Below are positions 1 through 64,000 of a stretch of DNA of 64,000 bases, piece after piece. A model generated the notes under the pieces. That model was not told the origin of the DNA, ran no database searches, and saw only the letters and a list, made by a program, of their open reading frames with translations. This DNA is from Candidatus Komeilibacteria bacterium RIFOXYD1_FULL_37_29 (GTDB lineage Bacteria > Patescibacteriota > Patescibacteriia > UBA1558 > GWA2-36-10): the NCBI GenBank assembly GCA_001818495.1, contig MHKS01000005.1, positions 250,038 to 314,037 on the forward strand, read 5' to 3'. A program made the translations under genes and the position numbers. Each line of letters starts with the position of its first letter. Position 1 is the stretch's first letter.

Positions 1-1
1 A

Positions 2-3000
2 GCAACTATCTTTGCTGATAAAGTTTTTGCTCAAGAAGAATTTGGCATCAATGATTTAGCTGATGCTGGGATAGCCTTGGGCACCAGGTCGATTCAAGAG
101 ACCATTGCCGGAATTGTCAATGTATTTTTGGGATTTTTGGGGATACTGGCCACCTTGCTTATTTTGTACGCGGGCTATCTTTGGATGACATCTGCCGGTA
201 ATGCTGAAAAAGTAGCCAAAGCCAAATTATTAATAGCCAGTGCTGTTATTGGCTTGGTGATTATATTGTCGGCTTATGCTATTTCTAGATTTATATTGAG
301 TAGATTATATGAAGAGGCTGGACCAACTGGTCCGGGTGGTGATCCAGGACCTGGTCCGGGTGGATTACCCACTTGTGATGAGCCATTCAATTTAGAAGAT
401 CCTTTGGTCTGCTCTTTAAGTAGAGGTAGTGGACCAGTCGGCAGTGGTTTGACTATCCGCGGTTGGCATTTTGATACTGATAGTGATGGTAATCCTGGCG
501 TTGGTCGAGTAGAAATTGGTGGCGTGGTGGCTGAAGTAGTGGAGTGCGCCGGTTCAGCTATGTGGGATGATAGGCGAGTCAAGGTAAAAATTCCCGATGT
601 TTTAGATCCAGGAAATTATGAAGTTATTTTATATAATGATTTTGTACCAGGTTTAGCCAGTGTAGAAAATCCACATTTTGATTTTACGGTTCTGCCTGGA
701 GTAGCCTCTGTCAATATAGATTGTCTGGTGCCAGATGAAGAAGCTGTTTCAAACCTACCAATTAATGTTCAGATTTTAGGTAATGGTTTTACCGATACTC
801 AAGATAATGTATCTATGACCGCTTGGGTAGCGGGAGCAGAAACGCCAATTGATTTAGCTATTAATTCTTGGTCAGATTTGGAAATCAATGTGGCTGTGCC
901 AGTTGATGCTTTATCTAGTGATATAGTGGTTAGTGTGGGAGCTAGCTTTGACCAAGAATTTTTTAATGTTACTTGCGCTAATGATCCGGAGTGTTCTTCT
1001 GGCTGTTGTAGTGATAATTCTTGCGTTGATTTAGCGATTTGCCAAGGAGCTGATATCCCTGGAGCCAATGCCCCGGTCATACAATCCATATCTCCAGAAG
1101 ATGGAGAAGAAGGAAGTCTCGTTACTATTTTTGGTTATAATTTTGGTAATGACCCGGGGGCAGTTACTTTTGAAGGAGCCCCAGGAGATTTGCCATCGGT
1201 TTTAAGTGGTGGCGTTTGTATTGATGTTTGGACCAATGAATATATTGTGATGGGAGTACCAGCCGGAGCCAACGGAGTTTTAAATGTCGTAATTACTCAA
1301 GCAGCCGGGGCCGGAGGAGAAAGTAGCGATCCTTATCCTGGTTTTGATCGAAATGATATTGTCCGACCAGGTCTTTGTAGTCTTAGCACCGACGAGGGAC
1401 AATACGGCGATGTTTTAGCTATCAGTGGTATAAATTTTGCGGCGACTGACGAAGTTTATTTTGATACAGTCGTTAGTTATGATACCAATATAATTTCAGC
1501 CAACAATGCGACCGCTGAAGTGCCAAATGTAGTTGGTAATCTGGGTGTTAGTTTGCAAACAGTAGCTGATGTGGCTAGTAATTTTTTACCTTTTTCAGCC
1601 TTAGCGATTGGTGGGGGCGGACCAATTATTAGCGAGTTGTCTCCAGACAACGGACCGGTAGATTCTTATGTGACTATTATGGGTTCTAATTTTGGAGATA
1701 ACGTAGGTTTAGTTTTATTTGATCTAGACAATGACCCAGGCAATGGTAATGAAGTACCGGGTAGTTTTGATTTTCCGGTAGTTTGTGGTGATTATTGGTT
1801 TGACAATTATATTATTGTCAAAGTGCCGGCTGGTCCTTGGGTAATTGGTAATGATTATCCAATCAGAGTGCAAAGAAATCCCGACGGTGCTTTGAGTAAT
1901 GATTTTGATTTTACTATTACTGATGTTGAGCCGGGACCACAGATTTGTTCAGTCAGCCCAGACAATGGTCCAATAGGAAATTTGGTAACTATTTCGGGAG
2001 AAAATTTTGGACCAAATTTAGGTAACGTTTTATTTTATAATTCCGTACCAGCCGGAGCTATTGCTAATTGGAGCTCTAATCAGGTTTTTGGAGTAGAGAT
2101 TCCAGTCGGAGCAGTCACTGGCCCTTTGATAGTTAGAGATTCAGCCGGCAATGATAGCAACGGAGTAGCTTTTAGTGTTGGCGCTTGTAGCAATGACTTG
2201 CAATGCGGTGCGGATGTTTGTTGTCCTGGGGAAAATGGTAATTATTGTGCCGCATCCTGCGATATAGTTTTAAATGCTTGTGAATATACCTGGGAAGTTA
2301 GTACCCAAGCGGATCCTTTTGAACTTCATTATAACTATAGTTGTGTTAGTGGTCTTCAATCTCCAACTCCTTGGCCTGATGAGCATGAAGGCGTTGGTGC
2401 CGATGGATTTTTGGCTCCCCAATCATCTCTTGATGCTTTTATTGATACCAATATTTCCGCTTTATTTACTCGCAATGTGGAAGATGTAGATTTTAATACA
2501 AATAATGTAGAGGTGTGGGAGTGTGATGACGGCGCAGTATTTAATCCGGCTACTTGTACGGTTGAAATTTTTGACAATGATGGAATTTTGGAAATTATCA
2601 ATCACAATAGTGACCGAGAAGGTTTTACTTTTAATCCAGCTAATAATTTATTAGCCAATCATTGGTATCAAGTTCGTTTGGGAACATTTAATGCCGAAGT
2701 GGGGGCTGATAGCTGGACACCTGATCCAGTAAATGATGCTTGGCATTTTAAAACTAGGGACAGTGATGTAATGTGCGAGGTTTCTACAGTGGCTGTTACC
2801 CCACAGAGCCCACAGGCCAACATGTATCCTAGTCGAGAAAAGACTTTTACTGCTTCGCCTTTGGCTGATAATTGTAATATCTGCGGTGGAGATTATGATT
2901 GGCAGTGGTCTTTGGGTCCTGACCCAGCGCCGATAGCAGATTATGCTACTATTGTTGGGCCATTTATTAACATGAGTGTTAATCAGGGTTACACTAGGAT

Positions 3001-6000
3001 AGAAGGTGGTCCAATGTCCACACAGTTAGTCACTGATCCAAATCATATTACTTTAATAGCTGAGAATTCTAATTATGGAATATCCGGTGAGTCTTATCCA
3101 ATTATCTTGGCGCCAATTTTAAGAGTAGAAGATAATGTGCCATCTTGTAGTGACTCTTGTACCAATGTAGCAGTCTGGGCAGATTTTAATACAGTGTTGA
3201 GTGGACCATTAAATATAAATGATTTTGCTATCTATCAATGTCTGGATGCTGATTGTAGTGGCTGGGACATTGGTACAAATTATACTAATAATTTAGACTC
3301 TTACGAAGTGCCGGGTGATGGAGTATATCGGGTGGATATTTTGCACGATCCTTTACCAGCCAATGAAAACTATATTGTTATTATTGATGAAACAGTCACC
3401 AATGTTCATGGTTATCCATTGGGATTGGATTATACTTGGGATTTTGGTGTTAGTGATACTAATTGTAGCATCACGGGCGCAGATATTTTGCCAGATAATT
3501 ATACAGCCAACTCTTTAAGCAATATTAATTATCGGGGCTATGCTTTGGCCAATGCTGGCTCTTGCGGTACCCAAGCTATCCAATGTGAAAATTGTCTTTG
3601 GAATTGGAGCAGTAGTAATCCAGCTATCGCTACTATTTTACCAGGCGGAGCAGGAGAACGGACAGTGCCGGCTACGCCAATAGCCAATGGCAATACTAAT
3701 ATAAATTTGGAAATTGATGGTACTCTCTTGGGACTTGGCTCAGCCAACAACAGCACACCTTTGACAGTAGATGTAGCTGGAGCAGATGTAGATTTTACCG
3801 AATTATCCGTTGATAATTATTTCCCCAATTGTGGCGCTTGTACCAATTCTATTGCCGAAGTTTGGTTTAATTCCAATTTGCAATTAGCTACGGTTAATAA
3901 TAATAGCGTCAGAATTTTTGATATTACCGACGGAGTTTATGATAATTCTGGTGTAACAGTTATTGCTAATAGGCATGTGATTTTAGATCATGGGCTATTT
4001 GATTTAGGACATGATTATCGAATTGAAGTAACCGACACAGTTTTAAATAGTAGTAACGATAATATTTTAGGCGGTTGGCAATCGCCAGTGATTACTATTG
4101 AAAATGATGGTTGTCTAGCTGATGCAGCCTGGGTTGATCCAGTGGTGGCTACCGCTGGCGCCAGTGATGCTATAGCTTATCGGGCTGTCACTACGTATGA
4201 TTCTCCAACTTGCGGACCAGCGCCGGTTGATTGTGACAGCTGTACCTTTGATTGGTTAAACAACGCTTTGGGTAGTTTCAATCAAACTGATGTTCAGTAT
4301 CCTATTTTTATGACCTTGGCTAATGTCAATGATGGTGATAGTGCTGTGATGACTTTAAATGTTTGGGAAGGCGCCAACGTTTTGCCAGTCACTGACGGAA
4401 CATTAAATATAGATCTTAGTATTGATGGTGGTAATTCTTTAAATATTATAGATAGTTGGCCGGATTGTGACGGTGCTTGTGATAATTCTCAGGTGGGAGT
4501 CAGGTTTAATACAGCTATAGACGAAACTACTTTGGGCGGTCAATATTCTATCACCGATGTTACCATTGGGGCAGTAGTAACTAGTGGCTATACACTTACC
4601 GGAGGGGACAGAACTTTGATTATAGAACATTTACCTTTGGTTTTGGGTCATGATTATGCGGTGCTGGTTAGTCAGGGCATCGCCAATGTTGATGGTAATT
4701 CTTTGCCAGGGCCGTTTAGTTTTGATTTTACAGTTGGTGAGGCAGAATGTCAGATTACCTCAGTCAATGTTGAGCCGGCTAGTACTACAGCTGTAGCTAG
4801 CCAGGGCATTACTTATAATGTAGAAACTTTGGCCAATACTGTGGCTTGCGGTAATTTGCCAGTTTATTGTGATAGTTGTACTTACAGTTGGTCTGATTTA
4901 CCTGACTTGGGAGCTTTTAATAATGCTACTTTACAAAATCCAATTTTTACCACGTCTCCAGCAGTGGTTAATGGTGATATCATCACTATTGAAGCTGATG
5001 TAGTAGACCAAGGAACTTTGTTTGAAGACAGTGGACAAATAAATATAGTGATTGGTCCAGCAATAAATCCAACGGTTAACTTAATAGGATTTTTCCCGCC
5101 AGATGAAATCTTAATGTGTATCAATGCCGTCCCATATTTCGAATTTGATATTAGTAATGGTGATTTGGATAGGCAGAGTTTGATAGACCAGGCGATTTTC
5201 TTAGAGATAGATGGCACACCAGTTAGTTTTTCAGTGAGATTTTTAGAGTTAAATCCAGGCATTTTATCAGCTATTTACGAGCCAGCTAATGTTTTGGATA
5301 GGGGTACCATTTATTTTTTCGGTTTTATTAACTTAGGACAAGTCAGAGCCGAAGGTGGTGGGCCAGTGGGTGTCAATTTACCAGAACCTTTAAATAATCA
5401 TCTAGGTAATCTCGGCAGATTTTTAATGACCTTAGATGAGGAGTGTCCTATTCAGCATGTAGAAATTTATCCGGCAGCAGATTCTTTTACTTGTATAGAT
5501 AACAATGGTTGTGATGATGATGAGGGGGCTATGATCGGTAACCAGCATTTATACCAGAGTGTAGTCTATGATATTCAAAATAATATACTAGGACAAGCTC
5601 TTTCTACTTATGCTTGGTCCTCTAGTGATAATAATATAGTTGACCCAGAAAGTTTGAATGATCCGGAAATTTTAGGCACAGCTGGGGAAAATGGTATTGC
5701 CCATTTGAATTTAGAAGTTTTCCTAAATACTGATCCAGCTGATGTTTTTAATACTAATAATACAGTGGAGGTAAATACCTGTCAGAATCCTTGGCCAAAT
5801 TTGGCTACTTATCCCTGGAATGACAATACTTTGCCGGATATGAATTTCTCCACTTATTATTGTGAAGAATATGGAATACCAGGCGAAACGATTTTGCCAC
5901 ATATGGATATTCCAAATATTATAAATTCTCCAGATCCCAATGTCATTAGAGAATACATTACTACGATTGAATATCCAATGGCTTTAAATGGGGCTAGTTC

Positions 6001-9000
6001 TTATCTTGGTTCTTTGGCTTATAATGAAAAATCAAACGATGATTCTTGGGCCAAAAAGTTAGTAGCTTTATTTAAACCAGTCAGGGCTAACAGCCAAGGT
6101 AATCCGACAGTTGATATTATCGCTTTTAGAGTCATGAATAATTCAGAGCATCTTTCTATAATCGATTGGTATACCAAAAATGCTCCCAATCCAGAAGGTG
6201 GACAAACTATAACTATCAACGGTTACGAAGCCATGCAAGTCGGCGCTTCAATCTATATAGCGGCCACCAATATTGAAGGTGGAACAATTTATACCAATGT
6301 CTATATAATTGCTCATAATATTGGAGCCAATGCTACGACTTTAGAAATTTATAATCAGTTAGTTGAAAATTTCAAATTAAATGTTAATATTGGTACTACT
6401 TTGGCTGGTACCTGTAATGGTCAGACATCTTTATCGTGTTCTAGTGATTTTGACTGCCCAAATTATTGTGATAATTTTGCTGATAATAATCAGGCCGATT
6501 GTCTAGCCAGTGGCTCAAATTGGCTACCTGATAGTTGTGATGCCTCACTTCTAAAATTGCGTCGGGATACCAAGCGTCTCAGTGATTTGGTTAATATCAA
6601 TGAAGCTGTTTTAGCTTACGGAGAAATGCATAAAGCTTGTGCTAACAACAGCTTGATTTCTTGTCAAAATTCTTCCAATTGTCCGAGCGGGGCAGCTTGT
6701 GTGCCATATTATCCACCTTTAAATTCTGGAACGTATCTAAATGGATCTTCCAATACTCGCTGGCCGTCCTGGCAAGAAACTTTGTCCGGCACTTTGGGCT
6801 ATTCTTTGCCAGAAGATCCAATCAATTTATTTAATGGTTGTAATGATCCTTATAATCCTGAGACTTGTTGGGATGAACAGGCTTTGGAATTTATCTGTCC
6901 AGCCAATTCTTTGGTCTATATGTATAACATCGGGGGCATTGGACAGTCTTACTATTTGGGGGCAAAATTTGAATTTGATATGCAAAATCCTGCCCCGCCA
7001 GTTACTTTTGTTAATAATTTAAATAATCCAGTCACTATGGATTTGGATATCAATACTCCATATTGTGATGCTATTGTGTTAAATCCTCCGGGAGCTTCAG
7101 CTAGCCCCTATTGTGGTAACGGTGTGATTGATAATGATTACTGTACTGAGCCTGTTTATAATAATCAGGCCGCTTGTCTAGCCGCTGGTGCAGATTGGAT
7201 TGTCAGTGAAGAGTGTGATAACGAATTTTGGAGATTTGCTTGTTCAGAGTCTCCGCCAACTGCTAATCCAGCTATACCAACAGTCGGCAACCATGAATGG
7301 TGGAGAGAGCAGACCATTGGTTGTAATCCTCCTGGAACTATCAATAGTACCGGAGAATTGATTGAATGTACTTGGTATAGACCAAGTCCGCCAATTATTG
7401 CCTCTCAATGTGGCGGTTATTGCGGTGATGGAACTCGCCAGCCTTATTATGAAAGATGTGATGGAGGCTTACCAGCTGAACCTTATCATTGTGCTGAGGC
7501 CGGAGTAAACCCATATTGTGCCGATTGTCAGGTGCTTTGTAACAATGGCACAAATATTTATCCAGCTGCTTTATGTGGTGATGGTATTTGGTCACAACCA
7601 ACAGAACAATGTGATCCAACAGCCAACCCAAACGGTAATGCTGGTTGGGATTGTACGGATGGCGGTAACATTGGTTGTAGTAATAGTTGTCAAAGAACTT
7701 GTACAGTAGGTACTCCTTATCCAGGACTTTGTGGTGATGGTTCTTTTAATCCATTAAATGAAGAATGTGATTATTCTAACTACAGTGCACCACTACCAAT
7801 AAATTCTAGCGCCATAGCTAGTTACAGCTGTACTTTATTTTGTGAGATGAATGGTGAATTTTGTGGTGATGGTGTAGCTCAGTATGAATATCAAGAACTA
7901 TGTGATTGGAATGGAGGATCTTATACCAGTCCCACACCATTATTTTCTGATGAATTTCATCAATATGGTTGTCGGGAAAATGGTTTTTATACAGCTTTAA
8001 ATGGAGCAGACTATGGTGCTTGTACAGCTACTTTGGACGGTTGGTGCGGTGACGGTAATATTCAGGACGGTGTAACATTCCCAGATTATGGAGAAGAGTG
8101 TGATCCGGGAGCACCTTGGGATGAAATAGATCAAAACCCTCCACCACCACTGCCGGAAAATAGTAGTATCAACAATCAGTATTCTTGTGATATTGATTGT
8201 GTGGGCAGAATCGGTGGCTATTGTGGCGATAATGCGGCCAATGAACCATTTGAAATTTGTGACGGCTCAGATTATCCAACCAGGCCAATACCATTTTTCT
8301 CTGGACCAAACAATACTTATGCCTGTGATGCTGATTGTAGTGGTGGGGCAGTAGGTGGTGGCTGGTGTGGCGATGGTACCAAAAATAGCAATTATTACGA
8401 AGCCTGTGATTGGGGTATTGAGGGTGCTCAAGATGCAGACAATTATCCATGGCCCCGGGGAGCTAGCTTGAGTAATTTCTCCAGTGAAATGAATCAGTAT
8501 GTTTGTAGCTCCTGTGTAAATTTTGGTGGCTATTGCGGTAACGGTGTAGTGGATGGTGCTTGCACAGTCAATTGTACTGATTGCGATCAAAATAATAATA
8601 ATTGTCAGAGCTCAGTTGGCTGCACTGCCTTTCAGTGTACCTCCAAGAGTGGCACTTTCTTCCCTTATGAGCAGTGCGATAGCGGTTATGACCCGGCCTA
8701 TTTGGTCAATAAAAATGTCGATATTGTTTACATATTTGATACTTCTGGATCTATGAGTGGAGCGGCTGCCCAATTATGTCAATCTACTGCTACAGTAGTT
8801 AACACCTTAAATACTGAGCATCCAGATATAAATTATCGTATTACTATTTTCCCAATGGGCGATGGCGACGGTACAGATGGAGTGGGTTATGAACTGACAG
8901 CTACGGAAACTGATAATATTCAATATTTTTTTGAGTTAGAAAACGGAGAAGGTACTACAGAACCATGGTACGATGAAGTTTTCGATGCCTTGTATTCCAA

Positions 9001-10813
9001 TTGTCCGCAACTGGTCAATCCGGTTACGGGAGCCACTGTTGATCCAAAAATTAGATATCGTAGCTTATACGATGACGCTACCAACGATATTGATGACCCA
9101 GTTGATATCTATGCCGGTGATACAGTTAATGAATTTTGTCCAGCATATGATGCTACAGAGAATTGGGGTTATGATGTCAAGAGAATAGCCGAGGATTATA
9201 ATTGGCTAGAGGGTTATCATAGAATTATTGTACCGGTCAGCAATGAACACGCTGTTTGTGGAGGACAAGGGGGTGCCAGCGCCAACGAAAATTTTGTTGA
9301 GGTTGATGGAATTTATGATATTTTAGCTGAAGCAGTTAGAGCGGCTAAAATTGATCCATCTAATCCAGTCTTTATAAACCCAGTTTTATGGGGAGCTTCG
9401 GGTATTACGACCATTGGTAGCGCCATTGCTGATGCTACTGGTGGACAATTTACTAGCAATACAGCTGGCTGGGAAGTCCAAACCCTTCAAGTAATCAACT
9501 CTACTATTTGTGATGGCGTCGGCGGTGGTGCTGACGGCAATGATCCAGACGGTCATATGGATTGTGTTTTAGACGACACCTGGGTTCCAGCTGAACCGCC
9601 ACCAGCTCCACCTTGTCGTGTCGAAGGACAATCTTGTAGTTTTATTCCTTGTTGTGCTGGACCGGGACTATTTTGTAATGCTTCTCAAGTTTGTGAAGCG
9701 CCAGCTATACCGCCACCAATGATTACTAGTCCACTGACTGCTAGTGGAGCACCTAGTCAGCCATTTACTTATACTATCACCGCCACCAACAATCCCACTT
9801 CATATGGCGCGGCCAATTTACCAGCTGGTTTATCAATCAATACCACTACTGGCGTGATATCGGGCAGTACGGCTGTTTTGGGAACACGCCTAGTCACTAT
9901 CACGGCTACCAATGCTACTGCAACAGACAGCGAAACCCTCAATCTGACTATTGCCGCAGTCCCTGTTATTACTAGCCCCCTAGCTGCCACCGGAACAGCT
10001 AATCAGCCGTTTACTTATACTATTACCGCTACCAATAATCCTACTAGCTTTAACGCTGAGCCATTCTTACCTCAAGGATTATCTATAAATTTAGCCACCG
10101 GAGTAATTTCTGGTGCTACAGCGACTGTGGGGGTACACAATATTACTATTAGTGCCAGCAATAATATCGGTAGTGATTCAGAAACTTTGGTTATTACTAT
10201 TTTGGCGCCTATACCAGTTATTACTTCTCCTTTGACGGCTACTGTGCCAGTTGGCCAGGCTTTTACCTATACTATTACCGCTAGTGGTAACCCTACCAGT
10301 TTTAATGCCGTTGGTTTACCAGCCGGGCTATCTGTAAATACTACTAGTGGTGTAATATCAGGTACGCCAACCATCGCCGGAACCTACAATGTTACTATTA
10401 GCGCTACCAACGGCAGTGGCACCGGTTCAGCTACTTTGGTTTTGACTGTGACGTTAAGCGCGCCAGTCATTACTAGCGCCAATACAGCCACAGCCACACT
10501 AACCAGGTTTTTCGGTTATTTGATTACTGCTACCAACAGTCCAAGCACCTTTAATGCCGTTGGTTTACCAGCCGGACTATCTATTGATACTAATACTGGT
10601 GTAATATCAGGTATTCCGACAGCTACTGGTGTTTACAGTGTCACTATTAGTGCCACTAATGCCGCTGGTACTGGTACTAGCGTATTAACTATTACGGTTA
10701 ATAATTGTAGTGGTGCTAATCAAGCTTGTAGCGCTACTCAACTTTGTTGTTCAGGAACATCTTGTAGTGGTGGTACTTGTTCAATTGTTTCTGATCGAGA
10801 AAGCTCGTTCTAA
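2..10813 (+). CDS. Giant (>3578 aa) secreted/anchored multidomain surface protein. N-terminal T4SS-pilin-like (TrbC/VirB2, PF18895-type) double-TM anchor, Pro/Gly linker, IPT/TIG-like repeats, Cys-rich CGDG repeats, vWA domain, C-terminal tandem Ig-like (He_PIG-type) repeats. Truncated at the 5' edge of the window.
   Basis: The reading frame is open from nt 2 to the stop at 10813. The ORF-track start at 77 is a TTG. The segment 'VFAQEE...' at nt 20-40 looks like the end of a signal peptide, so the true start is upstream of the window. The N-terminus (LGTRSIQETIAGIVNVFLGFLGILATLLILYAGYLWMTSAGNAEKVAKAKLLIASAVIGLVIILSAYAI) matches the CPR pilin-like two-helix pattern. Repeated G..V.I.G.NFG motifs (TIG-like). 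A vWA MIDAS motif DIVYIFDTSGSMSG sits near nt 8715. Many CGDG...EECD Cys repeats at nt 7400-8700. Five or six roughly 95-aa repeats ITSPLTA.G..QPFTYTITATNNPTSFNA..LP.GLS at nt 9715-10690. Confidence 0.85.
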   Translation, partial: ATIFADKVFAQEEFGINDLADAGIALGTRSIQETIAGIVNVFLGFLGILATLLILYAGYLWMTSAGNAEKVAKAKLLIASAVIGLVIILSAYAISRFILSRLYEEAGPTGPGGDPGPGPGGLPTCDEPFNLEDPLVCSLSRGSGPVGSGLTIRGWHFDTDSDGNPGVGRVEIGGVVAEVVECAGSAMWDDRRVKVKIPDVLDPGNYEVILYNDFVPGLASVENPHFDFTVLPGVASVNIDCLVPDEEAVSNLPINVQILGNGFTDTQDNVSMTAWVAGAETPIDLAINSWSDLEINVAVPVDALSSDIVVSVGASFDQEFFNVTCANDPECSSGCCSDNSCVDLAICQGADIPGANAPVIQSISPEDGEEGSLVTIFGYNFGNDPGAVTFEGAPGDLPSVLSGGVCIDVWTNEYIVMGVPAGANGVLNVVITQAAGAGGESSDPYPGFDRNDIVRPGLCSLSTDEGQYGDVLAISGINFAATDEVYFDTVVSYDTNIISANNATAEVPNVVGNLGVSLQTVADVASNFLPFSALAIGGGGPIISELSPDNGPVDSYVTIMGSNFGDNVGLVLFDLDNDPGNGNEVPGSFDFPVVCGDYWFDNYIIVKVPAGPWVIGNDYPIRVQRNPDGALSNDFDFTITDVEPGPQICSVSPDNGPIGNLVTISGENFGPNLGNVLFYNSVPAGAIANWSSNQVFGVEIPVGAVTGPLIVRDSAGNDSNGVAFSVGACSNDLQCGADVCCPGENGNYCAASCDIVLNACEYTWEVSTQADPFELHYNYSCVSGLQSPTPWPDEHEGVGADGFLAPQSSLDAFIDTNISALFTRNVEDVDFNTNNVEVWECDDGAVFNPATCTVEIFDNDGILEIINHNSDREGFTFNPANNLLANHWYQVRLGTFNAEVGADSWTPDPVNDAWHFKTRDSDVMCEVSTVAVTPQSPQANMYPSREKTFTASPLADNCNICGGDYDWQWSLGPDPAPIADYATIVGPFINMSVNQGYTRIEGGPMSTQLVTDPNHITLIAENSNYGISGESYPIILAPILRVEDNVPSCSDSCTNVAVWADFNTVLSGPLNINDFAIYQCLDADCSGWDIGTNYTNNLDSYEVPGDGVYRVDILHDPLPANENYIVIIDETVTNVHGYPLGLDYTWDFGVSDTNCSITGADILPDNYTANSLSNINYRGYALANAGSCGTQAIQCENCLWNWSSSNPAIATILPGGAGERTVPATPIANGNTNINLEIDGTLLGLGSANNSTPLTVDVAGADVDFTELSVDNYFPNCGACTNSIAEVWFNSNLQLATVNNNSVRIFDITDGVYDNSGVTVIANRHVILDHGLFDLGHDYRIEVTDTVLNSSNDNILGGWQSPVITIENDGCLADAAWVDPVVATAGASDAIAYRAVTTYDSPTCGPAPVDCDSCTFDWLNNALGSFNQTDVQYPIFMTLANVNDGDSAVMTLNVWEGANVLPVTDGTLNIDLSIDGGNSLNIIDSWPDCDGACDNSQVGVRFNTAIDETTLGGQYSITDVTIGAVVTSGYTLTGGDRTLIIEHLPLVLGHDYAVLVSQGIANVDGNSLPGPFSFDFTVGEAECQITSVNVEPASTTAVASQGITYNVETLANTVACGNLPVYCDSCTYSWSDLPDLGAFNNATLQNPIFTTSPAVVNGDIITIEADVVDQGTLFEDSGQINIVIGPAINPTVNLIGFFPPDEILMCINAVPYFEFDISNGDLDRQSLIDQAIFLEIDGTPVSFSVRFLELNPGILSAIYEPANVLDRGTIYFFGFINLGQVRAEGGGPVGVNLPEPLNNHLGNLGRFLMTLDEECPIQHVEIYPAADSFTCIDNNGCDDDEGAMIGNQHLYQSVVYDIQNNILGQALSTYAWSSSDNNIVDPESLNDPEILGTAGENGIAHLNLEVFLNTDPADVFNTNNTVEVNTCQNPWPNLATYPWNDNTLPDMNFSTYYCEEYGIPGETILPHMDIPNIINSPDPNVIREYITTIEYPMALNGASSYLGSLAYNEKSNDDSWAKKLVALFKPVRANSQGNPTVDIIAFRVMNNSEHLSIIDWYTKNAPNPEGGQTITINGYEAMQVGASIYIAATNIEGGTIYTNVYIIAHNIGANATTLEIYNQLVENFKLNVNIGTTLAGTCNGQTSLSCSSDFDCPNYCDNFADNNQADCLASGSNWLPDSCDASLLKLRRDTKRLSDLVNINEAVLAYGEMHKACANNSLISCQNSSNCPSGAACVPYYPPLNSGTYLNGSSNTRWPSWQETLSGTLGYSLPEDPINLFNGCNDPYNPETCWDEQALEFICPANSLVYMYNIGGIGQSYYLGAKFEFDMQNPAPPVTFVNNLNNPVTMDLDINTPYCDAIVLNPPGASASPYCGNGVIDNDYCTEPVYNNQAACLAAGADWIVSEECDNEFWRFACSESPPTANPAIPTVGNHEWWREQTIGCNPPGTINSTGELIECTWYRPSPPIIASQCGGYCGDGTRQPYYERCDGGLPAEPYHCAEAGVNPYCADCQVLCNNGTNIYPAALCGDGIWSQPTEQCDPTANPNGNAGWDCTDGGNIGCSNSCQRTCTVGTPYPGLCGDGSFNPLNEECDYSNYSAPLPINSSAIASYSCTLFCEMNGEFCGDGVAQYEYQELCDWNGGSYTSPTPLFSDEFHQYGCRENGFYTALNGADYGACTATLDGWCGDGNIQDGVTFPDYGEECDPGAPWDEIDQNPPPPLPENSSINNQYSCDIDCVGRIGGYCGDNAANEPFEICDGSDYPTRPIPFFSGPNNTYACDADCSGGAVGGGWCGDGTKNSNYYEACDWGIEGAQDADNYPWPRGASLSNFSSEMNQYVCSSCVNFGGYCGNGVVDGACTVNCTDCDQNNNNCQSSVGCTAFQCTSKSGTFFPYEQCDSGYDPAYLVNKNVDIVYIFDTSGSMSGAAAQLCQSTATVVNTLNTEHPDINYRITIFPMGDGDGTDGVGYELTATETDNIQYFFELENGEGTTEPWYDEVFDALYSNCPQLVNPVTGATVDPKIRYRSLYDDATNDIDDPVDIYAGDTVNEFCPAYDATENWGYDVKRIAEDYNWLEGYHRIIVPVSNEHAVCGGQGGASANENFVEVDGIYDILAEAVRAAKIDPSNPVFINPVLWGASGITTIGSAIADATGGQFTSNTAGWEVQTLQVINSTICDGVGGGADGNDPDGHMDCVLDDTWVPAEPPPAPPCRVEGQSCSFIPCCAGPGLFCNASQVCEAPAIPPPMITSPLTASGAPSQPFTYTITATNNPTSYGAANLPAGLSINTTTGVISGSTAVLGTRLVTITATNATATDSETLNLTIAAVPVITSPLAATGTANQPFTYTITATNNPTSFNAEPFLPQGLSINLATGVISGATATVGVHNITISASNNIGSDSETLVITILAPIPVITSPLTATVPVGQAFTYTITASGNPTSFNAVGLPAGLSVNTTSGVISGTPTIAGTYNVTISATNGSGTGSATLVLTVTLSAPVITSANTATATLTRFFGYLITATNSPSTFNAVGLPAGLSIDTNTGVISGIPTATGVYSVTISATNAAGTGTSVLTITVNNCSGANQACSATQLCCSGTSCSGGTCSIVSDRESSF

Positions 10814-10834
10814 TATTAAGCTTTAATAATATTT

Positions 10835-11731
10835 ATGTTTGATGACTTAAAACAAGACAGTCCAATAAAATCAACTGCTCCCAATGGAGCGTCCAATACG
10901 AACAACTCGACAGTTCGTCAACCCCAAAGAGCGACTGGTATTGATGATATGTTTGATGATGTGGATCCGGTAGCTAGTGCAAGTAGCGGTGGACCAGTTG
11001 ATCCCAACAAACCTAGTGCTGTAAAGTCGGGTAAGATTAAGGTAGTTTCTCAAACCAACTTACCTACCAGCGCCCAGGCGGCTTCTCAGGTGGCTAGCTA
11101 TCCAGTTATACCACAGCCAGTTCGACCATCTAGCATGCCCACTATGTCACTAGATGATTCTATGGTTGTGACCGACGGAAGATCCAATGGCGTTATGAGA
11201 AAAATAATTATTACTTTTTTAGTCATTGTTCTTTTGGCCTTGGTCGGCGGGGGAGTTTATTATTTCTTTTTAAGAACTAATGGTTTGGACAATAACGCTC
11301 AGCCAAACGATAATGCCAATAATAATGTGGCTAATGAAAATAATAATCAAGTGGATGTATTTAATGAATCCGACCAAGAGCCGACAATCAATGAAGATGA
11401 ATTGGATGATGATTTTGATGGACTGAGCAATGGTTTAGAAAAGACCTATGGCACCAATCCTTTGGAAGTAGATAGTGATAATGACGGAGTTTTTGATCAA
11501 GATGAGGTCGAAACCCACAAGACTGATCCCTTAGCTGATGATAGTGATAGCGACGGACTTAGTGATTATCAGGAAATTATTATTTATAAGTCCGATCCCA
11601 ATGATCCCGATACAGATGGAGACACATTTTTAGACGGTGTGGAGGTGCTAAATGGTTATAATCCACTAGGTGCTGGTAAATTGGAAGAGGCTACTTCTAC
11701 TAGTAATTTAAATACTAACAATACTTTATAA
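10835..11731 (+). CDS. Single-pass membrane protein with an Asn-rich linker and thrombospondin type-3-like Ca-binding repeats
   Basis: TM helix IIITFLVIVLLALVGGGVYYFFL. Repeats DSDNDGVFDQDE, DDSDSDGLSDYQE and DPDTDGDTFLDG, all of D-x-D-x-DG-x-x-D-x-x-E type. Confidence 0.7.
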   Translation: MFDDLKQDSPIKSTAPNGASNTNNSTVRQPQRATGIDDMFDDVDPVASASSGGPVDPNKPSAVKSGKIKVVSQTNLPTSAQAASQVASYPVIPQPVRPSSMPTMSLDDSMVVTDGRSNGVMRKIIITFLVIVLLALVGGGVYYFFLRTNGLDNNAQPNDNANNNVANENNNQVDVFNESDQEPTINEDELDDDFDGLSNGLEKTYGTNPLEVDSDNDGVFDQDEVETHKTDPLADDSDSDGLSDYQEIIIYKSDPNDPDTDGDTFLDGVEVLNGYNPLGAGKLEEATSTSNLNTNNTL

Positions 11732-11735
11732 AATT

Positions 11736-12854
11736 ATGTTTAATGATCAGAATGTAAATAATCATTCGAGTGGCTTTGGTCGGGGCGATAATAACGGTTT
11801 TGGTAAAAAAAATAGCGCAGCTTTGGGCAATATTTTAGGTGTACAGAAAGAGGTGGTTAATGTCCATGCTATGCCATCCAAGTTTGTCACCACCACTCAG
11901 CGAACCGGCCATTTAACTACTGCTAGTGGAGCCAAAGGATCGGGGCGCAAATTATTATTAATTACTATTTCCTTGATTTTAGTAATCATTGTAGTAATTG
12001 GGGGAATTATGTATTTTGTTAATGGTGGAAAAGAAAAACTCAATTTTAGCCAACTATTTGGTCAAAATTTAGATTCTAATAATGTAGCCAATGAAAGTGT
12101 CAATCAGAATATAAATGACAACACAAACGACAACACCAATGAAGTAGTCAATGACAATACCAATCAGAATATAAACGACAACACCAACGACAACACCAAT
12201 GAAGTAGTCAATGACAATACCAATCAGAATATAAATGACAACACAAACGACAACACCAACGAAACTCCAAATTATCAGCCCGCTGTTGATACAGATGGAG
12301 ACGGTTTAACTACTGAAGAAGAATTGGTCTTTGGCACCAATCCGGATTTGGAGGACACCGATAAAGATGGTTATAAAGATGGACAAGAAATAACTAGTCT
12401 TTATAATCCTTTAGTACCAGCCCAAGATTTATTTTCTTCGGGCCTAGTTAAAAAATTTATTTCCTCCAATTATGGTTATACATTTTTTAGACCCAACACT
12501 TGGACAGCCAAGGTGGTCGGTACAGTTAGTAATATTATTATTTTGCCGGATTCTGAATCTGGTGAATCATTTAATATTGAAATAACGACTAATCCAGAAA
12601 ATAAAACACTTAGCCAGTTATTAGATGAAACGGGTAGTGTTTTTGTTGACGCTGAAAATTATAGTCTAGCTGGAGCACCGGCCTATCGTTCATTAGATGG
12701 CCGTAAAGTATCGGCTATCAGTAACGGTTTTTTATTCGTTATTTCTCACAATGTTAGTGGTTTAGGTGAAGTTAGTTTTGATAATATTTTTGAGATGATG
12801 TTAAAAAGTTTTACCTGGACGGAAATAGAGAGCCCCGATGTCAATGAATTATAA
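11736..12854 (+). CDS. Single-pass membrane protein with a tandem Asn/Asp/Thr repeat, TSP3-like repeats and a C-terminal globular domain
   Basis: TM helix LLLITISLILVIIVVIGGIMYFV. Three 20-aa peptide repeats NDNTNEVVNDNTNQNINDNT. TSP3-like motifs DTDGDGLTTEEE and DTDKDGYKDGQE. Same architecture as the upstream gene, which suggests paralogs. Confidence 0.7.
   Translation: MFNDQNVNNHSSGFGRGDNNGFGKKNSAALGNILGVQKEVVNVHAMPSKFVTTTQRTGHLTTASGAKGSGRKLLLITISLILVIIVVIGGIMYFVNGGKEKLNFSQLFGQNLDSNNVANESVNQNINDNTNDNTNEVVNDNTNQNINDNTNDNTNEVVNDNTNQNINDNTNDNTNETPNYQPAVDTDGDGLTTEEELVFGTNPDLEDTDKDGYKDGQEITSLYNPLVPAQDLFSSGLVKKFISSNYGYTFFRPNTWTAKVVGTVSNIIILPDSESGESFNIEITTNPENKTLSQLLDETGSVFVDAENYSLAGAPAYRSLDGRKVSAISNGFLFVISHNVSGLGEVSFDNIFEMMLKSFTWTEIESPDVNEL
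12110..12265. repeat. Intragenic 60-bp tandem repeat of about 2.6 copies (caatcagaatataaaYgacaacacMaacgacaacaccaatgaagtagtcaatgacaatac)
   Basis: A near-identical 60-bp unit is repeated in frame inside CDS 11736..12854. Confidence 0.8.
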
Positions 12855-13260
12855 GTTATTAAATTTGAATAAAGCCGGTCAGGTGGCTGATTTTTCTTGG
12901 TTGGGTAATCTGGAAAAGATAGTGAGAAATAAGTTTAAATTAAAAAAACAAATATCCATTGCTCTAATTGGAGAAAGGGAAATTAAAAATTTAAATCGTT
13001 TTTATCGGAAGAAAAATAAAATTACGGATGTCCTATCTTTTGGGGTAGCCAATGATTATATTTTAGGGGAAGTATTAATCTGTACCGATCAGGCGCGTCG
13101 GCAGGCTAAAACAAAAAAACAGACTTATCGAGCTGAATTACAGCTTCTGACAATTCATGGAATTTTACATCTTTTGGGTTATGATCATGAAAAGAGTATC
13201 AAAGAGCAAGTTCGTCAGGAGACCACGGAGAACAAAATATTAGTTGATTTAAATACATAA
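12838..13260 (+). CDS. ybeY: Endoribonuclease YbeY (rRNA maturation factor)
   Basis: Carries the diagnostic H-x-x-x-H-x-x-x-x-x-H metal site HGILHLLGYDHE. Size 140 aa. Overlaps the upstream gene by 17 nt. Confidence 0.85.
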   Translation: MSMNYKLLNLNKAGQVADFSWLGNLEKIVRNKFKLKKQISIALIGEREIKNLNRFYRKKNKITDVLSFGVANDYILGEVLICTDQARRQAKTKKQTYRAELQLLTIHGILHLLGYDHEKSIKEQVRQETTENKILVDLNT

Positions 13261-13262
13261 TA

Positions 13263-13604
13263 ATGAATTGGAATTTTTATAGAAATTTTAGATTTGCTTT
13301 TCGGGGCCTTAAAAATGTTTTTTATACAGAAAAAACTTTTCGTTTGCATACCTTGATTGCTCTTTTAGTCATTGCCTATTCTTGGTATCAGGGACTGGAA
13401 AAGATTTATTGGGTAGTAGTTTTGATGATTATTGCACTGGTTATGTCTTTGGAAATTTTTAATTCAGCCATTGAGAGACTAGTAGACATGTTGGCTCCGC
13501 GTACCCACAATTTTGCCAAAGAAATCAAAGATCTTTTGGCCGCTATGGTGCTTTTGGTCTCACTTTTTGCCGCGGCCATCGGTTTTATTGTATTTCTATG
13601 GTAG
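13263..13604 (+). CDS. dgkA: Diacylglycerol/undecaprenol kinase family membrane protein (DgkA-like)
   Basis: 113 aa with three hydrophobic helices and the DgkA-type motif EIFNSAIERLVDM. Confidence 0.6.
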   Translation: MNWNFYRNFRFAFRGLKNVFYTEKTFRLHTLIALLVIAYSWYQGLEKIYWVVVLMIIALVMSLEIFNSAIERLVDMLAPRTHNFAKEIKDLLAAMVLLVSLFAAAIGFIVFLW

Positions 13605-13699
13605 TTTATAAATAATTTGTATATTGAGAGTAAAAAAGGGTCTAATCAATTTGGCAAATATAGATAATTTAGTTATAATTAATAATCATAAGACATAAA

Positions 13700-14950
13700 A
13701 TGGTCAGTAACAGGGACATCATTACCGGTTTGGATATCGGCACTAACGCGATTAGGATAGTCATGGGGCAAAGAATGCCCGAGGGCCGTCTTAAGATTAT
13801 TGGTGCGGCTGACACTCCCTCGGAAGGGATTATTAGGGGTAGTATAAATTCTATCGAAGAGGCTGTTTCAGTCATATCCGAGACTATAGAAAAATGTGAA
13901 CGCATGACCGGCATGCGGATTGATAAGATTGTGGTGGGTATTTCTGGTTCACACATTAAAACTATTAGTAGTAAAGGTGTGGTAGCGGTGGCCAAGGCCA
14001 ATGAACAGGTAGAAGACTCAGATGTCGAGAGAGCTTTGGAGGTGGCAGAAAATACCACCACTTTGCCAAATTATGAGATACTACATGTTTTGCCAATTAG
14101 TTACAATTTGGATGATCAAAAGAACATTCGCGAGCCCCAAGGGATGAGTGGCGTGCGTTTGGAAGTAGAAACTCAAGTAGTGCTGGCTTTGTCTTCGCAG
14201 GTCAAAAATATGACCAAAGTTATTTATCGAACGGGAGTAGATATTGAGTTTATAGTTTTTTCTATTTTAGCTACAGCCGAAGCAGTTTTGACTGTCAAGC
14301 AAAAAGAATTGGGTGTGGCTGTAGTCAATATTGGTTCAGCCACCACTTCTTTGGCTGTTTTTGAAGAAGGCAATATTTTACACACCGCAGTTTTACCCGT
14401 TGGTGCTGGACATATCACCAACGATTTAGCGATTGGTCTGAAAACATCAGTGGAAGTAGCCGAGTCTGTCAAGATAGACCACGGTCAAGCCATTGATGAT
14501 GGAATTTCCAAAAGAGATGAAGTGGATTTACACAAATATTCCGAGGAAGAAAAGAAGGGTTCTTATGTTTATAAAAAAGACATTGTTGATATTGCTCAGG
14601 CCAGACTCGAAGAAATATTTTCTTTGGTTAAAGACGAGCTTAAAGCCATTGATCGCGATGGTAAATTGCCGGGCGGTATAATACTGACTGGTGGCGGAGC
14701 CAAGATGCCAATGATCGTTGATCTAGCTAAAGATGTTTTAGAACTGCCAGTTTTTTTGGGCATGCCAGTTGACAGCCATTTTCCCATTGATAAATTAAAC
14801 GATACAGAATATACTACAGCTCTCGGCTTGGTGCTGTGGGCCAATAAAAATATGGAAGGTGGCCGAGGTATCTTGGGTAATATATCCGCAATTTCCCAAA
14901 GTACCGATAGAATGAAACGTTGGTTCAAATCACTTTGGCCATCATCTTAA
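13700..14950 (+). CDS. ftsA: Cell division protein FtsA
   Basis: Actin-fold N-terminus ITGLDIGTNAIRIV. 416 aa. Lies immediately upstream of ftsZ. Confidence 0.85.
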   Translation: MVSNRDIITGLDIGTNAIRIVMGQRMPEGRLKIIGAADTPSEGIIRGSINSIEEAVSVISETIEKCERMTGMRIDKIVVGISGSHIKTISSKGVVAVAKANEQVEDSDVERALEVAENTTTLPNYEILHVLPISYNLDDQKNIREPQGMSGVRLEVETQVVLALSSQVKNMTKVIYRTGVDIEFIVFSILATAEAVLTVKQKELGVAVVNIGSATTSLAVFEEGNILHTAVLPVGAGHITNDLAIGLKTSVEVAESVKIDHGQAIDDGISKRDEVDLHKYSEEEKKGSYVYKKDIVDIAQARLEEIFSLVKDELKAIDRDGKLPGGIILTGGGAKMPMIVDLAKDVLELPVFLGMPVDSHFPIDKLNDTEYTTALGLVLWANKNMEGGRGILGNISAISQSTDRMKRWFKSLWPSS

Positions 14951-14977
14951 AAATTATATTTATTTAAATTTAAAATA

Positions 14978-16159
14978 ATGGTAAAAAAGAATATCAAAGA
15001 AGTTATGCCGCCGATAGAGACTTTTGCTAATATCAAAGTAATTGGTGTTGGTGGTTCTGGTGGATCAGCTGTCAATCGTATGGTTGCTTCCAAAATTAGA
15101 GGAGTTGATTTTATTGCTGTAAATACCGATGCCCAGGCTTTACATAGTTCTATTGCTCCTCGCAAAATTCATATTGGTAAAACTACCACCAAAGGATTGG
15201 GGGCTGGCATGGATCCAGATTTGGGCCTAAAGAGTGCCGAAGAAAATGAGCAGGATATCATGGAACATATTGCTGGAGCCGATATGGTGTTTATTACTTG
15301 CGGTTTGGGAGGGGGAACTGGTACTGGGGCGGCACCACTAATTGCTGATTTGGCTAGAGAAGCTGGAGCACTGACTGTCGCGGTAGTGACCAAACCATTT
15401 ACTTTTGAAGGGGTCCAAAGAAAAGCCATTGCTGAAAGAGGACTAGAAAGACTGATTGATAAAGTCGATACTATTATTACCATTCCCAATGATCGCTTAC
15501 TGCAAATTATTGATAAAAAAACTTCATTGCTTGAAGCTTTCTCTATTGTTGATGAGGTTTTAAAACAGGGTGTCCAGGGAATTTCGGAGGTCATTACTGT
15601 TCCGGGACTGGTCAATGTAGACTTTGCCGATGTCAAAGCGATTATGAGTTCAGCCGGTAGCGCTTTGATGGGCATTGGTACAGCTAGTGGTGAAAACAGA
15701 GCTCGGGATGCTGCTAAAGCTGCTATTGATAGTCCGCTTTTGGAGCTATCAATAAATGGCGCCACTGGTGTGCTATTTACTATTTCTGGTGCTAGCGATT
15801 TGACTATGTATGAGGTCAATGAAGCAGCCGAGGTGATTACTGGTAGCTGTGATCCAGAAGCAAAAATAATTTTTGGTACAGTGATTGATGAGGCCTTGGG
15901 TGATAAAGTAAAGGTAACGGTTATTGCCACCGGCTTTAAGGGCAATGATAATATGACTGTAAAGTCCAATGTTTCTTCTAGCCACAGTATGAGTCATCCG
16001 GAAAATTTTGCCAAAAAATCTGAAGAAAGAAAAATGAAGCAGGCTTTTGAAAAAGAAAGAGATGATAGAGTAGAAGAAGTAGTGGATGTGCCAAAAACTC
16101 AAAAAGAAGAAGAACTTGATATACCGGCATTTTTACGAAAAAAACTAAGGAACAGATAA
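14978..16159 (+). CDS. ftsZ: Cell division GTPase FtsZ
   Basis: Tubulin signature GLGGGTGTGAAP. N-terminal IKVIGVGGSGGSAVNRM. Charged C-terminal tail ending DIPAFLRKK. Confidence 0.95.
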   Translation: MVKKNIKEVMPPIETFANIKVIGVGGSGGSAVNRMVASKIRGVDFIAVNTDAQALHSSIAPRKIHIGKTTTKGLGAGMDPDLGLKSAEENEQDIMEHIAGADMVFITCGLGGGTGTGAAPLIADLAREAGALTVAVVTKPFTFEGVQRKAIAERGLERLIDKVDTIITIPNDRLLQIIDKKTSLLEAFSIVDEVLKQGVQGISEVITVPGLVNVDFADVKAIMSSAGSALMGIGTASGENRARDAAKAAIDSPLLELSINGATGVLFTISGASDLTMYEVNEAAEVITGSCDPEAKIIFGTVIDEALGDKVKVTVIATGFKGNDNMTVKSNVSSSHSMSHPENFAKKSEERKMKQAFEKERDDRVEEVVDVPKTQKEEELDIPAFLRKKLRNR

Positions 16160-16168
16160 AATGAATCC

Positions 16169-16230
16169 CGTTAGAAATTCAAATTGTATTACTAATGGGA
16201 TAATATAAACAAGTATAAATTTCTAACGGG
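16169..16230 (+). promoter_or_regulatory. Inverted repeat (12-bp arms CCCGTTAGAAAT / ATTTCTAACGGG, 38-nt spacer) between ftsZ and nrdR, abutting the nrdR start codon
   Basis: A perfect 12-bp inverted repeat is read directly. The 5' arm is the motif that recurs at 16985 and 63606. Confidence 0.5.
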
Positions 16231-16704
16231 ATGAACTGTCCGGTTTGTGCTAATAAAGATACTAAAGTAGTAGACTCTCGTCTGGGTGGCGAGGGTTTTA
16301 GTATTCGCCGTCGTCGTTTATGTGCCAAATGTAGTTTTCGTTTTTCTACAGTGGAAAAGATGGAAATCTTGGATTTGACCGTGATCAAACGCGATGGTCG
16401 TCGGGAAAATTATAATAAAGAAAAATTAATCAGAGGTCTTAGAACATCTTTAGAAAAAAGACAGTATTTGGAGGATGATTTTTATAAATTGATCAACGAG
16501 ATTGAAAAAGATATTCAAAAAGACGCTAAAAACGAGATAACTTCTAAAAAAATTGGTGAAATAGTCATGAAGCAGCTGAAATCTTTTGATCAGGTGGCTT
16601 ATATCCGCTATGCTTCAGTTTATCGGTCTTTTAAAGATGTCCAGACATTTCAAAAAGAACTCAATCAACTACTGAGAAAAAAGAAAATCAGGCCTCGCTT
16701 GTAG
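16231..16704 (+). CDS. nrdR: Transcriptional repressor NrdR (zinc ribbon + ATP-cone)
   Basis: MNCPVCANKDTKVVDSRLGGEGFSIRRRRLCAKCSFRFSTVE is the canonical NrdR N-terminus with a CxxC...CxxC ribbon. 157 aa. Confidence 0.95.
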   Translation: MNCPVCANKDTKVVDSRLGGEGFSIRRRRLCAKCSFRFSTVEKMEILDLTVIKRDGRRENYNKEKLIRGLRTSLEKRQYLEDDFYKLINEIEKDIQKDAKNEITSKKIGEIVMKQLKSFDQVAYIRYASVYRSFKDVQTFQKELNQLLRKKKIRPRL

Positions 16705-16764
16705 GCTACGGTCGAGGGAAAATAGTTATCCACTTGTGGGCTATTTTTTTTCATGTTAAGATCA

Positions 16765-16955
16765 TATTACTTTGACAATTCAATCAGGGAAGTGAGGTGT
16801 GAATCCTCTACAGTCCTAGCTACGGTAAGCTCCATGCAAGTATTATGGGGACAAGTCCGATACCTGAGATATTTGCTTTCTCCTAAGGAGAGAAGAGCTA
16901 AATTTATTAACCAATAACTTTAACTCTGCTTTTCTTAGGGCAGAGATTTTTTGTA
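16765..16955 (+). ncRNA. Cobalamin (B12) riboswitch aptamer with a downstream intrinsic terminator as expression platform
   Basis: Core GGGAAGTGAGGTGTGAATCCTCTACAGTCC...GCTACGGTAAG at 16787-16830 matches the conserved cobalamin-riboswitch core GGGAA..GGTG.GAATCC..C.G.C...GC.AC.GTAAG (compare E. coli btuB GGGAATCCAGTGCGAATCTGGAGCTGACGCGCAGCGGTAAGG). A B12-box-like AAGTCCGATACCTG lies at 16852-16866. A terminator hairpin CTCTGC-ttttcttagg-GCAGAG plus a T-run lies at 16925-16953. Confidence 0.75.
16925..16955 (+). terminator. Intrinsic terminator (riboswitch expression platform)
   Basis: Stem CTCTGC/GCAGAG with a 10-nt loop, followed by ATTTTTTG. Confidence 0.7.
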
Positions 16956-17037
16956 TATAATTTATAATTTAAAATATTATGAACCCCGTTAGAAATTCAT
17001 AAAATATAGCGGGGGAATAAAGAGTAAATATAATATT

Positions 17038-18837
17038 ATGAAAGTTACTAAAATTTTTAACGGGGCGAAAAAAATTATTCTTATTATTTTGGCCATAATT
17101 ACTTTGGTTATTCCCAGTTTGATTTTGGCAGACAATAATACCACCATTAGTTATTTAAAAGGACAAAATCAAAATGCCTGGATTAGTCAGGCTCTTACGG
17201 CTGCTTCAGTAGAAGAAGTGGATATTTCCTATCTAGACTATCAAACTACTGACTTGATGACAGCTGCTAAAAATATTTTGGTTTTAGCCGCTGTAAAATC
17301 TCCGGAAACAGTCAAAATAAATCAGCTAGTAGAAGTTATAGTTACTAGCAAAAATAATGGCCAATTTGGTTCAGTAGATTTATTAAATGATGATTTTTGG
17401 GCTATTTTAGCTTTGGCCTCAGTCAAGCATTTAGATAATACTCAAGATGTTAAAAATTTTATTTTAGAGCACCAAAACAGCGACGGTGGTTGGAGTTGGG
17501 CCAAAAATGGCGCCTCTGATAGCAACGACACAGCCGCCGCTATTATGGCTTTACTTGATTGGGGACTTACTAGCTCATCAACCGAGATCACCAGAGCTTT
17601 GGGTTATTTAAAGAGCGTTCAAAATGATGATGGTGGTTTTGCTTATGATATAGGTAGTCTATCTGATGGAGCTTCGACCGCTTGGATTATGGCGTCTTTA
17701 AATAAAGCAGAGATTAGCGCTAGTAGTTGGCAAAAAAATAATAATAACCCCGTAGCTTTTTTAGAAAATCTTAGACAAGATGACGGGTCATTTTTGTGGA
17801 TGCCGTCTGATGACCACGGTTCTAGTATGGTCACAGCTTATGCTTTATTAGCCCTAAGTGGCCAGAGCTATCCAGTAAATTATATAGACATAGGTACAGA
17901 AGACGAAGAACCGATTTCTGGTCATAGTTTGCGGATTGAAGGGCCAGAGGGCACTATTTGTTTGGCTAGTGGCTTACAGGCCCAAACAGTTTTGGATTTA
18001 TTGGAATTGGGCGCTGAGGTCTGTGATTTTGAATATGTGCTTCAAGACAGCTCTTATGGTACTTATGTTTCGGCTATTGGTGGCTTGAGTGGTCAGGGGA
18101 TGAATGGCTGGCAATATTTTGTCGATTGGCAACCGGCTATGGTAGCGGCTCCTGATTATATTTTAGAGGGTCATCAGGGTGTCTTGTGGGCTTATGGTGG
18201 TTGGCCTTTTTATCCGGTCAGAGTAGAAATAAATAATACCCGTTTTCAAACCGGAGATACTTTGCTAGCTAGTTTCAATTATTATGATGGAGAAAAGTGG
18301 CTACCGCTTGCCAGTCAAGCTGTGATTTTTGGTAGCGATACCTATCAAACAGATAATTTGGGTAAATTTATTTTTACTTTAAACACGGACGGCATTTGGC
18401 CGCTATTTTCTCAACAGTCCGATCAGTATGTTAGAAGTAATCGGGAGTATATTATTGTTGGTAGTGGAGTGTCTAAAGTAGTGGACTTATCAGTCAAAAT
18501 AGAATCTGGTAGTGGTGGAGTAGGTGATAATACTATTGCTTTTAGTATTGATAAATCTAGCATTGATTTTGGTACCTTAAAACCCGGCCAAGCAGCTGAC
18601 ACTATTGTTTCGCTGGTTAATACCGGCAATGTGGATATTCATATTGAAGCCAGTGTCTTGGGTGATCAGCTTTTTCAAAATTTTACTAGCTTAGATCAGA
18701 ATTTATGGGAAGATTATAATATAGCTTTGTCTAGCAGTGCTTCTCGTCCAGTCAATGTCGGATTGTCTGTCCCTACTACTTTTAATACCCCTGGTCAAAA
18801 GGCCGGTCAATTGATTTTTTGGGCCACTAGTCAATAA
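17038..18837 (+). CDS. Secreted/lipid-anchored transcobalamin-like cobalamin-binding protein. N-terminal alpha/alpha-toroid (prenyltransferase/squalene-cyclase-type) repeats, a DUF4430 (transcobalamin beta-domain-like) module, and C-terminal beta-rich domains.
   Basis: N-terminal signal/TM KKIILIILAIITLVIPSLILA. Repeats SDGGWSW, NDDGGFAY and QDDGSFLW typical of prenyltransferase-like alpha6/alpha6 barrels. The segment TVLDLLELGAEVCDFEYVLQDSSYGTYVSAIGGLSGQGMNGWQYFVDWQPAMVAAPDYILEGHQGVLWAYGGW aligns well by eye with the transcobalamin C-terminal beta-domain (recalled human TCII ...LLDVL...SWGPYITSVQGL...TYWELLSGGEPLSQGAGSYVVRNGENLEVRW). Preceded by a B12 riboswitch. Confidence 0.75.
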   Translation: MKVTKIFNGAKKIILIILAIITLVIPSLILADNNTTISYLKGQNQNAWISQALTAASVEEVDISYLDYQTTDLMTAAKNILVLAAVKSPETVKINQLVEVIVTSKNNGQFGSVDLLNDDFWAILALASVKHLDNTQDVKNFILEHQNSDGGWSWAKNGASDSNDTAAAIMALLDWGLTSSSTEITRALGYLKSVQNDDGGFAYDIGSLSDGASTAWIMASLNKAEISASSWQKNNNNPVAFLENLRQDDGSFLWMPSDDHGSSMVTAYALLALSGQSYPVNYIDIGTEDEEPISGHSLRIEGPEGTICLASGLQAQTVLDLLELGAEVCDFEYVLQDSSYGTYVSAIGGLSGQGMNGWQYFVDWQPAMVAAPDYILEGHQGVLWAYGGWPFYPVRVEINNTRFQTGDTLLASFNYYDGEKWLPLASQAVIFGSDTYQTDNLGKFIFTLNTDGIWPLFSQQSDQYVRSNREYIIVGSGVSKVVDLSVKIESGSGGVGDNTIAFSIDKSSIDFGTLKPGQAADTIVSLVNTGNVDIHIEASVLGDQLFQNFTSLDQNLWEDYNIALSSSASRPVNVGLSVPTTFNTPGQKAGQLIFWATSQ

Positions 18838-18839
18838 AT

Positions 18840-19406
18840 ATGCTAAAAATTTTCTCAGTTCTATTAGTCGTGTTGTTTGGACTACCTCTCACAGTCCAAG
18901 CCGTTGGTTTGTCTGTTTCGCCGTCTTCTCTGGATATTTTTTATCCGGATGTTTTAACACAAAAAATAAAAATACAAAATATTTCTAGTGAGCCTATAAA
19001 AATCTATGTGCGGGCTGATGATTTTTCAAAAGAGATTAGCTTAGAACCGTCGGAGTTTAATTTGTTACCCCAAGAGATTGCTCTGGTAAATATTTCAGCT
19101 GATTTTAAGCATTTATCAGCCGGTGTTAGAAAAACCAATATTTCTGTTTTGTCCCAAGCTCTAGATAAAAAGAGTTTCAATGCTATCTCTGGTATCAAGG
19201 TGCCAGTCAGTATTTATGTTACGGAAAGTTATTTCAAGTGGTCAGGACCAGCTGTCTTTGTCGTAGTGTTTTTGGGCTTGGGAGTTATTTTTATGCTTTG
19301 GTATTTATTGGTTTATATTTTCCGGCTTAAACCCAAGAAAAATAAATTAGCGGGTTTTAACTTTTTGTTACATCATAAGCGGAAAAAGTGGTATAAATGG
19401 TGGTAA
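18840..19406 (+). CDS. Hypothetical bitopic protein (signal peptide, beta-rich domain, C-terminal TM anchor with a basic tail). Probably co-transcribed with the B12-binding protein.
   Basis: Start is 3 nt after the upstream stop. N-terminal signal MLKIFSVLLVVLFGLPLTVQA. C-terminal TM VVVFLGLGVIFMLWYLLVYIF followed by RLKPKKNK. Confidence 0.5.
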   Translation: MLKIFSVLLVVLFGLPLTVQAVGLSVSPSSLDIFYPDVLTQKIKIQNISSEPIKIYVRADDFSKEISLEPSEFNLLPQEIALVNISADFKHLSAGVRKTNISVLSQALDKKSFNAISGIKVPVSIYVTESYFKWSGPAVFVVVFLGLGVIFMLWYLLVYIFRLKPKKNKLAGFNFLLHHKRKKWYKWW

Positions 19407-19426
19407 TTTGTTATGATATTTGGAGT

Positions 19427-19596
19427 AGGGAGAGGTAGCAGATCCCGCGTAGCGGGACCCCGCTTTGCGGGGGTGGTTTAGAAATAGTAAGTTGATAATT
19501 TCATTTAGTTTTGGAGAGGTGGCAGCTCCCGCGCAGCGGGACCCCGCTTTGCGGGGGTGGTTTAGAAATAGTAAGTTGATAATTTCATTTAGTTTT
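19427..19596. repeat. Two tandem copies of a roughly 84-bp unit, each beginning with the first 9 nt of the adjacent tRNA (GGAGAGGTG) and containing GC-rich hairpins (CCCGCgcaGCGGG; CCCCGCtttGCGGGG)
   Basis: Copy A is about 19430-19512 and copy B 19513-19596. They are roughly 92% identical and directly abut the 5' end of tRNA-Ser. Confidence 0.8.
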
Positions 19597-19686
19597 GGAG
19601 AGGTGCTAGAGTGGTTGAATAGGGTGCTCTCGAAAAGCACTAGTCCTGAAAGGGACTCGGGGGTTCAAATCCCTCCCTCTCCGCCA
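19597..19686 (+). tRNA. tRNA-Ser (anticodon CGA), type II with a long variable arm, 3' CCA encoded
   Basis: GGAGAGGTG...acceptor, with the pairing CCTCTCC-G-CCA at the 3' end. D-loop AGAGTGGTTGAA. Anticodon loop CTCGAAA. Long extra arm. T-arm GGTTCAAATCC. Confidence 0.85.
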
Positions 19687-20035
19687 TCCTTCGCTAAAGC
19701 TACGGAATGACTAGCCATATGTTATATTATACTTACATTTTATTAAGCTCAAAATCTCATATTTTTTATTTTGGTTCAACGAATAATTTAAAAAATAGAT
19801 TGGAGCTGCATAATAGCGGCAAGGTAACATCAACTAAATCGCATATACCTTGGAAATTAGTTTGGTATTGTGTATTTGAAACGGAAAAACAGGCAAGAGA
19901 TTTTGAGCTTTATTTAAAAACAGGGTCAGGAAAATCTTTTGCTTATAAAAGACTTATTTCCGTGGCTTTAGAGAAGGATTTCAGGGAAGGGAGAATAGGT
20001 AGTCCGAAGCGGAAGCCTTAGCTTTTGCGAAGGAT
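19687..20035. mobile_element. 349-bp GIY-YIG mini-element inserted at the 3' end of tRNA-Ser. It is bounded by 16-bp imperfect terminal inverted repeats (TCCTTCGCTAAAGCTA / TAGCTTTTGCGAAGGA) and flanked by a 16-bp direct repeat of the tRNA 3' end (CCCTCCCTCTCCGCCA at 19671-19686; ACCTCCCTCTCCGCCA at 20036-20051).
   Basis: Repeats are read directly. TIR match is 15/16 and DR match 15/16. The only gene inside is the GIY-YIG ORF. Confidence 0.6.
19707..20021 (+). CDS. GIY-YIG nuclease-domain protein (YhbQ/Slx1-like, UPF0213 family)
   Basis: YYTYILLSSKSHIFYFGSTNNLKNRLELHN...TK...PWKLVWYCVFETEKQARDFELYLK matches the GIY-YIG core (GIY / YIG / R / E / N). Confidence 0.8.
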   Translation: MTSHMLYYTYILLSSKSHIFYFGSTNNLKNRLELHNSGKVTSTKSHIPWKLVWYCVFETEKQARDFELYLKTGSGKSFAYKRLISVALEKDFREGRIGSPKRKP

Positions 20036-20190
20036 ACCTCCCTCTCCGCCAGATTACCAAGTTTGAACCCAAGCAAAATAAGGGTTTTGTGCTATTGAAA
20101 AGCCGGTGTCCGAATAAGGTGCTGATTTTTTAAAATCCTTATCAAATGAGTAAATTTTTGGTAAAATAGAGTTAATAAGAATAGAATTAT

Positions 20191-22020
20191 ATGTCTAAAA
20201 AAATTGATTACGACAACTGGTCAAAAGATGAGATAATCAAGGAGATTAGGCGAATCAAAGAAACTACATACGGACTTGTGTGGCATCGCGACTTACCTGA
20301 GGAAAAAATTGATATTCTTATAAACCCAGATGCTCGGACTCCAAATGAAATGTTCCCTAACGAAATGGCGGGCAAGCCATTTCCAGTTTTGAAAGAGGCA
20401 AAAACAAAAACAATTGAGACTGATAAAAATAAGCCGACAAATATTTTGATTGAGGGTGATAATTATCATTCTCTTGCCGTTTTGAATTTTACTCATCAAG
20501 AAGCAATTGATTTGATTTACATTGATCCGCCTTACAATACTGGCCACAACGATTTTGTTTACAATGATAAAATTAAAAGCGGTTATGTTGTTAAAGATGA
20601 TCCATTTAGGCATAGTAAATGGATTTCTTTCATGGAAAAAAGGTTAAAACTCGCAAAAAATTTATTGAAATCGTCGGGTGTTATTTTTATTAGTATTGAC
20701 GACAATGAATTTGCTCCATTAAAAATGCTGTGTGACGAGATTTTTGATGAAAGTAATTTCATCTCTATGTTGTCAATTGAAAATAATCCTAAGGGACGGA
20801 AAAACTCCGATTTTATATCTATTTGTAATGATTATTGTCTTATATACGCTAAAGACAAAGGTAAAAGTTATTTTGTTGAAAATATTCCCAAACAAGCTGA
20901 CGACTTAACGATTGATGATAATGGAGACTATGTACACAATAGCGGCAAACGGGTCCTTGTTGGAGAAAATAAATTTAATCCGCTTGTAGAAGATTTTGAA
21001 TCAGCTAAGCATTATAGTGTTTATTACAATCAGACTGATAATAAAATTAAAATAGAGGTGGAAAAAAATATTCACGAGGCAAACAAAGATTTATTAAAAA
21101 ACGGATATAAAAGATACTATTCTTATTTTGGAGACAGATTTGTCTTGAATACTTATACAAAATCAAAAATCATAGAGCTTTTCGAAGATGAGGCTCTCGA
21201 ATTCAAAAATGGGAGTATATATGAAAAAAATTTCAGCACAACAATTAGACTAAAAAGTCTTGTTATCAATAAAAAATATGAGGCAGTAATAAATAATGAA
21301 AAAGCAGAATATCAAATAGATGTTAAAACGACTTCAGCGAAGACTGAATTAAAGGATATTTTCAACACTGACCAAATTCCATTTGATAACCCCAAGAATA
21401 TTGGTTTGATAAAATTATTGGTAACATTATTTGAAAATAAATCAATAACTATTTTAGATTTTTTTGCAGGATCGGGAACGACCGGGCATGCAGTCCTTGG
21501 TCAAAATAAAGAAGATGGAGGAAATCGACAATTTATTCTGTGCACGAATAATGAAAATAATATATGCACTGATATCTGCTATCCCCGTCTTGGAAAAGTT
21601 ATAAAGGGATATAAAAATTCAAGAAATGAAAAAATTGATGGTTTGGGTGGAAACCTGAGATATTTTACTGCTTATGACTTTGTAGAAGCTAAGGAAACAG
21701 ATAGAAACAAAAGAAAACTAGTAAACCAATCAACAGAAATGCTTTGCATTAAGGAAAATGCTTTTGAGCTTGTGCAAGAAGTTGAAGATTATAAAATCTT
21801 CAAGAATCATGATAAATATTTGGGAATTATTTTTCATGAAGATTCTATATCGGACTATGTCAAAGCAATAAAAAAGATAAAAGGACACTTTAATACTTAT
21901 ACATTTTCAATGACGGATGATCCTCACAAAGAGGAATTTACTGATGTTGCGGACAAAGTAACTCTTTGTGCAATTCCAGAAATGATTTTGAAAGTATATC
22001 ATGAGATTTTCAAGGAATAA
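20191..22020 (+). CDS. mod: Type III restriction-modification system, Mod subunit (N6-adenine DNA methyltransferase)
   Basis: Motif IV DPPY within LIYIDPPYNTGHNDFVYND. Motif I FFAGSGTTGHAV. 609 aa. Overlaps res by 20 nt. Confidence 0.85.
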   Translation: MSKKIDYDNWSKDEIIKEIRRIKETTYGLVWHRDLPEEKIDILINPDARTPNEMFPNEMAGKPFPVLKEAKTKTIETDKNKPTNILIEGDNYHSLAVLNFTHQEAIDLIYIDPPYNTGHNDFVYNDKIKSGYVVKDDPFRHSKWISFMEKRLKLAKNLLKSSGVIFISIDDNEFAPLKMLCDEIFDESNFISMLSIENNPKGRKNSDFISICNDYCLIYAKDKGKSYFVENIPKQADDLTIDDNGDYVHNSGKRVLVGENKFNPLVEDFESAKHYSVYYNQTDNKIKIEVEKNIHEANKDLLKNGYKRYYSYFGDRFVLNTYTKSKIIELFEDEALEFKNGSIYEKNFSTTIRLKSLVINKKYEAVINNEKAEYQIDVKTTSAKTELKDIFNTDQIPFDNPKNIGLIKLLVTLFENKSITILDFFAGSGTTGHAVLGQNKEDGGNRQFILCTNNENNICTDICYPRLGKVIKGYKNSRNEKIDGLGGNLRYFTAYDFVEAKETDRNKRKLVNQSTEMLCIKENAFELVQEVEDYKIFKNHDKYLGIIFHEDSISDYVKAIKKIKGHFNTYTFSMTDDPHKEEFTDVADKVTLCAIPEMILKVYHEIFKE

Positions 22021-24262
22021 TTATATGTCATGGATTAATTTTAAAAATTATCAAGAAACTGCAATCGATGAAATACGCGACAAGATTAATGCCCTGCTCA
22101 AAAAAGAGGGTAATAGACTTTGCGTATTCAAAGCTCCGACTGGTTCGGGGAAAACTTTAATGATGGCGGAATGGATGATGAGGTTTTGTGACCCATATTC
22201 GCGAATTGATGGGAAAACTTTTTCTTTTGTATGGATAGCAGTAAATAAATTACATGATCAAAGCCATGACAGTTTAAAAAAGTTTTATGAGCTCAAAGGA
22301 GCGGGGCTTCGTTGTTCATATTTTCACGAACTTGAGGATAGAAAAATAAAACAGAACGAGATTTTATTTTTGAATTGGGCAAGTATCAATAATGAAGACA
22401 AGATTATTGTTCGCGCGAATGAAAGAGATAATAATCTCTCAACAATAATTGATCGGACCAAAGATGCCAGTCGGACAATTATTTTGATTATCGACGAAAG
22501 CCACCATACCGCAAAAAGTAAAAATTCAAAGGCTTTAATAAAAAATATTGACCCTAAAATTACGATCGAGGTTTCTGCTACACCAGAAATTTTTGATTTT
22601 GATGAGCGGGTAACCATTGATATTGAGGATGTACGAAGCGAGGAAATGATAAAGAAAGAAATTGTAGTGAACCCTGGCTTCAAAAATTACACAGTTGATC
22701 CAAAAAAGAACGATCAAACAGCAGACGAATTAATCTTGAAGTCTGCTTTGCAAAAAAGGATTGATTTGCGAAAAAAATTAGAAAAAGATGGTTCAAATGT
22801 CAATCCCTTATTACTTATTCAATTACCGGATACAAAAAAAGGAGTTCCTGATAAAAAAGAGGAGATTGAAACACTTCTTGCTAAATTTGGCTATACAACA
22901 AAAAATGGAAAGTTGGCTGTCTATCTTTCTGAAAAAGATAACAAAATAAATCTTGCTAATATTGAGAAAAATGAAAACGAAGTGGAGGTAATGATGTTCA
23001 AGCAAGCGATTGCACTTGGTTGGGATTGTCCAAGAGCTACAATTCTTGTGCTTTTCCGTCAATGGAAAGATGAAACGATAACATTCTCAATCCAAACATT
23101 GGGAAGAATCATGCGTATGCCTGAGCAAAAACATTATAAAGATCAAGAGTTGAATATTGCTTATCTTTATACTAGTTTACAAGACATTAATACTCGTATT
23201 TTGAAAGGTGCTTCGTCGGGAATAAAATCTCTTACGAGTTATCGCAATGAGAAATATAAAAATATTGACCTAATTTCATATCACTCAAAACGATTCCGTG
23301 AGGAAACTCGTTTGTCTTCTGATTTTGTGAAAATTTTTATCGAAGCCGCTAAAAAAACAAATTTAAAAGATGTTTCGCTAAAAGTCGGGATTGTGAAAAC
23401 AACAATGATCAAAGATGGACGCGTGGAAAATGCGGATAAAGAAATAACAAAGATTGAAAGTGATACTTTTTCTATACCCAAAACAGAGACGGAGCTGCAA
23501 TATACTTTTGATATGTTTGTGCTTGATAATCTTGATCCGTTTGAACATGAAGCCCGTTCTATAAAACGCATAAACGATTCAATTTATACTTTCTTTGGCG
23601 CACGACGCAAAGAAGATGAATGGCCTAAAATACAAGCCACGATACTTTCGTATGAAAAGAATCGCCAAGCTGTAATTGATGCTATTAATCTAGCAAAAGA
23701 TTTATATAAAACCGAAGTTGGAAAAGGCAAAAAAGAACTGATACAAAATGATGAGCCGTGGAATGTGCCAGAAGCTATTAATTTTGATCCGTCATTTGTA
23801 GAGCAAAATTATAAAAAATCTATAATGCAACCATATTACGCTCGTTCTCGGGATGGAGAAAACGGACGATTGTTTGAGGACAGTGAAATTGAAAATGATT
23901 TTATTAAATACCTAGAAAAAGCACAGAAAGTTGTTTGGTGGTTCAGAAATGGGAAACAAGACGGATCATTTTTTGCTGTCCCGCACATTGAACACGGACA
24001 AGAAAAGCCGTTTTATGTTGATTTTATAGTTATGATGAAAAATGGAACTGTTGGGCTTTTTGATACAAAATCAGGATATACTGCCGAACTAGCAAAATCT
24101 CGCTCTGATGGACTTGTAAAATATATTAATGAGCAGAAAAAGAAAAAAATTACTGGCGGAATTGTGAGATACGAAAAGAAAAGTTGGCTATATTTTACTA
24201 ACAAAGAATATAAATATAATCCGAATGATATAAAGGATTGGGAATTTTTGGATTTGAATTAA
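22001..24262 (+). CDS. res: Type III restriction enzyme, Res subunit (SF2 helicase-nuclease)
   Basis: Walker A FKAPTGSGKT. DEAH box IIDESHH. 753 aa. Translationally coupled to mod. Confidence 0.85.
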   Translation: MRFSRNNYMSWINFKNYQETAIDEIRDKINALLKKEGNRLCVFKAPTGSGKTLMMAEWMMRFCDPYSRIDGKTFSFVWIAVNKLHDQSHDSLKKFYELKGAGLRCSYFHELEDRKIKQNEILFLNWASINNEDKIIVRANERDNNLSTIIDRTKDASRTIILIIDESHHTAKSKNSKALIKNIDPKITIEVSATPEIFDFDERVTIDIEDVRSEEMIKKEIVVNPGFKNYTVDPKKNDQTADELILKSALQKRIDLRKKLEKDGSNVNPLLLIQLPDTKKGVPDKKEEIETLLAKFGYTTKNGKLAVYLSEKDNKINLANIEKNENEVEVMMFKQAIALGWDCPRATILVLFRQWKDETITFSIQTLGRIMRMPEQKHYKDQELNIAYLYTSLQDINTRILKGASSGIKSLTSYRNEKYKNIDLISYHSKRFREETRLSSDFVKIFIEAAKKTNLKDVSLKVGIVKTTMIKDGRVENADKEITKIESDTFSIPKTETELQYTFDMFVLDNLDPFEHEARSIKRINDSIYTFFGARRKEDEWPKIQATILSYEKNRQAVIDAINLAKDLYKTEVGKGKKELIQNDEPWNVPEAINFDPSFVEQNYKKSIMQPYYARSRDGENGRLFEDSEIENDFIKYLEKAQKVVWWFRNGKQDGSFFAVPHIEHGQEKPFYVDFIVMMKNGTVGLFDTKSGYTAELAKSRSDGLVKYINEQKKKKITGGIVRYEKKSWLYFTNKEYKYNPNDIKDWEFLDLN

Positions 24263-24265
24263 ATT

Positions 24266-25450
24266 ATGGCATTAGAATCAGAAAAATTGGAAGAAAAAAT
24301 AGTTGATAATTATTTTACTGATACTCTATATAGTAGTCGGGAATTTAAGGGTGGAGTAGGTAAATTTTTTACAATAGTATCTCAGGATGAAAATGATATC
24401 CCAAATGTAGTTGATGTTGAGCATTCGTATCCTATACGCAATAAAATAAAGACAACGCTGACATTTATCAAAAAAGAAAACGAAATTACAGCCATTTCCT
24501 TTAAGCGTTTTAAATATTATAAAAAAGAACATTGGGTTGAACAACCAGAAGAACAGATTACTTTTTCATACAGTCTTTTTAAAAAAATTATTGGGTATTT
24601 ACAGTTACTATCAGAATTAAATTTGTCGGCTATTAGTGAGCGAAGAATTGCTTTAGCCGATGACACATTACCGAATATTGACGATGAAACAAAAAAGAAG
24701 ATTAAAACATTGCTTTTACGCAAAGATGGGCAAAAAATTATTGAGGAATTAATAAATAGCGGAATAATTACATCAACCGATATTGTAAATATCGGGTATC
24801 GAAAAAAACAACTTGATGTTTTTGAGAAGCTCCTGACACAACCCGATTATTTTGCAACCTATATAACTGAAAGTAAAATTACAGATACTCGTCATGAGTC
24901 TGTTTGGCAACATTTCTTCCATTCTAATGATTGGATTTTTGGATATGGACTAGATTATCGCTTTCTTGGCATCCTGCAAAAAGAAGCTCATATTTCAAAT
25001 ACAGACGTCGCAGGAAAAGGGGCTGTTATAAATGATTTTCTACTCGGGTGCAATAAATTCACCGTTTTGGTTGAATTAAAAAAACACGACACACCATTAT
25101 TTGGAAAAGACAAAAACCGGTCAAACTCTTGGACACTTTCAGATGATTTAATATCTGGTCTATCTCAAATATTAGAGCAAAAAGCTAGTTGGCAGGTTTC
25201 GGCCGAGACAAATGCAAGTGGAAATTTTGACGATAAGGGTAATTTGATAAAACAAAAAACTATCGATCCAAAAAGTATCTTAGTTATCGGATCAACAAAG
25301 CAATTTGATGGTGATGATAAAGAAAATCAAATTAAAGCAAAAACCTTTGAACTTTTTAGACGAGATTCAAGAAATATAGAAATTCTTACTTATGACGAAC
25401 TGTATGAGAGAGCGAAGTTTATTGTTGAACATAAACAGAAAGACAACTAG
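24266..25450 (+). CDS. Putative defense-associated PD-(D/E)xK nuclease, Shedu (SduA/DUF4263)-like
   Basis: 394 aa. Core AVINDFLLGCNKFTVLVELKK gives D...ELK, a PD-(D/E)xK signature. C-terminal KSILVIGST...IEILTYDELYERA resembles DUF4263 ends. Immediately downstream of Type III R-M. Confidence 0.4.
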   Translation: MALESEKLEEKIVDNYFTDTLYSSREFKGGVGKFFTIVSQDENDIPNVVDVEHSYPIRNKIKTTLTFIKKENEITAISFKRFKYYKKEHWVEQPEEQITFSYSLFKKIIGYLQLLSELNLSAISERRIALADDTLPNIDDETKKKIKTLLLRKDGQKIIEELINSGIITSTDIVNIGYRKKQLDVFEKLLTQPDYFATYITESKITDTRHESVWQHFFHSNDWIFGYGLDYRFLGILQKEAHISNTDVAGKGAVINDFLLGCNKFTVLVELKKHDTPLFGKDKNRSNSWTLSDDLISGLSQILEQKASWQVSAETNASGNFDDKGNLIKQKTIDPKSILVIGSTKQFDGDDKENQIKAKTFELFRRDSRNIEILTYDELYERAKFIVEHKQKDN

Positions 25451-25793
25451 GTTTAAATAGAATAATCCACCTCATTTTTGCTCTTATCTGATTTTAGCTT
25501 CGGTGTCTCAAACCATTCTGGATGAACCTTGAACATAGCCCTTAATTCGCGTATACTTTTATCAATATCCTTAAATTTGAACCACTTTTTTGGTTCAAAC
25601 TTCGGGACATCGCCACCGCCACTCGATTCGCATTTTGCTTCGCAAAAAGCTCACTCGTGATCTACGGTGCTAAAGCACCTTCGACCATTCTAATTCTAGA
25701 ATCGAGTGTATTGAGCGAGCGTAGCGAGTCGAAAGGCACGCGCTATCGTGCTAGCATAAGTGTATTAAAAAATTTCTATATAGTTATTAAAAT

Positions 25794-26387
25794 ATGGATC
25801 AACAAACAATCAATACATACAACAGGATGTCACAAGAGTATGATGATGAAACAGCTGATTTTTGGGAGCGATTTCCTCGAACATTTCTTGATAAATTTAT
25901 TAAGCTATCCGGTAATAAAATACTTGATGTTGGGAGCGGACCAGGTAGAGATGGTTTGATACTTCAACAGGCCGGTAAAAATGTTGTCTGTGTGGATGCT
26001 TCTGCAGCAATGGTGAAATTGTCTTCAGACAGAGGTTTAAACTCTATAGTAGCCAGTTTCGACAATTTACCATTTGAAAATAATTCATTTGACGGCGTAT
26101 GGTCATATACTGCTCTTTTACATATTCCCAAAAAATCTATCGATACCCCTCTTCAAGAGATTTTTCGTATTATCAAACCTTCAGGTATTTTTGCTCTTGG
26201 TCTGATTGAAGGGGACACAGAAGGATACAAAGAAAGCTCTGAAGTGACTATGCCTCGTTGGTTTAGTTTCTATCAGAAAGACGAAGTTGAAAATTTATGC
26301 CAAAAGCACGGATTTGAGCTGGTTTACTTTGAGACTTTTAAACCAGGGTCCAAGCCCTATTTGAATTTTATTTTTCGAAAAATATAA
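25794..26387 (+). CDS. Class I SAM-dependent methyltransferase (Methyltransf_11-like)
   Basis: Motif I KILDVGSGPGRDGL. Acidic motif II VVCVDAS. 197 aa. Confidence 0.75.
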   Translation: MDQQTINTYNRMSQEYDDETADFWERFPRTFLDKFIKLSGNKILDVGSGPGRDGLILQQAGKNVVCVDASAAMVKLSSDRGLNSIVASFDNLPFENNSFDGVWSYTALLHIPKKSIDTPLQEIFRIIKPSGIFALGLIEGDTEGYKESSEVTMPRWFSFYQKDEVENLCQKHGFELVYFETFKPGSKPYLNFIFRKI

Positions 26388-26416
26388 TACTACTAGAACA
26401 TTTTTATCTATCTCAA

Positions 26417-26665
26417 TTTTCACTGTCTTTTCAGGCAGTTTTTTGGTATAATCAAAGCATTAATTAATAAAAATATTATGATTGACGAAGAAATAAAGCA
26501 AATTATTCAGGAAAATAAGGACACTTTGGCTAATATTGATAAAAGGATTGGTCGGATTGAGAAAAATTTTATTTGGAGTTCAATTTTTGGTTTTATAAAG
26601 ATTGTTATTATTGTAGCACCGATTGTTTTTGGTATTATTTATTTTACGCCATTTTTGAAAGATTT
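26417..26665. repeat. Left copy of a roughly 250-bp direct repeat (about 95% identical to 33399..33648). It carries an extended -10 promoter (TTTTGGTATAAT) and the 5' part of a small membrane-protein gene.
   Basis: Direct sequence comparison. Shared sequence runs from TTTTCACTGTCTTTTCAGGCAGTTTTTTGGTATAATCAAAG through ...TTTACGCCATTTTT. Confidence 0.9.
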
Positions 26666-26690
26666 AAATAAATTGGGTATTATTACATAA
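26478..26690 (+). CDS. Small membrane protein (70 aa). A truncated paralog/duplicate of 33461..33811.
   Basis: MIDEEIKQIIQENKDTLANIDKRIGRIEKNFIWSSIFGFIKIVII... is near-identical to the N-terminus of the 33461 ORF. It diverges where the DNA repeat ends. Confidence 0.6.
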   Translation: MIDEEIKQIIQENKDTLANIDKRIGRIEKNFIWSSIFGFIKIVIIVAPIVFGIIYFTPFLKDLNKLGIIT

Positions 26691-26707
26691 TTAAGAAATG
26701 GTAGTAT

Positions 26708-28426
26708 ATGAAAAAGTCAAAAGTCATATTAGGGATTACTGCCTTTAATCATGATTCTTCGGCGTGCTTAATTTATCAAGGTAGAGTAATTGCATTTTGT
26801 GAGGAGGAAAGATTCAATGGCATAAAACATACCGGAGATTTTCCGATAAAATCAATTTTATTTTGTTTAGAAAAAGCTGGTTTGTCATTAAATGATGTGA
26901 CTGATGTAGCTTTTTATTTTAATATTAAAAAATGTTTATTGAGTTATATAAAGAACAATAATCCACTCTATTATATTATTCATCCATCTTTATTTAAGAG
27001 GAAAAGATTTTATTATGAAATTATTTGGTTATTTAGTTTTATAAACAAAATTAATTCAATTAAAAAACTCCTTAATAATTATAAGATAAAGATTACTTAT
27101 GTAGATCATCATATGGCGCACGCTTGGTATGGGTATTTTTCTTCAAATTTTAAAAATTGCACGGTAGTTTCTAATGACAGCGTAGGCGAGAGTGTGAGTA
27201 GTTTAGCCGTAAAGATACAGAGAGAAGATAAAAAAATTATTTTTGGTAAGACATTCAGTCAAACAGACCCTCACTCTATTGGGTATTTGTATGGTGCTAT
27301 AACTGAATTTTTAGGATTCAAAAGAGGTCAAGACGAAGGAAAGGTTATGGCTATGGCGGCTTTAGGGAAAGATAAATATGTAAAATATTTTGATGACTTG
27401 ATTAGATATTTACCTAATGGGGAATTTAGAATAAGTAAGGAGTTGATTTCCTTACGTAATTTTCAGCCAAAATCACAAAGATTAAGCAATGATTTTTTAA
27501 AAAAATTTGGATATTATCGTCAACCCCAAGAACCATTTATCCAAAAGCATTATGATATTGCTTATGCAATACAAGGGGTAACGGAAAAAATTTTATATCA
27601 CCAATTAAAATATATTAATGATGATAATATAGTCATTACTGGTGGTATTGCTCAAAATAGTGTAGCCAACGGGAAACTCAACAATTTTTTTTATAAAAGA
27701 AATATATTTATTCCTCCGATTCCTAATGATGCCGGGTGTGGTATTGGCGCGGCGCTTTCTTTATATTATAAGTATTATGAAGATTTACCAGAGTTTGTGG
27801 ATACTGCGTTTTTAGGCCCAGAATTTTCTGATCATAAAATCATTAAAACATTAGAAAATAATAAAATAAATTTTAAAATTATAAAAAATCAGACGGAATT
27901 CATTATTAATGAGCTTTTGAAAAATAAGATTATCGCTATATATAGAAATGAGATGGAGTGTGGTCCTAGGGCATTAGGTAATAGGAGTATAATAGCCAAT
28001 CCAATTGATCCGGCGATGAAGAATTACATCAATGAAAAAATAAAACACCGTGAATTTTTTCAGCCATACGGCGGGTTGATTATTGATAAAAATGTTAAAG
28101 AAGTATTTGATTATAAGAATAAAAATATTTCCGGACCATATATGTCTTTTGTTTATCCAATTAAAGATAAATGGTTAAAAATGTTTCCATCTTTGGTTCA
28201 TTTTGATAAAACTTCTAGAATTCAAATAATAAAGAAGGAACAAAATTTTTTATATAGTCTCTTGGAAGAATTTTATAAAAAAACAGGTGTCCCCGTAATT
28301 ATAAATACTTCCCTTAATTTAAGAGGGCAGCCTATGGCAAGAAGCCATCAAGATGCTTTAAACACATTTTATAATTCGGGGATTCATTATATTTTATTTA
28401 ATAACAGTATTCTAGTTTCAAAATGA
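26708..28426 (+). CDS. NodU/CmcH-family carbamoyltransferase
   Basis: N-terminal KVILGITAFNHDSSACLIYQGRVIAFCEEERFNGIKHTGDFP matches the carbamoyltransferase N-domain (compare TobZ/NodU ...LG...HD.AAAL..DG.I.AA.EEERF.R.KH). A DHHMAHAWYGYF metal-binding motif is present. 572 aa. Confidence 0.85.
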   Translation: MKKSKVILGITAFNHDSSACLIYQGRVIAFCEEERFNGIKHTGDFPIKSILFCLEKAGLSLNDVTDVAFYFNIKKCLLSYIKNNNPLYYIIHPSLFKRKRFYYEIIWLFSFINKINSIKKLLNNYKIKITYVDHHMAHAWYGYFSSNFKNCTVVSNDSVGESVSSLAVKIQREDKKIIFGKTFSQTDPHSIGYLYGAITEFLGFKRGQDEGKVMAMAALGKDKYVKYFDDLIRYLPNGEFRISKELISLRNFQPKSQRLSNDFLKKFGYYRQPQEPFIQKHYDIAYAIQGVTEKILYHQLKYINDDNIVITGGIAQNSVANGKLNNFFYKRNIFIPPIPNDAGCGIGAALSLYYKYYEDLPEFVDTAFLGPEFSDHKIIKTLENNKINFKIIKNQTEFIINELLKNKIIAIYRNEMECGPRALGNRSIIANPIDPAMKNYINEKIKHREFFQPYGGLIIDKNVKEVFDYKNKNISGPYMSFVYPIKDKWLKMFPSLVHFDKTSRIQIIKKEQNFLYSLLEEFYKKTGVPVIINTSLNLRGQPMARSHQDALNTFYNSGIHYILFNNSILVSK

Positions 28427-29247
28427 TTAAAGATTTTCAAAAGATAGAGTTTTTAAAATCACTTTACAGTGATAAAGACTTAATATCGTTTCGTGGCAAT
28501 TTTTTAAAAAATAATTCCAACCGTAAATTCTCATTAAGATCTTTTATTATTAAACTTTTGCCGATGCTAAAGGATAAAAAAATATTAGACATTGGTTGCG
28601 GAGACGGGTCATTCCTCAATAAATTACATACGGTATATCCTCAAAATAAATATTTTGGTTTGGATGTAGTAGATAATGCTAAATGCCATAAATTGAAATT
28701 TCTTGACTACAAAATTTATGATGGTAAATCCAGGGTTTATTATACGGAAAAATTTGATGTGATATTTTGTATGCACACTGTTTATCATATCGAAGATTTA
28801 TTCACTTTTTTTACAACGATGAAAGACTATTTAAAGCCCCATGGCATTATTATCATTACTACGAAGTCTAAATTGACTTTTCCTAAAATAGAATCAATCT
28901 TTTTAAAGATTGTCGGTAAGCTTGACTTAAAAAAATATTTAAAAATTAGCAAACACAGAGAGGAATCAAAATTTTGTTTGGAGAACGGATTAAACAGATT
29001 AAAAAAACACTTCGCTAGGCGGTCATTTAGTATAAATGAGTATGTTTTAGAAACGCAGGTTTTTGTTAATGACAAAAAAGATCTTTTGAAATATGTTTTT
29101 TCTACAAATAGATATAATATTTTGAAAGATACTTTAAACAAAAAAATTGTTGAAAAATATACAAAACTTTGGTTTGAAGAAATTGATAAAGATCAGATAT
29201 TCATTGATAAATATACGGAGGCTGTTTATTTAATAAAAAAATTATGA
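28423..29247 (+). CDS. SAM-dependent methyltransferase
   Basis: Motif I KILDIGCGDGSFLNKL. D-x motif KYFGLDVVD. Start overlaps the upstream stop by 4 nt. Confidence 0.7.
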   Translation: MIKDFQKIEFLKSLYSDKDLISFRGNFLKNNSNRKFSLRSFIIKLLPMLKDKKILDIGCGDGSFLNKLHTVYPQNKYFGLDVVDNAKCHKLKFLDYKIYDGKSRVYYTEKFDVIFCMHTVYHIEDLFTFFTTMKDYLKPHGIIIITTKSKLTFPKIESIFLKIVGKLDLKKYLKISKHREESKFCLENGLNRLKKHFARRSFSINEYVLETQVFVNDKKDLLKYVFSTNRYNILKDTLNKKIVEKYTKLWFEEIDKDQIFIDKYTEAVYLIKKL

Positions 29248-30311
29248 AAATAGGTTATAGTTGCTGGGGATTTTTGGGTAACGGAATAAAGGATACACCG
29301 GATGGCGGGAGGAGTCACCGGTTGACTTTATTGAAAGAATTAATCCGTCAAGGAGTTGAAATAGTAATGTTGCAAAAGAATAGAGACCTCATTGAAGGCA
29401 ATCAAAGTTTTTCACGAAAGAATTTAATATTTAGTGGTGAGTTACCGGAAATAGATGCTCTATTTGTAGAATATAGATGGAAGATAGTAGGAAGGAATTA
29501 TAAGGTGAGAAAAAATAATCCAGCCTATACTCCGGATTTCGATAGACAGAGTGAATTAATTAATTTTTATAATAATAGAAATATTCCTATTATTATTTGG
29601 GATAAAGATCAGAAACTTGGTAAGAATGAAATAAAAGGCATTAAAAATTTGATTGTATTTGAACCTGCTTTAAAGCCAAGGTTTAATAGAAAAAGTTTAT
29701 TGTTTCCGATGGACAATCATAGAACAAAAATTGTCCTCAAATTGATAGGTAAGTATAAAAAAAATATTAAGAGCTCCAAGTTGTGTTACATTGGAAATCA
29801 ATATGAGAGAGATGGTAGTTTTAAAGAGTTTATTAATAAGCCAGCCAGTATGCTCGATACCAAAACACCAGTATTTGGTAATTGGAACAAATATCCAGAA
29901 AAGTATAAGCAAAATATGCAAAAATTTTCCAATGTTGAATTTAAAGGTAGGGTGCAGTTTAATAAAGTTAATAATATTTATAAAAAATCTTTTTCTACAG
30001 TTCTTATCGCGCCACGGAGATATTATATCACGGGTCATTTTACACAAAGATTATTTGAGGCAATGTGGGGCTTATGCATTCCTTTTACCCCGCAGCAATA
30101 TCATGGATGGCAGGGTTTAATAATAAAAGATTTTATAATTAGATCTGGCAAAGATTTAATAAATAAGATAAAAAAATTAGAAACAACGCCCGATTCAGAT
30201 ATAAGGAGAATGTTTGATAGACAGTTTGAGAAACTTAATTTATTTAATGCCAGTAAACAAGCCAGTATAATTATAAACGAAATCAATAATCATAATGGTA
30301 GACTCGGGTAA
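29244..30311 (+). CDS. T4 beta-glucosyl-HMC-transferase-like (BGT-family GT-B) putative DNA glycosyltransferase
   Basis: Comparison with the recalled T4 BGT sequence shows collinear matches. MKIGYSCWGFLGNG vs MKIAIINMGNNVIN. RLTLLKELIRQGVEIVMLQKN vs IYLFKVISEMGLNVDIISLKN. CYIGNQYERDGSF vs IYGGSFRSGQRE. TKTPVFGNWNKYP vs TKAPVFTGKIP. FTQRLFEAM vs ITLRVWETM. 355 aa versus 351 aa for T4 BGT. Confidence 0.55.
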   Translation: MKIGYSCWGFLGNGIKDTPDGGRSHRLTLLKELIRQGVEIVMLQKNRDLIEGNQSFSRKNLIFSGELPEIDALFVEYRWKIVGRNYKVRKNNPAYTPDFDRQSELINFYNNRNIPIIIWDKDQKLGKNEIKGIKNLIVFEPALKPRFNRKSLLFPMDNHRTKIVLKLIGKYKKNIKSSKLCYIGNQYERDGSFKEFINKPASMLDTKTPVFGNWNKYPEKYKQNMQKFSNVEFKGRVQFNKVNNIYKKSFSTVLIAPRRYYITGHFTQRLFEAMWGLCIPFTPQQYHGWQGLIIKDFIIRSGKDLINKIKKLETTPDSDIRRMFDRQFEKLNLFNASKQASIIINEINNHNGRLG

Positions 30312-31074
30312 TAAAAATAAATCTTTAGAAATTGTAATTGATTCTAAACACTATATTAAAAAAAGATATTCTGATATCCAACGTTTTTTTTGTGAATTAA
30401 AATATCTTAAATATTTTAAAGATGAAGATATCAATGTTCCTTTTATATATAAATTTGATAAAATCCAAAAAACAATAATAATAGATAAAATAAAGGGGAA
30501 AATCGGCGATTCATTAAATAATAGAGACACAAAACTATGCATTGATGTGCTTGTCAAAATAATTTTTATTTTTGGTTTGGAAAAGAAAAATAATAATGAA
30601 ATTGATAGGTATATTTCAAAAGTCAGGTCAAATATAATATGGTGGTGTGAAAATAATAATTATATAGTAGAAAAAGAAAAATTAAATATTTTACTTCAAA
30701 AGTTAAGAAAAGTGTGTTATATATCTTTATTCAAAGATGCCAAACCATCTAATTGGATTTTTCAAAAAGATAAAATATACGCAATAGACTTTGATTATGT
30801 AAAAAAATCATTTTTTTTAGCAGATTTAGCACAACTTTTAAGTTATATTTCATTAAGGAAAAAAATAAGTTATATTTTCTTTGTAAATTATTATCTAAAG
30901 CAAATATTCCCAAAAATGAAGGATTATGATAAATTTTATATACCTTTTAAATTAGCGCTTGTTAATTCCAACATTGCTTCTGAACTTCACAGAGAGAATT
31001 TAGGAGCCTATGTAAAAAGGGGTTTTGCCAAACAAAACAGGTTTATTTTGAGTGAATTTAAGATAATATTATAA
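30295..31074 (+). CDS. Atypical protein-kinase-like (Kdo/WaaP/RIO-type) small-molecule kinase
   Basis: Catalytic-loop-like FKDAKPSNWIF (D-x-K-P-x-N) and a metal-binding IYAIDFDYV (DFD) motif. 259 aa. Confidence 0.4.
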   Translation: MVDSGNKNKSLEIVIDSKHYIKKRYSDIQRFFCELKYLKYFKDEDINVPFIYKFDKIQKTIIIDKIKGKIGDSLNNRDTKLCIDVLVKIIFIFGLEKKNNNEIDRYISKVRSNIIWWCENNNYIVEKEKLNILLQKLRKVCYISLFKDAKPSNWIFQKDKIYAIDFDYVKKSFFLADLAQLLSYISLRKKISYIFFVNYYLKQIFPKMKDYDKFYIPFKLALVNSNIASELHRENLGAYVKRGFAKQNRFILSEFKIIL

Positions 31075-31955
31075 TGTCAATATCAATAACCGCCAAATCA
31101 GCTAATGAAGCATTCATTAAAATAGCTGATAAATTGTATAATAATCCGGAATATGTTTCTAGTCCTCGAAGCTGGGAAACAAGGGAGTTATTAGGGGCTT
31201 TTATTGTTATCAACAATCCCTATGATCGTTTTATAAATAATGTTCATAGGAAGATTTCTTTAAAGTATCTTATTGGTGAATGGTTATGGTATGAGCGAGG
31301 ATCCAATTCTTTAAATGAAATTAATTATTATGCAAAATTTTGGAGCAGTATTTCGGATGATAAAATAACTGCCAATTCAGCTTATGGTCATAGAATTTTA
31401 GGGATCAATAAGTTCGTGATTATTAATCAATGGAAGTGGGCCAAACGGCAAATAATAAAAGATAAGGAAACAAGGAGAGCCATCATTTTTATTGGATTGC
31501 CAAGTGATATGAAAAACGAAACGAAAGATTTTCCTTGCACTATGTCACTCCAGTTTTTAATAAGAAATAATGAGTTACATTTAATTTGCAATATGAGGAG
31601 CAATGATTTAGTATTGGGTTTTACTTATGATGTAGCTACCTTTACTTTATATCAAGAAAAAATGTTGTTGGAGTTGAAAAAATATTATCCAAAATTAAAG
31701 ATAGGTAAATATTTTCATATGGTAGGCAGTTTACACGTATATAAGAAAAACTATGAGATGATAAAAAAAGTGATAAATGATCAGGACAATAATTTGAAAA
31801 TTACCATGCCTCGCATGGGTGATTTAAAAGAAATAAAAAAACTCCAGTATAACGAGAGTATTATAAGAGAAAATAAAAATAAAAAGTTTAAAAAAATTGA
31901 AGATAGATTCTGTATCTGGTGTCAGAATATTTTATTAAATAAAATTAAATACTAA
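31074..31955 (+). CDS. Thymidylate-synthase-family pyrimidine-nucleotide C5 (hydroxy)methylase with predicted dCMP specificity (deoxycytidylate hydroxymethylase-like)
   Basis: Collinear with E. coli ThyA. KYLIGEWLWYERG vs RSIIHELLWFLQG. The YG loop is conserved. RRAII vs RRIIV. FPCTMSLQFLIRNNELHLICNMRSNDLVLGFTYDVATF vs [38 protein letters not shown]. The catalytic Cys is present. The Asn that reads O4/N3 of dUMP (E. coli N177) is Asp here, as in T4 dCMP hydroxymethylase (Asp179). Confidence 0.7.
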   Translation: MSISITAKSANEAFIKIADKLYNNPEYVSSPRSWETRELLGAFIVINNPYDRFINNVHRKISLKYLIGEWLWYERGSNSLNEINYYAKFWSSISDDKITANSAYGHRILGINKFVIINQWKWAKRQIIKDKETRRAIIFIGLPSDMKNETKDFPCTMSLQFLIRNNELHLICNMRSNDLVLGFTYDVATFTLYQEKMLLELKKYYPKLKIGKYFHMVGSLHVYKKNYEMIKKVINDQDNNLKITMPRMGDLKEIKKLQYNESIIRENKNKKFKKIEDRFCIWCQNILLNKIKY

Positions 31956-31956
31956 A

Positions 31957-32628
31957 ATGAAAGGCATAATTATAGACGGAGTTGTTTCTTCTGGTAAAAC
32001 GTCTATCTTAAAACATCTTCATCGTCTGATTTCAGAACAAAACCCTACTTCAACCAAGTTTTTTATTAGTGAACACTATACTGAGAGAATGTTGGAGCAT
32101 TTGAAAGATAAAGGTGAATTAGACGGTAGCCATATAAAAGCCCACGTTGATCAGTTAATCCATACTTTAGCTTCTTTTCAGTCTATGTTGGATAATTCTA
32201 AGTTTCGTGATAACCCGAAAGGAGCAGATTTGTTTGTTACTTTAGAAAGATTTATTCTAACCCATTTGTCCTCAGTGGACATAGGAGATAAATATAGTCT
32301 TGATGAAGTCAAAGCTCATTTTGAAATTTTAAACAAGCTAGGAGTAAAACAAGTAGCTTTAATAATTCCCGAATCAAGACTAAAAGAAAATATCATGTCG
32401 ACTCTGCAATATCGAAATGACGCCTGGTTGGATTATTTGTATTCTAGGGGTGGAGAAAAAGAAATTATAGAATATTATATCAATTGGCAGAATAATTTTT
32501 TAGAGTATATCAACAAATTTAAAGATATAATAGATACCTTAGTCATCGAAGTAAAAGATCAAGACTATCTTCAATATAGTAATACTATTTTTAATAGTTG
32601 TATTAAATCAGATATTCTCTCAAAATAA
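31957..32628 (+). CDS. P-loop nucleoside/deoxynucleoside monophosphate kinase-like protein
   Basis: N-terminal Walker A MKGIIIDGVVSSGKTSILKHL. 223 aa. The position after the ThyA-like gene mirrors phage dNMP kinases. Confidence 0.45.
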   Translation: MKGIIIDGVVSSGKTSILKHLHRLISEQNPTSTKFFISEHYTERMLEHLKDKGELDGSHIKAHVDQLIHTLASFQSMLDNSKFRDNPKGADLFVTLERFILTHLSSVDIGDKYSLDEVKAHFEILNKLGVKQVALIIPESRLKENIMSTLQYRNDAWLDYLYSRGGEKEIIEYYINWQNNFLEYINKFKDIIDTLVIEVKDQDYLQYSNTIFNSCIKSDILSK

Positions 32629-33114
32629 ATGTTTTTTAATTTTATGTTTTTTATACTTTACCCCGGCTAAATCAAAGAGTTTTTTAGAAACGATAAAATT
32701 ATTCGCATCTTTGTCTGATCTATCATCTTGATAGATTATATTTTTTATGCCGCTTTGGATAATAATTTTTGCACACTCATTGCAGGGGAAGAGTAAACAG
32801 TAAAGTTTTGCATTTTCGGCTGATTGATTAGTATTTAAAATGGCATTTACTTCAGCGTGAACAACATACGGATATTTTGTATTTAAGATATTTTTTTTGT
32901 TATGCCCGTAATTATTACTCCAAGAAAAATGCCCTTCCTTAATACCTCTAGGCCAACCGTTGTAGCCAACTCCTAAAACAACATTATTTTTATCAACCAC
33001 GACAGCTCCGGTTTGAGTTGATGGGTCTTTTGATCTCTGAGCTATAACTTGAGCCATTAGCATAAATGTTTCATCCCACGATAAATAGTTTTTTCTAGCT
33101 TTTATATTATCCAT
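32620..33114 (-). CDS. Deoxycytidylate (dCMP) deaminase
   Basis: Zinc site HAEVNAI and PCNECAKII (cytidine/deoxycytidylate deaminase signature). 164 aa. Convergent with the kinase gene. Confidence 0.85.
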   Translation of the reverse strand: MDNIKARKNYLSWDETFMLMAQVIAQRSKDPSTQTGAVVVDKNNVVLGVGYNGWPRGIKEGHFSWSNNYGHNKKNILNTKYPYVVHAEVNAILNTNQSAENAKLYCLLFPCNECAKIIIQSGIKNIIYQDDRSDKDANNFIVSKKLFDLAGVKYKKHKIKKHLF

Positions 33115-33398
33115 TTTTGTAGGTTAGATCACTTTATAAGAATATAATACCCCATACTTATCTTAAAAGTCAAAGATTATAACTATTATTTTTATGTCGA
33201 AACTAGTCAACAAACTAAAACCGAGAAAAATTTTTGGTTGTCAGAAAGAAGCTTGAATAATATAGGCAAGAAAGAGAGTTTTATTATAATGCTCGGAGGA
33301 GATATGTGAAATATTATGAACCAAACATTTAATTCGCAATGATTACTGGTTGTTCTATATAAAAAGATAGAGCCGTTAGTGTTAGTTGACGATTTCTG

Positions 33399-33648
33399 TT
33401 TTTCACTGTCTTTTCAGGCAGTTTTTTGGTATAATCAAAGCATTAATTAATAAAAATATTATGATTGACGAAGAAATAAAGCAAATTATTCAGGAAAATA
33501 AGGAAACTTTAGCTAATATTGATAAAAGAATTGGTCGGATTGAGAAAAATTTTATTTGGAGTTCAATTTTTGGTTTTGTAAAGATTGTTATTATTTTAGG
33601 GCCGATTATTTTTGGTATTATTTATTTTACGCCATTTTTAAAAGATTT
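33399..33648. repeat. Right copy of the roughly 250-bp direct repeat (see 26417..26665), including promoter TTTTGGTATAAT
   Basis: Direct comparison. Confidence 0.9.
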
Positions 33649-33811
33649 TATTCGTATTTATGAACCATTTTTCAAGAATCTACCGATTACTTTACAAAAT
33701 TTAAACAATCCTTCTTCGGACTCAAATATTCCAACTGGCGCTCAGGCTGGGTTAGAAAATTTTTGTGATCCACAAGTTCGCGAGGCCATGATCGATAGTC
33801 TTTGTAAATAA
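33461..33811 (+). CDS. Small membrane protein (117 aa). The full-length version of the duplicated gene.
   Basis: Starts MIDEEIKQIIQENKETLANIDKRIGRIEKNFIW... 12 nt after an A-rich stretch downstream of TGGTATAAT. The ORF track begins earlier at 33386, but the ATG at 33461 matches the paralog. Confidence 0.55.
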   Translation: MIDEEIKQIIQENKETLANIDKRIGRIEKNFIWSSIFGFVKIVIILGPIIFGIIYFTPFLKDFIRIYEPFFKNLPITLQNLNNPSSDSNIPTGAQAGLENFCDPQVREAMIDSLCK

Positions 33812-33817
33812 AAAATC

Positions 33818-34903
33818 ATGGAAGAATTACGCAGTAAAATAAAAACTTTATTTTTGGAGATTTCTAAATCTTTGAAAATTTTTGATTTAGAAAATAAAAA
33901 AAGTAAATTGGGAGAACTCAAAAACGAAATGACCAGACCAGACTTTTGGAATGACCAAGAACGAGCCAAAAATATTAGCTGGCAAGCCAGTGTTTTGGAG
34001 AAGGGTATCAATGACTGGCAGAATATAGCCAAGGAAGTAGCCGAGCTTAATGATTTGTCTCAAGATCAGCAGGCTGAGGAGTTATTAAAAGAATTGGAAA
34101 ATAAGTATAATATTCTTTATAATCAATTTACATCTTTGGCCGTTCAACTTTTTCTGCAAGGAAAATATGACGAGCTAGCCGCTATCATCACTGTCAATGC
34201 TGGAGCCGGAGGAGTAGATGCTCAAGACTGGGCGCAAATGATCGAAAGAATGTATTTACGACTAGCTGAGAAAAATAATTGGCAGGTCCATTTGATGTCG
34301 CGTTCAGTCGGCTCGGAAGCAGGGATTAAAAGTGTGATTTTTAAAGTCCAAGGTCCTTATGCTTATGGCTATTTAAAAAACGAAGCTGGAGTACATCGTT
34401 TGGTCCGTTTGTCGCCTTATGATGCTGATCACGCCCGGCATACTTCTTTTGCTATGTTAGAAGTTTTGCCGGAGATAATCAATCCGGAGATAGATATCAA
34501 AGAAGAAGATATCAAAGTTGATACTTTTCGGTCTTCTGGTAATGGCGGTCAGTCGGTCAATACTACTGATTCGGCTGTGCGGGTGACACATCTACCAACG
34601 GGAATTTCCGCTGGCTGTCAAAACGAGAGATCACAGATACAAAATAAAAAGCAAGCTCTCAGTCATCTCTACGCCAAATTGCAAAAATATTATGAGGCCG
34701 AGCAAGAAGACGAAAGAAAAATGATAAAGGGAGAATATACCGAAGCGGCTTGGGGCAATCAAATTCGCTCTTATGTTATTCATCCGTATAAAATGGTCAA
34801 AGACCATCGGACAAATTTTCAGTCCAAAGATCCAGACAGGGTCTTAGGTGGAGATTTAATGCCATTTATTAAGGCCAATTTGGAAAAAAATGTAGTGGCC
34901 TAA
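33818..34903 (+). CDS. prfB: Peptide chain release factor 2
   Basis: GGQ motif in SGNGGQSVNTTDSAVRVTHLPTGI. RF2-type SPF-like region. Single intact frame, no frameshift site needed. Confidence 0.85.
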   Translation: MEELRSKIKTLFLEISKSLKIFDLENKKSKLGELKNEMTRPDFWNDQERAKNISWQASVLEKGINDWQNIAKEVAELNDLSQDQQAEELLKELENKYNILYNQFTSLAVQLFLQGKYDELAAIITVNAGAGGVDAQDWAQMIERMYLRLAEKNNWQVHLMSRSVGSEAGIKSVIFKVQGPYAYGYLKNEAGVHRLVRLSPYDADHARHTSFAMLEVLPEIINPEIDIKEEDIKVDTFRSSGNGGQSVNTTDSAVRVTHLPTGISAGCQNERSQIQNKKQALSHLYAKLQKYYEAEQEDERKMIKGEYTEAAWGNQIRSYVIHPYKMVKDHRTNFQSKDPDRVLGGDLMPFIKANLEKNVVA

Positions 34904-34928
34904 ACAATTTTGTGCTATAATAGACTAT

Positions 34929-36407
34929 ATGTTTGAGCATTTGGGTCCAGCACCAGAAGTAGGAATGTATAGACCAGGACCAAAATACAAATTGTATTTG
35001 AGTCTGCTTTTTTTGGCTATCTTAGGATTTATTTTCTCGGCTGCTATTAGCCGTGGGCCCAGCTCTCGGGCTATGGAGCCGGAGATTTTATCATCCGAGG
35101 TGTTAGTTGACAGTAGTGATAAAAAAATTGTTTCTAGCGCCAAAAATTTTCCGATTTTTGATTTTGTAGTCGAGGTTGATAATGCCAATACCTCTCTTTA
35201 TAAGCTAAATATTTTAGTAGAAGGTATTTATGATTTGAATTTACTCAAAGATTTAAAGTTGTTTCATGAAAATGTCCAACTCGGTCAAATAGAGCAAATA
35301 GACAGCACTGGTAAAATATATTTTGATTTAAAAGAGTACCAGCTACCAGTGGGTCAGAATAGGTTTTCTTTATTTTTTAGCAGTGGCGATAGTCTCAAAG
35401 ACAGTCCAGTTTTAAAGTTTAGTATTCCCACCAAAGATGACATCTTTCTTATTAGCTCTGGTCAAGTTTTTAGACCACGGGCTGATTTTCCTGTTAGTAG
35501 CGGGCTCATTTCTATTTCTGATCAGGGGCAAATCATGGCTTCTAACAGTTATATTATTGATGATTTTATTGTTGATTCAGAGGTGCCTCAACCGGTTTCA
35601 TCTTTTGAGCTTAGGTCTATTGGTGAAAAAGCTGATTTAAAACAAATAATATTATCCTATCAAAATTTAAGTGACGGGGCTGATACAAAGGCAGATTTCT
35701 TTTTATCTTTAGAGGGAGCACCCATTGCTCAAGCGTCATCTCAAGATGGCCAGATTATTTTTGATATTAAAAAAGGTATACTGCTAGAAGAGTTGTCTAG
35801 AAAAATATTTGAGTTGCACACCTTTGCTTTACCAGAGGGAAGCTATCAGTTTTCTTTAGACAATGTTTCTGCTCAAGGTGTCTGGTCCGGAGCTGACATT
35901 GCACTGCCAGCGCCAATTGCTTTAAGCCAAGTGGAAGCTAGAGCCTATTTTATGCAGTTTCAAGCCAAGGAGTTGGATCAGCGATTAACAGAGGGTTGGA
36001 ATAAAATTTATAATTTACAAATTAGCGCCAGAGGGGCTAAGACACTTTATTTAAATAAATTTACTTGGAGTATTGCCCCACAAAATTTGGATATAACCGC
36101 TTTGGAAATTTGGTACAGTGGTCAGCCCTATATTGCCGATATCATCTTTGAAGACGGCCAAGTAATTGTTAAAACAGACGGTCAAGATCCTTTGCCGATT
36201 GGTCAAGAGCCAACTGAATTATTACTTTTAGCCAAGGTAGAAAATATCAAAAACAAAGCCAAAATAGAGGCCTTTATTTTACCAGATGATAGTCCACTTG
36301 ATCAGGAAAATATTTTTGGCCATATTATCTGGTCAGATGGGCAAGATTTTTATAACGGTTATAAAATGCCATATTTACCGCTTCAGCCGAGTATCTTAAA
36401 CAATTAA
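34929..36407 (+). CDS. Hypothetical membrane-anchored extracytoplasmic protein
   Basis: N-terminal TM LYLSLLFLAILGFIFSAAI followed by a roughly 440-aa beta-rich ectodomain. No recognisable motif. Confidence 0.4.
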   Translation: MFEHLGPAPEVGMYRPGPKYKLYLSLLFLAILGFIFSAAISRGPSSRAMEPEILSSEVLVDSSDKKIVSSAKNFPIFDFVVEVDNANTSLYKLNILVEGIYDLNLLKDLKLFHENVQLGQIEQIDSTGKIYFDLKEYQLPVGQNRFSLFFSSGDSLKDSPVLKFSIPTKDDIFLISSGQVFRPRADFPVSSGLISISDQGQIMASNSYIIDDFIVDSEVPQPVSSFELRSIGEKADLKQIILSYQNLSDGADTKADFFLSLEGAPIAQASSQDGQIIFDIKKGILLEELSRKIFELHTFALPEGSYQFSLDNVSAQGVWSGADIALPAPIALSQVEARAYFMQFQAKELDQRLTEGWNKIYNLQISARGAKTLYLNKFTWSIAPQNLDITALEIWYSGQPYIADIIFEDGQVIVKTDGQDPLPIGQEPTELLLLAKVENIKNKAKIEAFILPDDSPLDQENIFGHIIWSDGQDFYNGYKMPYLPLQPSILNN

Positions 36408-36485
36408 ATCCTGCCTTAGAGCAGGATTTTTTGACAAAGATGTTTTTCTTTGTTTAAATATAGCCAAGAAAAGTAAAAAGCGGTT

Positions 36486-37799
36486 TTGATGAGCAAAAGC
36501 AAAATATTTTTGTTGGTTAGTTTTATTTTTTTAGCTGGTAATTTTTTTTGGTTGTTATATTTTGAAGATAGGGGAAACCATAATTTTAATTATGGTTCTT
36601 TTTATAGTTTCACCGCCCAGGTAGTCAGAGTTGATAAAAAAATTAATGGTTATAATATTGTGGTCCGTCCCGAAGGACTGGCCGATTTTTTCGGTCAGAT
36701 TTTGTTGTATACGCCACTTTACCCGGAGTATTATTATGGCGATATTTTGCAAATCTCCGGCAAGATTTATCAGCCGGAAAAACTAGCTGGCGACGATGGT
36801 CAGGTTTTTGCTTATGATAAATATCTCGCCAAAGATAATATTTTTGGCACCAGCTTCCGGCCGATTTTAAAAAAAATTGGTCAGTCAAAAAATCTGACTT
36901 TTTATGTTTATCAGGCCAGGCATTATTTTTGGCAAAACCTCAATGATTATTTGAGAGAGCCAGCTTCGGCTTTGGCCAAGGCCATGTTTTTGTCTCCTCA
37001 GCGGGAAATCAGCCCAGAGCTTTGGGATGTTTTTGCCAAAGTCGGCGTCAGTCATATGATCTCTATTTCCGGTTCGCATATGGTGATTATTATTTGGTTG
37101 TTGCAGTCTTTTTTGATTGCCGTGGGGTTTAGCAGAAAATCAGCTTGGTGGTGGCTGGTGATTTTTTTGTTGTTTTATTTATATTTGATTGGTTTTATCA
37201 GTCCGGCGGTACGCTCGGCCGCCATGGCTATCATTTTATTGTCCGGGCCATTTGTGGGTCGTCAGACTGATTCAGTTTATAGTCTGTTTTTGGTGGCCGA
37301 TATTTTGGTAGCTTTAAATCCTTTTATTATTTTATATGATATTGGTTTTCAGTTGTCTTTTTTGGCGGTTTTGGGATTGGTGTATTATGCTAGATTTTTT
37401 AATAAAATTTTGATTTTTATTCCTAGTAAATTCAAATTGCGCGAAGTCTTGGCCATGACTTTGGCCTCACAAGTGTTTACTTGGCCAATTACTGTTTATA
37501 ATTTTGGTATATTTTCCATTGTGGCTCCTTTGGCCAATTTTTTGATTCTGCCACTACTTCCAGCAGTTTTAGTTTTGTCCATGGCTTTAAGTGTCTGTGG
37601 CTTTTGGCCGTTTTTAGCCGAGCTTATCTCCTGGTCATTATTTTTGCTTTTAAAAATCATTGTCTTGATCAGTCAGCTGTTATCGCAAGTGTCTTATGCT
37701 TCTGTTTATATCAAAGGTTTTGATATTTGGTCTTTGTTTTTGTCTTTATTTTTTATAGGTGTTATTACTTGGATTTTAAAGCCACGGTCTTATGAATAA
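36486..37799 (+). CDS. comEC: ComEC/Rec2 competence channel, membrane (competence) domain
   Basis: Polytopic. Conserved VGVSHMISISGSHMVII (ComEC H-x-x-SG-x-H motif). N-terminal OB-like region. Confidence 0.75.
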   Translation: MMSKSKIFLLVSFIFLAGNFFWLLYFEDRGNHNFNYGSFYSFTAQVVRVDKKINGYNIVVRPEGLADFFGQILLYTPLYPEYYYGDILQISGKIYQPEKLAGDDGQVFAYDKYLAKDNIFGTSFRPILKKIGQSKNLTFYVYQARHYFWQNLNDYLREPASALAKAMFLSPQREISPELWDVFAKVGVSHMISISGSHMVIIIWLLQSFLIAVGFSRKSAWWWLVIFLLFYLYLIGFISPAVRSAAMAIILLSGPFVGRQTDSVYSLFLVADILVALNPFIILYDIGFQLSFLAVLGLVYYARFFNKILIFIPSKFKLREVLAMTLASQVFTWPITVYNFGIFSIVAPLANFLILPLLPAVLVLSMALSVCGFWPFLAELISWSLFLLLKIIVLISQLLSQVSYASVYIKGFDIWSLFLSLFFIGVITWILKPRSYE

Positions 37800-38586
37800 A
37801 ATAATATTATTAATACTGGTTATTGGTGGAATTTTATTTTTTTCTTTATATTACGAAAAAAAACAACTTGAGATATATTTTTTAGATGTTGGCCAAGGCG
37901 ATGCTATTTTAATTCGTAGCCCCCAGGGACAAAATATACTGATTGATGGCGGTCCAGACAACCAATTGCTCTCCGAGCTTGGCCAAGTCCTGCCTTGGTG
38001 GGAAAGGCAAATTGATTATGTGATCGTTAGCCATTATCATGATGATCATTTGACCGGACTGATAGAATTGTTAAATAAGTACAAGATTAAAAATGTTTTA
38101 GTGACCGCTCATCAACCTGATGATTTTTTATATCAGGTTTGGGCAGATAAATTGTTAGCAAAAAATATTAAGCCAACAGTAGTTAAAGCCGGTGATAGTT
38201 TTGTTGCCTCTGATGGTCTCTCCTGGCAAGTTATTTTAGCTGACTCAGAGCATGAGGATTATAATGAGAATTCTTTGGTTATTAGACTGACTTATCATAA
38301 TAAAAGTTTTTTATTGACCGGAGATTTGGGCAAAGTCGGGGAGGATAAAATTTTATCTGCTGGCTTAGCCATTGATGCTGATTATCTCAAAGTCGGCCAT
38401 CACGGCAGCAAGTATTCTTCTTCGGCCGAGTTTTTAGAAGTAGTCAGTCCAGAGATTTGTATTATACAATCGGGAAAAGATAATAAGTTTGGTCATCCGC
38501 ATCTGGAGACACTCAAAAGATTGTCAGCGGTGGGTTGTCAGATTATGAACACCCAAGATTTGGGCACAATTAGCTTTAATTTTTAG
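37792..38586 (+). CDS. comEC: ComEC C-terminal metallo-beta-lactamase domain, encoded as a separate ORF overlapping the previous one by 8 nt
   Basis: HYHDDHLTGL (HxHxDH), DYLKVGHHGSKYSS, N-terminal TM. Confidence 0.75.
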   Translation: MNKIILLILVIGGILFFSLYYEKKQLEIYFLDVGQGDAILIRSPQGQNILIDGGPDNQLLSELGQVLPWWERQIDYVIVSHYHDDHLTGLIELLNKYKIKNVLVTAHQPDDFLYQVWADKLLAKNIKPTVVKAGDSFVASDGLSWQVILADSEHEDYNENSLVIRLTYHNKSFLLTGDLGKVGEDKILSAGLAIDADYLKVGHHGSKYSSSAEFLEVVSPEICIIQSGKDNKFGHPHLETLKRLSAVGCQIMNTQDLGTISFNF

Positions 38587-38599
38587 GGTTGTTATATTT

Positions 38600-38697
38600 A
38601 TTTTTTGGTATTATAATTTAACAAAGTCCACATATAGTATGTGGATTGTCGTACATATCAACCGATGCTTTATAAGCATCAGCAAGGAGTTTCTATT
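38600..38697 (+). promoter_or_regulatory. Promoter and leader of the small ORF. Extended -10 (TTTTTTGGTATTATAAT), then palindrome CCACATATAGTATGTGG, hairpin GATGCTTTATAAGCATC, and a strong SD (AAGGAG).
   Basis: Read directly. The -10 resembles the TGGTATAAT promoters at 26447 and 33431. Confidence 0.5.
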
Positions 38698-38799
38698 ATG
38701 AAACGCTTGAATCCACTTCGTATGAAGTGGCAAGAAGGTTTAGGCGGCAACAAGATCGAGAAGAACAAGGTCGTATCTGACCCGACAGACGGCCGCTAA
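38698..38799 (+). CDS. Orphan 33-aa ORF (MKRLNPLRMKWQEGLGGNKIEKNKVVSDPTDGR), GC-rich, with a perfect SD and its own terminator
   Basis: AAGGAG lies 8 nt upstream of the ATG. The codon usage is G/C-rich, unlike the neighbours. Followed by a terminator at 38822-38862. Confidence 0.45.
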   Translation: MKRLNPLRMKWQEGLGGNKIEKNKVVSDPTDGR

Positions 38800-38821
38800 C
38801 CAAGAAGGTCGCCGGTTCGCA

Positions 38822-38862
38822 GGGGGTCCAAAGTGTAGTCTTTGGCCCCCTTATTTATTTTC
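38822..38862 (+). terminator. Intrinsic terminator
   Basis: GGGGGTCCAAAG-tgtagt-CTTTGGCCCCC followed by TTATTTATTTTCTT. Confidence 0.75.
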
Positions 38863-38921
38863 TTGATTTTTGTATAGATTTGACCTATAATAAAGGCACT
38901 AAATCATTAAATTTTTGCTTT

Positions 38922-39308
38922 ATGGCCAGTGATAAGAAAATTAAAATTTTACTCATCGAAGACGAGGAAATGCTCGCCAATATGTACGAGGTCAAGTTTA
39001 AAAACGAAGGTTTTGACTTGGAAAAAGCTTTAGATGGAGCTGAGGGTTTGGCTAAAGCCAAGGCCAATGTGCCAGATTTTATATTGTTGGATATTATTAT
39101 GCCAAAAATGGACGGCTTTTCAGTCTTGAAAGCTCTCAAAGATGATCCAGCTACCAAAAATGTGCCAGTTATTTTACTGACCAATCTTGGTCAGGAAGAA
39201 GATGTTGAAAAGGGTAAAGAATTGGGAGCAGTTGGTTATTTGGTTAAGGCCAATATTACTCCTTCCGAAGTAGTGGCCGAAGTAAAGAAAAAGCTTGGCA
39301 AAAAATAA
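38922..39308 (+). CDS. Single-domain response regulator (CheY-like receiver)
   Basis: KILLIEDEE...DFILLDIIMPKMDGF...VPVILLTN contains the phosphoacceptor Asp and the conserved Thr/Lys. Confidence 0.8.
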   Translation: MASDKKIKILLIEDEEMLANMYEVKFKNEGFDLEKALDGAEGLAKAKANVPDFILLDIIMPKMDGFSVLKALKDDPATKNVPVILLTNLGQEEDVEKGKELGAVGYLVKANITPSEVVAEVKKKLGKK

Positions 39309-39381
39309 AATTTTTGTTAGTATATAGCCACCGCACCTCGCTTCGGCGGGGTGAGTTTAAATAATTAATAGTTTACGGAGT

Positions 39382-39960
39382 ATGAATTTTAAAGAGGAAA
39401 AAACATTTGTGATGATCAAGCCGGACGGTGTCCGCAAGAATCTGATTGGCGAAATTATTGCTCGTTTTGAACAACGCGATTTAAAAATAGTAGCTTTGGA
39501 AATGTTTCAGCCAACTGTTGCCCAGATTGATGAGCATTATCCCAAGGATAAGGCTTGGATCGCTCGCTTGGGTCAAAAAACTTTAAGTACTTATGAAAAA
39601 TACGGAGTTGATCCGATTAAAGAGCTGGGTACTGACAATGATTTTGAAATTGGTCAGATGGTCCGCAAGTGGTTGGTTGATTATATGACCTCTGCTCCTT
39701 TGGTTAGAATGGTGGTCCAAGGTATTCATGCGGTTGATATGGTTCGTAAAATTTGCGGTGTCACTATTCCCAATATGGCTGACATGGGTACTATTCGTGG
39801 TGATTTTTCCTCTGATTCTCCTTCAGTAGCTAATAGTGAAAAAAGAGCAGTAATGAATTTGATCCATGCGTCTGAAACTCCGCAAGAAGCTGAACACGAA
39901 ATGAAACATTGGTTTGGAAGCAGAAAGGTTATATTCAATTACGAGCGTTACCAAGATTAA
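39382..39960 (+). CDS. ndk: Nucleoside diphosphate kinase
   Basis: TFVMIKPDGV and the NxxHASD-like region NLIHASE. 192 aa. Confidence 0.85.
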   Translation: MNFKEEKTFVMIKPDGVRKNLIGEIIARFEQRDLKIVALEMFQPTVAQIDEHYPKDKAWIARLGQKTLSTYEKYGVDPIKELGTDNDFEIGQMVRKWLVDYMTSAPLVRMVVQGIHAVDMVRKICGVTIPNMADMGTIRGDFSSDSPSVANSEKRAVMNLIHASETPQEAEHEMKHWFGSRKVIFNYERYQD

Positions 39961-39967
39961 AAATTAA

Positions 39968-39999
39968 AAAGAGCTAGGTTTAGCTCTTTTTTTGTTTTA
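39968..39999 (+). terminator. Intrinsic terminator after ndk
   Basis: AAAAAGAGCTAggtTTAGCTCTTTTTTTG. Confidence 0.7.
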
Positions 40000-40362
40000 G
40001 TTTGCTAGGATATTTTTCCGGTGTTATAATGGCTTTGTAGCCTCTTCTTTTAAAAATATGTAACTCTACAACAATTGCTATCGGTGTTTTATATTAGCTT
40101 AGACCTTGGTCTTATGTTTGCGAACACCACCCTTTTAAATAGGGGTTATACATATAGGAAAGAATGCTACTTAGTCAATTTTATCAGTAACCAATCAAAC
40201 ATGCTGACATGTGACTAGCAAAAAGGTGTTTTATAAGTTTTGCACTATACAAACGCCTTTTTGTTTTGGTTTAAAAAATATTTTTGTCAATAAAAAAATC
40301 CAGTTGCCCTTAGTTGCTATATAAACATTAATTAGCAGGAGCCACTGGATTAAATAATAAAA

Positions 40363-40554
40363 TTATTTTGAAGTTTGTTTTTTCTTTAATTTGTTGAGAG
40401 TCTTTAAACAAGAAGTGCAAATAGTCATTCTAGCACCACCCAATTTTTTGGATTGCAAGTTGATTTTCATGGTTCGGCGGCTGGCCATATTGGAATGGCT
40501 GCGTGAATTACCACTTACTTTCCCTCGGTTACAGATATCACATACTTTGGCCAT
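40363..40554 (-). CDS. rpmB: 50S ribosomal protein L28
   Basis: MAKVCDICNRGKVSGNSRSHSNMASRRTMKINLQ is the L28 family signature. Confidence 0.85.
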   Translation of the reverse strand: MAKVCDICNRGKVSGNSRSHSNMASRRTMKINLQSKKLGGARMTICTSCLKTLNKLKKKQTSK

Positions 40555-40638
40555 ATGCTTGAATTTCTAATTAATTAAGCTATAATTATTAATACGACGT
40601 AGAATAATTTAGCATAAAAGTAACTTTTTGTCAAAGCT

Positions 40639-41268
40639 ATGTTAATATCAACTTTGTTTTCCGAGCCATCTCTATTTTTAATTGTTATATTGTCTATTAT
40701 TTATGCCTTAACGGTTCATGAGTTTTCTCATGCTCTAGCCGCCACTTATTTGGGGGATAATACAGCCAAATATAGCGGTCGGCTAAATTTAAATCCCTTA
40801 TCTCATCTGGAGATCTTTGGTACTTTGATGTTACTTTTTGCCGGCTTTGGCTGGGGTAAACCAGTGCCGGTCAATCCTTTTAATCTTCGTTTTAAACGAT
40901 GGGGGGAGGCCATAGTTTCTTTGGCTGGTCCGGTTTCAAATTTTATATCGGCGGCCATTTTTGTTGCTTTGGCTAGTTTACTGGTCAGATTTATGCCAGC
41001 TGGTAGTTTATTGTTTGATTTCTTGTTTTATTTGATTTTTATCAATTTTGTTTTAGGAGTTTTTAATCTTATTCCTATTCCGCCACTAGATGGCTCCAAG
41101 GTTCTTTTTGCCATATTGCCCGCCAATTTTGAAGGTTTTAAGCGTAGTTTTTCTGTTAATGGACCATGGGTACTGCTCGGTTTGATATTTTTGGATAATT
41201 TTGTTGGTGTCAACATTTTTGGTCATATTTTTCAGTTTTTCATAAATATAATATATTTGCTATTCTAA
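40639..41268 (+). CDS. Site-2 protease family (peptidase M50) membrane metalloprotease
   Basis: HExxH as TVHEFSHALAA. Polytopic. Confidence 0.7.
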   Translation: MLISTLFSEPSLFLIVILSIIYALTVHEFSHALAATYLGDNTAKYSGRLNLNPLSHLEIFGTLMLLFAGFGWGKPVPVNPFNLRFKRWGEAIVSLAGPVSNFISAAIFVALASLLVRFMPAGSLLFDFLFYLIFINFVLGVFNLIPIPPLDGSKVLFAILPANFEGFKRSFSVNGPWVLLGLIFLDNFVGVNIFGHIFQFFINIIYLLF

Positions 41269-41452
41269 AATTTATTCAAATCTTAGCTAAAGACCAGATT
41301 TGCCAAGATTATTTTGGCAAATTTTTATTTAAATAGTAGACAATCCTTGACTTTGTTAATTTTTTATGCTATTTTATTGGGGACTTTTCTTTGGAAACAA
41401 TGGGTTGTTTTTGGAGAAAAATTAGTCGCATTTTTATTTTTTTTAATACAAT

Positions 41453-41890
41453 ATGCCAACAGTCAATCAATTATTGAGACATCCTAGAAGAAAACAGAAA
41501 GCCAAGAGTTCTACACCGGCTTTACATACTGTTTTAAATAGCTTAAGAAGAAGAAAAAGAGAGCTTCCCGAAGGTGCTCCTTTTAAGCGTGGTGTTTGCA
41601 TTAAGGTAACTACCAGCACCCCCAAAAAACCGAACTCTGCTCTTCGTAAAATTGCTAGGGTTAGATTATCGAACGGTATGGAAGTAACTGCTTATATTCC
41701 CGGCGAAGGTCACAACTTACAAGAGCACAGCATTGTGTTAATTCGTGGTGGTAGGGTCAAAGATTTACCTGGTGTCCGTTATCATATTGTCCGTGGTGTT
41801 TATGACACCCAAGGTGTGGCTAGTAGAAAACAGGGCCGATCTTTGTATGGTACTAAAAAGGAAAAAGCTGCCAAAAAAAAAGTAAAATAA
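41453..41890 (+). CDS. rpsL: 30S ribosomal protein S12 (with a roughly 20-aa internal insertion)
   Basis: PTVNQLLR..., [58 protein letters not shown]. Confidence 0.95.
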
Positions 41891-41914
41891 TATTTCAATA
41901 AACCTAATCAAATT

Positions 41915-42379
41915 ATGAGAGGAAAAAGAAGTCCCAAGAGAGATATTTTGCCAGATCCTAAATTTCAAAGGATTGACATTGCTAAGTTGATCAACAAAGT
42001 AATGACCAGAGGTAAAAAAACTACCGCCCAAAAAGTTGTTTATGAGGCCTTTGAGTATATTTCTGAGAAAACCAAACAGGATCCGATTGGTATCTATGAC
42101 GCGGCTATTAGAAATGTTTCCCCCAGTCTAGAAGTAAAAGGTAAAAGAATTGGTGGCGCCAATTATCAGGTGCCGATTGTAGTGACTGGTGAAAGAAAAC
42201 TTATTTTAGCTTACCGTTGGATTTTGGAAGCGGCGCGCAGTCGCAAAGGTTCGGCTATGTATAAAAGATTGGGTGATGAGTTGATATCAGCGTCTACCGG
42301 AGAAGGAACAGCTATGAAAAAGCGTGAAGATGTCCAGAAAATGGCTGAATCAAACAAAGCCTTTGCTCACTTTGCTTAA
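41915..42379 (+). CDS. rpsG: 30S ribosomal protein S7
   Basis: MRGKRSPKRDILPDPKF... is the S7 signature. Confidence 0.95.
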   Translation: MRGKRSPKRDILPDPKFQRIDIAKLINKVMTRGKKTTAQKVVYEAFEYISEKTKQDPIGIYDAAIRNVSPSLEVKGKRIGGANYQVPIVVTGERKLILAYRWILEAARSRKGSAMYKRLGDELISASTGEGTAMKKREDVQKMAESNKAFAHFA

Positions 42380-42463
42380 ATTAAAAATTTTTAAATAAAA
42401 GGCAGACATTGTCTGCATTTTATTTTTAACCCATAAACCAATCCATTAAATCAAAACAATATT

Positions 42464-44560
42464 ATGGCCAGACAACCATTGGAAAAAGTAAGAAATATCG
42501 GAATTATCGCTCACATTGATGCTGGAAAGACCACAGTCACCGAGCGTATACTTTTTTATACTGGTAAAAAACATAAGATTGGAGAAGTGCACGAAGGTAA
42601 GGCTGAAATGGACTGGATGGAGCAGGAAAAAGAGCGCGGTATTACCATTACCTCGGCCGCTACGACTTGTTTTTGGCCATTACCAGATTGGTTGGGAGGC
42701 GACAAAGCCAACGTCAATATTATTGATACTCCTGGTCACGTGGACTTTACAGTGGAAGTAGAAAGATCATTGCGTGTGCTAGATGGCGGTGTCATTGTCT
42801 TTGACGGTGTAGCTGGTGTGGAACCACAATCAGAAACTGTTTGGCGTCAAGCTGATAAATATCATGTTCCTAGACTGGCCTTTATCAACAAGATGGACAG
42901 AATGGGAGCGGATTTTTATTTTGATATGAAGACCATCTATGAGAGATTGACCAAGCACGCTCATCCAGTACAGTTACCGATTGGAGCCGCTGAAACTTTT
43001 GTTGGTATAGTCAATTTATTGGAACGGGAAGCCTGGTATTATTTGGATGAAGATGGCAAACAATATGAAAAAAGAGATATTCCAGCCGATATGAAAGATA
43101 AGGTAGAGCAGTATCGCTCTCAGCTGATTGAAGCCGTGGTAGAGCACGATGACGTCTTGATGGAAAAATATCTAGCTGGCGAAGAATTAGCTATAAATGA
43201 TATTAAAAAAGTTTTACGTAAAGCTGTTATTAGTAATAAAATAGTGCCGATATTTTGCGGCTCAGCTTTGAAAAACAAAGGAGTCCAATTCTTATTGGAT
43301 GCTATTGTTTCTTATTTGCCGTCACCACTTGATGTACCACCAATTGAAGGTACTGAGCCAAGAAATGAAGAAAATAAAATCAAAGTAAAAATTGGAGATA
43401 ATGAGCCATTTGTTGGCCTAGCTTTTAAAGTAGCTACCGATCCTTATGTCGGACGACTCACTTATGTGCGTGTTTATGCCGGTACCCTAAAATCCGGATC
43501 TTATGTCTATAATGCTAACACCGAAAAGAAAGAAAGAATCGGTCGTATTTTGAGAATGCACGCCAATGCTCGAGAAGAAGTACAGGAAATTTTTAGTGGA
43601 GATATAGTGGCTGTAGTGGGACTAAAAGATACTACCACTGGTCATTCTTTGTGTGATCCAGATCATCCAGTAGTTTTGGAAAGTATGGATTTTCCTGATC
43701 CAGTAATTTTTGTGGCTGTCGAGCCAAAGACCAAAGCTGACCAAGAAAAGATGGGTATGGCCTTAGCCAAATTGACCGAAGAAGATCCTACCTTTACTGT
43801 TAGGTCAGATGAAGAAACCAATCAAACTGTTCTTGGTGGTATGGGAGAATTACATTTGGATATCATTGTCGATCGTATGAAACGAGAGTTTTCTGTTGAG
43901 GCCAATGTCGGTGCTCCACAGGTAGCCTATAAAGAAACTATTATGGGTACGGCTGAAGCGGAAGGAAAATATATCAAACAATCCGGTGGTCGCGGTCAAT
44001 ACGGACATTGTTGGCTTCGTTTAGAGCCACAAGAACGCGGTAAGGGCTTTGAATTTATTGATGAAATTAAAGGTGGAGCTATTCCTCGAGAATATATTCC
44101 AGCTATTCAAAAAGGTGTTAAGGAAACTATGGACAATGGTATTTTGGCTGGTTATCAAATTCAGGATATCAAGGTAGCTGTCTATGATGGATCTTTCCAT
44201 GATGTTGATTCATCTGAAGCTGCTTTTAAAGTAGCTGGCTCTATGGCTTTTAAAGCTGCTTTTAGGTTGGCTAAGCCGGTTATTTTGGAGCCGATTATGA
44301 AAGTAGAAGCTGTTACTCCGGAACAATACATGGGTGATGTAATTGGTGATTTAAATTCCAAGAGAGGACAAGTATCAGAAATGAGTGATCGGGCTGGTGT
44401 CAAAGTAATTGCTGCTGAAGTGCCTTTATCAGAAATGTTTGGTTATGCTACGGCCCTTCGCTCAATGACTCAAGGCAGAGCTAGTTATAGTATGGAATTT
44501 TCCAAATATCAGGAAGTGCCTCGTAGTGTTGCTGAAGCCATCATCAGTAAAAAAGCTTAA
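42464..44560 (+). CDS. fusA: Elongation factor G
   Basis: [22 protein letters not shown]. 698 aa. Confidence 0.95.
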
Positions 44561-44574
44561 TGATTATAATTTTA

Positions 44575-44608
44575 TCCCGCCGCGTTTGACGCGGCGGGAT
44601 TTTTTTAA
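44575..44608. terminator. Bidirectional intrinsic terminator (CCCGCCGCGTTTGACGCGGCGGG flanked by A/T runs)
   Basis: Hairpin read directly. There is a T-run on the + strand and an A-run/T-rich context for the convergent minus-strand gene. Confidence 0.75.
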
Positions 44609-44670
44609 TTTTAAGAAGCGCCTCAGTGGAGACGCTTCTTTTTACAGGGAGGGAGGGGGAGCAACACAGG

Positions 44671-45114
44671 TTATTCTGTGATATCGTCGACAAGCTTGTG
44701 GTAGCCGACACTGATATGATCCTGATTTGGCAGGTTCCACCAGAAAGCCAGGCCGTAGCGGCCGACTTCGATTAGAGCTTTGTCTATGAGTTCAGGGAAC
44801 TCCATGCGCAGATACAGCTTCATTAAGCTGCGGAGTAGAAAGAGCCGATCTTCCAGCGGAGAAACAAAGTCGTTGTAGAATTCGTTGCTCTCATCTGATT
44901 TGCACGGCAGTTTTTTATGTCTCCTTTTGAGATCTTTGAGTGCCCATTCAGTTTCCTGAATCAGGCGATAGAACTTCTTGATCAGCGGGCTAGCAGTACC
45001 CACTACGACTTGATGGGGACCGATTTTTATGTTCGGCCACAACATTGATTTTTTCAAATCAACTGCCTTTACCTCTTCAATGAGTTCTAGTGCCAGATCT
45101 TTTTCTGCTGTCAA
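44671..45114 (-). CDS. Hypothetical 147-aa protein, visibly G+C-richer than its surroundings (foreign-looking)
   Basis: Long ORF on the minus strand, convergent with fusA. Its composition departs from the flanking AT-rich DNA. No recognisable motif. Confidence 0.45.
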   Translation of the reverse strand: MTAEKDLALELIEEVKAVDLKKSMLWPNIKIGPHQVVVGTASPLIKKFYRLIQETEWALKDLKRRHKKLPCKSDESNEFYNDFVSPLEDRLFLLRSLMKLYLRMEFPELIDKALIEVGRYGLAFWWNLPNQDHISVGYHKLVDDITE

Positions 45115-45461
45115 AATATCCTCCTTGTGAGTGATTGTTAATTCTCTTCCAGTGAGAAGAAATGGAGGCGAAGAGCTAGGGTTTTGACCGTGGTCACCGC
45201 TAACCAGATAAATATACCGAAGTAATCAAGCTAAAGCCCAATTAAATCTGGCTAAGCTTATCTGTTTCGCTGCTCCAATTCTCCTCACTGGAAAAAGTAA
45301 TTGTAAATAACTTTTATAATGATAAATCATAGCATATATTTAAATTATTGTCAATAGTTACTGCTCTTGTTTTTGTTTGACAAAATAAAGCTTTTTGCTA
45401 TAAAATACCAACACTTTCCCCATTGAATGGGGTGCAGTAATTTACCTAAAAGCGTAATAAT

Positions 45462-45836
45462 ATGCCAAATTATAAGCAAATGGAAAGGGTGTTAGATTTA
45501 GCCGCTAAGACTGGCGATAAAGTGATTGTTTTATCAGATCATCATGATCCTTATGTTTTGATGACTATCAAGGAATATGAGGCTCTATTACACGGTCCGT
45601 CTTCAGTCAAAAATTTATCAGAAGATGAATTGCTTAGTAAAATTAACCGCGATATAGCCATTTGGAAAGCCTCCCAGGAGAGTTTAAGTGACTATAGTTT
45701 AGAGGATTTTAAGGTGGATAGCATTAGAAAAGATGAAAAAAAGCCTGAAATATCTAAGAAAAATGCCGATAAGCCTATTGTTGATAAGTCAGTTAATCCA
45801 GAGGAAGATAGGTATTATATTGAGCCAGTAGATTAA
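45462..45836 (+). CDS. Hypothetical protein with a Phd/YefM-antitoxin-like N-terminal region and a Lys/Glu-rich tail
   Basis: ERVLDLAAKTGDKVIVLSDHHDPYVLMTIKEYEALL resembles the Phd/YefM fold pattern (..pV.I.......vlmsieeYe.L). Confidence 0.35.
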   Translation: MPNYKQMERVLDLAAKTGDKVIVLSDHHDPYVLMTIKEYEALLHGPSSVKNLSEDELLSKINRDIAIWKASQESLSDYSLEDFKVDSIRKDEKKPEISKKNADKPIVDKSVNPEEDRYYIEPVD

Positions 45837-46031
45837 AATATTGGCTAATATTAGATAAAAGATTTGATAAATCAAAGCGGGTCCCTTAGGGGCTTGTCAA
45901 ATTTTTAAAACAGTGCTATAATCTGTTTGTTTTAAAAAAACAATATATAGATAATTAATAAATAATTTTTAAGATAGCTGGTTTACAAACCCCTGTATTT
46001 AAGGAGGGCTATCACGAAGGAGAAAAATAAA

Positions 46032-47219
46032 ATGGCAAATGTTTTCAAACGTGAAAAGCCGCACGTAAATATTGGCACCATTGGTCATGTAGACCATGGT
46101 AAAACTACTCTCACTGCAGCTATTTTAAAAGTATTATCCGCCGCCGGTGGTGTAGCTCAACAGAAGGACGTTGATCAAATTGATAATGCTCCAGAAGAAA
46201 GAGAACGTGGTATTACTATTGCTACATCTCATGTTGAGTATGAATCAGATAAGAGACACTATGCACACGTTGACTGTCCCGGTCATGCTGACTATGTCAA
46301 AAACATGATTACTGGTGCAGCTCAAATGGATGGTGCTATTTTAGTGGTATCCGCCGCTGATGGTCCAATGCCTCAAACCAGAGAACACATTCTATTAGCT
46401 CGTCAGGTTGGCGTGCCTTATATTGTTGTTTTCTTAAACAAAATGGATCAAGTAGACGATCCAGAATTGGTTGATCTAGTAGAAGAAGAAATCAGAGATT
46501 TACTTAAAAAATACGAATTCCCTGGAGACAAAACTCCAATTATTCGTGGTAGTGCTTTAAAAGCTTTGGAAAATCCAATTGGCGAATATGCCAAACCTAT
46601 TTTAGATCTTATTAAAGCCGTTGATGAATATATTCCTGAACCAAAACGTGATACTGATAAACCATTTTTGATGCCGATTGAAGACATCTTCTCAATTGAA
46701 GGTCGTGGTACTGTAGTAACCGGCCGTATTGACAGAGGTATTGTCAAACTAAACGATGAAGTAGCCTTAGTTGGTATCCATGACACTACTAAAACAGTAG
46801 TGACTGGTATTGAGATGTTTAACAAACAATTGGACGAAGGTAGAGCTGGTGATAATGCTGGACTACTTTTACGCGGTACTAAGAAAGAAGAAGTTGAGCG
46901 CGGTCAAGTTTTGGCCAAGCCAGGTTCTATTACTCCTCATACCGAATTTGAAGCTGAAACTTATGTTTTAAGCAAAGAAGAAGGTGGTCGTCATACCCCA
47001 TTTTTCAAAGGTTATAAACCACAGTTCTATATCCGTACTACAGATATTACTGGTGAAGTAGAACTTCCAGAAGGTACTGAGATGGTTATGCCAGGGGACA
47101 CCATCAATTTAAAAATTAAATTGATTGCTCCAGTCGCCCTTGAAGAGAAATCCAAGTTTGCTATCCGCGAAGGCGGACGCACTGTTGGTGCTGGTGTAGT
47201 AACCAAGATTATCAAATAA
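46032..47219 (+). CDS. tuf: Elongation factor Tu
   Basis: [26 protein letters not shown]. 395 aa. Confidence 0.97.
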
Positions 47220-47231
47220 ATTTACATTTAC

Positions 47232-47262
47232 CCAGCCGCGTCAAACGCGGCTGGGTAAAGGG
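47232..47262 (+). terminator. Intrinsic terminator after tuf (CCCAGCCGCGTCAAACGCGGCTGGG)
   Basis: Hairpin read directly. Its core is the reverse complement of the fusA terminator core. Confidence 0.6.
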
Positions 47263-47300
47263 GTTTAAATAATTTAAGTAAATTAACAATTCACAATTTC

Positions 47301-47630
47301 ATGCCAGTCAAAGCTAAAGAAGATACTCAGTCAAGAATTCGTATCAAGATTAGAGCCTATGATCACAAAATCATTGATCAGTCTACCAAGACTATCATTG
47401 AGACTGTTGATCGTAGTGGAGCTAAGATTATCGGACCCATTCCGCTGCCTACCGAAAAAAAGAAATTCACGGTTCTTCGTTCAACTTTTGTTCACAAAGA
47501 TGCCCGTGATCAGTATGAAATGAGAGTTCACAAAAGACTTTTGGATATTATTGATCCTACTCCGCAAACTGTTGATGCTTTACAGAGCCTCAATTTACCA
47601 GCCGGTGTAGATTTGGAAATAAAAATGTAA
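47301..47630 (+). CDS. rpsJ: 30S ribosomal protein S10
   Basis: [40 protein letters not shown]. Confidence 0.95.
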
Positions 47631-47959
47631 TCATTGCTTGTTCATTGGGTAATTAAAAATTCTTTGTTTGTTTAGACAACCCCAATCCCATAATCTATCT
47701 AGATTATTTGCTTGGGAAGTGTATAGATAGATAAAGTTTTGTAAGAAGGATAAAAATAGTAAAATTGTTTAAACACTACTGCTAATCAGGCAGTAGCCAT
47801 AAAGCGAAAAAATTAGCCCGAGGCTAATAGTCGCGATTTTATCCTTAAAAGTATTTTGTCAGTATTTTTGAAGATAGAATCGCGATTTTTTTCACCTACA
47901 TAAATTTATATAAAAAAGGTGATCCCGCTCTGCGGGGTAAAAGAGTAGATTTAAATTAT

Positions 47960-48736
47960 ATGGCCAAGTTTATCTTAGGAAGAAAATTGAATATGACCCA
48001 AAAGTTTTTGGCAGACGGTCGTTTGGTCCCAGTTACAGTAGTAGAAGCTGGTCCTTGTACAGTTGTTCAAGTAAAGAGCAAAGATAAGGAAAAATACACT
48101 TCTATTCAGGTGGGATTTGCCCAAAAACCCCAGGTCAATAAACCACTGGCAGGTCATCTAAAAGGATTGGAAAATTTTAGATACTTGAAAGAATTTAGAT
48201 TAGATAATATTGAGAATTTCACCAAAGGGAAAGTTTTTGATGTTACTAGTTTTTCAGCTGGTGATAATTTGAAAATTACCGCTACATCCAAAGGAAAGGG
48301 TTTTCAAGGCGTGGTAAAAAGACACGGTTTTCACGGTTCTCCAGCTAGTCATGGTCACAAAGACCAGCTTAGAATGTCTGGTTCTGTCGGAGCAACCGAC
48401 CCAGCTAGAGTTTTTAAAGGCACTCGCATGGGTGGACGCATGGGTTCAGATACAGTGACTGTTAACAATCTGGAATTAATCGAAGTAGATGTAGCTAAAA
48501 ATTTGCTTTATATTAAAGGAGCTGTGCCCGGTTCTAGAAATGCTTTGGTAACTATTTGGTCCGATGGTGGTCAAATTGTTTTTGTAGAAAAGCCAAAGGA
48601 AGTGGTAAAAACAGAAGTTGTTAAAGAAGCAGTGGCTGCCAAACCAGCCGGAGAAGTAAAAACCGAACTAGCTGTTGAGCCAAAAGAGCTTGAAAAAAAA
48701 GCAGTCAAACAAGAAGAAAATAAGGAAGAGAAATAA
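47960..48736 (+). CDS. rplC: 50S ribosomal protein L3 (with a Lys/Glu-rich C-terminal extension)
   Basis: GKGFQGVVKRHGF, L3 core. Confidence 0.95.
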   Translation: MAKFILGRKLNMTQKFLADGRLVPVTVVEAGPCTVVQVKSKDKEKYTSIQVGFAQKPQVNKPLAGHLKGLENFRYLKEFRLDNIENFTKGKVFDVTSFSAGDNLKITATSKGKGFQGVVKRHGFHGSPASHGHKDQLRMSGSVGATDPARVFKGTRMGGRMGSDTVTVNNLELIEVDVAKNLLYIKGAVPGSRNALVTIWSDGGQIVFVEKPKEVVKTEVVKEAVAAKPAGEVKTELAVEPKELEKKAVKQEENKEEK

Positions 48737-48741
48737 ATTAT

Positions 48742-49377
48742 ATGGCAGAGATTAAAGTAAAATTATATGATTTTCAGGGTAAGGAGCTAGGAGAAGAAAT
48801 TCTAGATTCCAAACTTTTTGGTGTAGCCGTTGATCCCCAGATTATCCAGGAAATAGTTGTTTCCCAAAGAAAAAATGCTCGGGAAGTATTGGCTCATACC
48901 AAAGGAAGATCAGAAGTTCGCGGTGGTGGTAAAAAACCATGGAAGCAAAAAGGAACCGGTCGGGCTCGTCATGGTTCTATCCGTTCTCCACTTTGGATTG
49001 GTGGTGGTATTACTTTTGGTCCAACTAGAGAAAGAAATTTTTCTGTCAAAGTTAATAAAAAAGTCAAAAAGAAAGCCATGGCCATGGTCTTATCTGATAA
49101 AGTAGCTAATAGTAAATTAGTTTTAGTAGAATCATACAATCTTCCAGAAGCCAAAACCAAGCTTTTACAAACTGCTTTTACAAAATTACCAAATAAGAAT
49201 AAATCAACTTTGGTAGTTACTAAGAGTGCTGAGGAAAATATTGTCCGAGCTTCAAAAAATTTACCAAAAGTGCATACTATCAATTATGGTAGTTTGAATT
49301 TGGTAGATTTGATGAAAAATGAATATTTGGTTCTTAATAAGGAATTACTTAAAAAAGTAAGCGAACATTATTTATAA
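48742..49377 (+). CDS. rplD: 50S ribosomal protein L4
   Basis: Operon position plus the L4 pattern (RGGGKKPWKQKGTGRAR). Confidence 0.93.
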   Translation: MAEIKVKLYDFQGKELGEEILDSKLFGVAVDPQIIQEIVVSQRKNAREVLAHTKGRSEVRGGGKKPWKQKGTGRARHGSIRSPLWIGGGITFGPTRERNFSVKVNKKVKKKAMAMVLSDKVANSKLVLVESYNLPEAKTKLLQTAFTKLPNKNKSTLVVTKSAEENIVRASKNLPKVHTINYGSLNLVDLMKNEYLVLNKELLKKVSEHYL

Positions 49378-49381
49378 ACAT

Positions 49382-49861
49382 ATGGGTTTGTTCAGTAAAA
49401 AAAATAAAGAAGTAGCTAAGGACACGGTTAGTCAAACCGCTAAAGATTCTGTGTCTAGTCAGGCCAGTAGCCAGCTTAAGGTAGTTGATAAAAAAGTTAA
49501 GGCTTTGAAAAACAGTCAACCCAAAAGTAAAAAAGTTACTGATAAAAAAGATGGCCATAAGTTCGGTGGACAAAATGCCCAAGCGCATCGATTTTTACTT
49601 AGACCAGTTATTTCTGAAAAGGCCACCATTAGTGTCAGCGACGGAAAATATACTTTTGAAGTATCTGGCGATTCTAATAAAGTAGCTATTAAAAAAGCGA
49701 TTGAAGAAATATATGGAGTCAGGCCAATCGGAGTAAATATTATCAACCAATGCGGTAAAAATGTTCGTTTTGGTAGAAAATTTGGACAAACCAAAAATGT
49801 TAAAAAAGCCATTGTTACTCTGAAAAAGGGTGATAGTATAAAACTATACGAGGGTATTTAA
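49382..49861 (+). CDS. rplW: 50S ribosomal protein L23 (with a roughly 65-aa Lys-rich N-terminal extension)
   Basis: Core ...RFLLRPVISEKAT... Operon position. Confidence 0.85.
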   Translation: MGLFSKKNKEVAKDTVSQTAKDSVSSQASSQLKVVDKKVKALKNSQPKSKKVTDKKDGHKFGGQNAQAHRFLLRPVISEKATISVSDGKYTFEVSGDSNKVAIKKAIEEIYGVRPIGVNIINQCGKNVRFGRKFGQTKNVKKAIVTLKKGDSIKLYEGI

Positions 49862-49872
49862 TATAGATCTAT

Positions 49873-50721
49873 ATGCCAATTAAAGTTTACAAACCAACCA
49901 CACCAGCTCGCCGTAAAACCAGCGTTTTGATAAATAAAAATTTATCTAAAAAACGTCCGGAGAAATCTTTGGTTATTATTAGAAAAGAACAAGCTGGTCG
50001 TAACAACCAAGGCCGTATTTCTGTCAGACACAAGGGTGGTGGAGAAAAAAGATATATCAGATTGATTGACTTTAAACAATCTAAATTTGATATGCCCGCT
50101 AAAGTAACAGCCGTAGAGTATGACCCAAATAGAAACGCTGATATTGCTTTAGTTGTTTATCCAGACGGTGTAAAGAGTTATATTGTTGCCGCCGAAGGAA
50201 TGGCTGTTGGTCACGAAGTATTGTCTTCCGAGAAAAAAATTGATATTAAAGTTGGCAATCGTTTAGTTTTAAAAAATATTCCTACCGGTACGATTGTTTA
50301 TAATGTAGAAATGGTTCCGGGTAAAGGCGGTCAATTGGCTCGCAGTGCTGGAAATGGTTTAGTGTTGATGGCTATTTATGATGGTAAAGCTCAACTAAAG
50401 ATGCCAAGTGGAGAAATCAGAGTTGTCCCAGAAAATTGTATGGCTTCTATTGGTATGCCTAGCAATTCTGAACACAGAAATATCCGTTATGGTAAAGCTG
50501 GCCGGAAGCGTCATATGGGTATCAGACCAACTGTTCGTGGTAAAGTTATGAACCCGGTCGATCACCCTCATGGTGGTGGAGAAGGTCATAATCCGATTGG
50601 TATGAAACATCCTAAGACCTACAAAGGTAAACCGGCTTATGGTGTCAAAACTAGAAAGAGAAATAAGAGGAGTGATCGGATGATTATCAAACGTCGTTTA
50701 TCTAGAACGGGTAGAAAATAA
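49873..50721 (+). CDS. rplB: 50S ribosomal protein L2
   Basis: [24 protein letters not shown]. Confidence 0.97.
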
Positions 50722-50741
50722 TTGGTAAATATTTATAAATT

Positions 50742-51026
50742 ATGTCAAGAAGTTTAAAAAAAGGTCCGTTTACAGATCCAAAGTTGCTCAAAAAAGTAGC
50801 CGGTCTAAAACCAGAAAGCGGTTCAGTGATCAAAACTTGGTCACGTTCTTCAGTTATTACACCGGAGATGGTTGGTTTTACTTTTGGAGTGCATAATGGT
50901 CGGATTCATTCCAACGTTTATGTAGTGGAAAACATGGTTGGACATCGTTTGGGAGAATTTGCTCCAACCAGAAAATTTGTTGTTCACGGTGGTAAAATGG
51001 CCAAGAGTCAAACCCAGGAAAGTTAA
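50742..51026 (+). CDS. rpsS: 30S ribosomal protein S19
   Basis: [12 protein letters not shown]...[11 protein letters not shown]. Confidence 0.95.
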
Positions 51027-51049
51027 TTTAGGTAAATTATTTATATTGT

Positions 51050-51571
51050 ATGGTTGAATCAAAAGCACAATTGAAAAATCTTCGCATCTCCTACAAGAAA
51101 GTCGGTTTGGTAGCCGGCGCTATTCGTGGTTTGGATGTCAGTGTTGCTTTGGCTAAACTTCAGATTGTTTTTAAAAAATCTTCTCCAGAAATTGAGAAAT
51201 TGCTTAAATCAGCTGTCGCCAATGCTATTGATAGATACAGTGTTAAAGAAGAGGACTTGAAGATTAAGAGCATTATAGTTAATAAAGCCATGGATCTAAA
51301 GCGTTGGAAACCAGCGGCTTTTGGTCGGGCCCATCCTTTCCGCAAGGCTTCTTGTCATGTAGCCATTATTTTGCAAACCAAAGAAGGAGTCAAAGTTGTG
51401 GCTAAAGAAAAGGTTAAAAAAGTCATAGACACGGTTGATTTGACCAAAACTGATAAGAAATTGGGTTCTCGGGTTGATAGCAAAAAAGTCAATAGTAATA
51501 TAAGCAAGAAAACAGTTAAGGAATCTACGACTGGTGCAGCCAAAGATAAATCTAAAGTAAAAAAGGGTTAA
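51050..51571 (+). CDS. rplV: 50S ribosomal protein L22 (with a Lys-rich C-terminal extension)
   Basis: L22 core plus operon position. Confidence 0.9.
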   Translation: MVESKAQLKNLRISYKKVGLVAGAIRGLDVSVALAKLQIVFKKSSPEIEKLLKSAVANAIDRYSVKEEDLKIKSIIVNKAMDLKRWKPAAFGRAHPFRKASCHVAIILQTKEGVKVVAKEKVKKVIDTVDLTKTDKKLGSRVDSKKVNSNISKKTVKESTTGAAKDKSKVKKG

Positions 51572-51575
51572 TTAT

Positions 51576-52367
51576 ATGGGAAAAAAGGTAAATCCAAGAG
51601 TATTTAGATTAGGCTTGAGTGAGAAATGGAGATCTCGCTGGTATTCTGGTAGGGATTTTTCTAAATTTTTACAACAAGATGTTTGTCTCAGAAGGGGTCT
51701 AAATCATGAATTAAAAGAAGCCGGTATTGATCGGATTGAGATTGAAAGAAATAGAGGCGAAATTATTGTCAATATTTTGGCTGCCAAACCAGGTATTATC
51801 ATCGGTCGTGGTGGTAGTGGTATTGAAGATCTAAAGAAAAAGATTAAAAGTAAATATTTAGACAAGGATATTAAGTTGAGTGTTAATATTAGAGAAGTCG
51901 CCATTCCTAATCAATCAGCCAATATCATTGTTGATGCGGTCAGAGTTGATTTGGAAAAGCGTATTCCTTTTAGACGAGTACTGAAGCAAAATGTAGATAA
52001 GGTTATGAAAGCTGGCGCTAAGGGAGTAAAGATTTTGGTTGCCGGTCGTTTAAACGGAGTAGATATTGCCCGTCGTGAAAAAATCGTCCAAGGTAAAATT
52101 CCTCTACAAACTTTAAGATCAAATATTGATTATAGTCGTGGCGTTGCTCAGACTATGTATGGAGTGATTGGTATTAAAGTGTGGGTTTATAAGGGAGAAT
52201 ATTTTACTAAAAAAGAAGAAAAAGAAGCTACCAAGAAACTGGCTCCGGTTAAAAGCGCCAAGCTATTTTCCGGCGATGATATGAAGCGAAGACCAATAGA
52301 AAAACCTAGCACCAGTCGACGTGAAACCGGCACTCGTGTTCATCCTAGAGCAAAAACCAAGAAATAA
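51576..52367 (+). CDS. rpsC: 30S ribosomal protein S3
   Basis: MGKKVNPRVFRLG..., KH domain. Confidence 0.95.
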   Translation: MGKKVNPRVFRLGLSEKWRSRWYSGRDFSKFLQQDVCLRRGLNHELKEAGIDRIEIERNRGEIIVNILAAKPGIIIGRGGSGIEDLKKKIKSKYLDKDIKLSVNIREVAIPNQSANIIVDAVRVDLEKRIPFRRVLKQNVDKVMKAGAKGVKILVAGRLNGVDIARREKIVQGKIPLQTLRSNIDYSRGVAQTMYGVIGIKVWVYKGEYFTKKEEKEATKKLAPVKSAKLFSGDDMKRRPIEKPSTSRRETGTRVHPRAKTKK

Positions 52368-52397
52368 TATTTCAAATAATTTCCACATAATAAATAT

Positions 52398-52814
52398 ATG
52401 TTAGCACCAAAGAAAGTAAAACATAGAAAATGGCATAGAGGAGATCAAATAAAAGGTAAGGCTACCCGTATGAATAGGGTGAGCTTTGGCGACTATGGTT
52501 TGAAAAGTTTACAGACCGGTTGGATTACTGCTCGTCAAATTGAATCTGCTCGTCGAGCTGTGGTTGGACATATGCAACGCGGTGGGGAAATGTTTATTCG
52601 TATTTTTCCAGATAAGCCTATTACCGCCAAAGGTAGCGAGATGCCGATGGGTAAAGGTAAAGGAGCTGTTGATCATTATGTAGCGACAGTTAAGCCAGGC
52701 ACCATTATGTTGGAAATTGGTGGAGTAGATGCAGAAACCGCTAAGCGTTCTTTACAATTAGCCGGTTACAAATTGCCAGTCAAAACAAAATTGGTCAGCA
52801 AGGAATTATTATAA
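52398..52814 (+). CDS. rplP: 50S ribosomal protein L16
   Basis: MLAPKKVKHRK.., RMNRVSFGDYGLK. Confidence 0.95.
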   Translation: MLAPKKVKHRKWHRGDQIKGKATRMNRVSFGDYGLKSLQTGWITARQIESARRAVVGHMQRGGEMFIRIFPDKPITAKGSEMPMGKGKGAVDHYVATVKPGTIMLEIGGVDAETAKRSLQLAGYKLPVKTKLVSKELL

Positions 52815-52819
52815 AATAT

Positions 52820-53035
52820 ATGAAAATTTCAGAATTAAGAAAATTAGATATAGAAAAGCTAAACGACACATTGGCAGAATTGCGTAATAAAAATCGTGAG
52901 CTTAGGTTTTCTATTACTAATAATCAATTGAAGAATGTCAGACAGGCCCGAGTAGTTAAAAAGGAGATTGCTAAAATTTTGACAGCTTTAAATGAAAAAA
53001 GAACAGTGGCTGAAGATTTGAAACAAGAAAAATAA
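52820..53035 (+). CDS. rpmC: 50S ribosomal protein L29
   Basis: LRKLDIEKLNDTLAELRNKNRELRF. Confidence 0.9.
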   Translation: MKISELRKLDIEKLNDTLAELRNKNRELRFSITNNQLKNVRQARVVKKEIAKILTALNEKRTVAEDLKQEK

Positions 53036-53046
53036 TTTGAAATAAG

Positions 53047-53295
53047 ATGGAAAAGACATTAATAAAAAAGAAATTAGAGGGTCAGGTAGTCAGCGATAAG
53101 ATGGATAAAACCGTTGTAGTTTTGGTGACGACCATAAAAACCCACCCTAAGTATGGTAAACAATTCAAGGCATCTAAAAAATACAAAGCTCATGATGAAA
53201 AAAATGAGTATAAAGTAGGTGACCAAGTATTGCTCCAGGCCTGTCGTCCACTATCTAAAGATAAAAGATGGCGAGTAATTAAAAAAGTAAAGTAA
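53047..53295 (+). CDS. rpsQ: 30S ribosomal protein S17
   Basis: [16 protein letters not shown]..., operon position. Confidence 0.9.
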
Positions 53296-53305
53296 ACATA
53301 CAGAT

Positions 53306-53677
53306 ATGATTCAACACATGTCACTATTAAAAGTCGCAGATAATTCTGGTGCAAAATTGGTAAAATGCATTAGGGTTTTAGGTGGCTATAAAAAAAGATA
53401 TGCTCGTGTTGGCGATTTGATTACGGTAGCTGTCAGAAGCGCCCAGCCTCATAGTGCTGTTAAAAAAGGTCAGGTACTACATGCGGTCATTGTCAGACAA
53501 AGAAAAGAAATTCGTAGAATCAACGGTACTTATATTCGTTTTGACGATAACGCTGTGGTCATTGTGGATAAGAAAAATAAAGAGTTAAAAGGTACTCGTA
53601 TTTTTGGGCCAGTCGCTCGCGAGCTTCGAGCCGCCGGCTATACCAAGCTTATTTCATTAGCCCCAGAAGTTTTATAA
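53306..53677 (+). CDS. rplN: 50S ribosomal protein L14
   Basis: [17 protein letters not shown]... Confidence 0.97.
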
Positions 53678-53681
53678 ACAT

Positions 53682-54008
53682 ATGAACATCAAGATAAAAG
53701 TAAATGATAAAGTACAAGTGCTGTCCGGCAAGGATAAGGGTAAAACTGGTAAAGTTTTACAGATTTTGCCTGGCCTAAACAAAGCAGTGGTTGAAGGTAT
53801 CAATACTATGTACAAGCACATTAAGTCACGTAAAAAAGGGGAGAAGGGCCAAAGAGTTCAATTTAATGGTCCAGTGATTGGCAGTAACTTGATGTTGGTT
53901 TGTCCAAAATGCAACAAACCTAGTCGCTTGGGAGTGAAGATTTCCGAAATGGCCAATAAAAAAACCAAAGTAAGATTTTGTAAAAAATGTAAGGAAGTAA
54001 TTGATTAG
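53682..54008 (+). CDS. rplX: 50S ribosomal protein L24, with a Cys4 zinc-ribbon-like C-terminal region
   Basis: KIKVNDKVQVLSGKDKGKTGKV (KOW). The C-terminus has CPKCNKP...CKKCKE. Confidence 0.9.
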   Translation: MNIKIKVNDKVQVLSGKDKGKTGKVLQILPGLNKAVVEGINTMYKHIKSRKKGEKGQRVQFNGPVIGSNLMLVCPKCNKPSRLGVKISEMANKKTKVRFCKKCKEVID

Positions 54009-54040
54009 GTTTTACTAGATGTAGTTAAATATATAAAAAT

Positions 54041-54592
54041 ATGAGCAGATTAGCAGACAAATATAAAAAAGATTTAAAGCCTCAATTGGCCAAAACTTTG
54101 GGTTTAAAAAATCTAATGGCCGCTCCCAAAGTAGAAAAAGTGGTACTTAATATTGGTATTGGAAAAGCCACCCAAGACAAACAATGGATTGATTTGGCTA
54201 CTTCTATTTTAGGTCGGATTACCGGTCAAAAAGCCGTTACTACTAAATCTAGAAAATCAATTTCTAATTTTAAAGTACGTAAAGGTATGGTAGTGGGAGC
54301 CAAAGTAACCTTACGCGGTGAGAAGATGTATGATTTTTTGGATAGATTGGTCAATGTCACTATTCCACGATTGCGAGATTTTTTTGGCTTAGATCTTAAA
54401 AAGGGCTTTGACAAGCACGGAAATTATACTATTGGTTTTAAAGAACACATTGTTTTTCCGGAGATTGGTATGGACGATTTGGATAAAATACATGGGTTAG
54501 AACTCACCGTAGTTACTTCTGCTAAAAATGATCAAGATACTTTAGAATTGCTCAAGGTCTTGGGATTTCCTTTTAAAAAAAGTAAAAAATAA
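54041..54592 (+). CDS. rplE: 50S ribosomal protein L5
   Basis: L5 core plus operon position. Confidence 0.93.
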
Positions 54593-54609
54593 TTGTAAAA
54601 ATTCTTAAT

Positions 54610-54795
54610 ATGGCAACATCAGCACAAATTGCAAAATCAAACAGAACACCAAAGTATTCAACACGAATTACCCGTCGTTGTTGGCGATGTGGCAGACACC
54701 GTTCTTATATGAGAAGATTCGACCTTTGTCGCATTTGTTTTAGGGAGTTAGCTGATAAAGGCGAAATTCCGGGAATTAAAAAATCAAGTTGGTAA
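54610..54795 (+). CDS. rpsN: 30S ribosomal protein S14, type Z (zinc-binding, 61 aa)
   Basis: [23 protein letters not shown]. Confidence 0.93.
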
Positions 54796-54815
54796 TTAAT
54801 TATAATTAAAATATC

Positions 54816-55205
54816 ATGACAGATCCTATTGCAGACATGTTAACAAGAATAAGGAATGCCGCAGCCGTTAAAAAGGTGGAGGTAGTTTTGCCTTATTCAA
54901 AGTTAAAGTTTAATATAGCCAAGATTTTGGAAAAAGAAAGTTATATATCCAAAGTAGAAAAGATCAAGACTGGAAAGTTTGATGAACTTAAAATTGAATT
55001 GAAATACACCAGTCATGGTCCAGCCATTAGGCATATTAAGAGAATTTCTAAACCTGGTCAGAGAATTTATTCTGCTGGAAAAGAATTGCCCCGTGTTTTA
55101 AACGGCTATGGCTTGGCTATCCTTTCTACTTCCAAAGGAATTATGACTAATAAGGAAGCAAAAAGTCAGAATATAGGTGGAGAATTAGTTTGTGAAATTT
55201 GGTAA
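54816..55205 (+). CDS. rpsH: 30S ribosomal protein S8
   Basis: MTDPIADMLTRIRNA... Confidence 0.97.
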   Translation: MTDPIADMLTRIRNAAAVKKVEVVLPYSKLKFNIAKILEKESYISKVEKIKTGKFDELKIELKYTSHGPAIRHIKRISKPGQRIYSAGKELPRVLNGYGLAILSTSKGIMTNKEAKSQNIGGELVCEIW

Positions 55206-55214
55206 TAAAAAATT

Positions 55215-55769
55215 ATGTCAAGAGTTGGAAAAAAACCAATAGAAATACCCAAAGGCGTTGAAGTAAAAATAAACGCCGAAAAAATGGGTTATCAAGTAGG
55301 CATTAAAGGACCGAAAGGATCTTTGAATGTTGCTTTACCACAGGGAGTGGTTGTTGAACAAAAAGATAATCAGCTTGTTTTAAGTGTACAGAATTCTGAA
55401 GATGGGCATGAAAAGGCTCTCTGGGGTCTATCTAGATCATTGATCAACAATGCTGTTTTAGGAGTGACTGGTGGATTTTCTAAAGAATTAGAAATCAACG
55501 GTGTCGGTTTTAAAGTGGCTTTGCAAGGAAAGAAATTGGTATTAAATGTTGGATTTTCTCATCCAGTAGAATATGCTTTACCCGATGGTATCGTGGCGGT
55601 TGTAGAAAAAAATAACATTAAAATATCAGGTATTGATAAGCAGCTATTGGGCCAGGTCACCGCTGAAATCAGGGCTATTAAAAAACCAGAGCCATATAAA
55701 GGTAAAGGTATTAAATATATTGACGAACATATTCGCAGAAAAGCTGGTAAAGTTGTCAAAGCTGCCTAA
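55215..55769 (+). CDS. rplF: 50S ribosomal protein L6
   Basis: MSRVGKKPIEIPKGVEV... Confidence 0.97.
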   Translation: MSRVGKKPIEIPKGVEVKINAEKMGYQVGIKGPKGSLNVALPQGVVVEQKDNQLVLSVQNSEDGHEKALWGLSRSLINNAVLGVTGGFSKELEINGVGFKVALQGKKLVLNVGFSHPVEYALPDGIVAVVEKNNIKISGIDKQLLGQVTAEIRAIKKPEPYKGKGIKYIDEHIRRKAGKVVKAA

Positions 55770-55789
55770 GTCCATTAATATAAAATATT

Positions 55790-56146
55790 ATGAAGGATAA
55801 AAATAAAGTAAAACTAAGCAATATTATCAGACGACAGCGTCGAACCAGGGCTAAAATTAGTGGTACTGCTGTTCGGCCGAGAGTTTCTGTTTTCAAGAGT
55901 TTGATGCATACTAGCGTTCAAGCGATTGATGATGTAGCCAGAAAGACTTTGGCTGCTATGACTGATAAAACTCTTAAAGTTAAGGGTACCAAATCAGACA
56001 AAGCAGCTGCTTTGGGCGAGGAGTTTGGTAAAAAATTGAAAACTCTTAAGATTGAGGCCATCATTTTTGATAAAGGAGCTTATAAATACCACGGCCGAGT
56101 AAAAGCTTTAGCCGACGGCATTAGAAAAGCAGGTATAAATTTTTAA
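55790..56146 (+). CDS. rplR: 50S ribosomal protein L18
   Basis: L18 core plus operon position. Confidence 0.9.
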   Translation: MKDKNKVKLSNIIRRQRRTRAKISGTAVRPRVSVFKSLMHTSVQAIDDVARKTLAAMTDKTLKVKGTKSDKAAALGEEFGKKLKTLKIEAIIFDKGAYKYHGRVKALADGIRKAGINF

Positions 56147-56150
56147 TATT

Positions 56151-56888
56151 ATGGAAGAAAAAAATATAAAAGAAATTGAGCCTAAGGTTTTGGAACAAAG
56201 TAGCGATGATTTACAAGTCATTGATGATTTGGTCAAAACCCCCGCTGATCAAAAAGTTTTTACCAAAGTAAAGGTTAACTTTAGACGGGCTCCTATTAAG
56301 AGACGACAGTCAGATAAACCAAAAGATGATTTTGAACAAAAAGTTTTGGATTTAGCTAGAGTTACTCGTGTGATGGCCGGTGGTAAGAGAATGAAATTTA
56401 GAGCCACTATGGTTATTGGTGATAAAAAAGGTAAAGTTGGTATCGGCATTGCTAAAGGTATGGATGTTTCTATGGCTATTTCTAAAGCAGTGTCTAAAGC
56501 CAGGAAAAATTTGGTGGAAGTACCGATTATTGATGGTACAGTACCTCATCAGGTACGGATCAATGATCATTCAGCTAAACTGATGATTCGTCCAGCTCGT
56601 TCTGGTAGTGGTATCAAAGCTGGTGGTGTAATGCGTATTGTTTTTGAGTTAGCTGGAATCAAGGACGTAGTAGCCAAAATTTTGGGTACCAGTAATAAAG
56701 TAAACAACGCCAAAGCTACTGTTAAGGCTTTAAATTCTTTTATTCCTCAGGCTGTTGAAGCAGCTCGAGCTAGTAAAAAAGCGCCAGCTCAGCCAGCCAC
56801 TTATAGTGCTCATAATCAAAATAGGGGAGCTTTTGTTAGAAAAGATAAACCCACCGGTCACAAAAAAGACCGAGGAGAAAGTAAATAA
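56151..56888 (+). CDS. rpsE: 30S ribosomal protein S5 (with an N-terminal extension)
   Basis: VTRVMAGGKRMKFRATMVIGDKKGKVGIGIAKG. Confidence 0.95.
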   Translation: MEEKNIKEIEPKVLEQSSDDLQVIDDLVKTPADQKVFTKVKVNFRRAPIKRRQSDKPKDDFEQKVLDLARVTRVMAGGKRMKFRATMVIGDKKGKVGIGIAKGMDVSMAISKAVSKARKNLVEVPIIDGTVPHQVRINDHSAKLMIRPARSGSGIKAGGVMRIVFELAGIKDVVAKILGTSNKVNNAKATVKALNSFIPQAVEAARASKKAPAQPATYSAHNQNRGAFVRKDKPTGHKKDRGESK

Positions 56889-56890
56889 AT

Positions 56891-57412
56891 ATGTTGAATC
56901 TACACAGTCTAAAAAAATCAAAAGGAACCAAAAGAAAGAGAGAAAGATTGGGACGCGGTAATGCTACTGGCAGTGGAAATTATTCTACTCGTGGTATGAA
57001 GGGTCAGCGCGCTCGTTCTGGCGGTAAATCTGGTTTGGCTTTACGCAGTATCAGAAGCTATCTTTTGGCTGTACCAAAAGTTAGGGGTTTTAAATCTCTA
57101 AGTATTCCTCGATCAGTTGTTAATGTGGGTGATTTGGAAAAGAATTTCTCTAGCGGTGAGAAAGTTAATATTAGAGCAATGCTTAAGGCCGGATTAATTA
57201 TGACCATTTCTGGCGGCGTTAAAGTATTGTCTTTGGGTAAAATTAGTAAAAATTTAATTGTTGAGGCCAATGCTTTTTCAGCTGAAGCTAAAGGAAAGAT
57301 TGAAGCAGCTGGTGGTAAGGCTATTGTAGTTTACGGTAGTAAGCGGGCCAAAGAATTATCGGCCAAAGCTGGTCAAAAAGATGATCAGGCCACAGCAGAA
57401 ATTAAGGCTTAA
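56891..57412 (+). CDS. rplO: 50S ribosomal protein L15 (directly follows rpsE, with no L30 gene between)
   Basis: MLNLHSLKKSKGTKRKRERLGRGNATGSG... Confidence 0.93.
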   Translation: MLNLHSLKKSKGTKRKRERLGRGNATGSGNYSTRGMKGQRARSGGKSGLALRSIRSYLLAVPKVRGFKSLSIPRSVVNVGDLEKNFSSGEKVNIRAMLKAGLIMTISGGVKVLSLGKISKNLIVEANAFSAEAKGKIEAAGGKAIVVYGSKRAKELSAKAGQKDDQATAEIKA

Positions 57413-57429
57413 GAAATAAATAAAAATTT

Positions 57430-58707
57430 ATGTTAGCCAAACTACAACAAATTTTCAAGGCTAAGGATATTAGAAACAATATTCTCTTTGTTTTGGCTCT
57501 CTTGATAGTATTTAGAATAGCCGCTCATATTCCAGTACCAGGAGTTAATGTCATGGATTTGCAGGCATATTTTTCTGGCAATCAGGTTTTAGGATTGTTG
57601 GATTTATTTTCCGGCGGGGCCATGCAAAATTTTTCTATTGTAATGTTGGGAGTTGGTCCTTATATCACTGCTTCCATTATTTTTCAATTATTGGTCATGA
57701 TTGTCCCAAAACTAGAAGCTATGTCTAAAGAGGGAGAATACGGTCGTCAAAAAATCAATCAATATACTAGAATCGCTACTGTGCCCTTGGCCATAATCCA
57801 GGGTTACAGCTTTCTTAAACTTTTATCCAATCAGACTAATGGTCAGTTATTAGCCAATATTACTTCTATGCAACTTATTGCCACTTTACTGATAGTGACC
57901 GCCGGTACTATATTTTTGATGTGGATTGGAGAACTTATTAGCGAACGTCATATTGGAAATGGTGTATCACTTATTATCTTTGCTGGTATTGTCAGCGGTT
58001 TGCCCCAGTCAATTAGAAATACTTTTATATCAGTGGATAATACTATGGTATTAAATTTGGTAATATTTGCCGTGATTGCTTTAATTACCATTGCCGCCAT
58101 TGTGCTTATTACTGAAGGTACTAGAAATATCCCAGTTTCTTATGCTCGGCATGTGGTGGGACAGAAAAATCTGGGTGGAGTCAAAACTCATTTACCACTT
58201 CGTGTTAATCAAGCCGGAGTAATTCCAATTATCTTTGCTATTTCAGTGATTATTTTTCCACCAATGGTAGCCCAGTTTTTTATCCGTTCGCAAGTAAATT
58301 GGATTGCTGATTCTTCCCAATGGATTATTGATATTTTTGCCAATCAAACTTTTTATGCTATTTTTTATTTTTTAATGGTAGTATTTTTTACCTATTTTTA
58401 CACTTCCGTCATTTTCAAACCAACAGAAATAGCTGAAAATCTTCAAAAACAAGGAGGCTTTATTCCAGGCATTAGACCAGGTAAAAATACTTCGGATTAT
58501 TTAAATTTTACTATGAACCGAGTGGTTTTTGCTGGAGCAGTATTTTTGGGTCTCGTCGCCATATTACCGCTTATCGTTGGTCCGGTGACTGGTATTGCTA
58601 CTATCAATATTGGTGGTACTAGTCTGCTCATTACCGTAGCCGTGGTTATTGAAACAGTCAAACAAATTGATGCCCAATTAGTTATGAGAGACTACGAAGG
58701 ATTTTAA
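57430..58707 (+). CDS. secY: Preprotein translocase subunit SecY
   Basis: 10-TM pattern, ...GEGYGRQKINQYTR..., operon position. Confidence 0.95.
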   Translation: MLAKLQQIFKAKDIRNNILFVLALLIVFRIAAHIPVPGVNVMDLQAYFSGNQVLGLLDLFSGGAMQNFSIVMLGVGPYITASIIFQLLVMIVPKLEAMSKEGEYGRQKINQYTRIATVPLAIIQGYSFLKLLSNQTNGQLLANITSMQLIATLLIVTAGTIFLMWIGELISERHIGNGVSLIIFAGIVSGLPQSIRNTFISVDNTMVLNLVIFAVIALITIAAIVLITEGTRNIPVSYARHVVGQKNLGGVKTHLPLRVNQAGVIPIIFAISVIIFPPMVAQFFIRSQVNWIADSSQWIIDIFANQTFYAIFYFLMVVFFTYFYTSVIFKPTEIAENLQKQGGFIPGIRPGKNTSDYLNFTMNRVVFAGAVFLGLVAILPLIVGPVTGIATINIGGTSLLITVAVVIETVKQIDAQLVMRDYEGF

Positions 58708-58814
58708 TTTTTACATTTATTTTTAATCAAAACCCCTTCCAAAATATCTCTGGCGGGGGTTTTGATTTTAAGTAGTTAATTTGCTATAATCTTATTGACA
58801 ATATAAGGAATAAT

Positions 58815-59465
58815 ATGGCACAACAAATGAAAAGAATAGTACTTTTAGGGCCACAAGCTTCTGGCAAAAGTACTCAATCTAAAGTCATTACGGATTTTTT
58901 AAAAATACCCCTGGTTTCAGCTAGTCATAGTTTACGTAAGATGATAGGGCGTGGTACTGTTTTGGGTAAAAAAATCAAAGAACTGATGGACCAAGGGTCC
59001 TTGGTGCCAGATGATCAGATGATCAGTTTGATTTTGGGAGAGTTGGGCAGTGAATATTGTCTGAATGGTTATTTATTAGATGGTTTTCCTAGAAATATAC
59101 GTCAAGCTCAAGTTTTGGATAGCAGTTGTGGGGTAGATAAGGTTTTTAATATTGAAATATCTGATGAAGAGGCTATTAAGCGCATGGCTGGTAGGCGGAT
59201 GTGTTCCAATGGTCATGTTTTTCATATTAAGTTTAAGCCTTCTGGCAAAGGGGATATTTGTGATATCTGTGACCAAGAGCTTTATCAGCGTGAAGATGAT
59301 AAGGAAGAAATAGTTAAAAAAAGATTGGGTATTTATCGAAGAGACACTTCCAAGTTATTGGATTATTATGATAAGCAAAATAAATTAGTCAGTTTTGATG
59401 GGGAAAAAGATATTAGTGAAGTTTCAGAGGATATTTTAAATTATTTAAAAGCCAATGTTGGATAA
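58815..59465 (+). CDS. adk: Adenylate kinase (zinc-lid form)
   Basis: LLGPQASGKSTQ P-loop. Lid CSNGHVFHIKF...CDICD. Confidence 0.93.
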   Translation: MAQQMKRIVLLGPQASGKSTQSKVITDFLKIPLVSASHSLRKMIGRGTVLGKKIKELMDQGSLVPDDQMISLILGELGSEYCLNGYLLDGFPRNIRQAQVLDSSCGVDKVFNIEISDEEAIKRMAGRRMCSNGHVFHIKFKPSGKGDICDICDQELYQREDDKEEIVKKRLGIYRRDTSKLLDYYDKQNKLVSFDGEKDISEVSEDILNYLKANVG

Positions 59466-60201
59466 AAAAACTCCCGAGGAAATCAAAATTTTAAGAGAAG
59501 GCGGTAAAAAACTAGGTCAGATTTTGCGTCAGCTTGTTGAAGAGACAGTAGTGGGAAATACCGGTCGAAAATTAAATGACCGGGCGGAAAAATTAATCAA
59601 ACAAGCTGGTGGTGTTCCATCTTTTAAGAATTATCAAGGTTTTCCAGCGGCTTTATGTGTATCGATAAATGATGTGGTAGTGCATGGCATACCGACCGAT
59701 GAATCTTTTCAAGAAGGTGATCTAGTAGGGCTTGATTTGGGTATGCAATACAAAGGCCTTTATACCGATACAGCTATTACCGTAGGGGTTGGTCGGATCA
59801 GTTCAGCCGCTGAAAAGCTTCTTTTTGCTACTAAAAAGTCTTTAGATTTAGCCATTTCTCAACTTAAAGTCGGTGGCTATATTTCTGATATTGGTCAAAC
59901 TATTGAGCAATTTATCAAGCCTTATGGCTATGGGATAGTCAGAGATTTAGCTGGTCATGGTGTTGGTCGGCAGGTGCACGAAAATCCTAGTATCCCCAAT
60001 TATTACATTGGCCGAAATTCAGTAAAAATATTTGATGGTATGGTCATTGCTATTGAGCCAATGTTGATTATAAATAACAATTGGAGAATAAAGATCAAAA
60101 ATAATAAATGGGATGTTGTTTCTCAAGACGGCAGTTTAACCGCTCATTTTGAACATTCGGTCGCTATTACTCAGGATGGGCCAATTATTTTGACAGAATA
60201 A
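59455..60201 (+). CDS. map: Methionine aminopeptidase type I
   Basis: Pita-bread fold motifs VVHGIP, GHGVGR, FTIEP-like. Confidence 0.9.
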   Translation: MLDKKTPEEIKILREGGKKLGQILRQLVEETVVGNTGRKLNDRAEKLIKQAGGVPSFKNYQGFPAALCVSINDVVVHGIPTDESFQEGDLVGLDLGMQYKGLYTDTAITVGVGRISSAAEKLLFATKKSLDLAISQLKVGGYISDIGQTIEQFIKPYGYGIVRDLAGHGVGRQVHENPSIPNYYIGRNSVKIFDGMVIAIEPMLIINNNWRIKIKNNKWDVVSQDGSLTAHFEHSVAITQDGPIILTE

Positions 60202-60207
60202 ATAATC

Positions 60208-60594
60208 ATGACGAAGAAAAAATTTTTAGGCATTGATTTTGGAGATAAAAGAGTCGGTTTGGCTTTGGCAGAGGACAAAGGACCGGCTCTGCCTTTTAAA
60301 GTGATTCCCAATGATTCCAAATTAGTGGCTTCTTTACAAGAGATTATCAAGCAAGAAAATATCACCGCTGTAGTGGTAGGCTTACCACATAGTTTTTCTG
60401 GCCAAGAAAATGAGCGAATGTTTTTGACTAAAAAATTTGTCGAAATATTACAGCATAATTTGAGTATAGAAGTCTATACTATTGATGAACAATTTACTTC
60501 TAAGCTTTATGAGAAAATGGGTGTGACTAAAGATTTAGACAAACATGCCGCTACCGCTATTTTAGATACTTATTTGATTAAAAATGATTTTTAA
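60208..60594 (+). CDS. ruvX: Putative pre-16S rRNA nuclease / Holliday-junction resolvase-like YqgF (RuvX)
   Basis: KFLGIDFGDKRVGLALAE..., RNase H-like. 128 aa. Confidence 0.8.
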   Translation: MTKKKFLGIDFGDKRVGLALAEDKGPALPFKVIPNDSKLVASLQEIIKQENITAVVVGLPHSFSGQENERMFLTKKFVEILQHNLSIEVYTIDEQFTSKLYEKMGVTKDLDKHAATAILDTYLIKNDF

Positions 60595-61654
60595 TATTCC
60601 CAAATTTATTTTTGTTTTTATCTTGGCTCTAGTTTTATCTGGGGTCTTGGTAAAATTGGTCATGATTTTAGCGCGCCGTTTAAAGATTTTAGATTATCCC
60701 AATACTGATCGAAAGATTCATCAAAAACCCATACCGCTTTTAGGGGGCTTGGCTATCTACGGAGCTTTCTTACTAACGGTGTTTATTTTATGGCAACAGA
60801 AGCTACTACTAGATGGCCGAGTAGATTTGTCTATCATTGTCTGGTTTTTGCTAGCAGGCCTGGTTTTAATGATTAATGGCTATTTGGATGATAAATACTC
60901 CTTAGCCCCTAAAATAAGCATTGGGGGGCCTATTTTGGCCTCTCTGATAGTGATTGTCGGGGGTTTAAAGATTGCGTACATTACTAATCCGAGTGGTGGG
61001 GTATTATATCTAGATGGTTTGTTTAATTGGGATTTTATTGGGTTGGCTATTACATTTTTGTGGCTGATGGGGATTACTTATACTACCAAACTTTTAGATG
61101 GTATTGACGGCCTGACTTCCAGTATTGGACTGATTGCTAGCTTGGTTATCTTTGGCGTTAGTATGAGTTGGGATGTAGCTGGCTCAAGTACTTCTCTTTT
61201 ATCTTTAGCTTTGGCTGGTTCTATTCTTGGTTTTTTGATTTTTAATTGGCATCCCGCTAAGATATTTTTGGGAGAAGCTGGTAGTACATTTATTGGTTTT
61301 GCTCTCGGTGTTTTATCGATTATTTCTGGTTCTAAAATAGCTACAGCTCTTTTAGTTATGGGGCTACCGGTTTTGGATATTTTTTGGGTAATTATAAAAA
61401 GAATTAAGCGCGGTCAGGTTTTTTGGCATAGCGATCAGGAACACTTACATTTTCGACTGTTAAAAAGCGGGTTTTCCCAAAAACAGATTGTTTTATTTCT
61501 CAGCGCCGTTTCTTTGTCATTTGGAATAATTTCCATATTCTTTACTACTAAAATTAAAATCAGTGCTTTACTTATTGTAATAATTTTAATGATTATATTA
61601 AGTAGTTGGATAAATTATCGTTTAAGAGAACAAGATGAAAAAACAAAAATTTAA
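60584..61654 (+). CDS. Glycosyltransferase family 4 polyprenyl-phosphate sugar-1-phosphate transferase (MraY/WecA family)
   Basis: YLDDKYSL (DDxxD). Cytoplasmic loop IHQKPIPLLGGLAIYGAF. Ten or more TM segments. Confidence 0.75.
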   Translation: MIFNIPKFIFVFILALVLSGVLVKLVMILARRLKILDYPNTDRKIHQKPIPLLGGLAIYGAFLLTVFILWQQKLLLDGRVDLSIIVWFLLAGLVLMINGYLDDKYSLAPKISIGGPILASLIVIVGGLKIAYITNPSGGVLYLDGLFNWDFIGLAITFLWLMGITYTTKLLDGIDGLTSSIGLIASLVIFGVSMSWDVAGSSTSLLSLALAGSILGFLIFNWHPAKIFLGEAGSTFIGFALGVLSIISGSKIATALLVMGLPVLDIFWVIIKRIKRGQVFWHSDQEHLHFRLLKSGFSQKQIVLFLSAVSLSFGIISIFFTTKIKISALLIVIILMIILSSWINYRLREQDEKTKI

Positions 61655-62099
61655 ATTAGTTATCTTGATAGCCGTCTTGGGCCTATTGACTATTGCTTAT
61701 TACAGTTTTGCTTATTTTAATAATAAGCCAACGGTGACTATCAATGGCCATGTCTTTGAGGTTGATGTGGCCGAAGAGGCTGATGATATAGAAAGAGGTT
61801 TGTCTGGGCGTAAAGATTTGGCTGATGACCAGGCTATGCTTTTTATTTTTCCTAGGAAGCAGGAATTAGCTTTTTGGATGCATGGCATGAATTTTAATGT
61901 TGATCTTTTATGGATAGATGGTAATAAGGTATTAGATTATGAAAAAAATATGCCAGCTCCAGGTGATAATACAGCCATTAGAGATTTGCCTAGATTTTTT
62001 CCGTCTCAGCCAGTTGATAAGGTTTTGGAAATAAAAGCCGGGCTGATTGATTTATTGGGTATAAAAATAGGGGACTCAGTTGATATAAATATTGACTAG
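61635..62099 (+). CDS. DUF192-domain secreted protein
   Basis: N-terminal signal. DUF192 pattern VDVAEEADDIERGLSGRKDL...AMLFIF...AFWMHGMNFNVDLLWID...LEIKAG. Confidence 0.65.
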   Translation: MKKQKFKLVILIAVLGLLTIAYYSFAYFNNKPTVTINGHVFEVDVAEEADDIERGLSGRKDLADDQAMLFIFPRKQELAFWMHGMNFNVDLLWIDGNKVLDYEKNMPAPGDNTAIRDLPRFFPSQPVDKVLEIKAGLIDLLGIKIGDSVDINID

Positions 62100-62448
62100 T
62101 GTTAATTTATCAGGTAAGAGGTTTAAATATATGACAGCAGAGCGTTGGCAGGAGATAAAATTTCATATTAAGGAAAATTTTGGCATAGAAGACGAGTATG
62201 AAGAAGATTTAGATCCGGGGTTGGCTGAAGTTATACAATTTACCGGACCGCGGGGAAAAATGTTGGCCCGTTTTGTTACTCGGCCAAAATTATTGGATAA
62301 AAAGACTAGTTTTTCCAATCGAGTTGGCTCAAATGTCAAGGTGGATTATGTTTATTCGCCTGATGAGACAGCCTCTCATGTGGAAATGTATAGTTGGTCA
62401 GAACAGAAAGATGATTGGGTAAAACTGGATTCGGAGTCTTTATTGTAA
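62092..62448 (+). CDS. Hypothetical protein
   Basis: ORF only. Translationally coupled to neighbours. Confidence 0.4.
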   Translation: MTSVNLSGKRFKYMTAERWQEIKFHIKENFGIEDEYEEDLDPGLAEVIQFTGPRGKMLARFVTRPKLLDKKTSFSNRVGSNVKVDYVYSPDETASHVEMYSWSEQKDDWVKLDSESLL

Positions 62449-62461
62449 GTATTTAATAAGT

Positions 62462-62872
62462 ATGCAACAGACAAAACGTGTTTTAATGTTGATCCTAGCT
62501 TTTGCGGGGCTTGGTTTAGTGGCTGTATTTTTTACTCATGAAGCAGCTAAGCCGAGTGAATTAGTTTCTATGGAAAATTATGTTATTCATGTCGAACCGT
62601 GGATTAGTCAAGCCCACCGCGATCAATCTCTGGCCAATATAACAGTCGTAAGAGATAATTTTTTAAATTTTAAAGGTTCTGATCATTCTATGGGGGCAAC
62701 CCATCTAGCTCTATTTTTAGCTTTTGATGCTTGGCAGAGATTTTTAATAACTGGTGATAATAATAATATAAATCAGTCCCTCAAACATTTTTCTGTAGCC
62801 AAGGATTTGTTACCGGAACTGAGAGTAGAAATAGAAAATTTGGAAAATTTATTAAGACAAAAAAATGCTTAA
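62462..62872 (+). CDS. Hypothetical protein with an N-terminal signal/TM
   Basis: ORF only. Confidence 0.4.
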   Translation: MQQTKRVLMLILAFAGLGLVAVFFTHEAAKPSELVSMENYVIHVEPWISQAHRDQSLANITVVRDNFLNFKGSDHSMGATHLALFLAFDAWQRFLITGDNNNINQSLKHFSVAKDLLPELRVEIENLENLLRQKNA

Positions 62873-63590
62873 ATACTTAACAATTTTTATCAGCTCACTG
62901 TTACTGCTAGCTGGATTTTGGTCTTTATTTTATAGTCAAAAAAATATACATTATTGGTTAGTGGCCATAGCGGTGGCGGTGATTTTATTGTCTGGGCGTA
63001 TTTTATCCCGAAATAGATTTTTTCGTTTTAAGATATTGTGGCTCAATCTTATTTTTGTTTACATATCTCAGTTATTATTTCTTTTACTCTTGATTTCTGA
63101 AGAATGGCGATATCTTTTATCTCTGGTTTTGTCTTTATTATGGATGTTGATTTGGTGGCTCTTGGCCAAGTATTTTGAAAATATAGATAATATAGAAAAT
63201 AGCAATTATTTGGTAGTTAATAAGTTTTTTTATTATTTAGCTTTTTGGTTTTTAGCCACTAGTTTGTATTCCTTAGTTATTTTTATACACTTTCCCTTGC
63301 TTTATGCTTATTTGATCTGTATTGTTTTTACATTTTTTTGGTTAGTTGATATTGTCCGATATCAGGATAATTTTAGTTGGGTTAATCTAATTTTTTCCCT
63401 ATTTATTTTAAGCCAAATTTTGGTGGCAGTTTATTTATTGCCAGTTAGTTTTTATGTGGCTGGTACTATTGCAACTTTATGGTTTTTCTTTATAATAGAT
63501 AATACGGCCAATACTTTGAGGTCTTTTAAGCTATACTTAGGCCTATTTTTATTGATAACGATACTTTTATTAACTACTTCTATAATATAA
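62865..63590 (+). CDS. Hypothetical polytopic membrane protein
   Basis: Six or more hydrophobic helices. Confidence 0.45.
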   Translation: MLKYLTIFISSLLLLAGFWSLFYSQKNIHYWLVAIAVAVILLSGRILSRNRFFRFKILWLNLIFVYISQLLFLLLLISEEWRYLLSLVLSLLWMLIWWLLAKYFENIDNIENSNYLVVNKFFYYLAFWFLATSLYSLVIFIHFPLLYAYLICIVFTFFWLVDIVRYQDNFSWVNLIFSLFILSQILVAVYLLPVSFYVAGTIATLWFFFIIDNTANTLRSFKLYLGLFLLITILLLTTSII

Positions 63591-63655
63591 TAAAATATAC
63601 GTGCTCGGTTAGAAATTTGTGGTAATAACCGGGCTAACAATTAATTTGATACTTT

Positions 63656-64000
63656 ATGCTTGATAATAAAATTTCTAATAGGACAGAAGATAGACACAAA
63701 CATTTTGAAAGGCCCACTACACAGCGGCCACCGTCCATGTTTAACCTGACTTTATGGGCTATTTTTGTCAGTCTAGCGGCTGGTTTTGGGGGTTATTTAT
63801 TGGCCAATTATATACTGCCGAGCAGTAATACCAATTATTTTAGCGTCGATAATTTAGGTCGAAATATCAATGTTGATATTGATCAACCTATGGTAGATAT
63901 TGGTAATCAACATCAAAAAAGCATAGCGGGAGTTTATAAAAAAGTAGCTACGGCTACTAGTATTGGCCAGACTATTTTTTCCCAAGAAGATTTTTTGGGA
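63656..64000 (+). CDS. Hypothetical protein, 3'-truncated by the window end (N-terminal TM after a roughly 30-aa cytoplasmic segment)
   Basis: ATG at 63656 and open to the window end. MLDNKISNRTEDRHKHFERP...LWAIFVSLAAGFGGYLLANYIL. Confidence 0.4.
   Translation, partial: MLDNKISNRTEDRHKHFERPTTQRPPSMFNLTLWAIFVSLAAGFGGYLLANYILPSSNTNYFSVDNLGRNINVDIDQPMVDIGNQHQKSIAGVYKKVATATSIGQTIFSQEDFLG

What the first reader, a model, noticed from the sequence alone, without database searches (positions are those of the whole stretch)
31074..31955. ThyA homolog carrying Asp at the substrate-discriminating position (E. coli N177), the hallmark of dCMP hydroxymethylase-type specificity
A gap-free alignment over the active-site region (FPCTMSLQF...MRSNDLVLGFTYDVATF vs APCHAFFQF...[18 protein letters not shown]) conserves the catalytic Cys, the Arg of the RS motif and the Asp of the folate-binding CD motif. 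It places Asp where thymidylate synthases have Asn. In T4 dCMP hydroxymethylase this is Asp179, and N177D in ThyA switches its preference to dCMP. A dedicated dUMP-specific thymidylate synthase is not otherwise visible in the window.
Basis: partly seen in the sequence, partly recalled or inferred. Interest (0 to 1): 0.7.

Follow-up and report, generated by a model that had tools for sequence, protein, structure and literature searches.

The report
dCMP hydroxymethylase in hypermodification cassette
The gene that databases call "thymidylate synthase" has the active-site signature of an enzyme that adds a hydroxymethyl group to the DNA building block dCMP, and it sits in a compact, horizontally acquired seven-gene operon of a tiny groundwater bacterium that looks built to decorate that modified cytosine further, a pathway so far described only in viruses and antibiotic producers.

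Summary
ORF 31074-31955 (+, 293 aa) is a ThyA-fold protein, and a formal alignment places Asp186 at E. coli Asn177 with no register shift. All 120 homologues share this Asp.

Asp177 alone only selects cytosine. The protein also has:
- the published hydroxymethylation signature: Asp152 three residues before the catalytic Cys155, and Ser102-x-Tyr104;
- Asp178, so it is not a flavin 5-hydroxy-dCMP synthase;
- Ser176 and Arg134, the deoxyribose signature, where MilA has Ala and Lys.

The prediction is dCMP to 5-hydroxymethyl-dCMP.

The gene is the fifth of six tightly packed, mostly overlapping genes, with a convergent dCMP deaminase:
- an O-carbamoyltransferase;
- a SAM methyltransferase;
- a GT-B glycosyltransferase (T4 beta-glucosyltransferase is the top Foldseek hit);
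- an APH-like kinase;
- the hydroxymethylase;
- an NMP-kinase-like protein.

This 6.98-kb, 28.5% GC cassette is bracketed by 249-nt direct repeats. It lies next to a Type III R-M system and Shedu in a Komeilibacteria chromosome.

The core set of genes recurs in Patescibacteria and many Actinomycetota. The glycosyltransferase plus hydroxymethylase pair recurs beside DNA polymerase in uncultured phage contigs.

Whether the product ends up in DNA or as a free nucleotide metabolite is unresolved.

The parts
26417..26665 (.). Left copy of a 249-nt direct repeat. It contains a hairpin with a T-run, TGGTATAAT, and the start of a truncated 70-aa copy of the small membrane protein gene. It lies immediately upstream of the operon.
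   Evidence: The two copies are 240/249 identical, and identity drops to random on both sides.
26708..28426 (+). O-carbamoyltransferase of the NodU/CmcH/TobZ type, 572 aa. It is the first gene of the operon.
   Evidence: Carries Carbam_trans_N and Carbam_trans_C. Matches PDB 7xb6 at E 9e-66, and also GdmN, NovN and TobZ. Only 22% identical to the characterised phage 5hmC carbamoyltransferase.
28423..29247 (+). Class I SAM-dependent methyltransferase, 274 aa. Its start overlaps the stop of the carbamoyltransferase gene.
   Evidence: Methyltransf_23, _31 and _11. Conserved in the cassettes L007 and L009.
29244..30311 (+). GT-B fold glycosyltransferase, 355 aa, of the CgeB / Glyco_trans_1_2 type.
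30295..31074 (+). Kinase of the protein-kinase-like / aminoglycoside-phosphotransferase-like type, 259 aa.
   Evidence: Weak Bud32 and APH matches. K23, D148, N153 and D165 are invariant in an alignment with the APH-annotated cluster proteins of Streptomyces.
31074..31955 (+). ThyA-fold dCMP hydroxymethylase (predicted 5-hydroxymethyl-dCMP synthase), 293 aa. This is the finding.
31527..31538 (+). Codons for Asp152-Phe-Pro-Cys155. Cys155 is the catalytic Cys, and Asp152 lies three residues upstream as part of the hydroxymethylation signature.
   Evidence: The rule comes from PMC6400193 and PMC13326640.
31599..31631 (+). Codons from Ser176 (deoxyribose signature) through Asp178 (folate-type enzyme, not a hydroxylase) to Asp186 (the E. 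coli N177 position; cytosine specificity).
   Evidence: The rules come from PMC5175136, PMC13326640 and PMC8670742.
31957..32628 (+). P-loop protein with a nucleoside- or nucleotide-monophosphate-kinase fold, 223 aa. Candidate 5hm-dCMP kinase.
   Evidence: Has the GVVSSGKT P-loop. AlphaFold2 model with pLDDT 89.5. Foldseek hits are adenylate, dTMP, uridine-cytidine and deoxynucleoside kinases. Conserved in L007 and L009.
32620..33114 (-). dCMP deaminase (ComEB / phage cd type), 164 aa. It is convergent with the operon, overlaps its 3' end, and lies inside the repeat-bounded cassette.
   Evidence: PF00383 at E 2.4e-23 and phrog_174 at E 6.7e-39. A deaminase also follows the ThyA-like gene in L007 and L120 and in phage modules.
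33400..33648 (.). Right copy of the 249-nt direct repeat. It is the promoter-proximal part of the intact small membrane protein gene (33386/33462-33811).

Best explanation
Shown by sequence: ORF 31074-31955 is a ThyA-fold enzyme that carries every published active-site discriminator of a folate-dependent deoxycytidylate hydroxymethylase.

Inferred mechanism: Cys155 attacks C6 of dCMP, whose cytosine is read by Asp186. The methylene of CH2-THF is transferred to C5. Instead of hydride transfer, a water positioned by Asp152, Ser102 and Tyr104 adds to the exocyclic methylene. The products are 5-hydroxymethyl-dCMP and THF.

Shown by gene order and comparative genomics: the gene is part of a tightly packed operon with a carbamoyltransferase, a methyltransferase, a GT-B glycosyltransferase, an APH-like kinase and an NMP-kinase-like protein, plus a convergent dCMP deaminase. 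This operon is a 6.98-kb low-GC insertion bounded by 249-nt direct repeats.

Inferred pathway: the NMP-kinase-like protein takes 5hm-dCMP towards the triphosphate. The hydroxymethyl group, or a sugar put on it by the glycosyltransferase, is then carbamoylated, methylated and/or phosphorylated.

Favoured but unproven destination: DNA. That would be a T4-like pre-replicative cytosine hypermodification carried by a cellular genome in a defence island.

My confidence in the enzyme assignment alone is about 0.85. For the cassette as one pathway it is about 0.8. For DNA as the destination it is about 0.45.
For: Enzyme:
- The alignment gives the residues listed above.
- The rules come from mutational and structural papers. 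N177D selects cytosine (PMC8670742; PMC6400193). D145N in T4 dCH abolishes 5hm-dCMP formation, and Asp(-3 from Cys) plus Ser-x-Tyr is proposed as the hydroxymethylase signature. L143D/E marks hydroxymethyl versus methyl, and D169N marks the hydroxylase. Ser167 and Arg126 mark deoxyribose, and the MilA A176S/K133R mutant switches to dCMP.
- The best PDB relatives are MilA and T4 gp42.
- The protein is 27% identical to authentic T4 gp42 at E 9e-22.

Cassette:
- Adjacent genes overlap or are separated by one base, and the cassette is 28.5% GC against 38% for the rest of the window.
- The flanking repeats are sharply bounded.
- The same gene set occurs in other Patescibacteria (L007, L009, L120).
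- In the best 80 of 374 cellular loci that encode a relative of the glycosyltransferase, the carbamoyltransferase is present in 77, the ThyA-like gene in 76, the methyltransferase in 72, the APH-like kinase in 72 and a small P-loop kinase in 68. 75 of the 76 ThyA-like genes carry D143, D169 and D177.

DNA destination:
- Glycosyltransferase relatives lie within 8 kb of a ThyA-like gene in 23 of 27 IMG/VR loci; the 16 partners extracted and aligned all carry D143, D169 and D177. In the loci examined they sit directly beside phage DNA polymerase, a Tmk-like kinase, NDP-sugar enzymes and dCMP deaminase, which in one locus is fused to a MazG/PRA-PH domain.
- Carbamoyltransferase, ThyA and dCMP deaminase domains co-occur on cytosine-modified phage contigs, and the carbamoyltransferase-ThyA pairing is seen only there. 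A phage carbamoyltransferase makes 5-carbamoyloxymethyl-dC.
- No MilB-like N-glycosidase is present in the cassette.
- Four of the roughly 500-aa homologues are ThyA-like proteins fused to a thymidylate-kinase domain.
Against: - There is no biochemical or DNA-composition evidence of any kind; everything rests on sequence rules and context.
- The closest solved relative is MilA, an antibiotic-pathway enzyme that acts on a ribonucleotide.
- The cassette has no dCTPase (MazG/PRA-PH), which phages use to force complete replacement.
- The carbamoyltransferase is far closer to small-molecule O-carbamoyltransferases than to the phage 5hmC enzyme.
- APH-like kinases, a histidine phosphatase, an epimerase, NUDIX hydrolases and TPR or MmyB-type regulators in the actinomycete versions, and an ABC exporter next to the Agrobacterium copy, look like a specialised-metabolite cluster.
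- No homologue of the glycosyltransferase was found in any isolated phage.
Confidence: 0.6

Rival explanations
1. The enzyme assignment is the same, but the cassette makes a free, decorated 5-hydroxymethyl-(deoxy)cytidine nucleotide or nucleoside rather than modified DNA. Such a product could be an antimetabolite, a toxin, a signal, or an anti-phage nucleotide analogue.
For: - The core set of carbamoyltransferase, glycosyltransferase, methyltransferase, APH-like kinase and ThyA-like gene is widespread in Actinomycetota. There it comes with an epimerase, a histidine phosphatase, NUDIX hydrolases, a CTP-transferase and TPR or MmyB-type regulators.
- An ABC exporter follows the Agrobacterium copy.
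- The carbamoyltransferase groups with small-molecule O-carbamoyltransferases.
- The two known cellular ThyA-like hydroxymethylases, MilA and BcmA, serve antibiotic pathways (PMC5175136).
- There is no dCTPase in the cassette.
Against: - No MilB/BcmB-type N-glycosidase is present, which is the step that follows in both known antibiotic pathways.
- The deoxyribose signature, the NMP-kinase-like partner and the dCMP deaminase point to the dNTP pool.
- The phage relatives of the glycosyltransferase sit in replication modules.
- Patescibacteria have tiny genomes and little specialised metabolism (general knowledge).
Confidence: 0.33
2. It is an ordinary thymidylate synthase (dUMP to dTMP), as the source databases label it, with the neighbouring dCMP deaminase supplying dUMP.
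For: PF00303 is the only Pfam match above its cut-off. NCBI and JGI name homologues 'thymidylate synthase'. A dCMP deaminase is adjacent.
Against: Asn177, Leu143, His147 and Gln165 are all replaced, by D, D, T and M respectively, exactly as in T4 gp42 and MilA. Scores are 62.7 bits at best against equivalog cut-offs of 108-576. Real thymidylate synthases are weaker PDB hits than the two hydroxymethylases.
Confidence: 0.02
3. It is a dCMP C5-methyltransferase (XP12 type). The product, 5-methyl-dCMP, is either incorporated into DNA or deaminated by the adjacent deaminase to dTMP, which would bypass thymidylate synthesis.
For: Asp177 alone gives dCMP methylation in E. coli ThyA N177D. A dCMP deaminase is a recurrent neighbour.
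Against: Asp152 at the L143 position and Ser102-x-Tyr104 mark hydration rather than hydride transfer. The operon partners (O-carbamoyltransferase, glycosyltransferase, kinase, and a sulfotransferase in relatives) all need a hydroxyl acceptor.
Confidence: 0.04
4. It is a MilA/BcmA-type CMP (ribonucleotide) hydroxymethylase.
For: MilA is the best solved relative, at about 35% identity and E 1.5e-30.
Against: MilA's two ribose determinants, Ala176 and Lys133, are Ser176 and Arg134 here. That is the combination that converts MilA to a dCMP enzyme. No MilB-like partner is present.
Confidence: 0.08
5. It is a flavin-dependent 5-hydroxy-dCMP synthase (RB69 gp48 / HY126 type).
For: Those enzymes share Asp177 and an acidic residue at position 143 and pair with DNA glycosyltransferases.
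Against: Their diagnostic D169N is absent. The query and all 120 homologues keep Asp. HY126-type structures (9iqu, 9iqc) are weaker hits, at E about 3e-12, than T4 gp42 and MilA.
Confidence: 0.03

Closest known systems
Bacteriophage T4 gp42 deoxycytidylate hydroxymethylase (PDB 1b5e, 6a9a)
   Same: ThyA fold. Identical residues at all discriminating positions tested: E58, Y94 with Ser at -2, R126/R127, D143, C146, T147, M165, R166, S167, D169, D177, H207 and Y209. Like gp42 it is encoded close to a GT-B glycosyltransferase, a dCMP deaminase and a nucleotide-kinase-like protein.
   Different: Only 27% identical. It has a C-terminal extension of about 55 residues. It is encoded in a cellular chromosome. 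No dCTPase partner was found in the cassette. It has extra partners: a carbamoyltransferase, a methyltransferase and an APH-like kinase.
MilA / BcmA CMP 5-hydroxymethylases of mildiomycin and bacimethrin biosynthesis (PDB 5b6d)
   Same: Closest solved sequence relative (E 1.5e-30; about 35% identity). Cellular rather than viral origin. Same Asp177, Asp143 and Thr147.
   Different: The ribose determinants Ala176 and Lys133 are Ser and Arg here, the deoxy type. No MilB/BcmB N-glycosidase is in the cassette.
Phage ThyA-homologue plus 5hmC carbamoyltransferase system that makes 5-carbamoyloxymethylcytosine (MetaGPA study, PMC8670742)
   Same: Co-occurrence of an Asp177 ThyA homologue, a two-domain Carbam_trans_N/C enzyme of about 560-570 aa and a dCMP deaminase.
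   Different: The window's carbamoyltransferase is only 22% identical to the characterised enzyme and is much closer to small-molecule O-carbamoyltransferases. There is no PRA-PH/MazG partner. The host is cellular. A glycosyltransferase, a methyltransferase and a kinase are added.
T4 beta-glucosyltransferase (GT63; PDB 1qkj, 1c3j)
   Same: The 355-aa operon partner has the same size and GT-B fold. T4 BGT is the top Foldseek hit. The invariant TQRLFE motif aligns with ITLRVWE in BGT's C-terminal domain.
RB69 gp48 / DLP3 gp80 / HY126 5-hydroxy-dCMP synthases
   Same: ThyA-fold enzymes with Asp177 and an acidic residue at 143, which start a glycosylation pathway.
   Different: They carry D169N and use flavin and O2. 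The query keeps Asp178.
E. coli ThyA thymidylate synthase
   Same: The fold, the catalytic Cys, the phosphate-binding arginines, the Glu58 and Tyr94 equivalents, and His207/Tyr209.
   Different: About 18% identity. Asn177, Leu143, His147, Gln165 and Trp83 are all replaced.

Membership tests
Folate-dependent deoxycytidylate hydroxymethylase (T4 gp42 class) | ThyA/TS fold with the catalytic Cys (E. coli C146) | tested here: met
   PF00303 at E 5.1e-22. Cys155 aligns with C146.
Folate-dependent deoxycytidylate hydroxymethylase (T4 gp42 class) | Asp at the E. coli N177 / T4 D179 position (cytosine recognition) | tested here: met
   Asp186 is at this position, and the alignment is gap-free from C146 to N177. 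123 of 124 aligned sequences have D. HMMER alignments give the same placement.
Folate-dependent deoxycytidylate hydroxymethylase (T4 gp42 class) | [quoted passage not shown] | tested here: met
   Asp152-Phe-Pro-Cys155. The rule comes from PMC6400193 and PMC13326640.
Folate-dependent deoxycytidylate hydroxymethylase (T4 gp42 class) | Ser or Thr two residues before the catalytic Tyr (T4 S94-x-Y96) | tested here: met
   Ser102-Ala-Tyr104. 121 of 124 sequences have SxY, while E. coli has PVY.
Folate-dependent deoxycytidylate hydroxymethylase (T4 gp42 class) | Deoxyribose determinants Ser167 and Arg126' | tested here: met
   Ser176 and Arg134. The rule comes from PMC5175136.
Folate-dependent deoxycytidylate hydroxymethylase (T4 gp42 class) | Catalytic conversion of dCMP and CH2-THF to 5hm-dCMP and THF | not testable with these tools
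   Needs an enzyme assay.
Canonical thymidylate synthase ThyA | Asn177, Leu143, His147 and Gln165, and a score above the NCBIfam equivalog cut-offs | tested here: not met
   The residues are D, D, T and M. The best NCBIfam score is 62.7 bits against cut-offs of 108-576.
MilA/BcmA CMP hydroxymethylase | Ala at S167 and Lys at R126 (ribose preference) | tested here: not met
   Ser176 and Arg134.
MilA/BcmA CMP hydroxymethylase | A partner N-glycosidase (MilB/BcmB) that releases free 5-hydroxymethylcytosine | tested here: not met
   No cassette protein matches such a family. The small conserved protein of the actinomycete clusters is a P-loop kinase-like protein.
Flavin-dependent 5-hydroxy-dCMP synthase (RB69 gp48 type) | Asn at the D169 position | tested here: not met
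   Asp178 is retained. D is invariant in 124 sequences.
Phage 5hmC carbamoyltransferase clade (for ORF 26708-28426) | Two-domain Carbam_trans_N/C architecture | tested here: met
   Full-length alignment to 7xb6, GdmN and TobZ.
Phage 5hmC carbamoyltransferase clade (for ORF 26708-28426) | Membership of the distinct clade found on cytosine-modified phage contigs | tested here: inconclusive
   22% identity and E 7e-13 to the characterised enzyme, against E 9e-66 to 7xb6. The clade-specific residues are not given in the text.
T4 beta-glucosyltransferase-like DNA glycosyltransferase (for ORF 29244-30311) | GT-B fold with the nucleotide-sugar-binding C-terminal domain | tested here: met
T4 beta-glucosyltransferase-like DNA glycosyltransferase (for ORF 29244-30311) | Specific homology to GT63 and 5hmC-DNA as acceptor | tested here: inconclusive
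T4-type pre-replicative hmC pathway | dCTPase (gp56, MazG/PRA-PH type) to deplete dCTP | tested here: not met
   None among the seven cassette genes. One is present in some phage and Patescibacteria relatives.
T4-type pre-replicative hmC pathway | A dNMP kinase that accepts 5hm-dCMP | tested here: inconclusive
   The 223-aa partner has an NMP/dNMP/nucleoside-kinase fold at TM 0.5-0.57 but matches no sequence family.
T4-type pre-replicative hmC pathway | A dCMP deaminase partner | tested here: met
   ORF 32620-33114 lies inside the cassette.

The most novel reading that the evidence does not exclude
Cellular bacteria could run a T4-like pre-replicative pathway on their own chromosome. Carriers would include this Komeilibacteria lineage, other Patescibacteria and several hundred actinomycete species. 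They would incorporate 5-hydroxymethyl-dC and then glycosylate, carbamoylate, methylate and/or phosphorylate it. This would be a self-marking or anti-nuclease DNA hypermodification, spread as a small repeat-flanked cassette within defence islands. Pre-replicative pyrimidine hypermodification has so far been considered a viral trait.
Probability: 0.3. Interest if true: 0.9.

Novelty: new variant of a known kind. Interest (0 to 1): 0.62.

Why it matters
First, the gene and all its relatives are labelled "thymidylate synthase" in public databases. Metabolic reconstructions of CPR bacteria that count it as dTMP synthesis are therefore probably wrong.

Second, the enzyme marks a conserved gene set that I could not find described: hydroxymethylase, GT-B glycosyltransferase, O-carbamoyltransferase, methyltransferase, APH-like kinase and a small P-loop kinase. 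This set occurs at about 374 loci in species-representative cellular genomes, and the hydroxymethylase-glycosyltransferase pair also occurs in the replication modules of uncultured phages.

If the product goes into DNA, this would extend virus-style cytosine hypermodification to cellular chromosomes. It would also offer new DNA-modifying enzymes: a possible new DNA glycosyltransferase family, and sugar or base carbamoylation.

If the product is a free nucleotide, it defines a widespread new class of 5-hydroxymethyl-deoxycytidine-derived metabolites. Either outcome can be tested directly by expressing a 7-kb cassette.

Tried and rejected
- **Sequence searches of the 355-aa, 259-aa and 223-aa partners against PDB.** These gave nothing useful. 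Fold prediction was needed instead.
- **Charge or pI of the cassette proteins as a hint of DNA binding.** Uninformative. The AT-rich genome makes nearly all of them basic, and homologues are acidic.
- **Promoter scan.** Found 52 sites against 49 expected, so it carries no signal in this AT-rich DNA.
- **Agrocin 434.** From memory this is a substituted cytidine nucleoside of Agrobacterium K84. I considered it as the product of the Agrobacterium copy, but there is no glycosyltransferase homologue in any PLSDB plasmid, so I dropped the idea.
- **Homologues of the glycosyltransferase in isolated phages.** None found. The single-sequence scans of IMG/VR also found nothing; only the profile-derived patterns did.
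- **Empty-site search.** I looked for the left flank, one repeat and the right flank in JGI metagenomes and found no match. Absence is not informative.
- **The idea that the small conserved actinomycete protein (167-169 aa) is a MilB-like N-glycosidase.** Rejected; it is P-loop kinase-like.
- **A functional link to the upstream Type III R-M and Shedu genes.** These are standard stand-alone systems and are not conserved next to the cassette in other genomes. I treat the adjacency as a defence-island neighbourhood only.
- **Literature searches for the cellular cassette.** They found no description. The library is limited to open-access papers and bioRxiv.
Full report
**Observation**

It matches Pfam Thymidylat_synt at E 5.1e-22. 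It reaches only 62.7 bits against NCBIfam thymidylate-synthase equivalogs, whose cut-offs are 108-576 bits.

Against solved structures, the best matches are the two characterised cytosine hydroxymethylases. These are MilA CMP 5-hydroxymethylase (5b6d, E 1.5e-30) and T4 deoxycytidylate hydroxymethylase (1b49/1b5e, E 1.3e-17). Genuine thymidylate synthases follow at E 9e-14 or weaker.

A MAFFT L-INS-i alignment with E. coli ThyA, T4 gp42, MilA and 120 database homologues places query Asp186 on E. coli Asn177. There is no relative gap between the catalytic Cys and that position. The T4 gp42 sequence was later confirmed from GenBank record AF158101.

**What the residues say**

Asp at position 177 is the cytosine/uracil switch, not the hydroxymethyl/methyl switch. 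N177D in E. coli ThyA gives 5-methyl-dCMP (PMC8670742). A recently described group of Asp177 enzymes are flavin-dependent 5-hydroxy-dCMP synthases (PMC13326640). I therefore tested the other published discriminators.

1. *Hydroxymethylation signature.* The T4 dCH ternary-complex study shows that Asp145, three residues before the catalytic Cys, and Ser94-x-Tyr96 position the substrate water, and that D145N is inactive. The authors propose these residues as the hydroxymethylase signature; thymidylate synthases have Leu143 instead (PMC6400193). The query has Asp152-Phe-Pro-Cys155 and Ser102-Ala-Tyr104.
2. *Hydroxylase marker.* 5-Hydroxy-dCMP synthases carry D169N. The query keeps Asp178.
3. *Sugar preference.* MilA prefers CMP because it has Ala176 and Lys133 where TS and T4 dCH have Ser and Arg, and the A176S/K133R mutant reverses the preference to dCMP (PMC5175136). 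The query has Ser176 and Arg134.
4. *Secondary positions.* Thr156 (H147), Met174 (Q165) and Ile at W83 also copy T4 gp42.

All 120 homologues share D143, D169 and D177.

The most likely reaction is dCMP + CH2-THF + H2O to 5-hydroxymethyl-dCMP + THF, by the T4 gp42 mechanism. This is an inference from sequence rules backed by mutational data, not a measurement. I put it at about 0.85.

**Surroundings**

The window is chromosomal DNA of a Patescibacteria organism. Two of its proteins, the 355-aa glycosyltransferase and the 223-aa kinase-like protein, are 100% identical to entries named Candidatus Komeilibacteria bacterium RIFOXYC1_FULL_37_11. Identical copies of the gene occur on Rifle-aquifer and other metagenome contigs. 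The flanks carry ftsA, ftsZ, nrdR, prfB, comEC, ndk and ribosomal protein genes.

The hydroxymethylase is the fifth gene of a tightly packed operon whose adjacent genes overlap or are separated by a single base:
- an O-carbamoyltransferase, 572 aa (26708-28426);
- a SAM methyltransferase, 274 aa (28423-29247);
- a 355-aa protein with no Pfam match (29244-30311);
- a 259-aa kinase-like protein (30295-31074);
- the ThyA-like enzyme (31074-31955);
- a 223-aa P-loop protein (31957-32628).

A dCMP deaminase (32620-33114) converges on the 3' end of the operon.

A 249-nt direct repeat (240/249 identical, sharply bounded) lies at 26417-26665 and 33400-33648 and brackets exactly these seven genes. Each copy holds a hairpin with a T-run, TGGTATAAT, and the first 60-odd codons of a small membrane protein gene. 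The right copy belongs to the intact gene, and the left copy is a truncated duplicate directly upstream of the operon.

The enclosed 6.7 kb is 28.5% GC, against 38% for the rest of the window. This is the footprint of an inserted cassette. One possibility is a single crossover of a circular molecule; there is no integrase inside.

Immediately upstream lie a Type III R-M system (Mod, Res) and a Shedu nuclease, so the neighbourhood is a defence island.

**The partners**

The 355-aa protein gave a confident AlphaFold2 model (pLDDT 95.4) with a GT-B glycosyltransferase fold.
- The top four Foldseek hits in the PDB are T4 beta-glucosyltransferase (E 5.6e-11).
- A profile-sequence comparison with authentic T4 BGT gives 76% probability over the C-terminal domain, aligning the invariant TQRLFE with ITLRVWE.

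So it is certainly a GT-B glycosyltransferase, but whether it is BGT-like in the sense of using DNA as acceptor is not established.

The 223-aa protein (model pLDDT 89.5) has the fold of adenylate, thymidylate, uridine-cytidine and deoxynucleoside kinases.

The 259-aa protein aligns with APH-annotated proteins and conserves the ATP-binding Lys, the D-x4-N catalytic loop and the metal-binding Asp.

The carbamoyltransferase matches small-molecule O-carbamoyltransferases over its full length (7xb6 at E 9e-66; also GdmN, NovN and TobZ). It is only 22% identical to the phage 5hmC carbamoyltransferase whose sequence is printed in PMC8670742. That phage enzyme is itself equally distant from all solved structures.

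**Comparative genomics**

The same gene order recurs in other Patescibacteria: carbamoyltransferase, methyltransferase, glycosyltransferase, kinase, an optional sulfotransferase, the ThyA-like gene, and then a P-loop protein and/or dCMP deaminase. Examples are the Woesebacteria locus L007, L009 and L120.

Relatives of the glycosyltransferase at 35-40% identity are abundant in Actinomycetota and also occur in Agrobacterium. A scan of one genome per species found 374 loci. In the best 80 of these loci:
- a carbamoyltransferase is present in 77;
- a ThyA-like gene in 76;
- a methyltransferase in 72;
- an APH-like kinase in 72;
- a small P-loop kinase-like protein in 68;
- an NDP-sugar epimerase in 66;
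- a histidine phosphatase in 50.

75 of the 76 ThyA-like genes carry D143, D169 and D177. At position 167, 41 have Ser and 34 have Gly.

In IMG/VR, 27 viral contigs encode relatives of the glycosyltransferase, and 23 of them have a ThyA-like gene within 8 kb. The 16 partners I extracted and aligned all carry D143, D169 and D177, and 15 of them also have the deoxy-type S167/R126. Where I annotated these loci, the pair sits directly beside a phage DNA polymerase, a Tmk-like small kinase, NDP-sugar enzymes (epimerases, UDP-galactopyranose mutase, UDP-glucose dehydrogenase) and a dCMP deaminase, which in one locus is fused to a MazG/PRA-PH domain. That is the canonical layout of a phage DNA-hypermodification module.

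The MetaGPA study found that carbamoyltransferase, ThyA, PRA-PH and dCMP deaminase domains co-occur on cytosine-modified phage contigs, and that the carbamoyltransferase-ThyA pairing occurs only there. It also showed that one such carbamoyltransferase converts 5hmC in DNA and 5hm-dCTP to 5-carbamoyloxymethylcytosine.

**Mechanistic reading**

I consider it shown that the ThyA-like gene is one component of a conserved, mobile, multi-enzyme pathway. I consider it well supported that its own step is dCMP hydroxymethylation.

It is inferred that the NMP-kinase-like protein phosphorylates 5hm-dCMP. Support comes from the ThyA-like/thymidylate-kinase fusions among the homologues. It is also inferred that the remaining enzymes, all of which act on hydroxyl or amino groups, decorate the hydroxymethyl group or a sugar attached to it.

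The destination is open.

*For DNA:*
- the deoxy signature;
- the kinase and deaminase partners;
- the absence of the N-glycosidase that follows hydroxymethylation in both known antibiotic pathways;
- the phage replication-module context of the glycosyltransferase family;
- the defence-island location.

*For a free metabolite:*
- there is no dCTPase in the cassette;
- the carbamoyltransferase has affinities with small-molecule enzymes;
- the actinomycete clusters carry APH-like kinases, a phosphatase and NUDIX hydrolases, and have TPR or MmyB-type regulators nearby;
- an ABC exporter follows the Agrobacterium copy;
- I know of no report of 5hmC derivatives in actinomycete DNA (my own knowledge, not a tool result).

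I weight DNA at about 0.45, a free nucleotide or nucleoside product at about 0.35, and something else for the remainder.

**Comparison with the known, and novelty**

As an enzyme this is a new, divergent member of the known pyrimidine hydroxymethylase class. It passes every sequence-level membership test for the T4 gp42 type. It fails the tests for canonical ThyA, for the MilA/BcmA ribonucleotide type and for the D169N hydroxylase type.

As a system it resembles the T4 pathway (hydroxymethylase, dNMP kinase, deaminase, glucosyltransferase) and the phage 5-carbamoyloxymethylcytosine pathway. It differs in four ways:
- it is cellular and cassette-borne;
- it lacks a dCTPase;
- it combines glycosyl-, carbamoyl-, methyl- and phospho-transfer (and sulfo-transfer in relatives);
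- its carbamoyltransferase comes from a different lineage.

I found no paper describing this cellular cassette in the searchable library. That library does not cover subscription journals. I rate it a new variant of a known kind, with interest 0.62. The enzyme call alone is modestly interesting, chiefly as a correction of a systematic misannotation. The cassette would be highly interesting if its product enters cellular DNA.

Noticed in passing
window 26417-26665 and 33400-33648: A 249-nt direct repeat (96% identical, sharply bounded) brackets the seven-gene cassette. It duplicates the promoter region and the first 60-odd codons of a small membrane protein gene. The insertion contains no integrase, so a single crossover of a circular molecule is one possible origin.
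   Followed up: partly
window 20191-25450: A Type III restriction-modification pair (Mod 609 aa, Res 753 aa) followed by a Shedu SduA nuclease (394 aa; PADLOC E 1.7e-154). Together they form a defence island directly upstream of the cassette.
   Followed up: partly
window 19429-19596: An 84-nt tandem duplication (96% identical) containing G+C-rich hairpins, immediately upstream of tRNA-Ser(CGA) at 19597-19686.
   Followed up: no
window 16745-16885: A cobalamin riboswitch (Rfam RF00174, 34.4 bits). It lies between nrdR (16231-16704) and a 599-aa protein that has a prenyltransferase-like alpha-alpha toroid and a DUF4430 domain (17038-18837).
   Followed up: no
window 77-10813: A 3578-aa ORF with a T4SS-pilin-like N-terminus and He_PIG/Big_5 Ig-like domains. 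It is followed by two proteins with bacterial TSP3 repeats.
   Followed up: no
window 25794-26387: A second SAM methyltransferase (197 aa) lies just outside the left repeat. It also occurs upstream of the cassette on related contigs (L001, L002), so whether it belongs to the pathway is unclear.
   Followed up: no
L008 10001-12947: A 51%-identical ThyA-like gene with the same D143/D169/D177 signature. It sits at the end of a complete carAB-pyrBI-pyrKD-pyrF-pyrC-pyrE operon and is followed by a metallophosphatase, an unknown 302-aa protein and a MazG-like protein. This is a different, dCTPase-containing context in another cellular genome.
   Followed up: partly
homologues P0052-P0100: Sixteen homologues are about 500 aa long. 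Four of them carry a thymidylate-kinase domain (PF02223) fused to the ThyA-like domain, so they are hydroxymethylase-kinase fusions.
   Followed up: partly
homologues P0012 and P0015; IMG/VR locus L014: A few family members carry a MilA-like ribose-type signature. P0012 and P0015 have Lys126 with Gly167 and Glu207, and the L014 partner has Lys126 with Ala167. This suggests switches between ribo- and deoxyribonucleotide substrates within the family. In addition, 34 of 76 cellular cassette enzymes have Gly167.
   Followed up: partly
L007 8866-10008; L009 6579-7676; L120 11819-12961: Other Patescibacteria cassettes insert a Sulfotransfer_3 protein between the kinase and the ThyA-like gene, which would add a possible sulfation step.
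   Followed up: no
L044 (Amoebophilaceae MAG): The only cellular locus in which the glycosyltransferase relative lies near a canonical-signature ThyA (RRLCHSDNHY) rather than an Asp177 enzyme.
   Followed up: no
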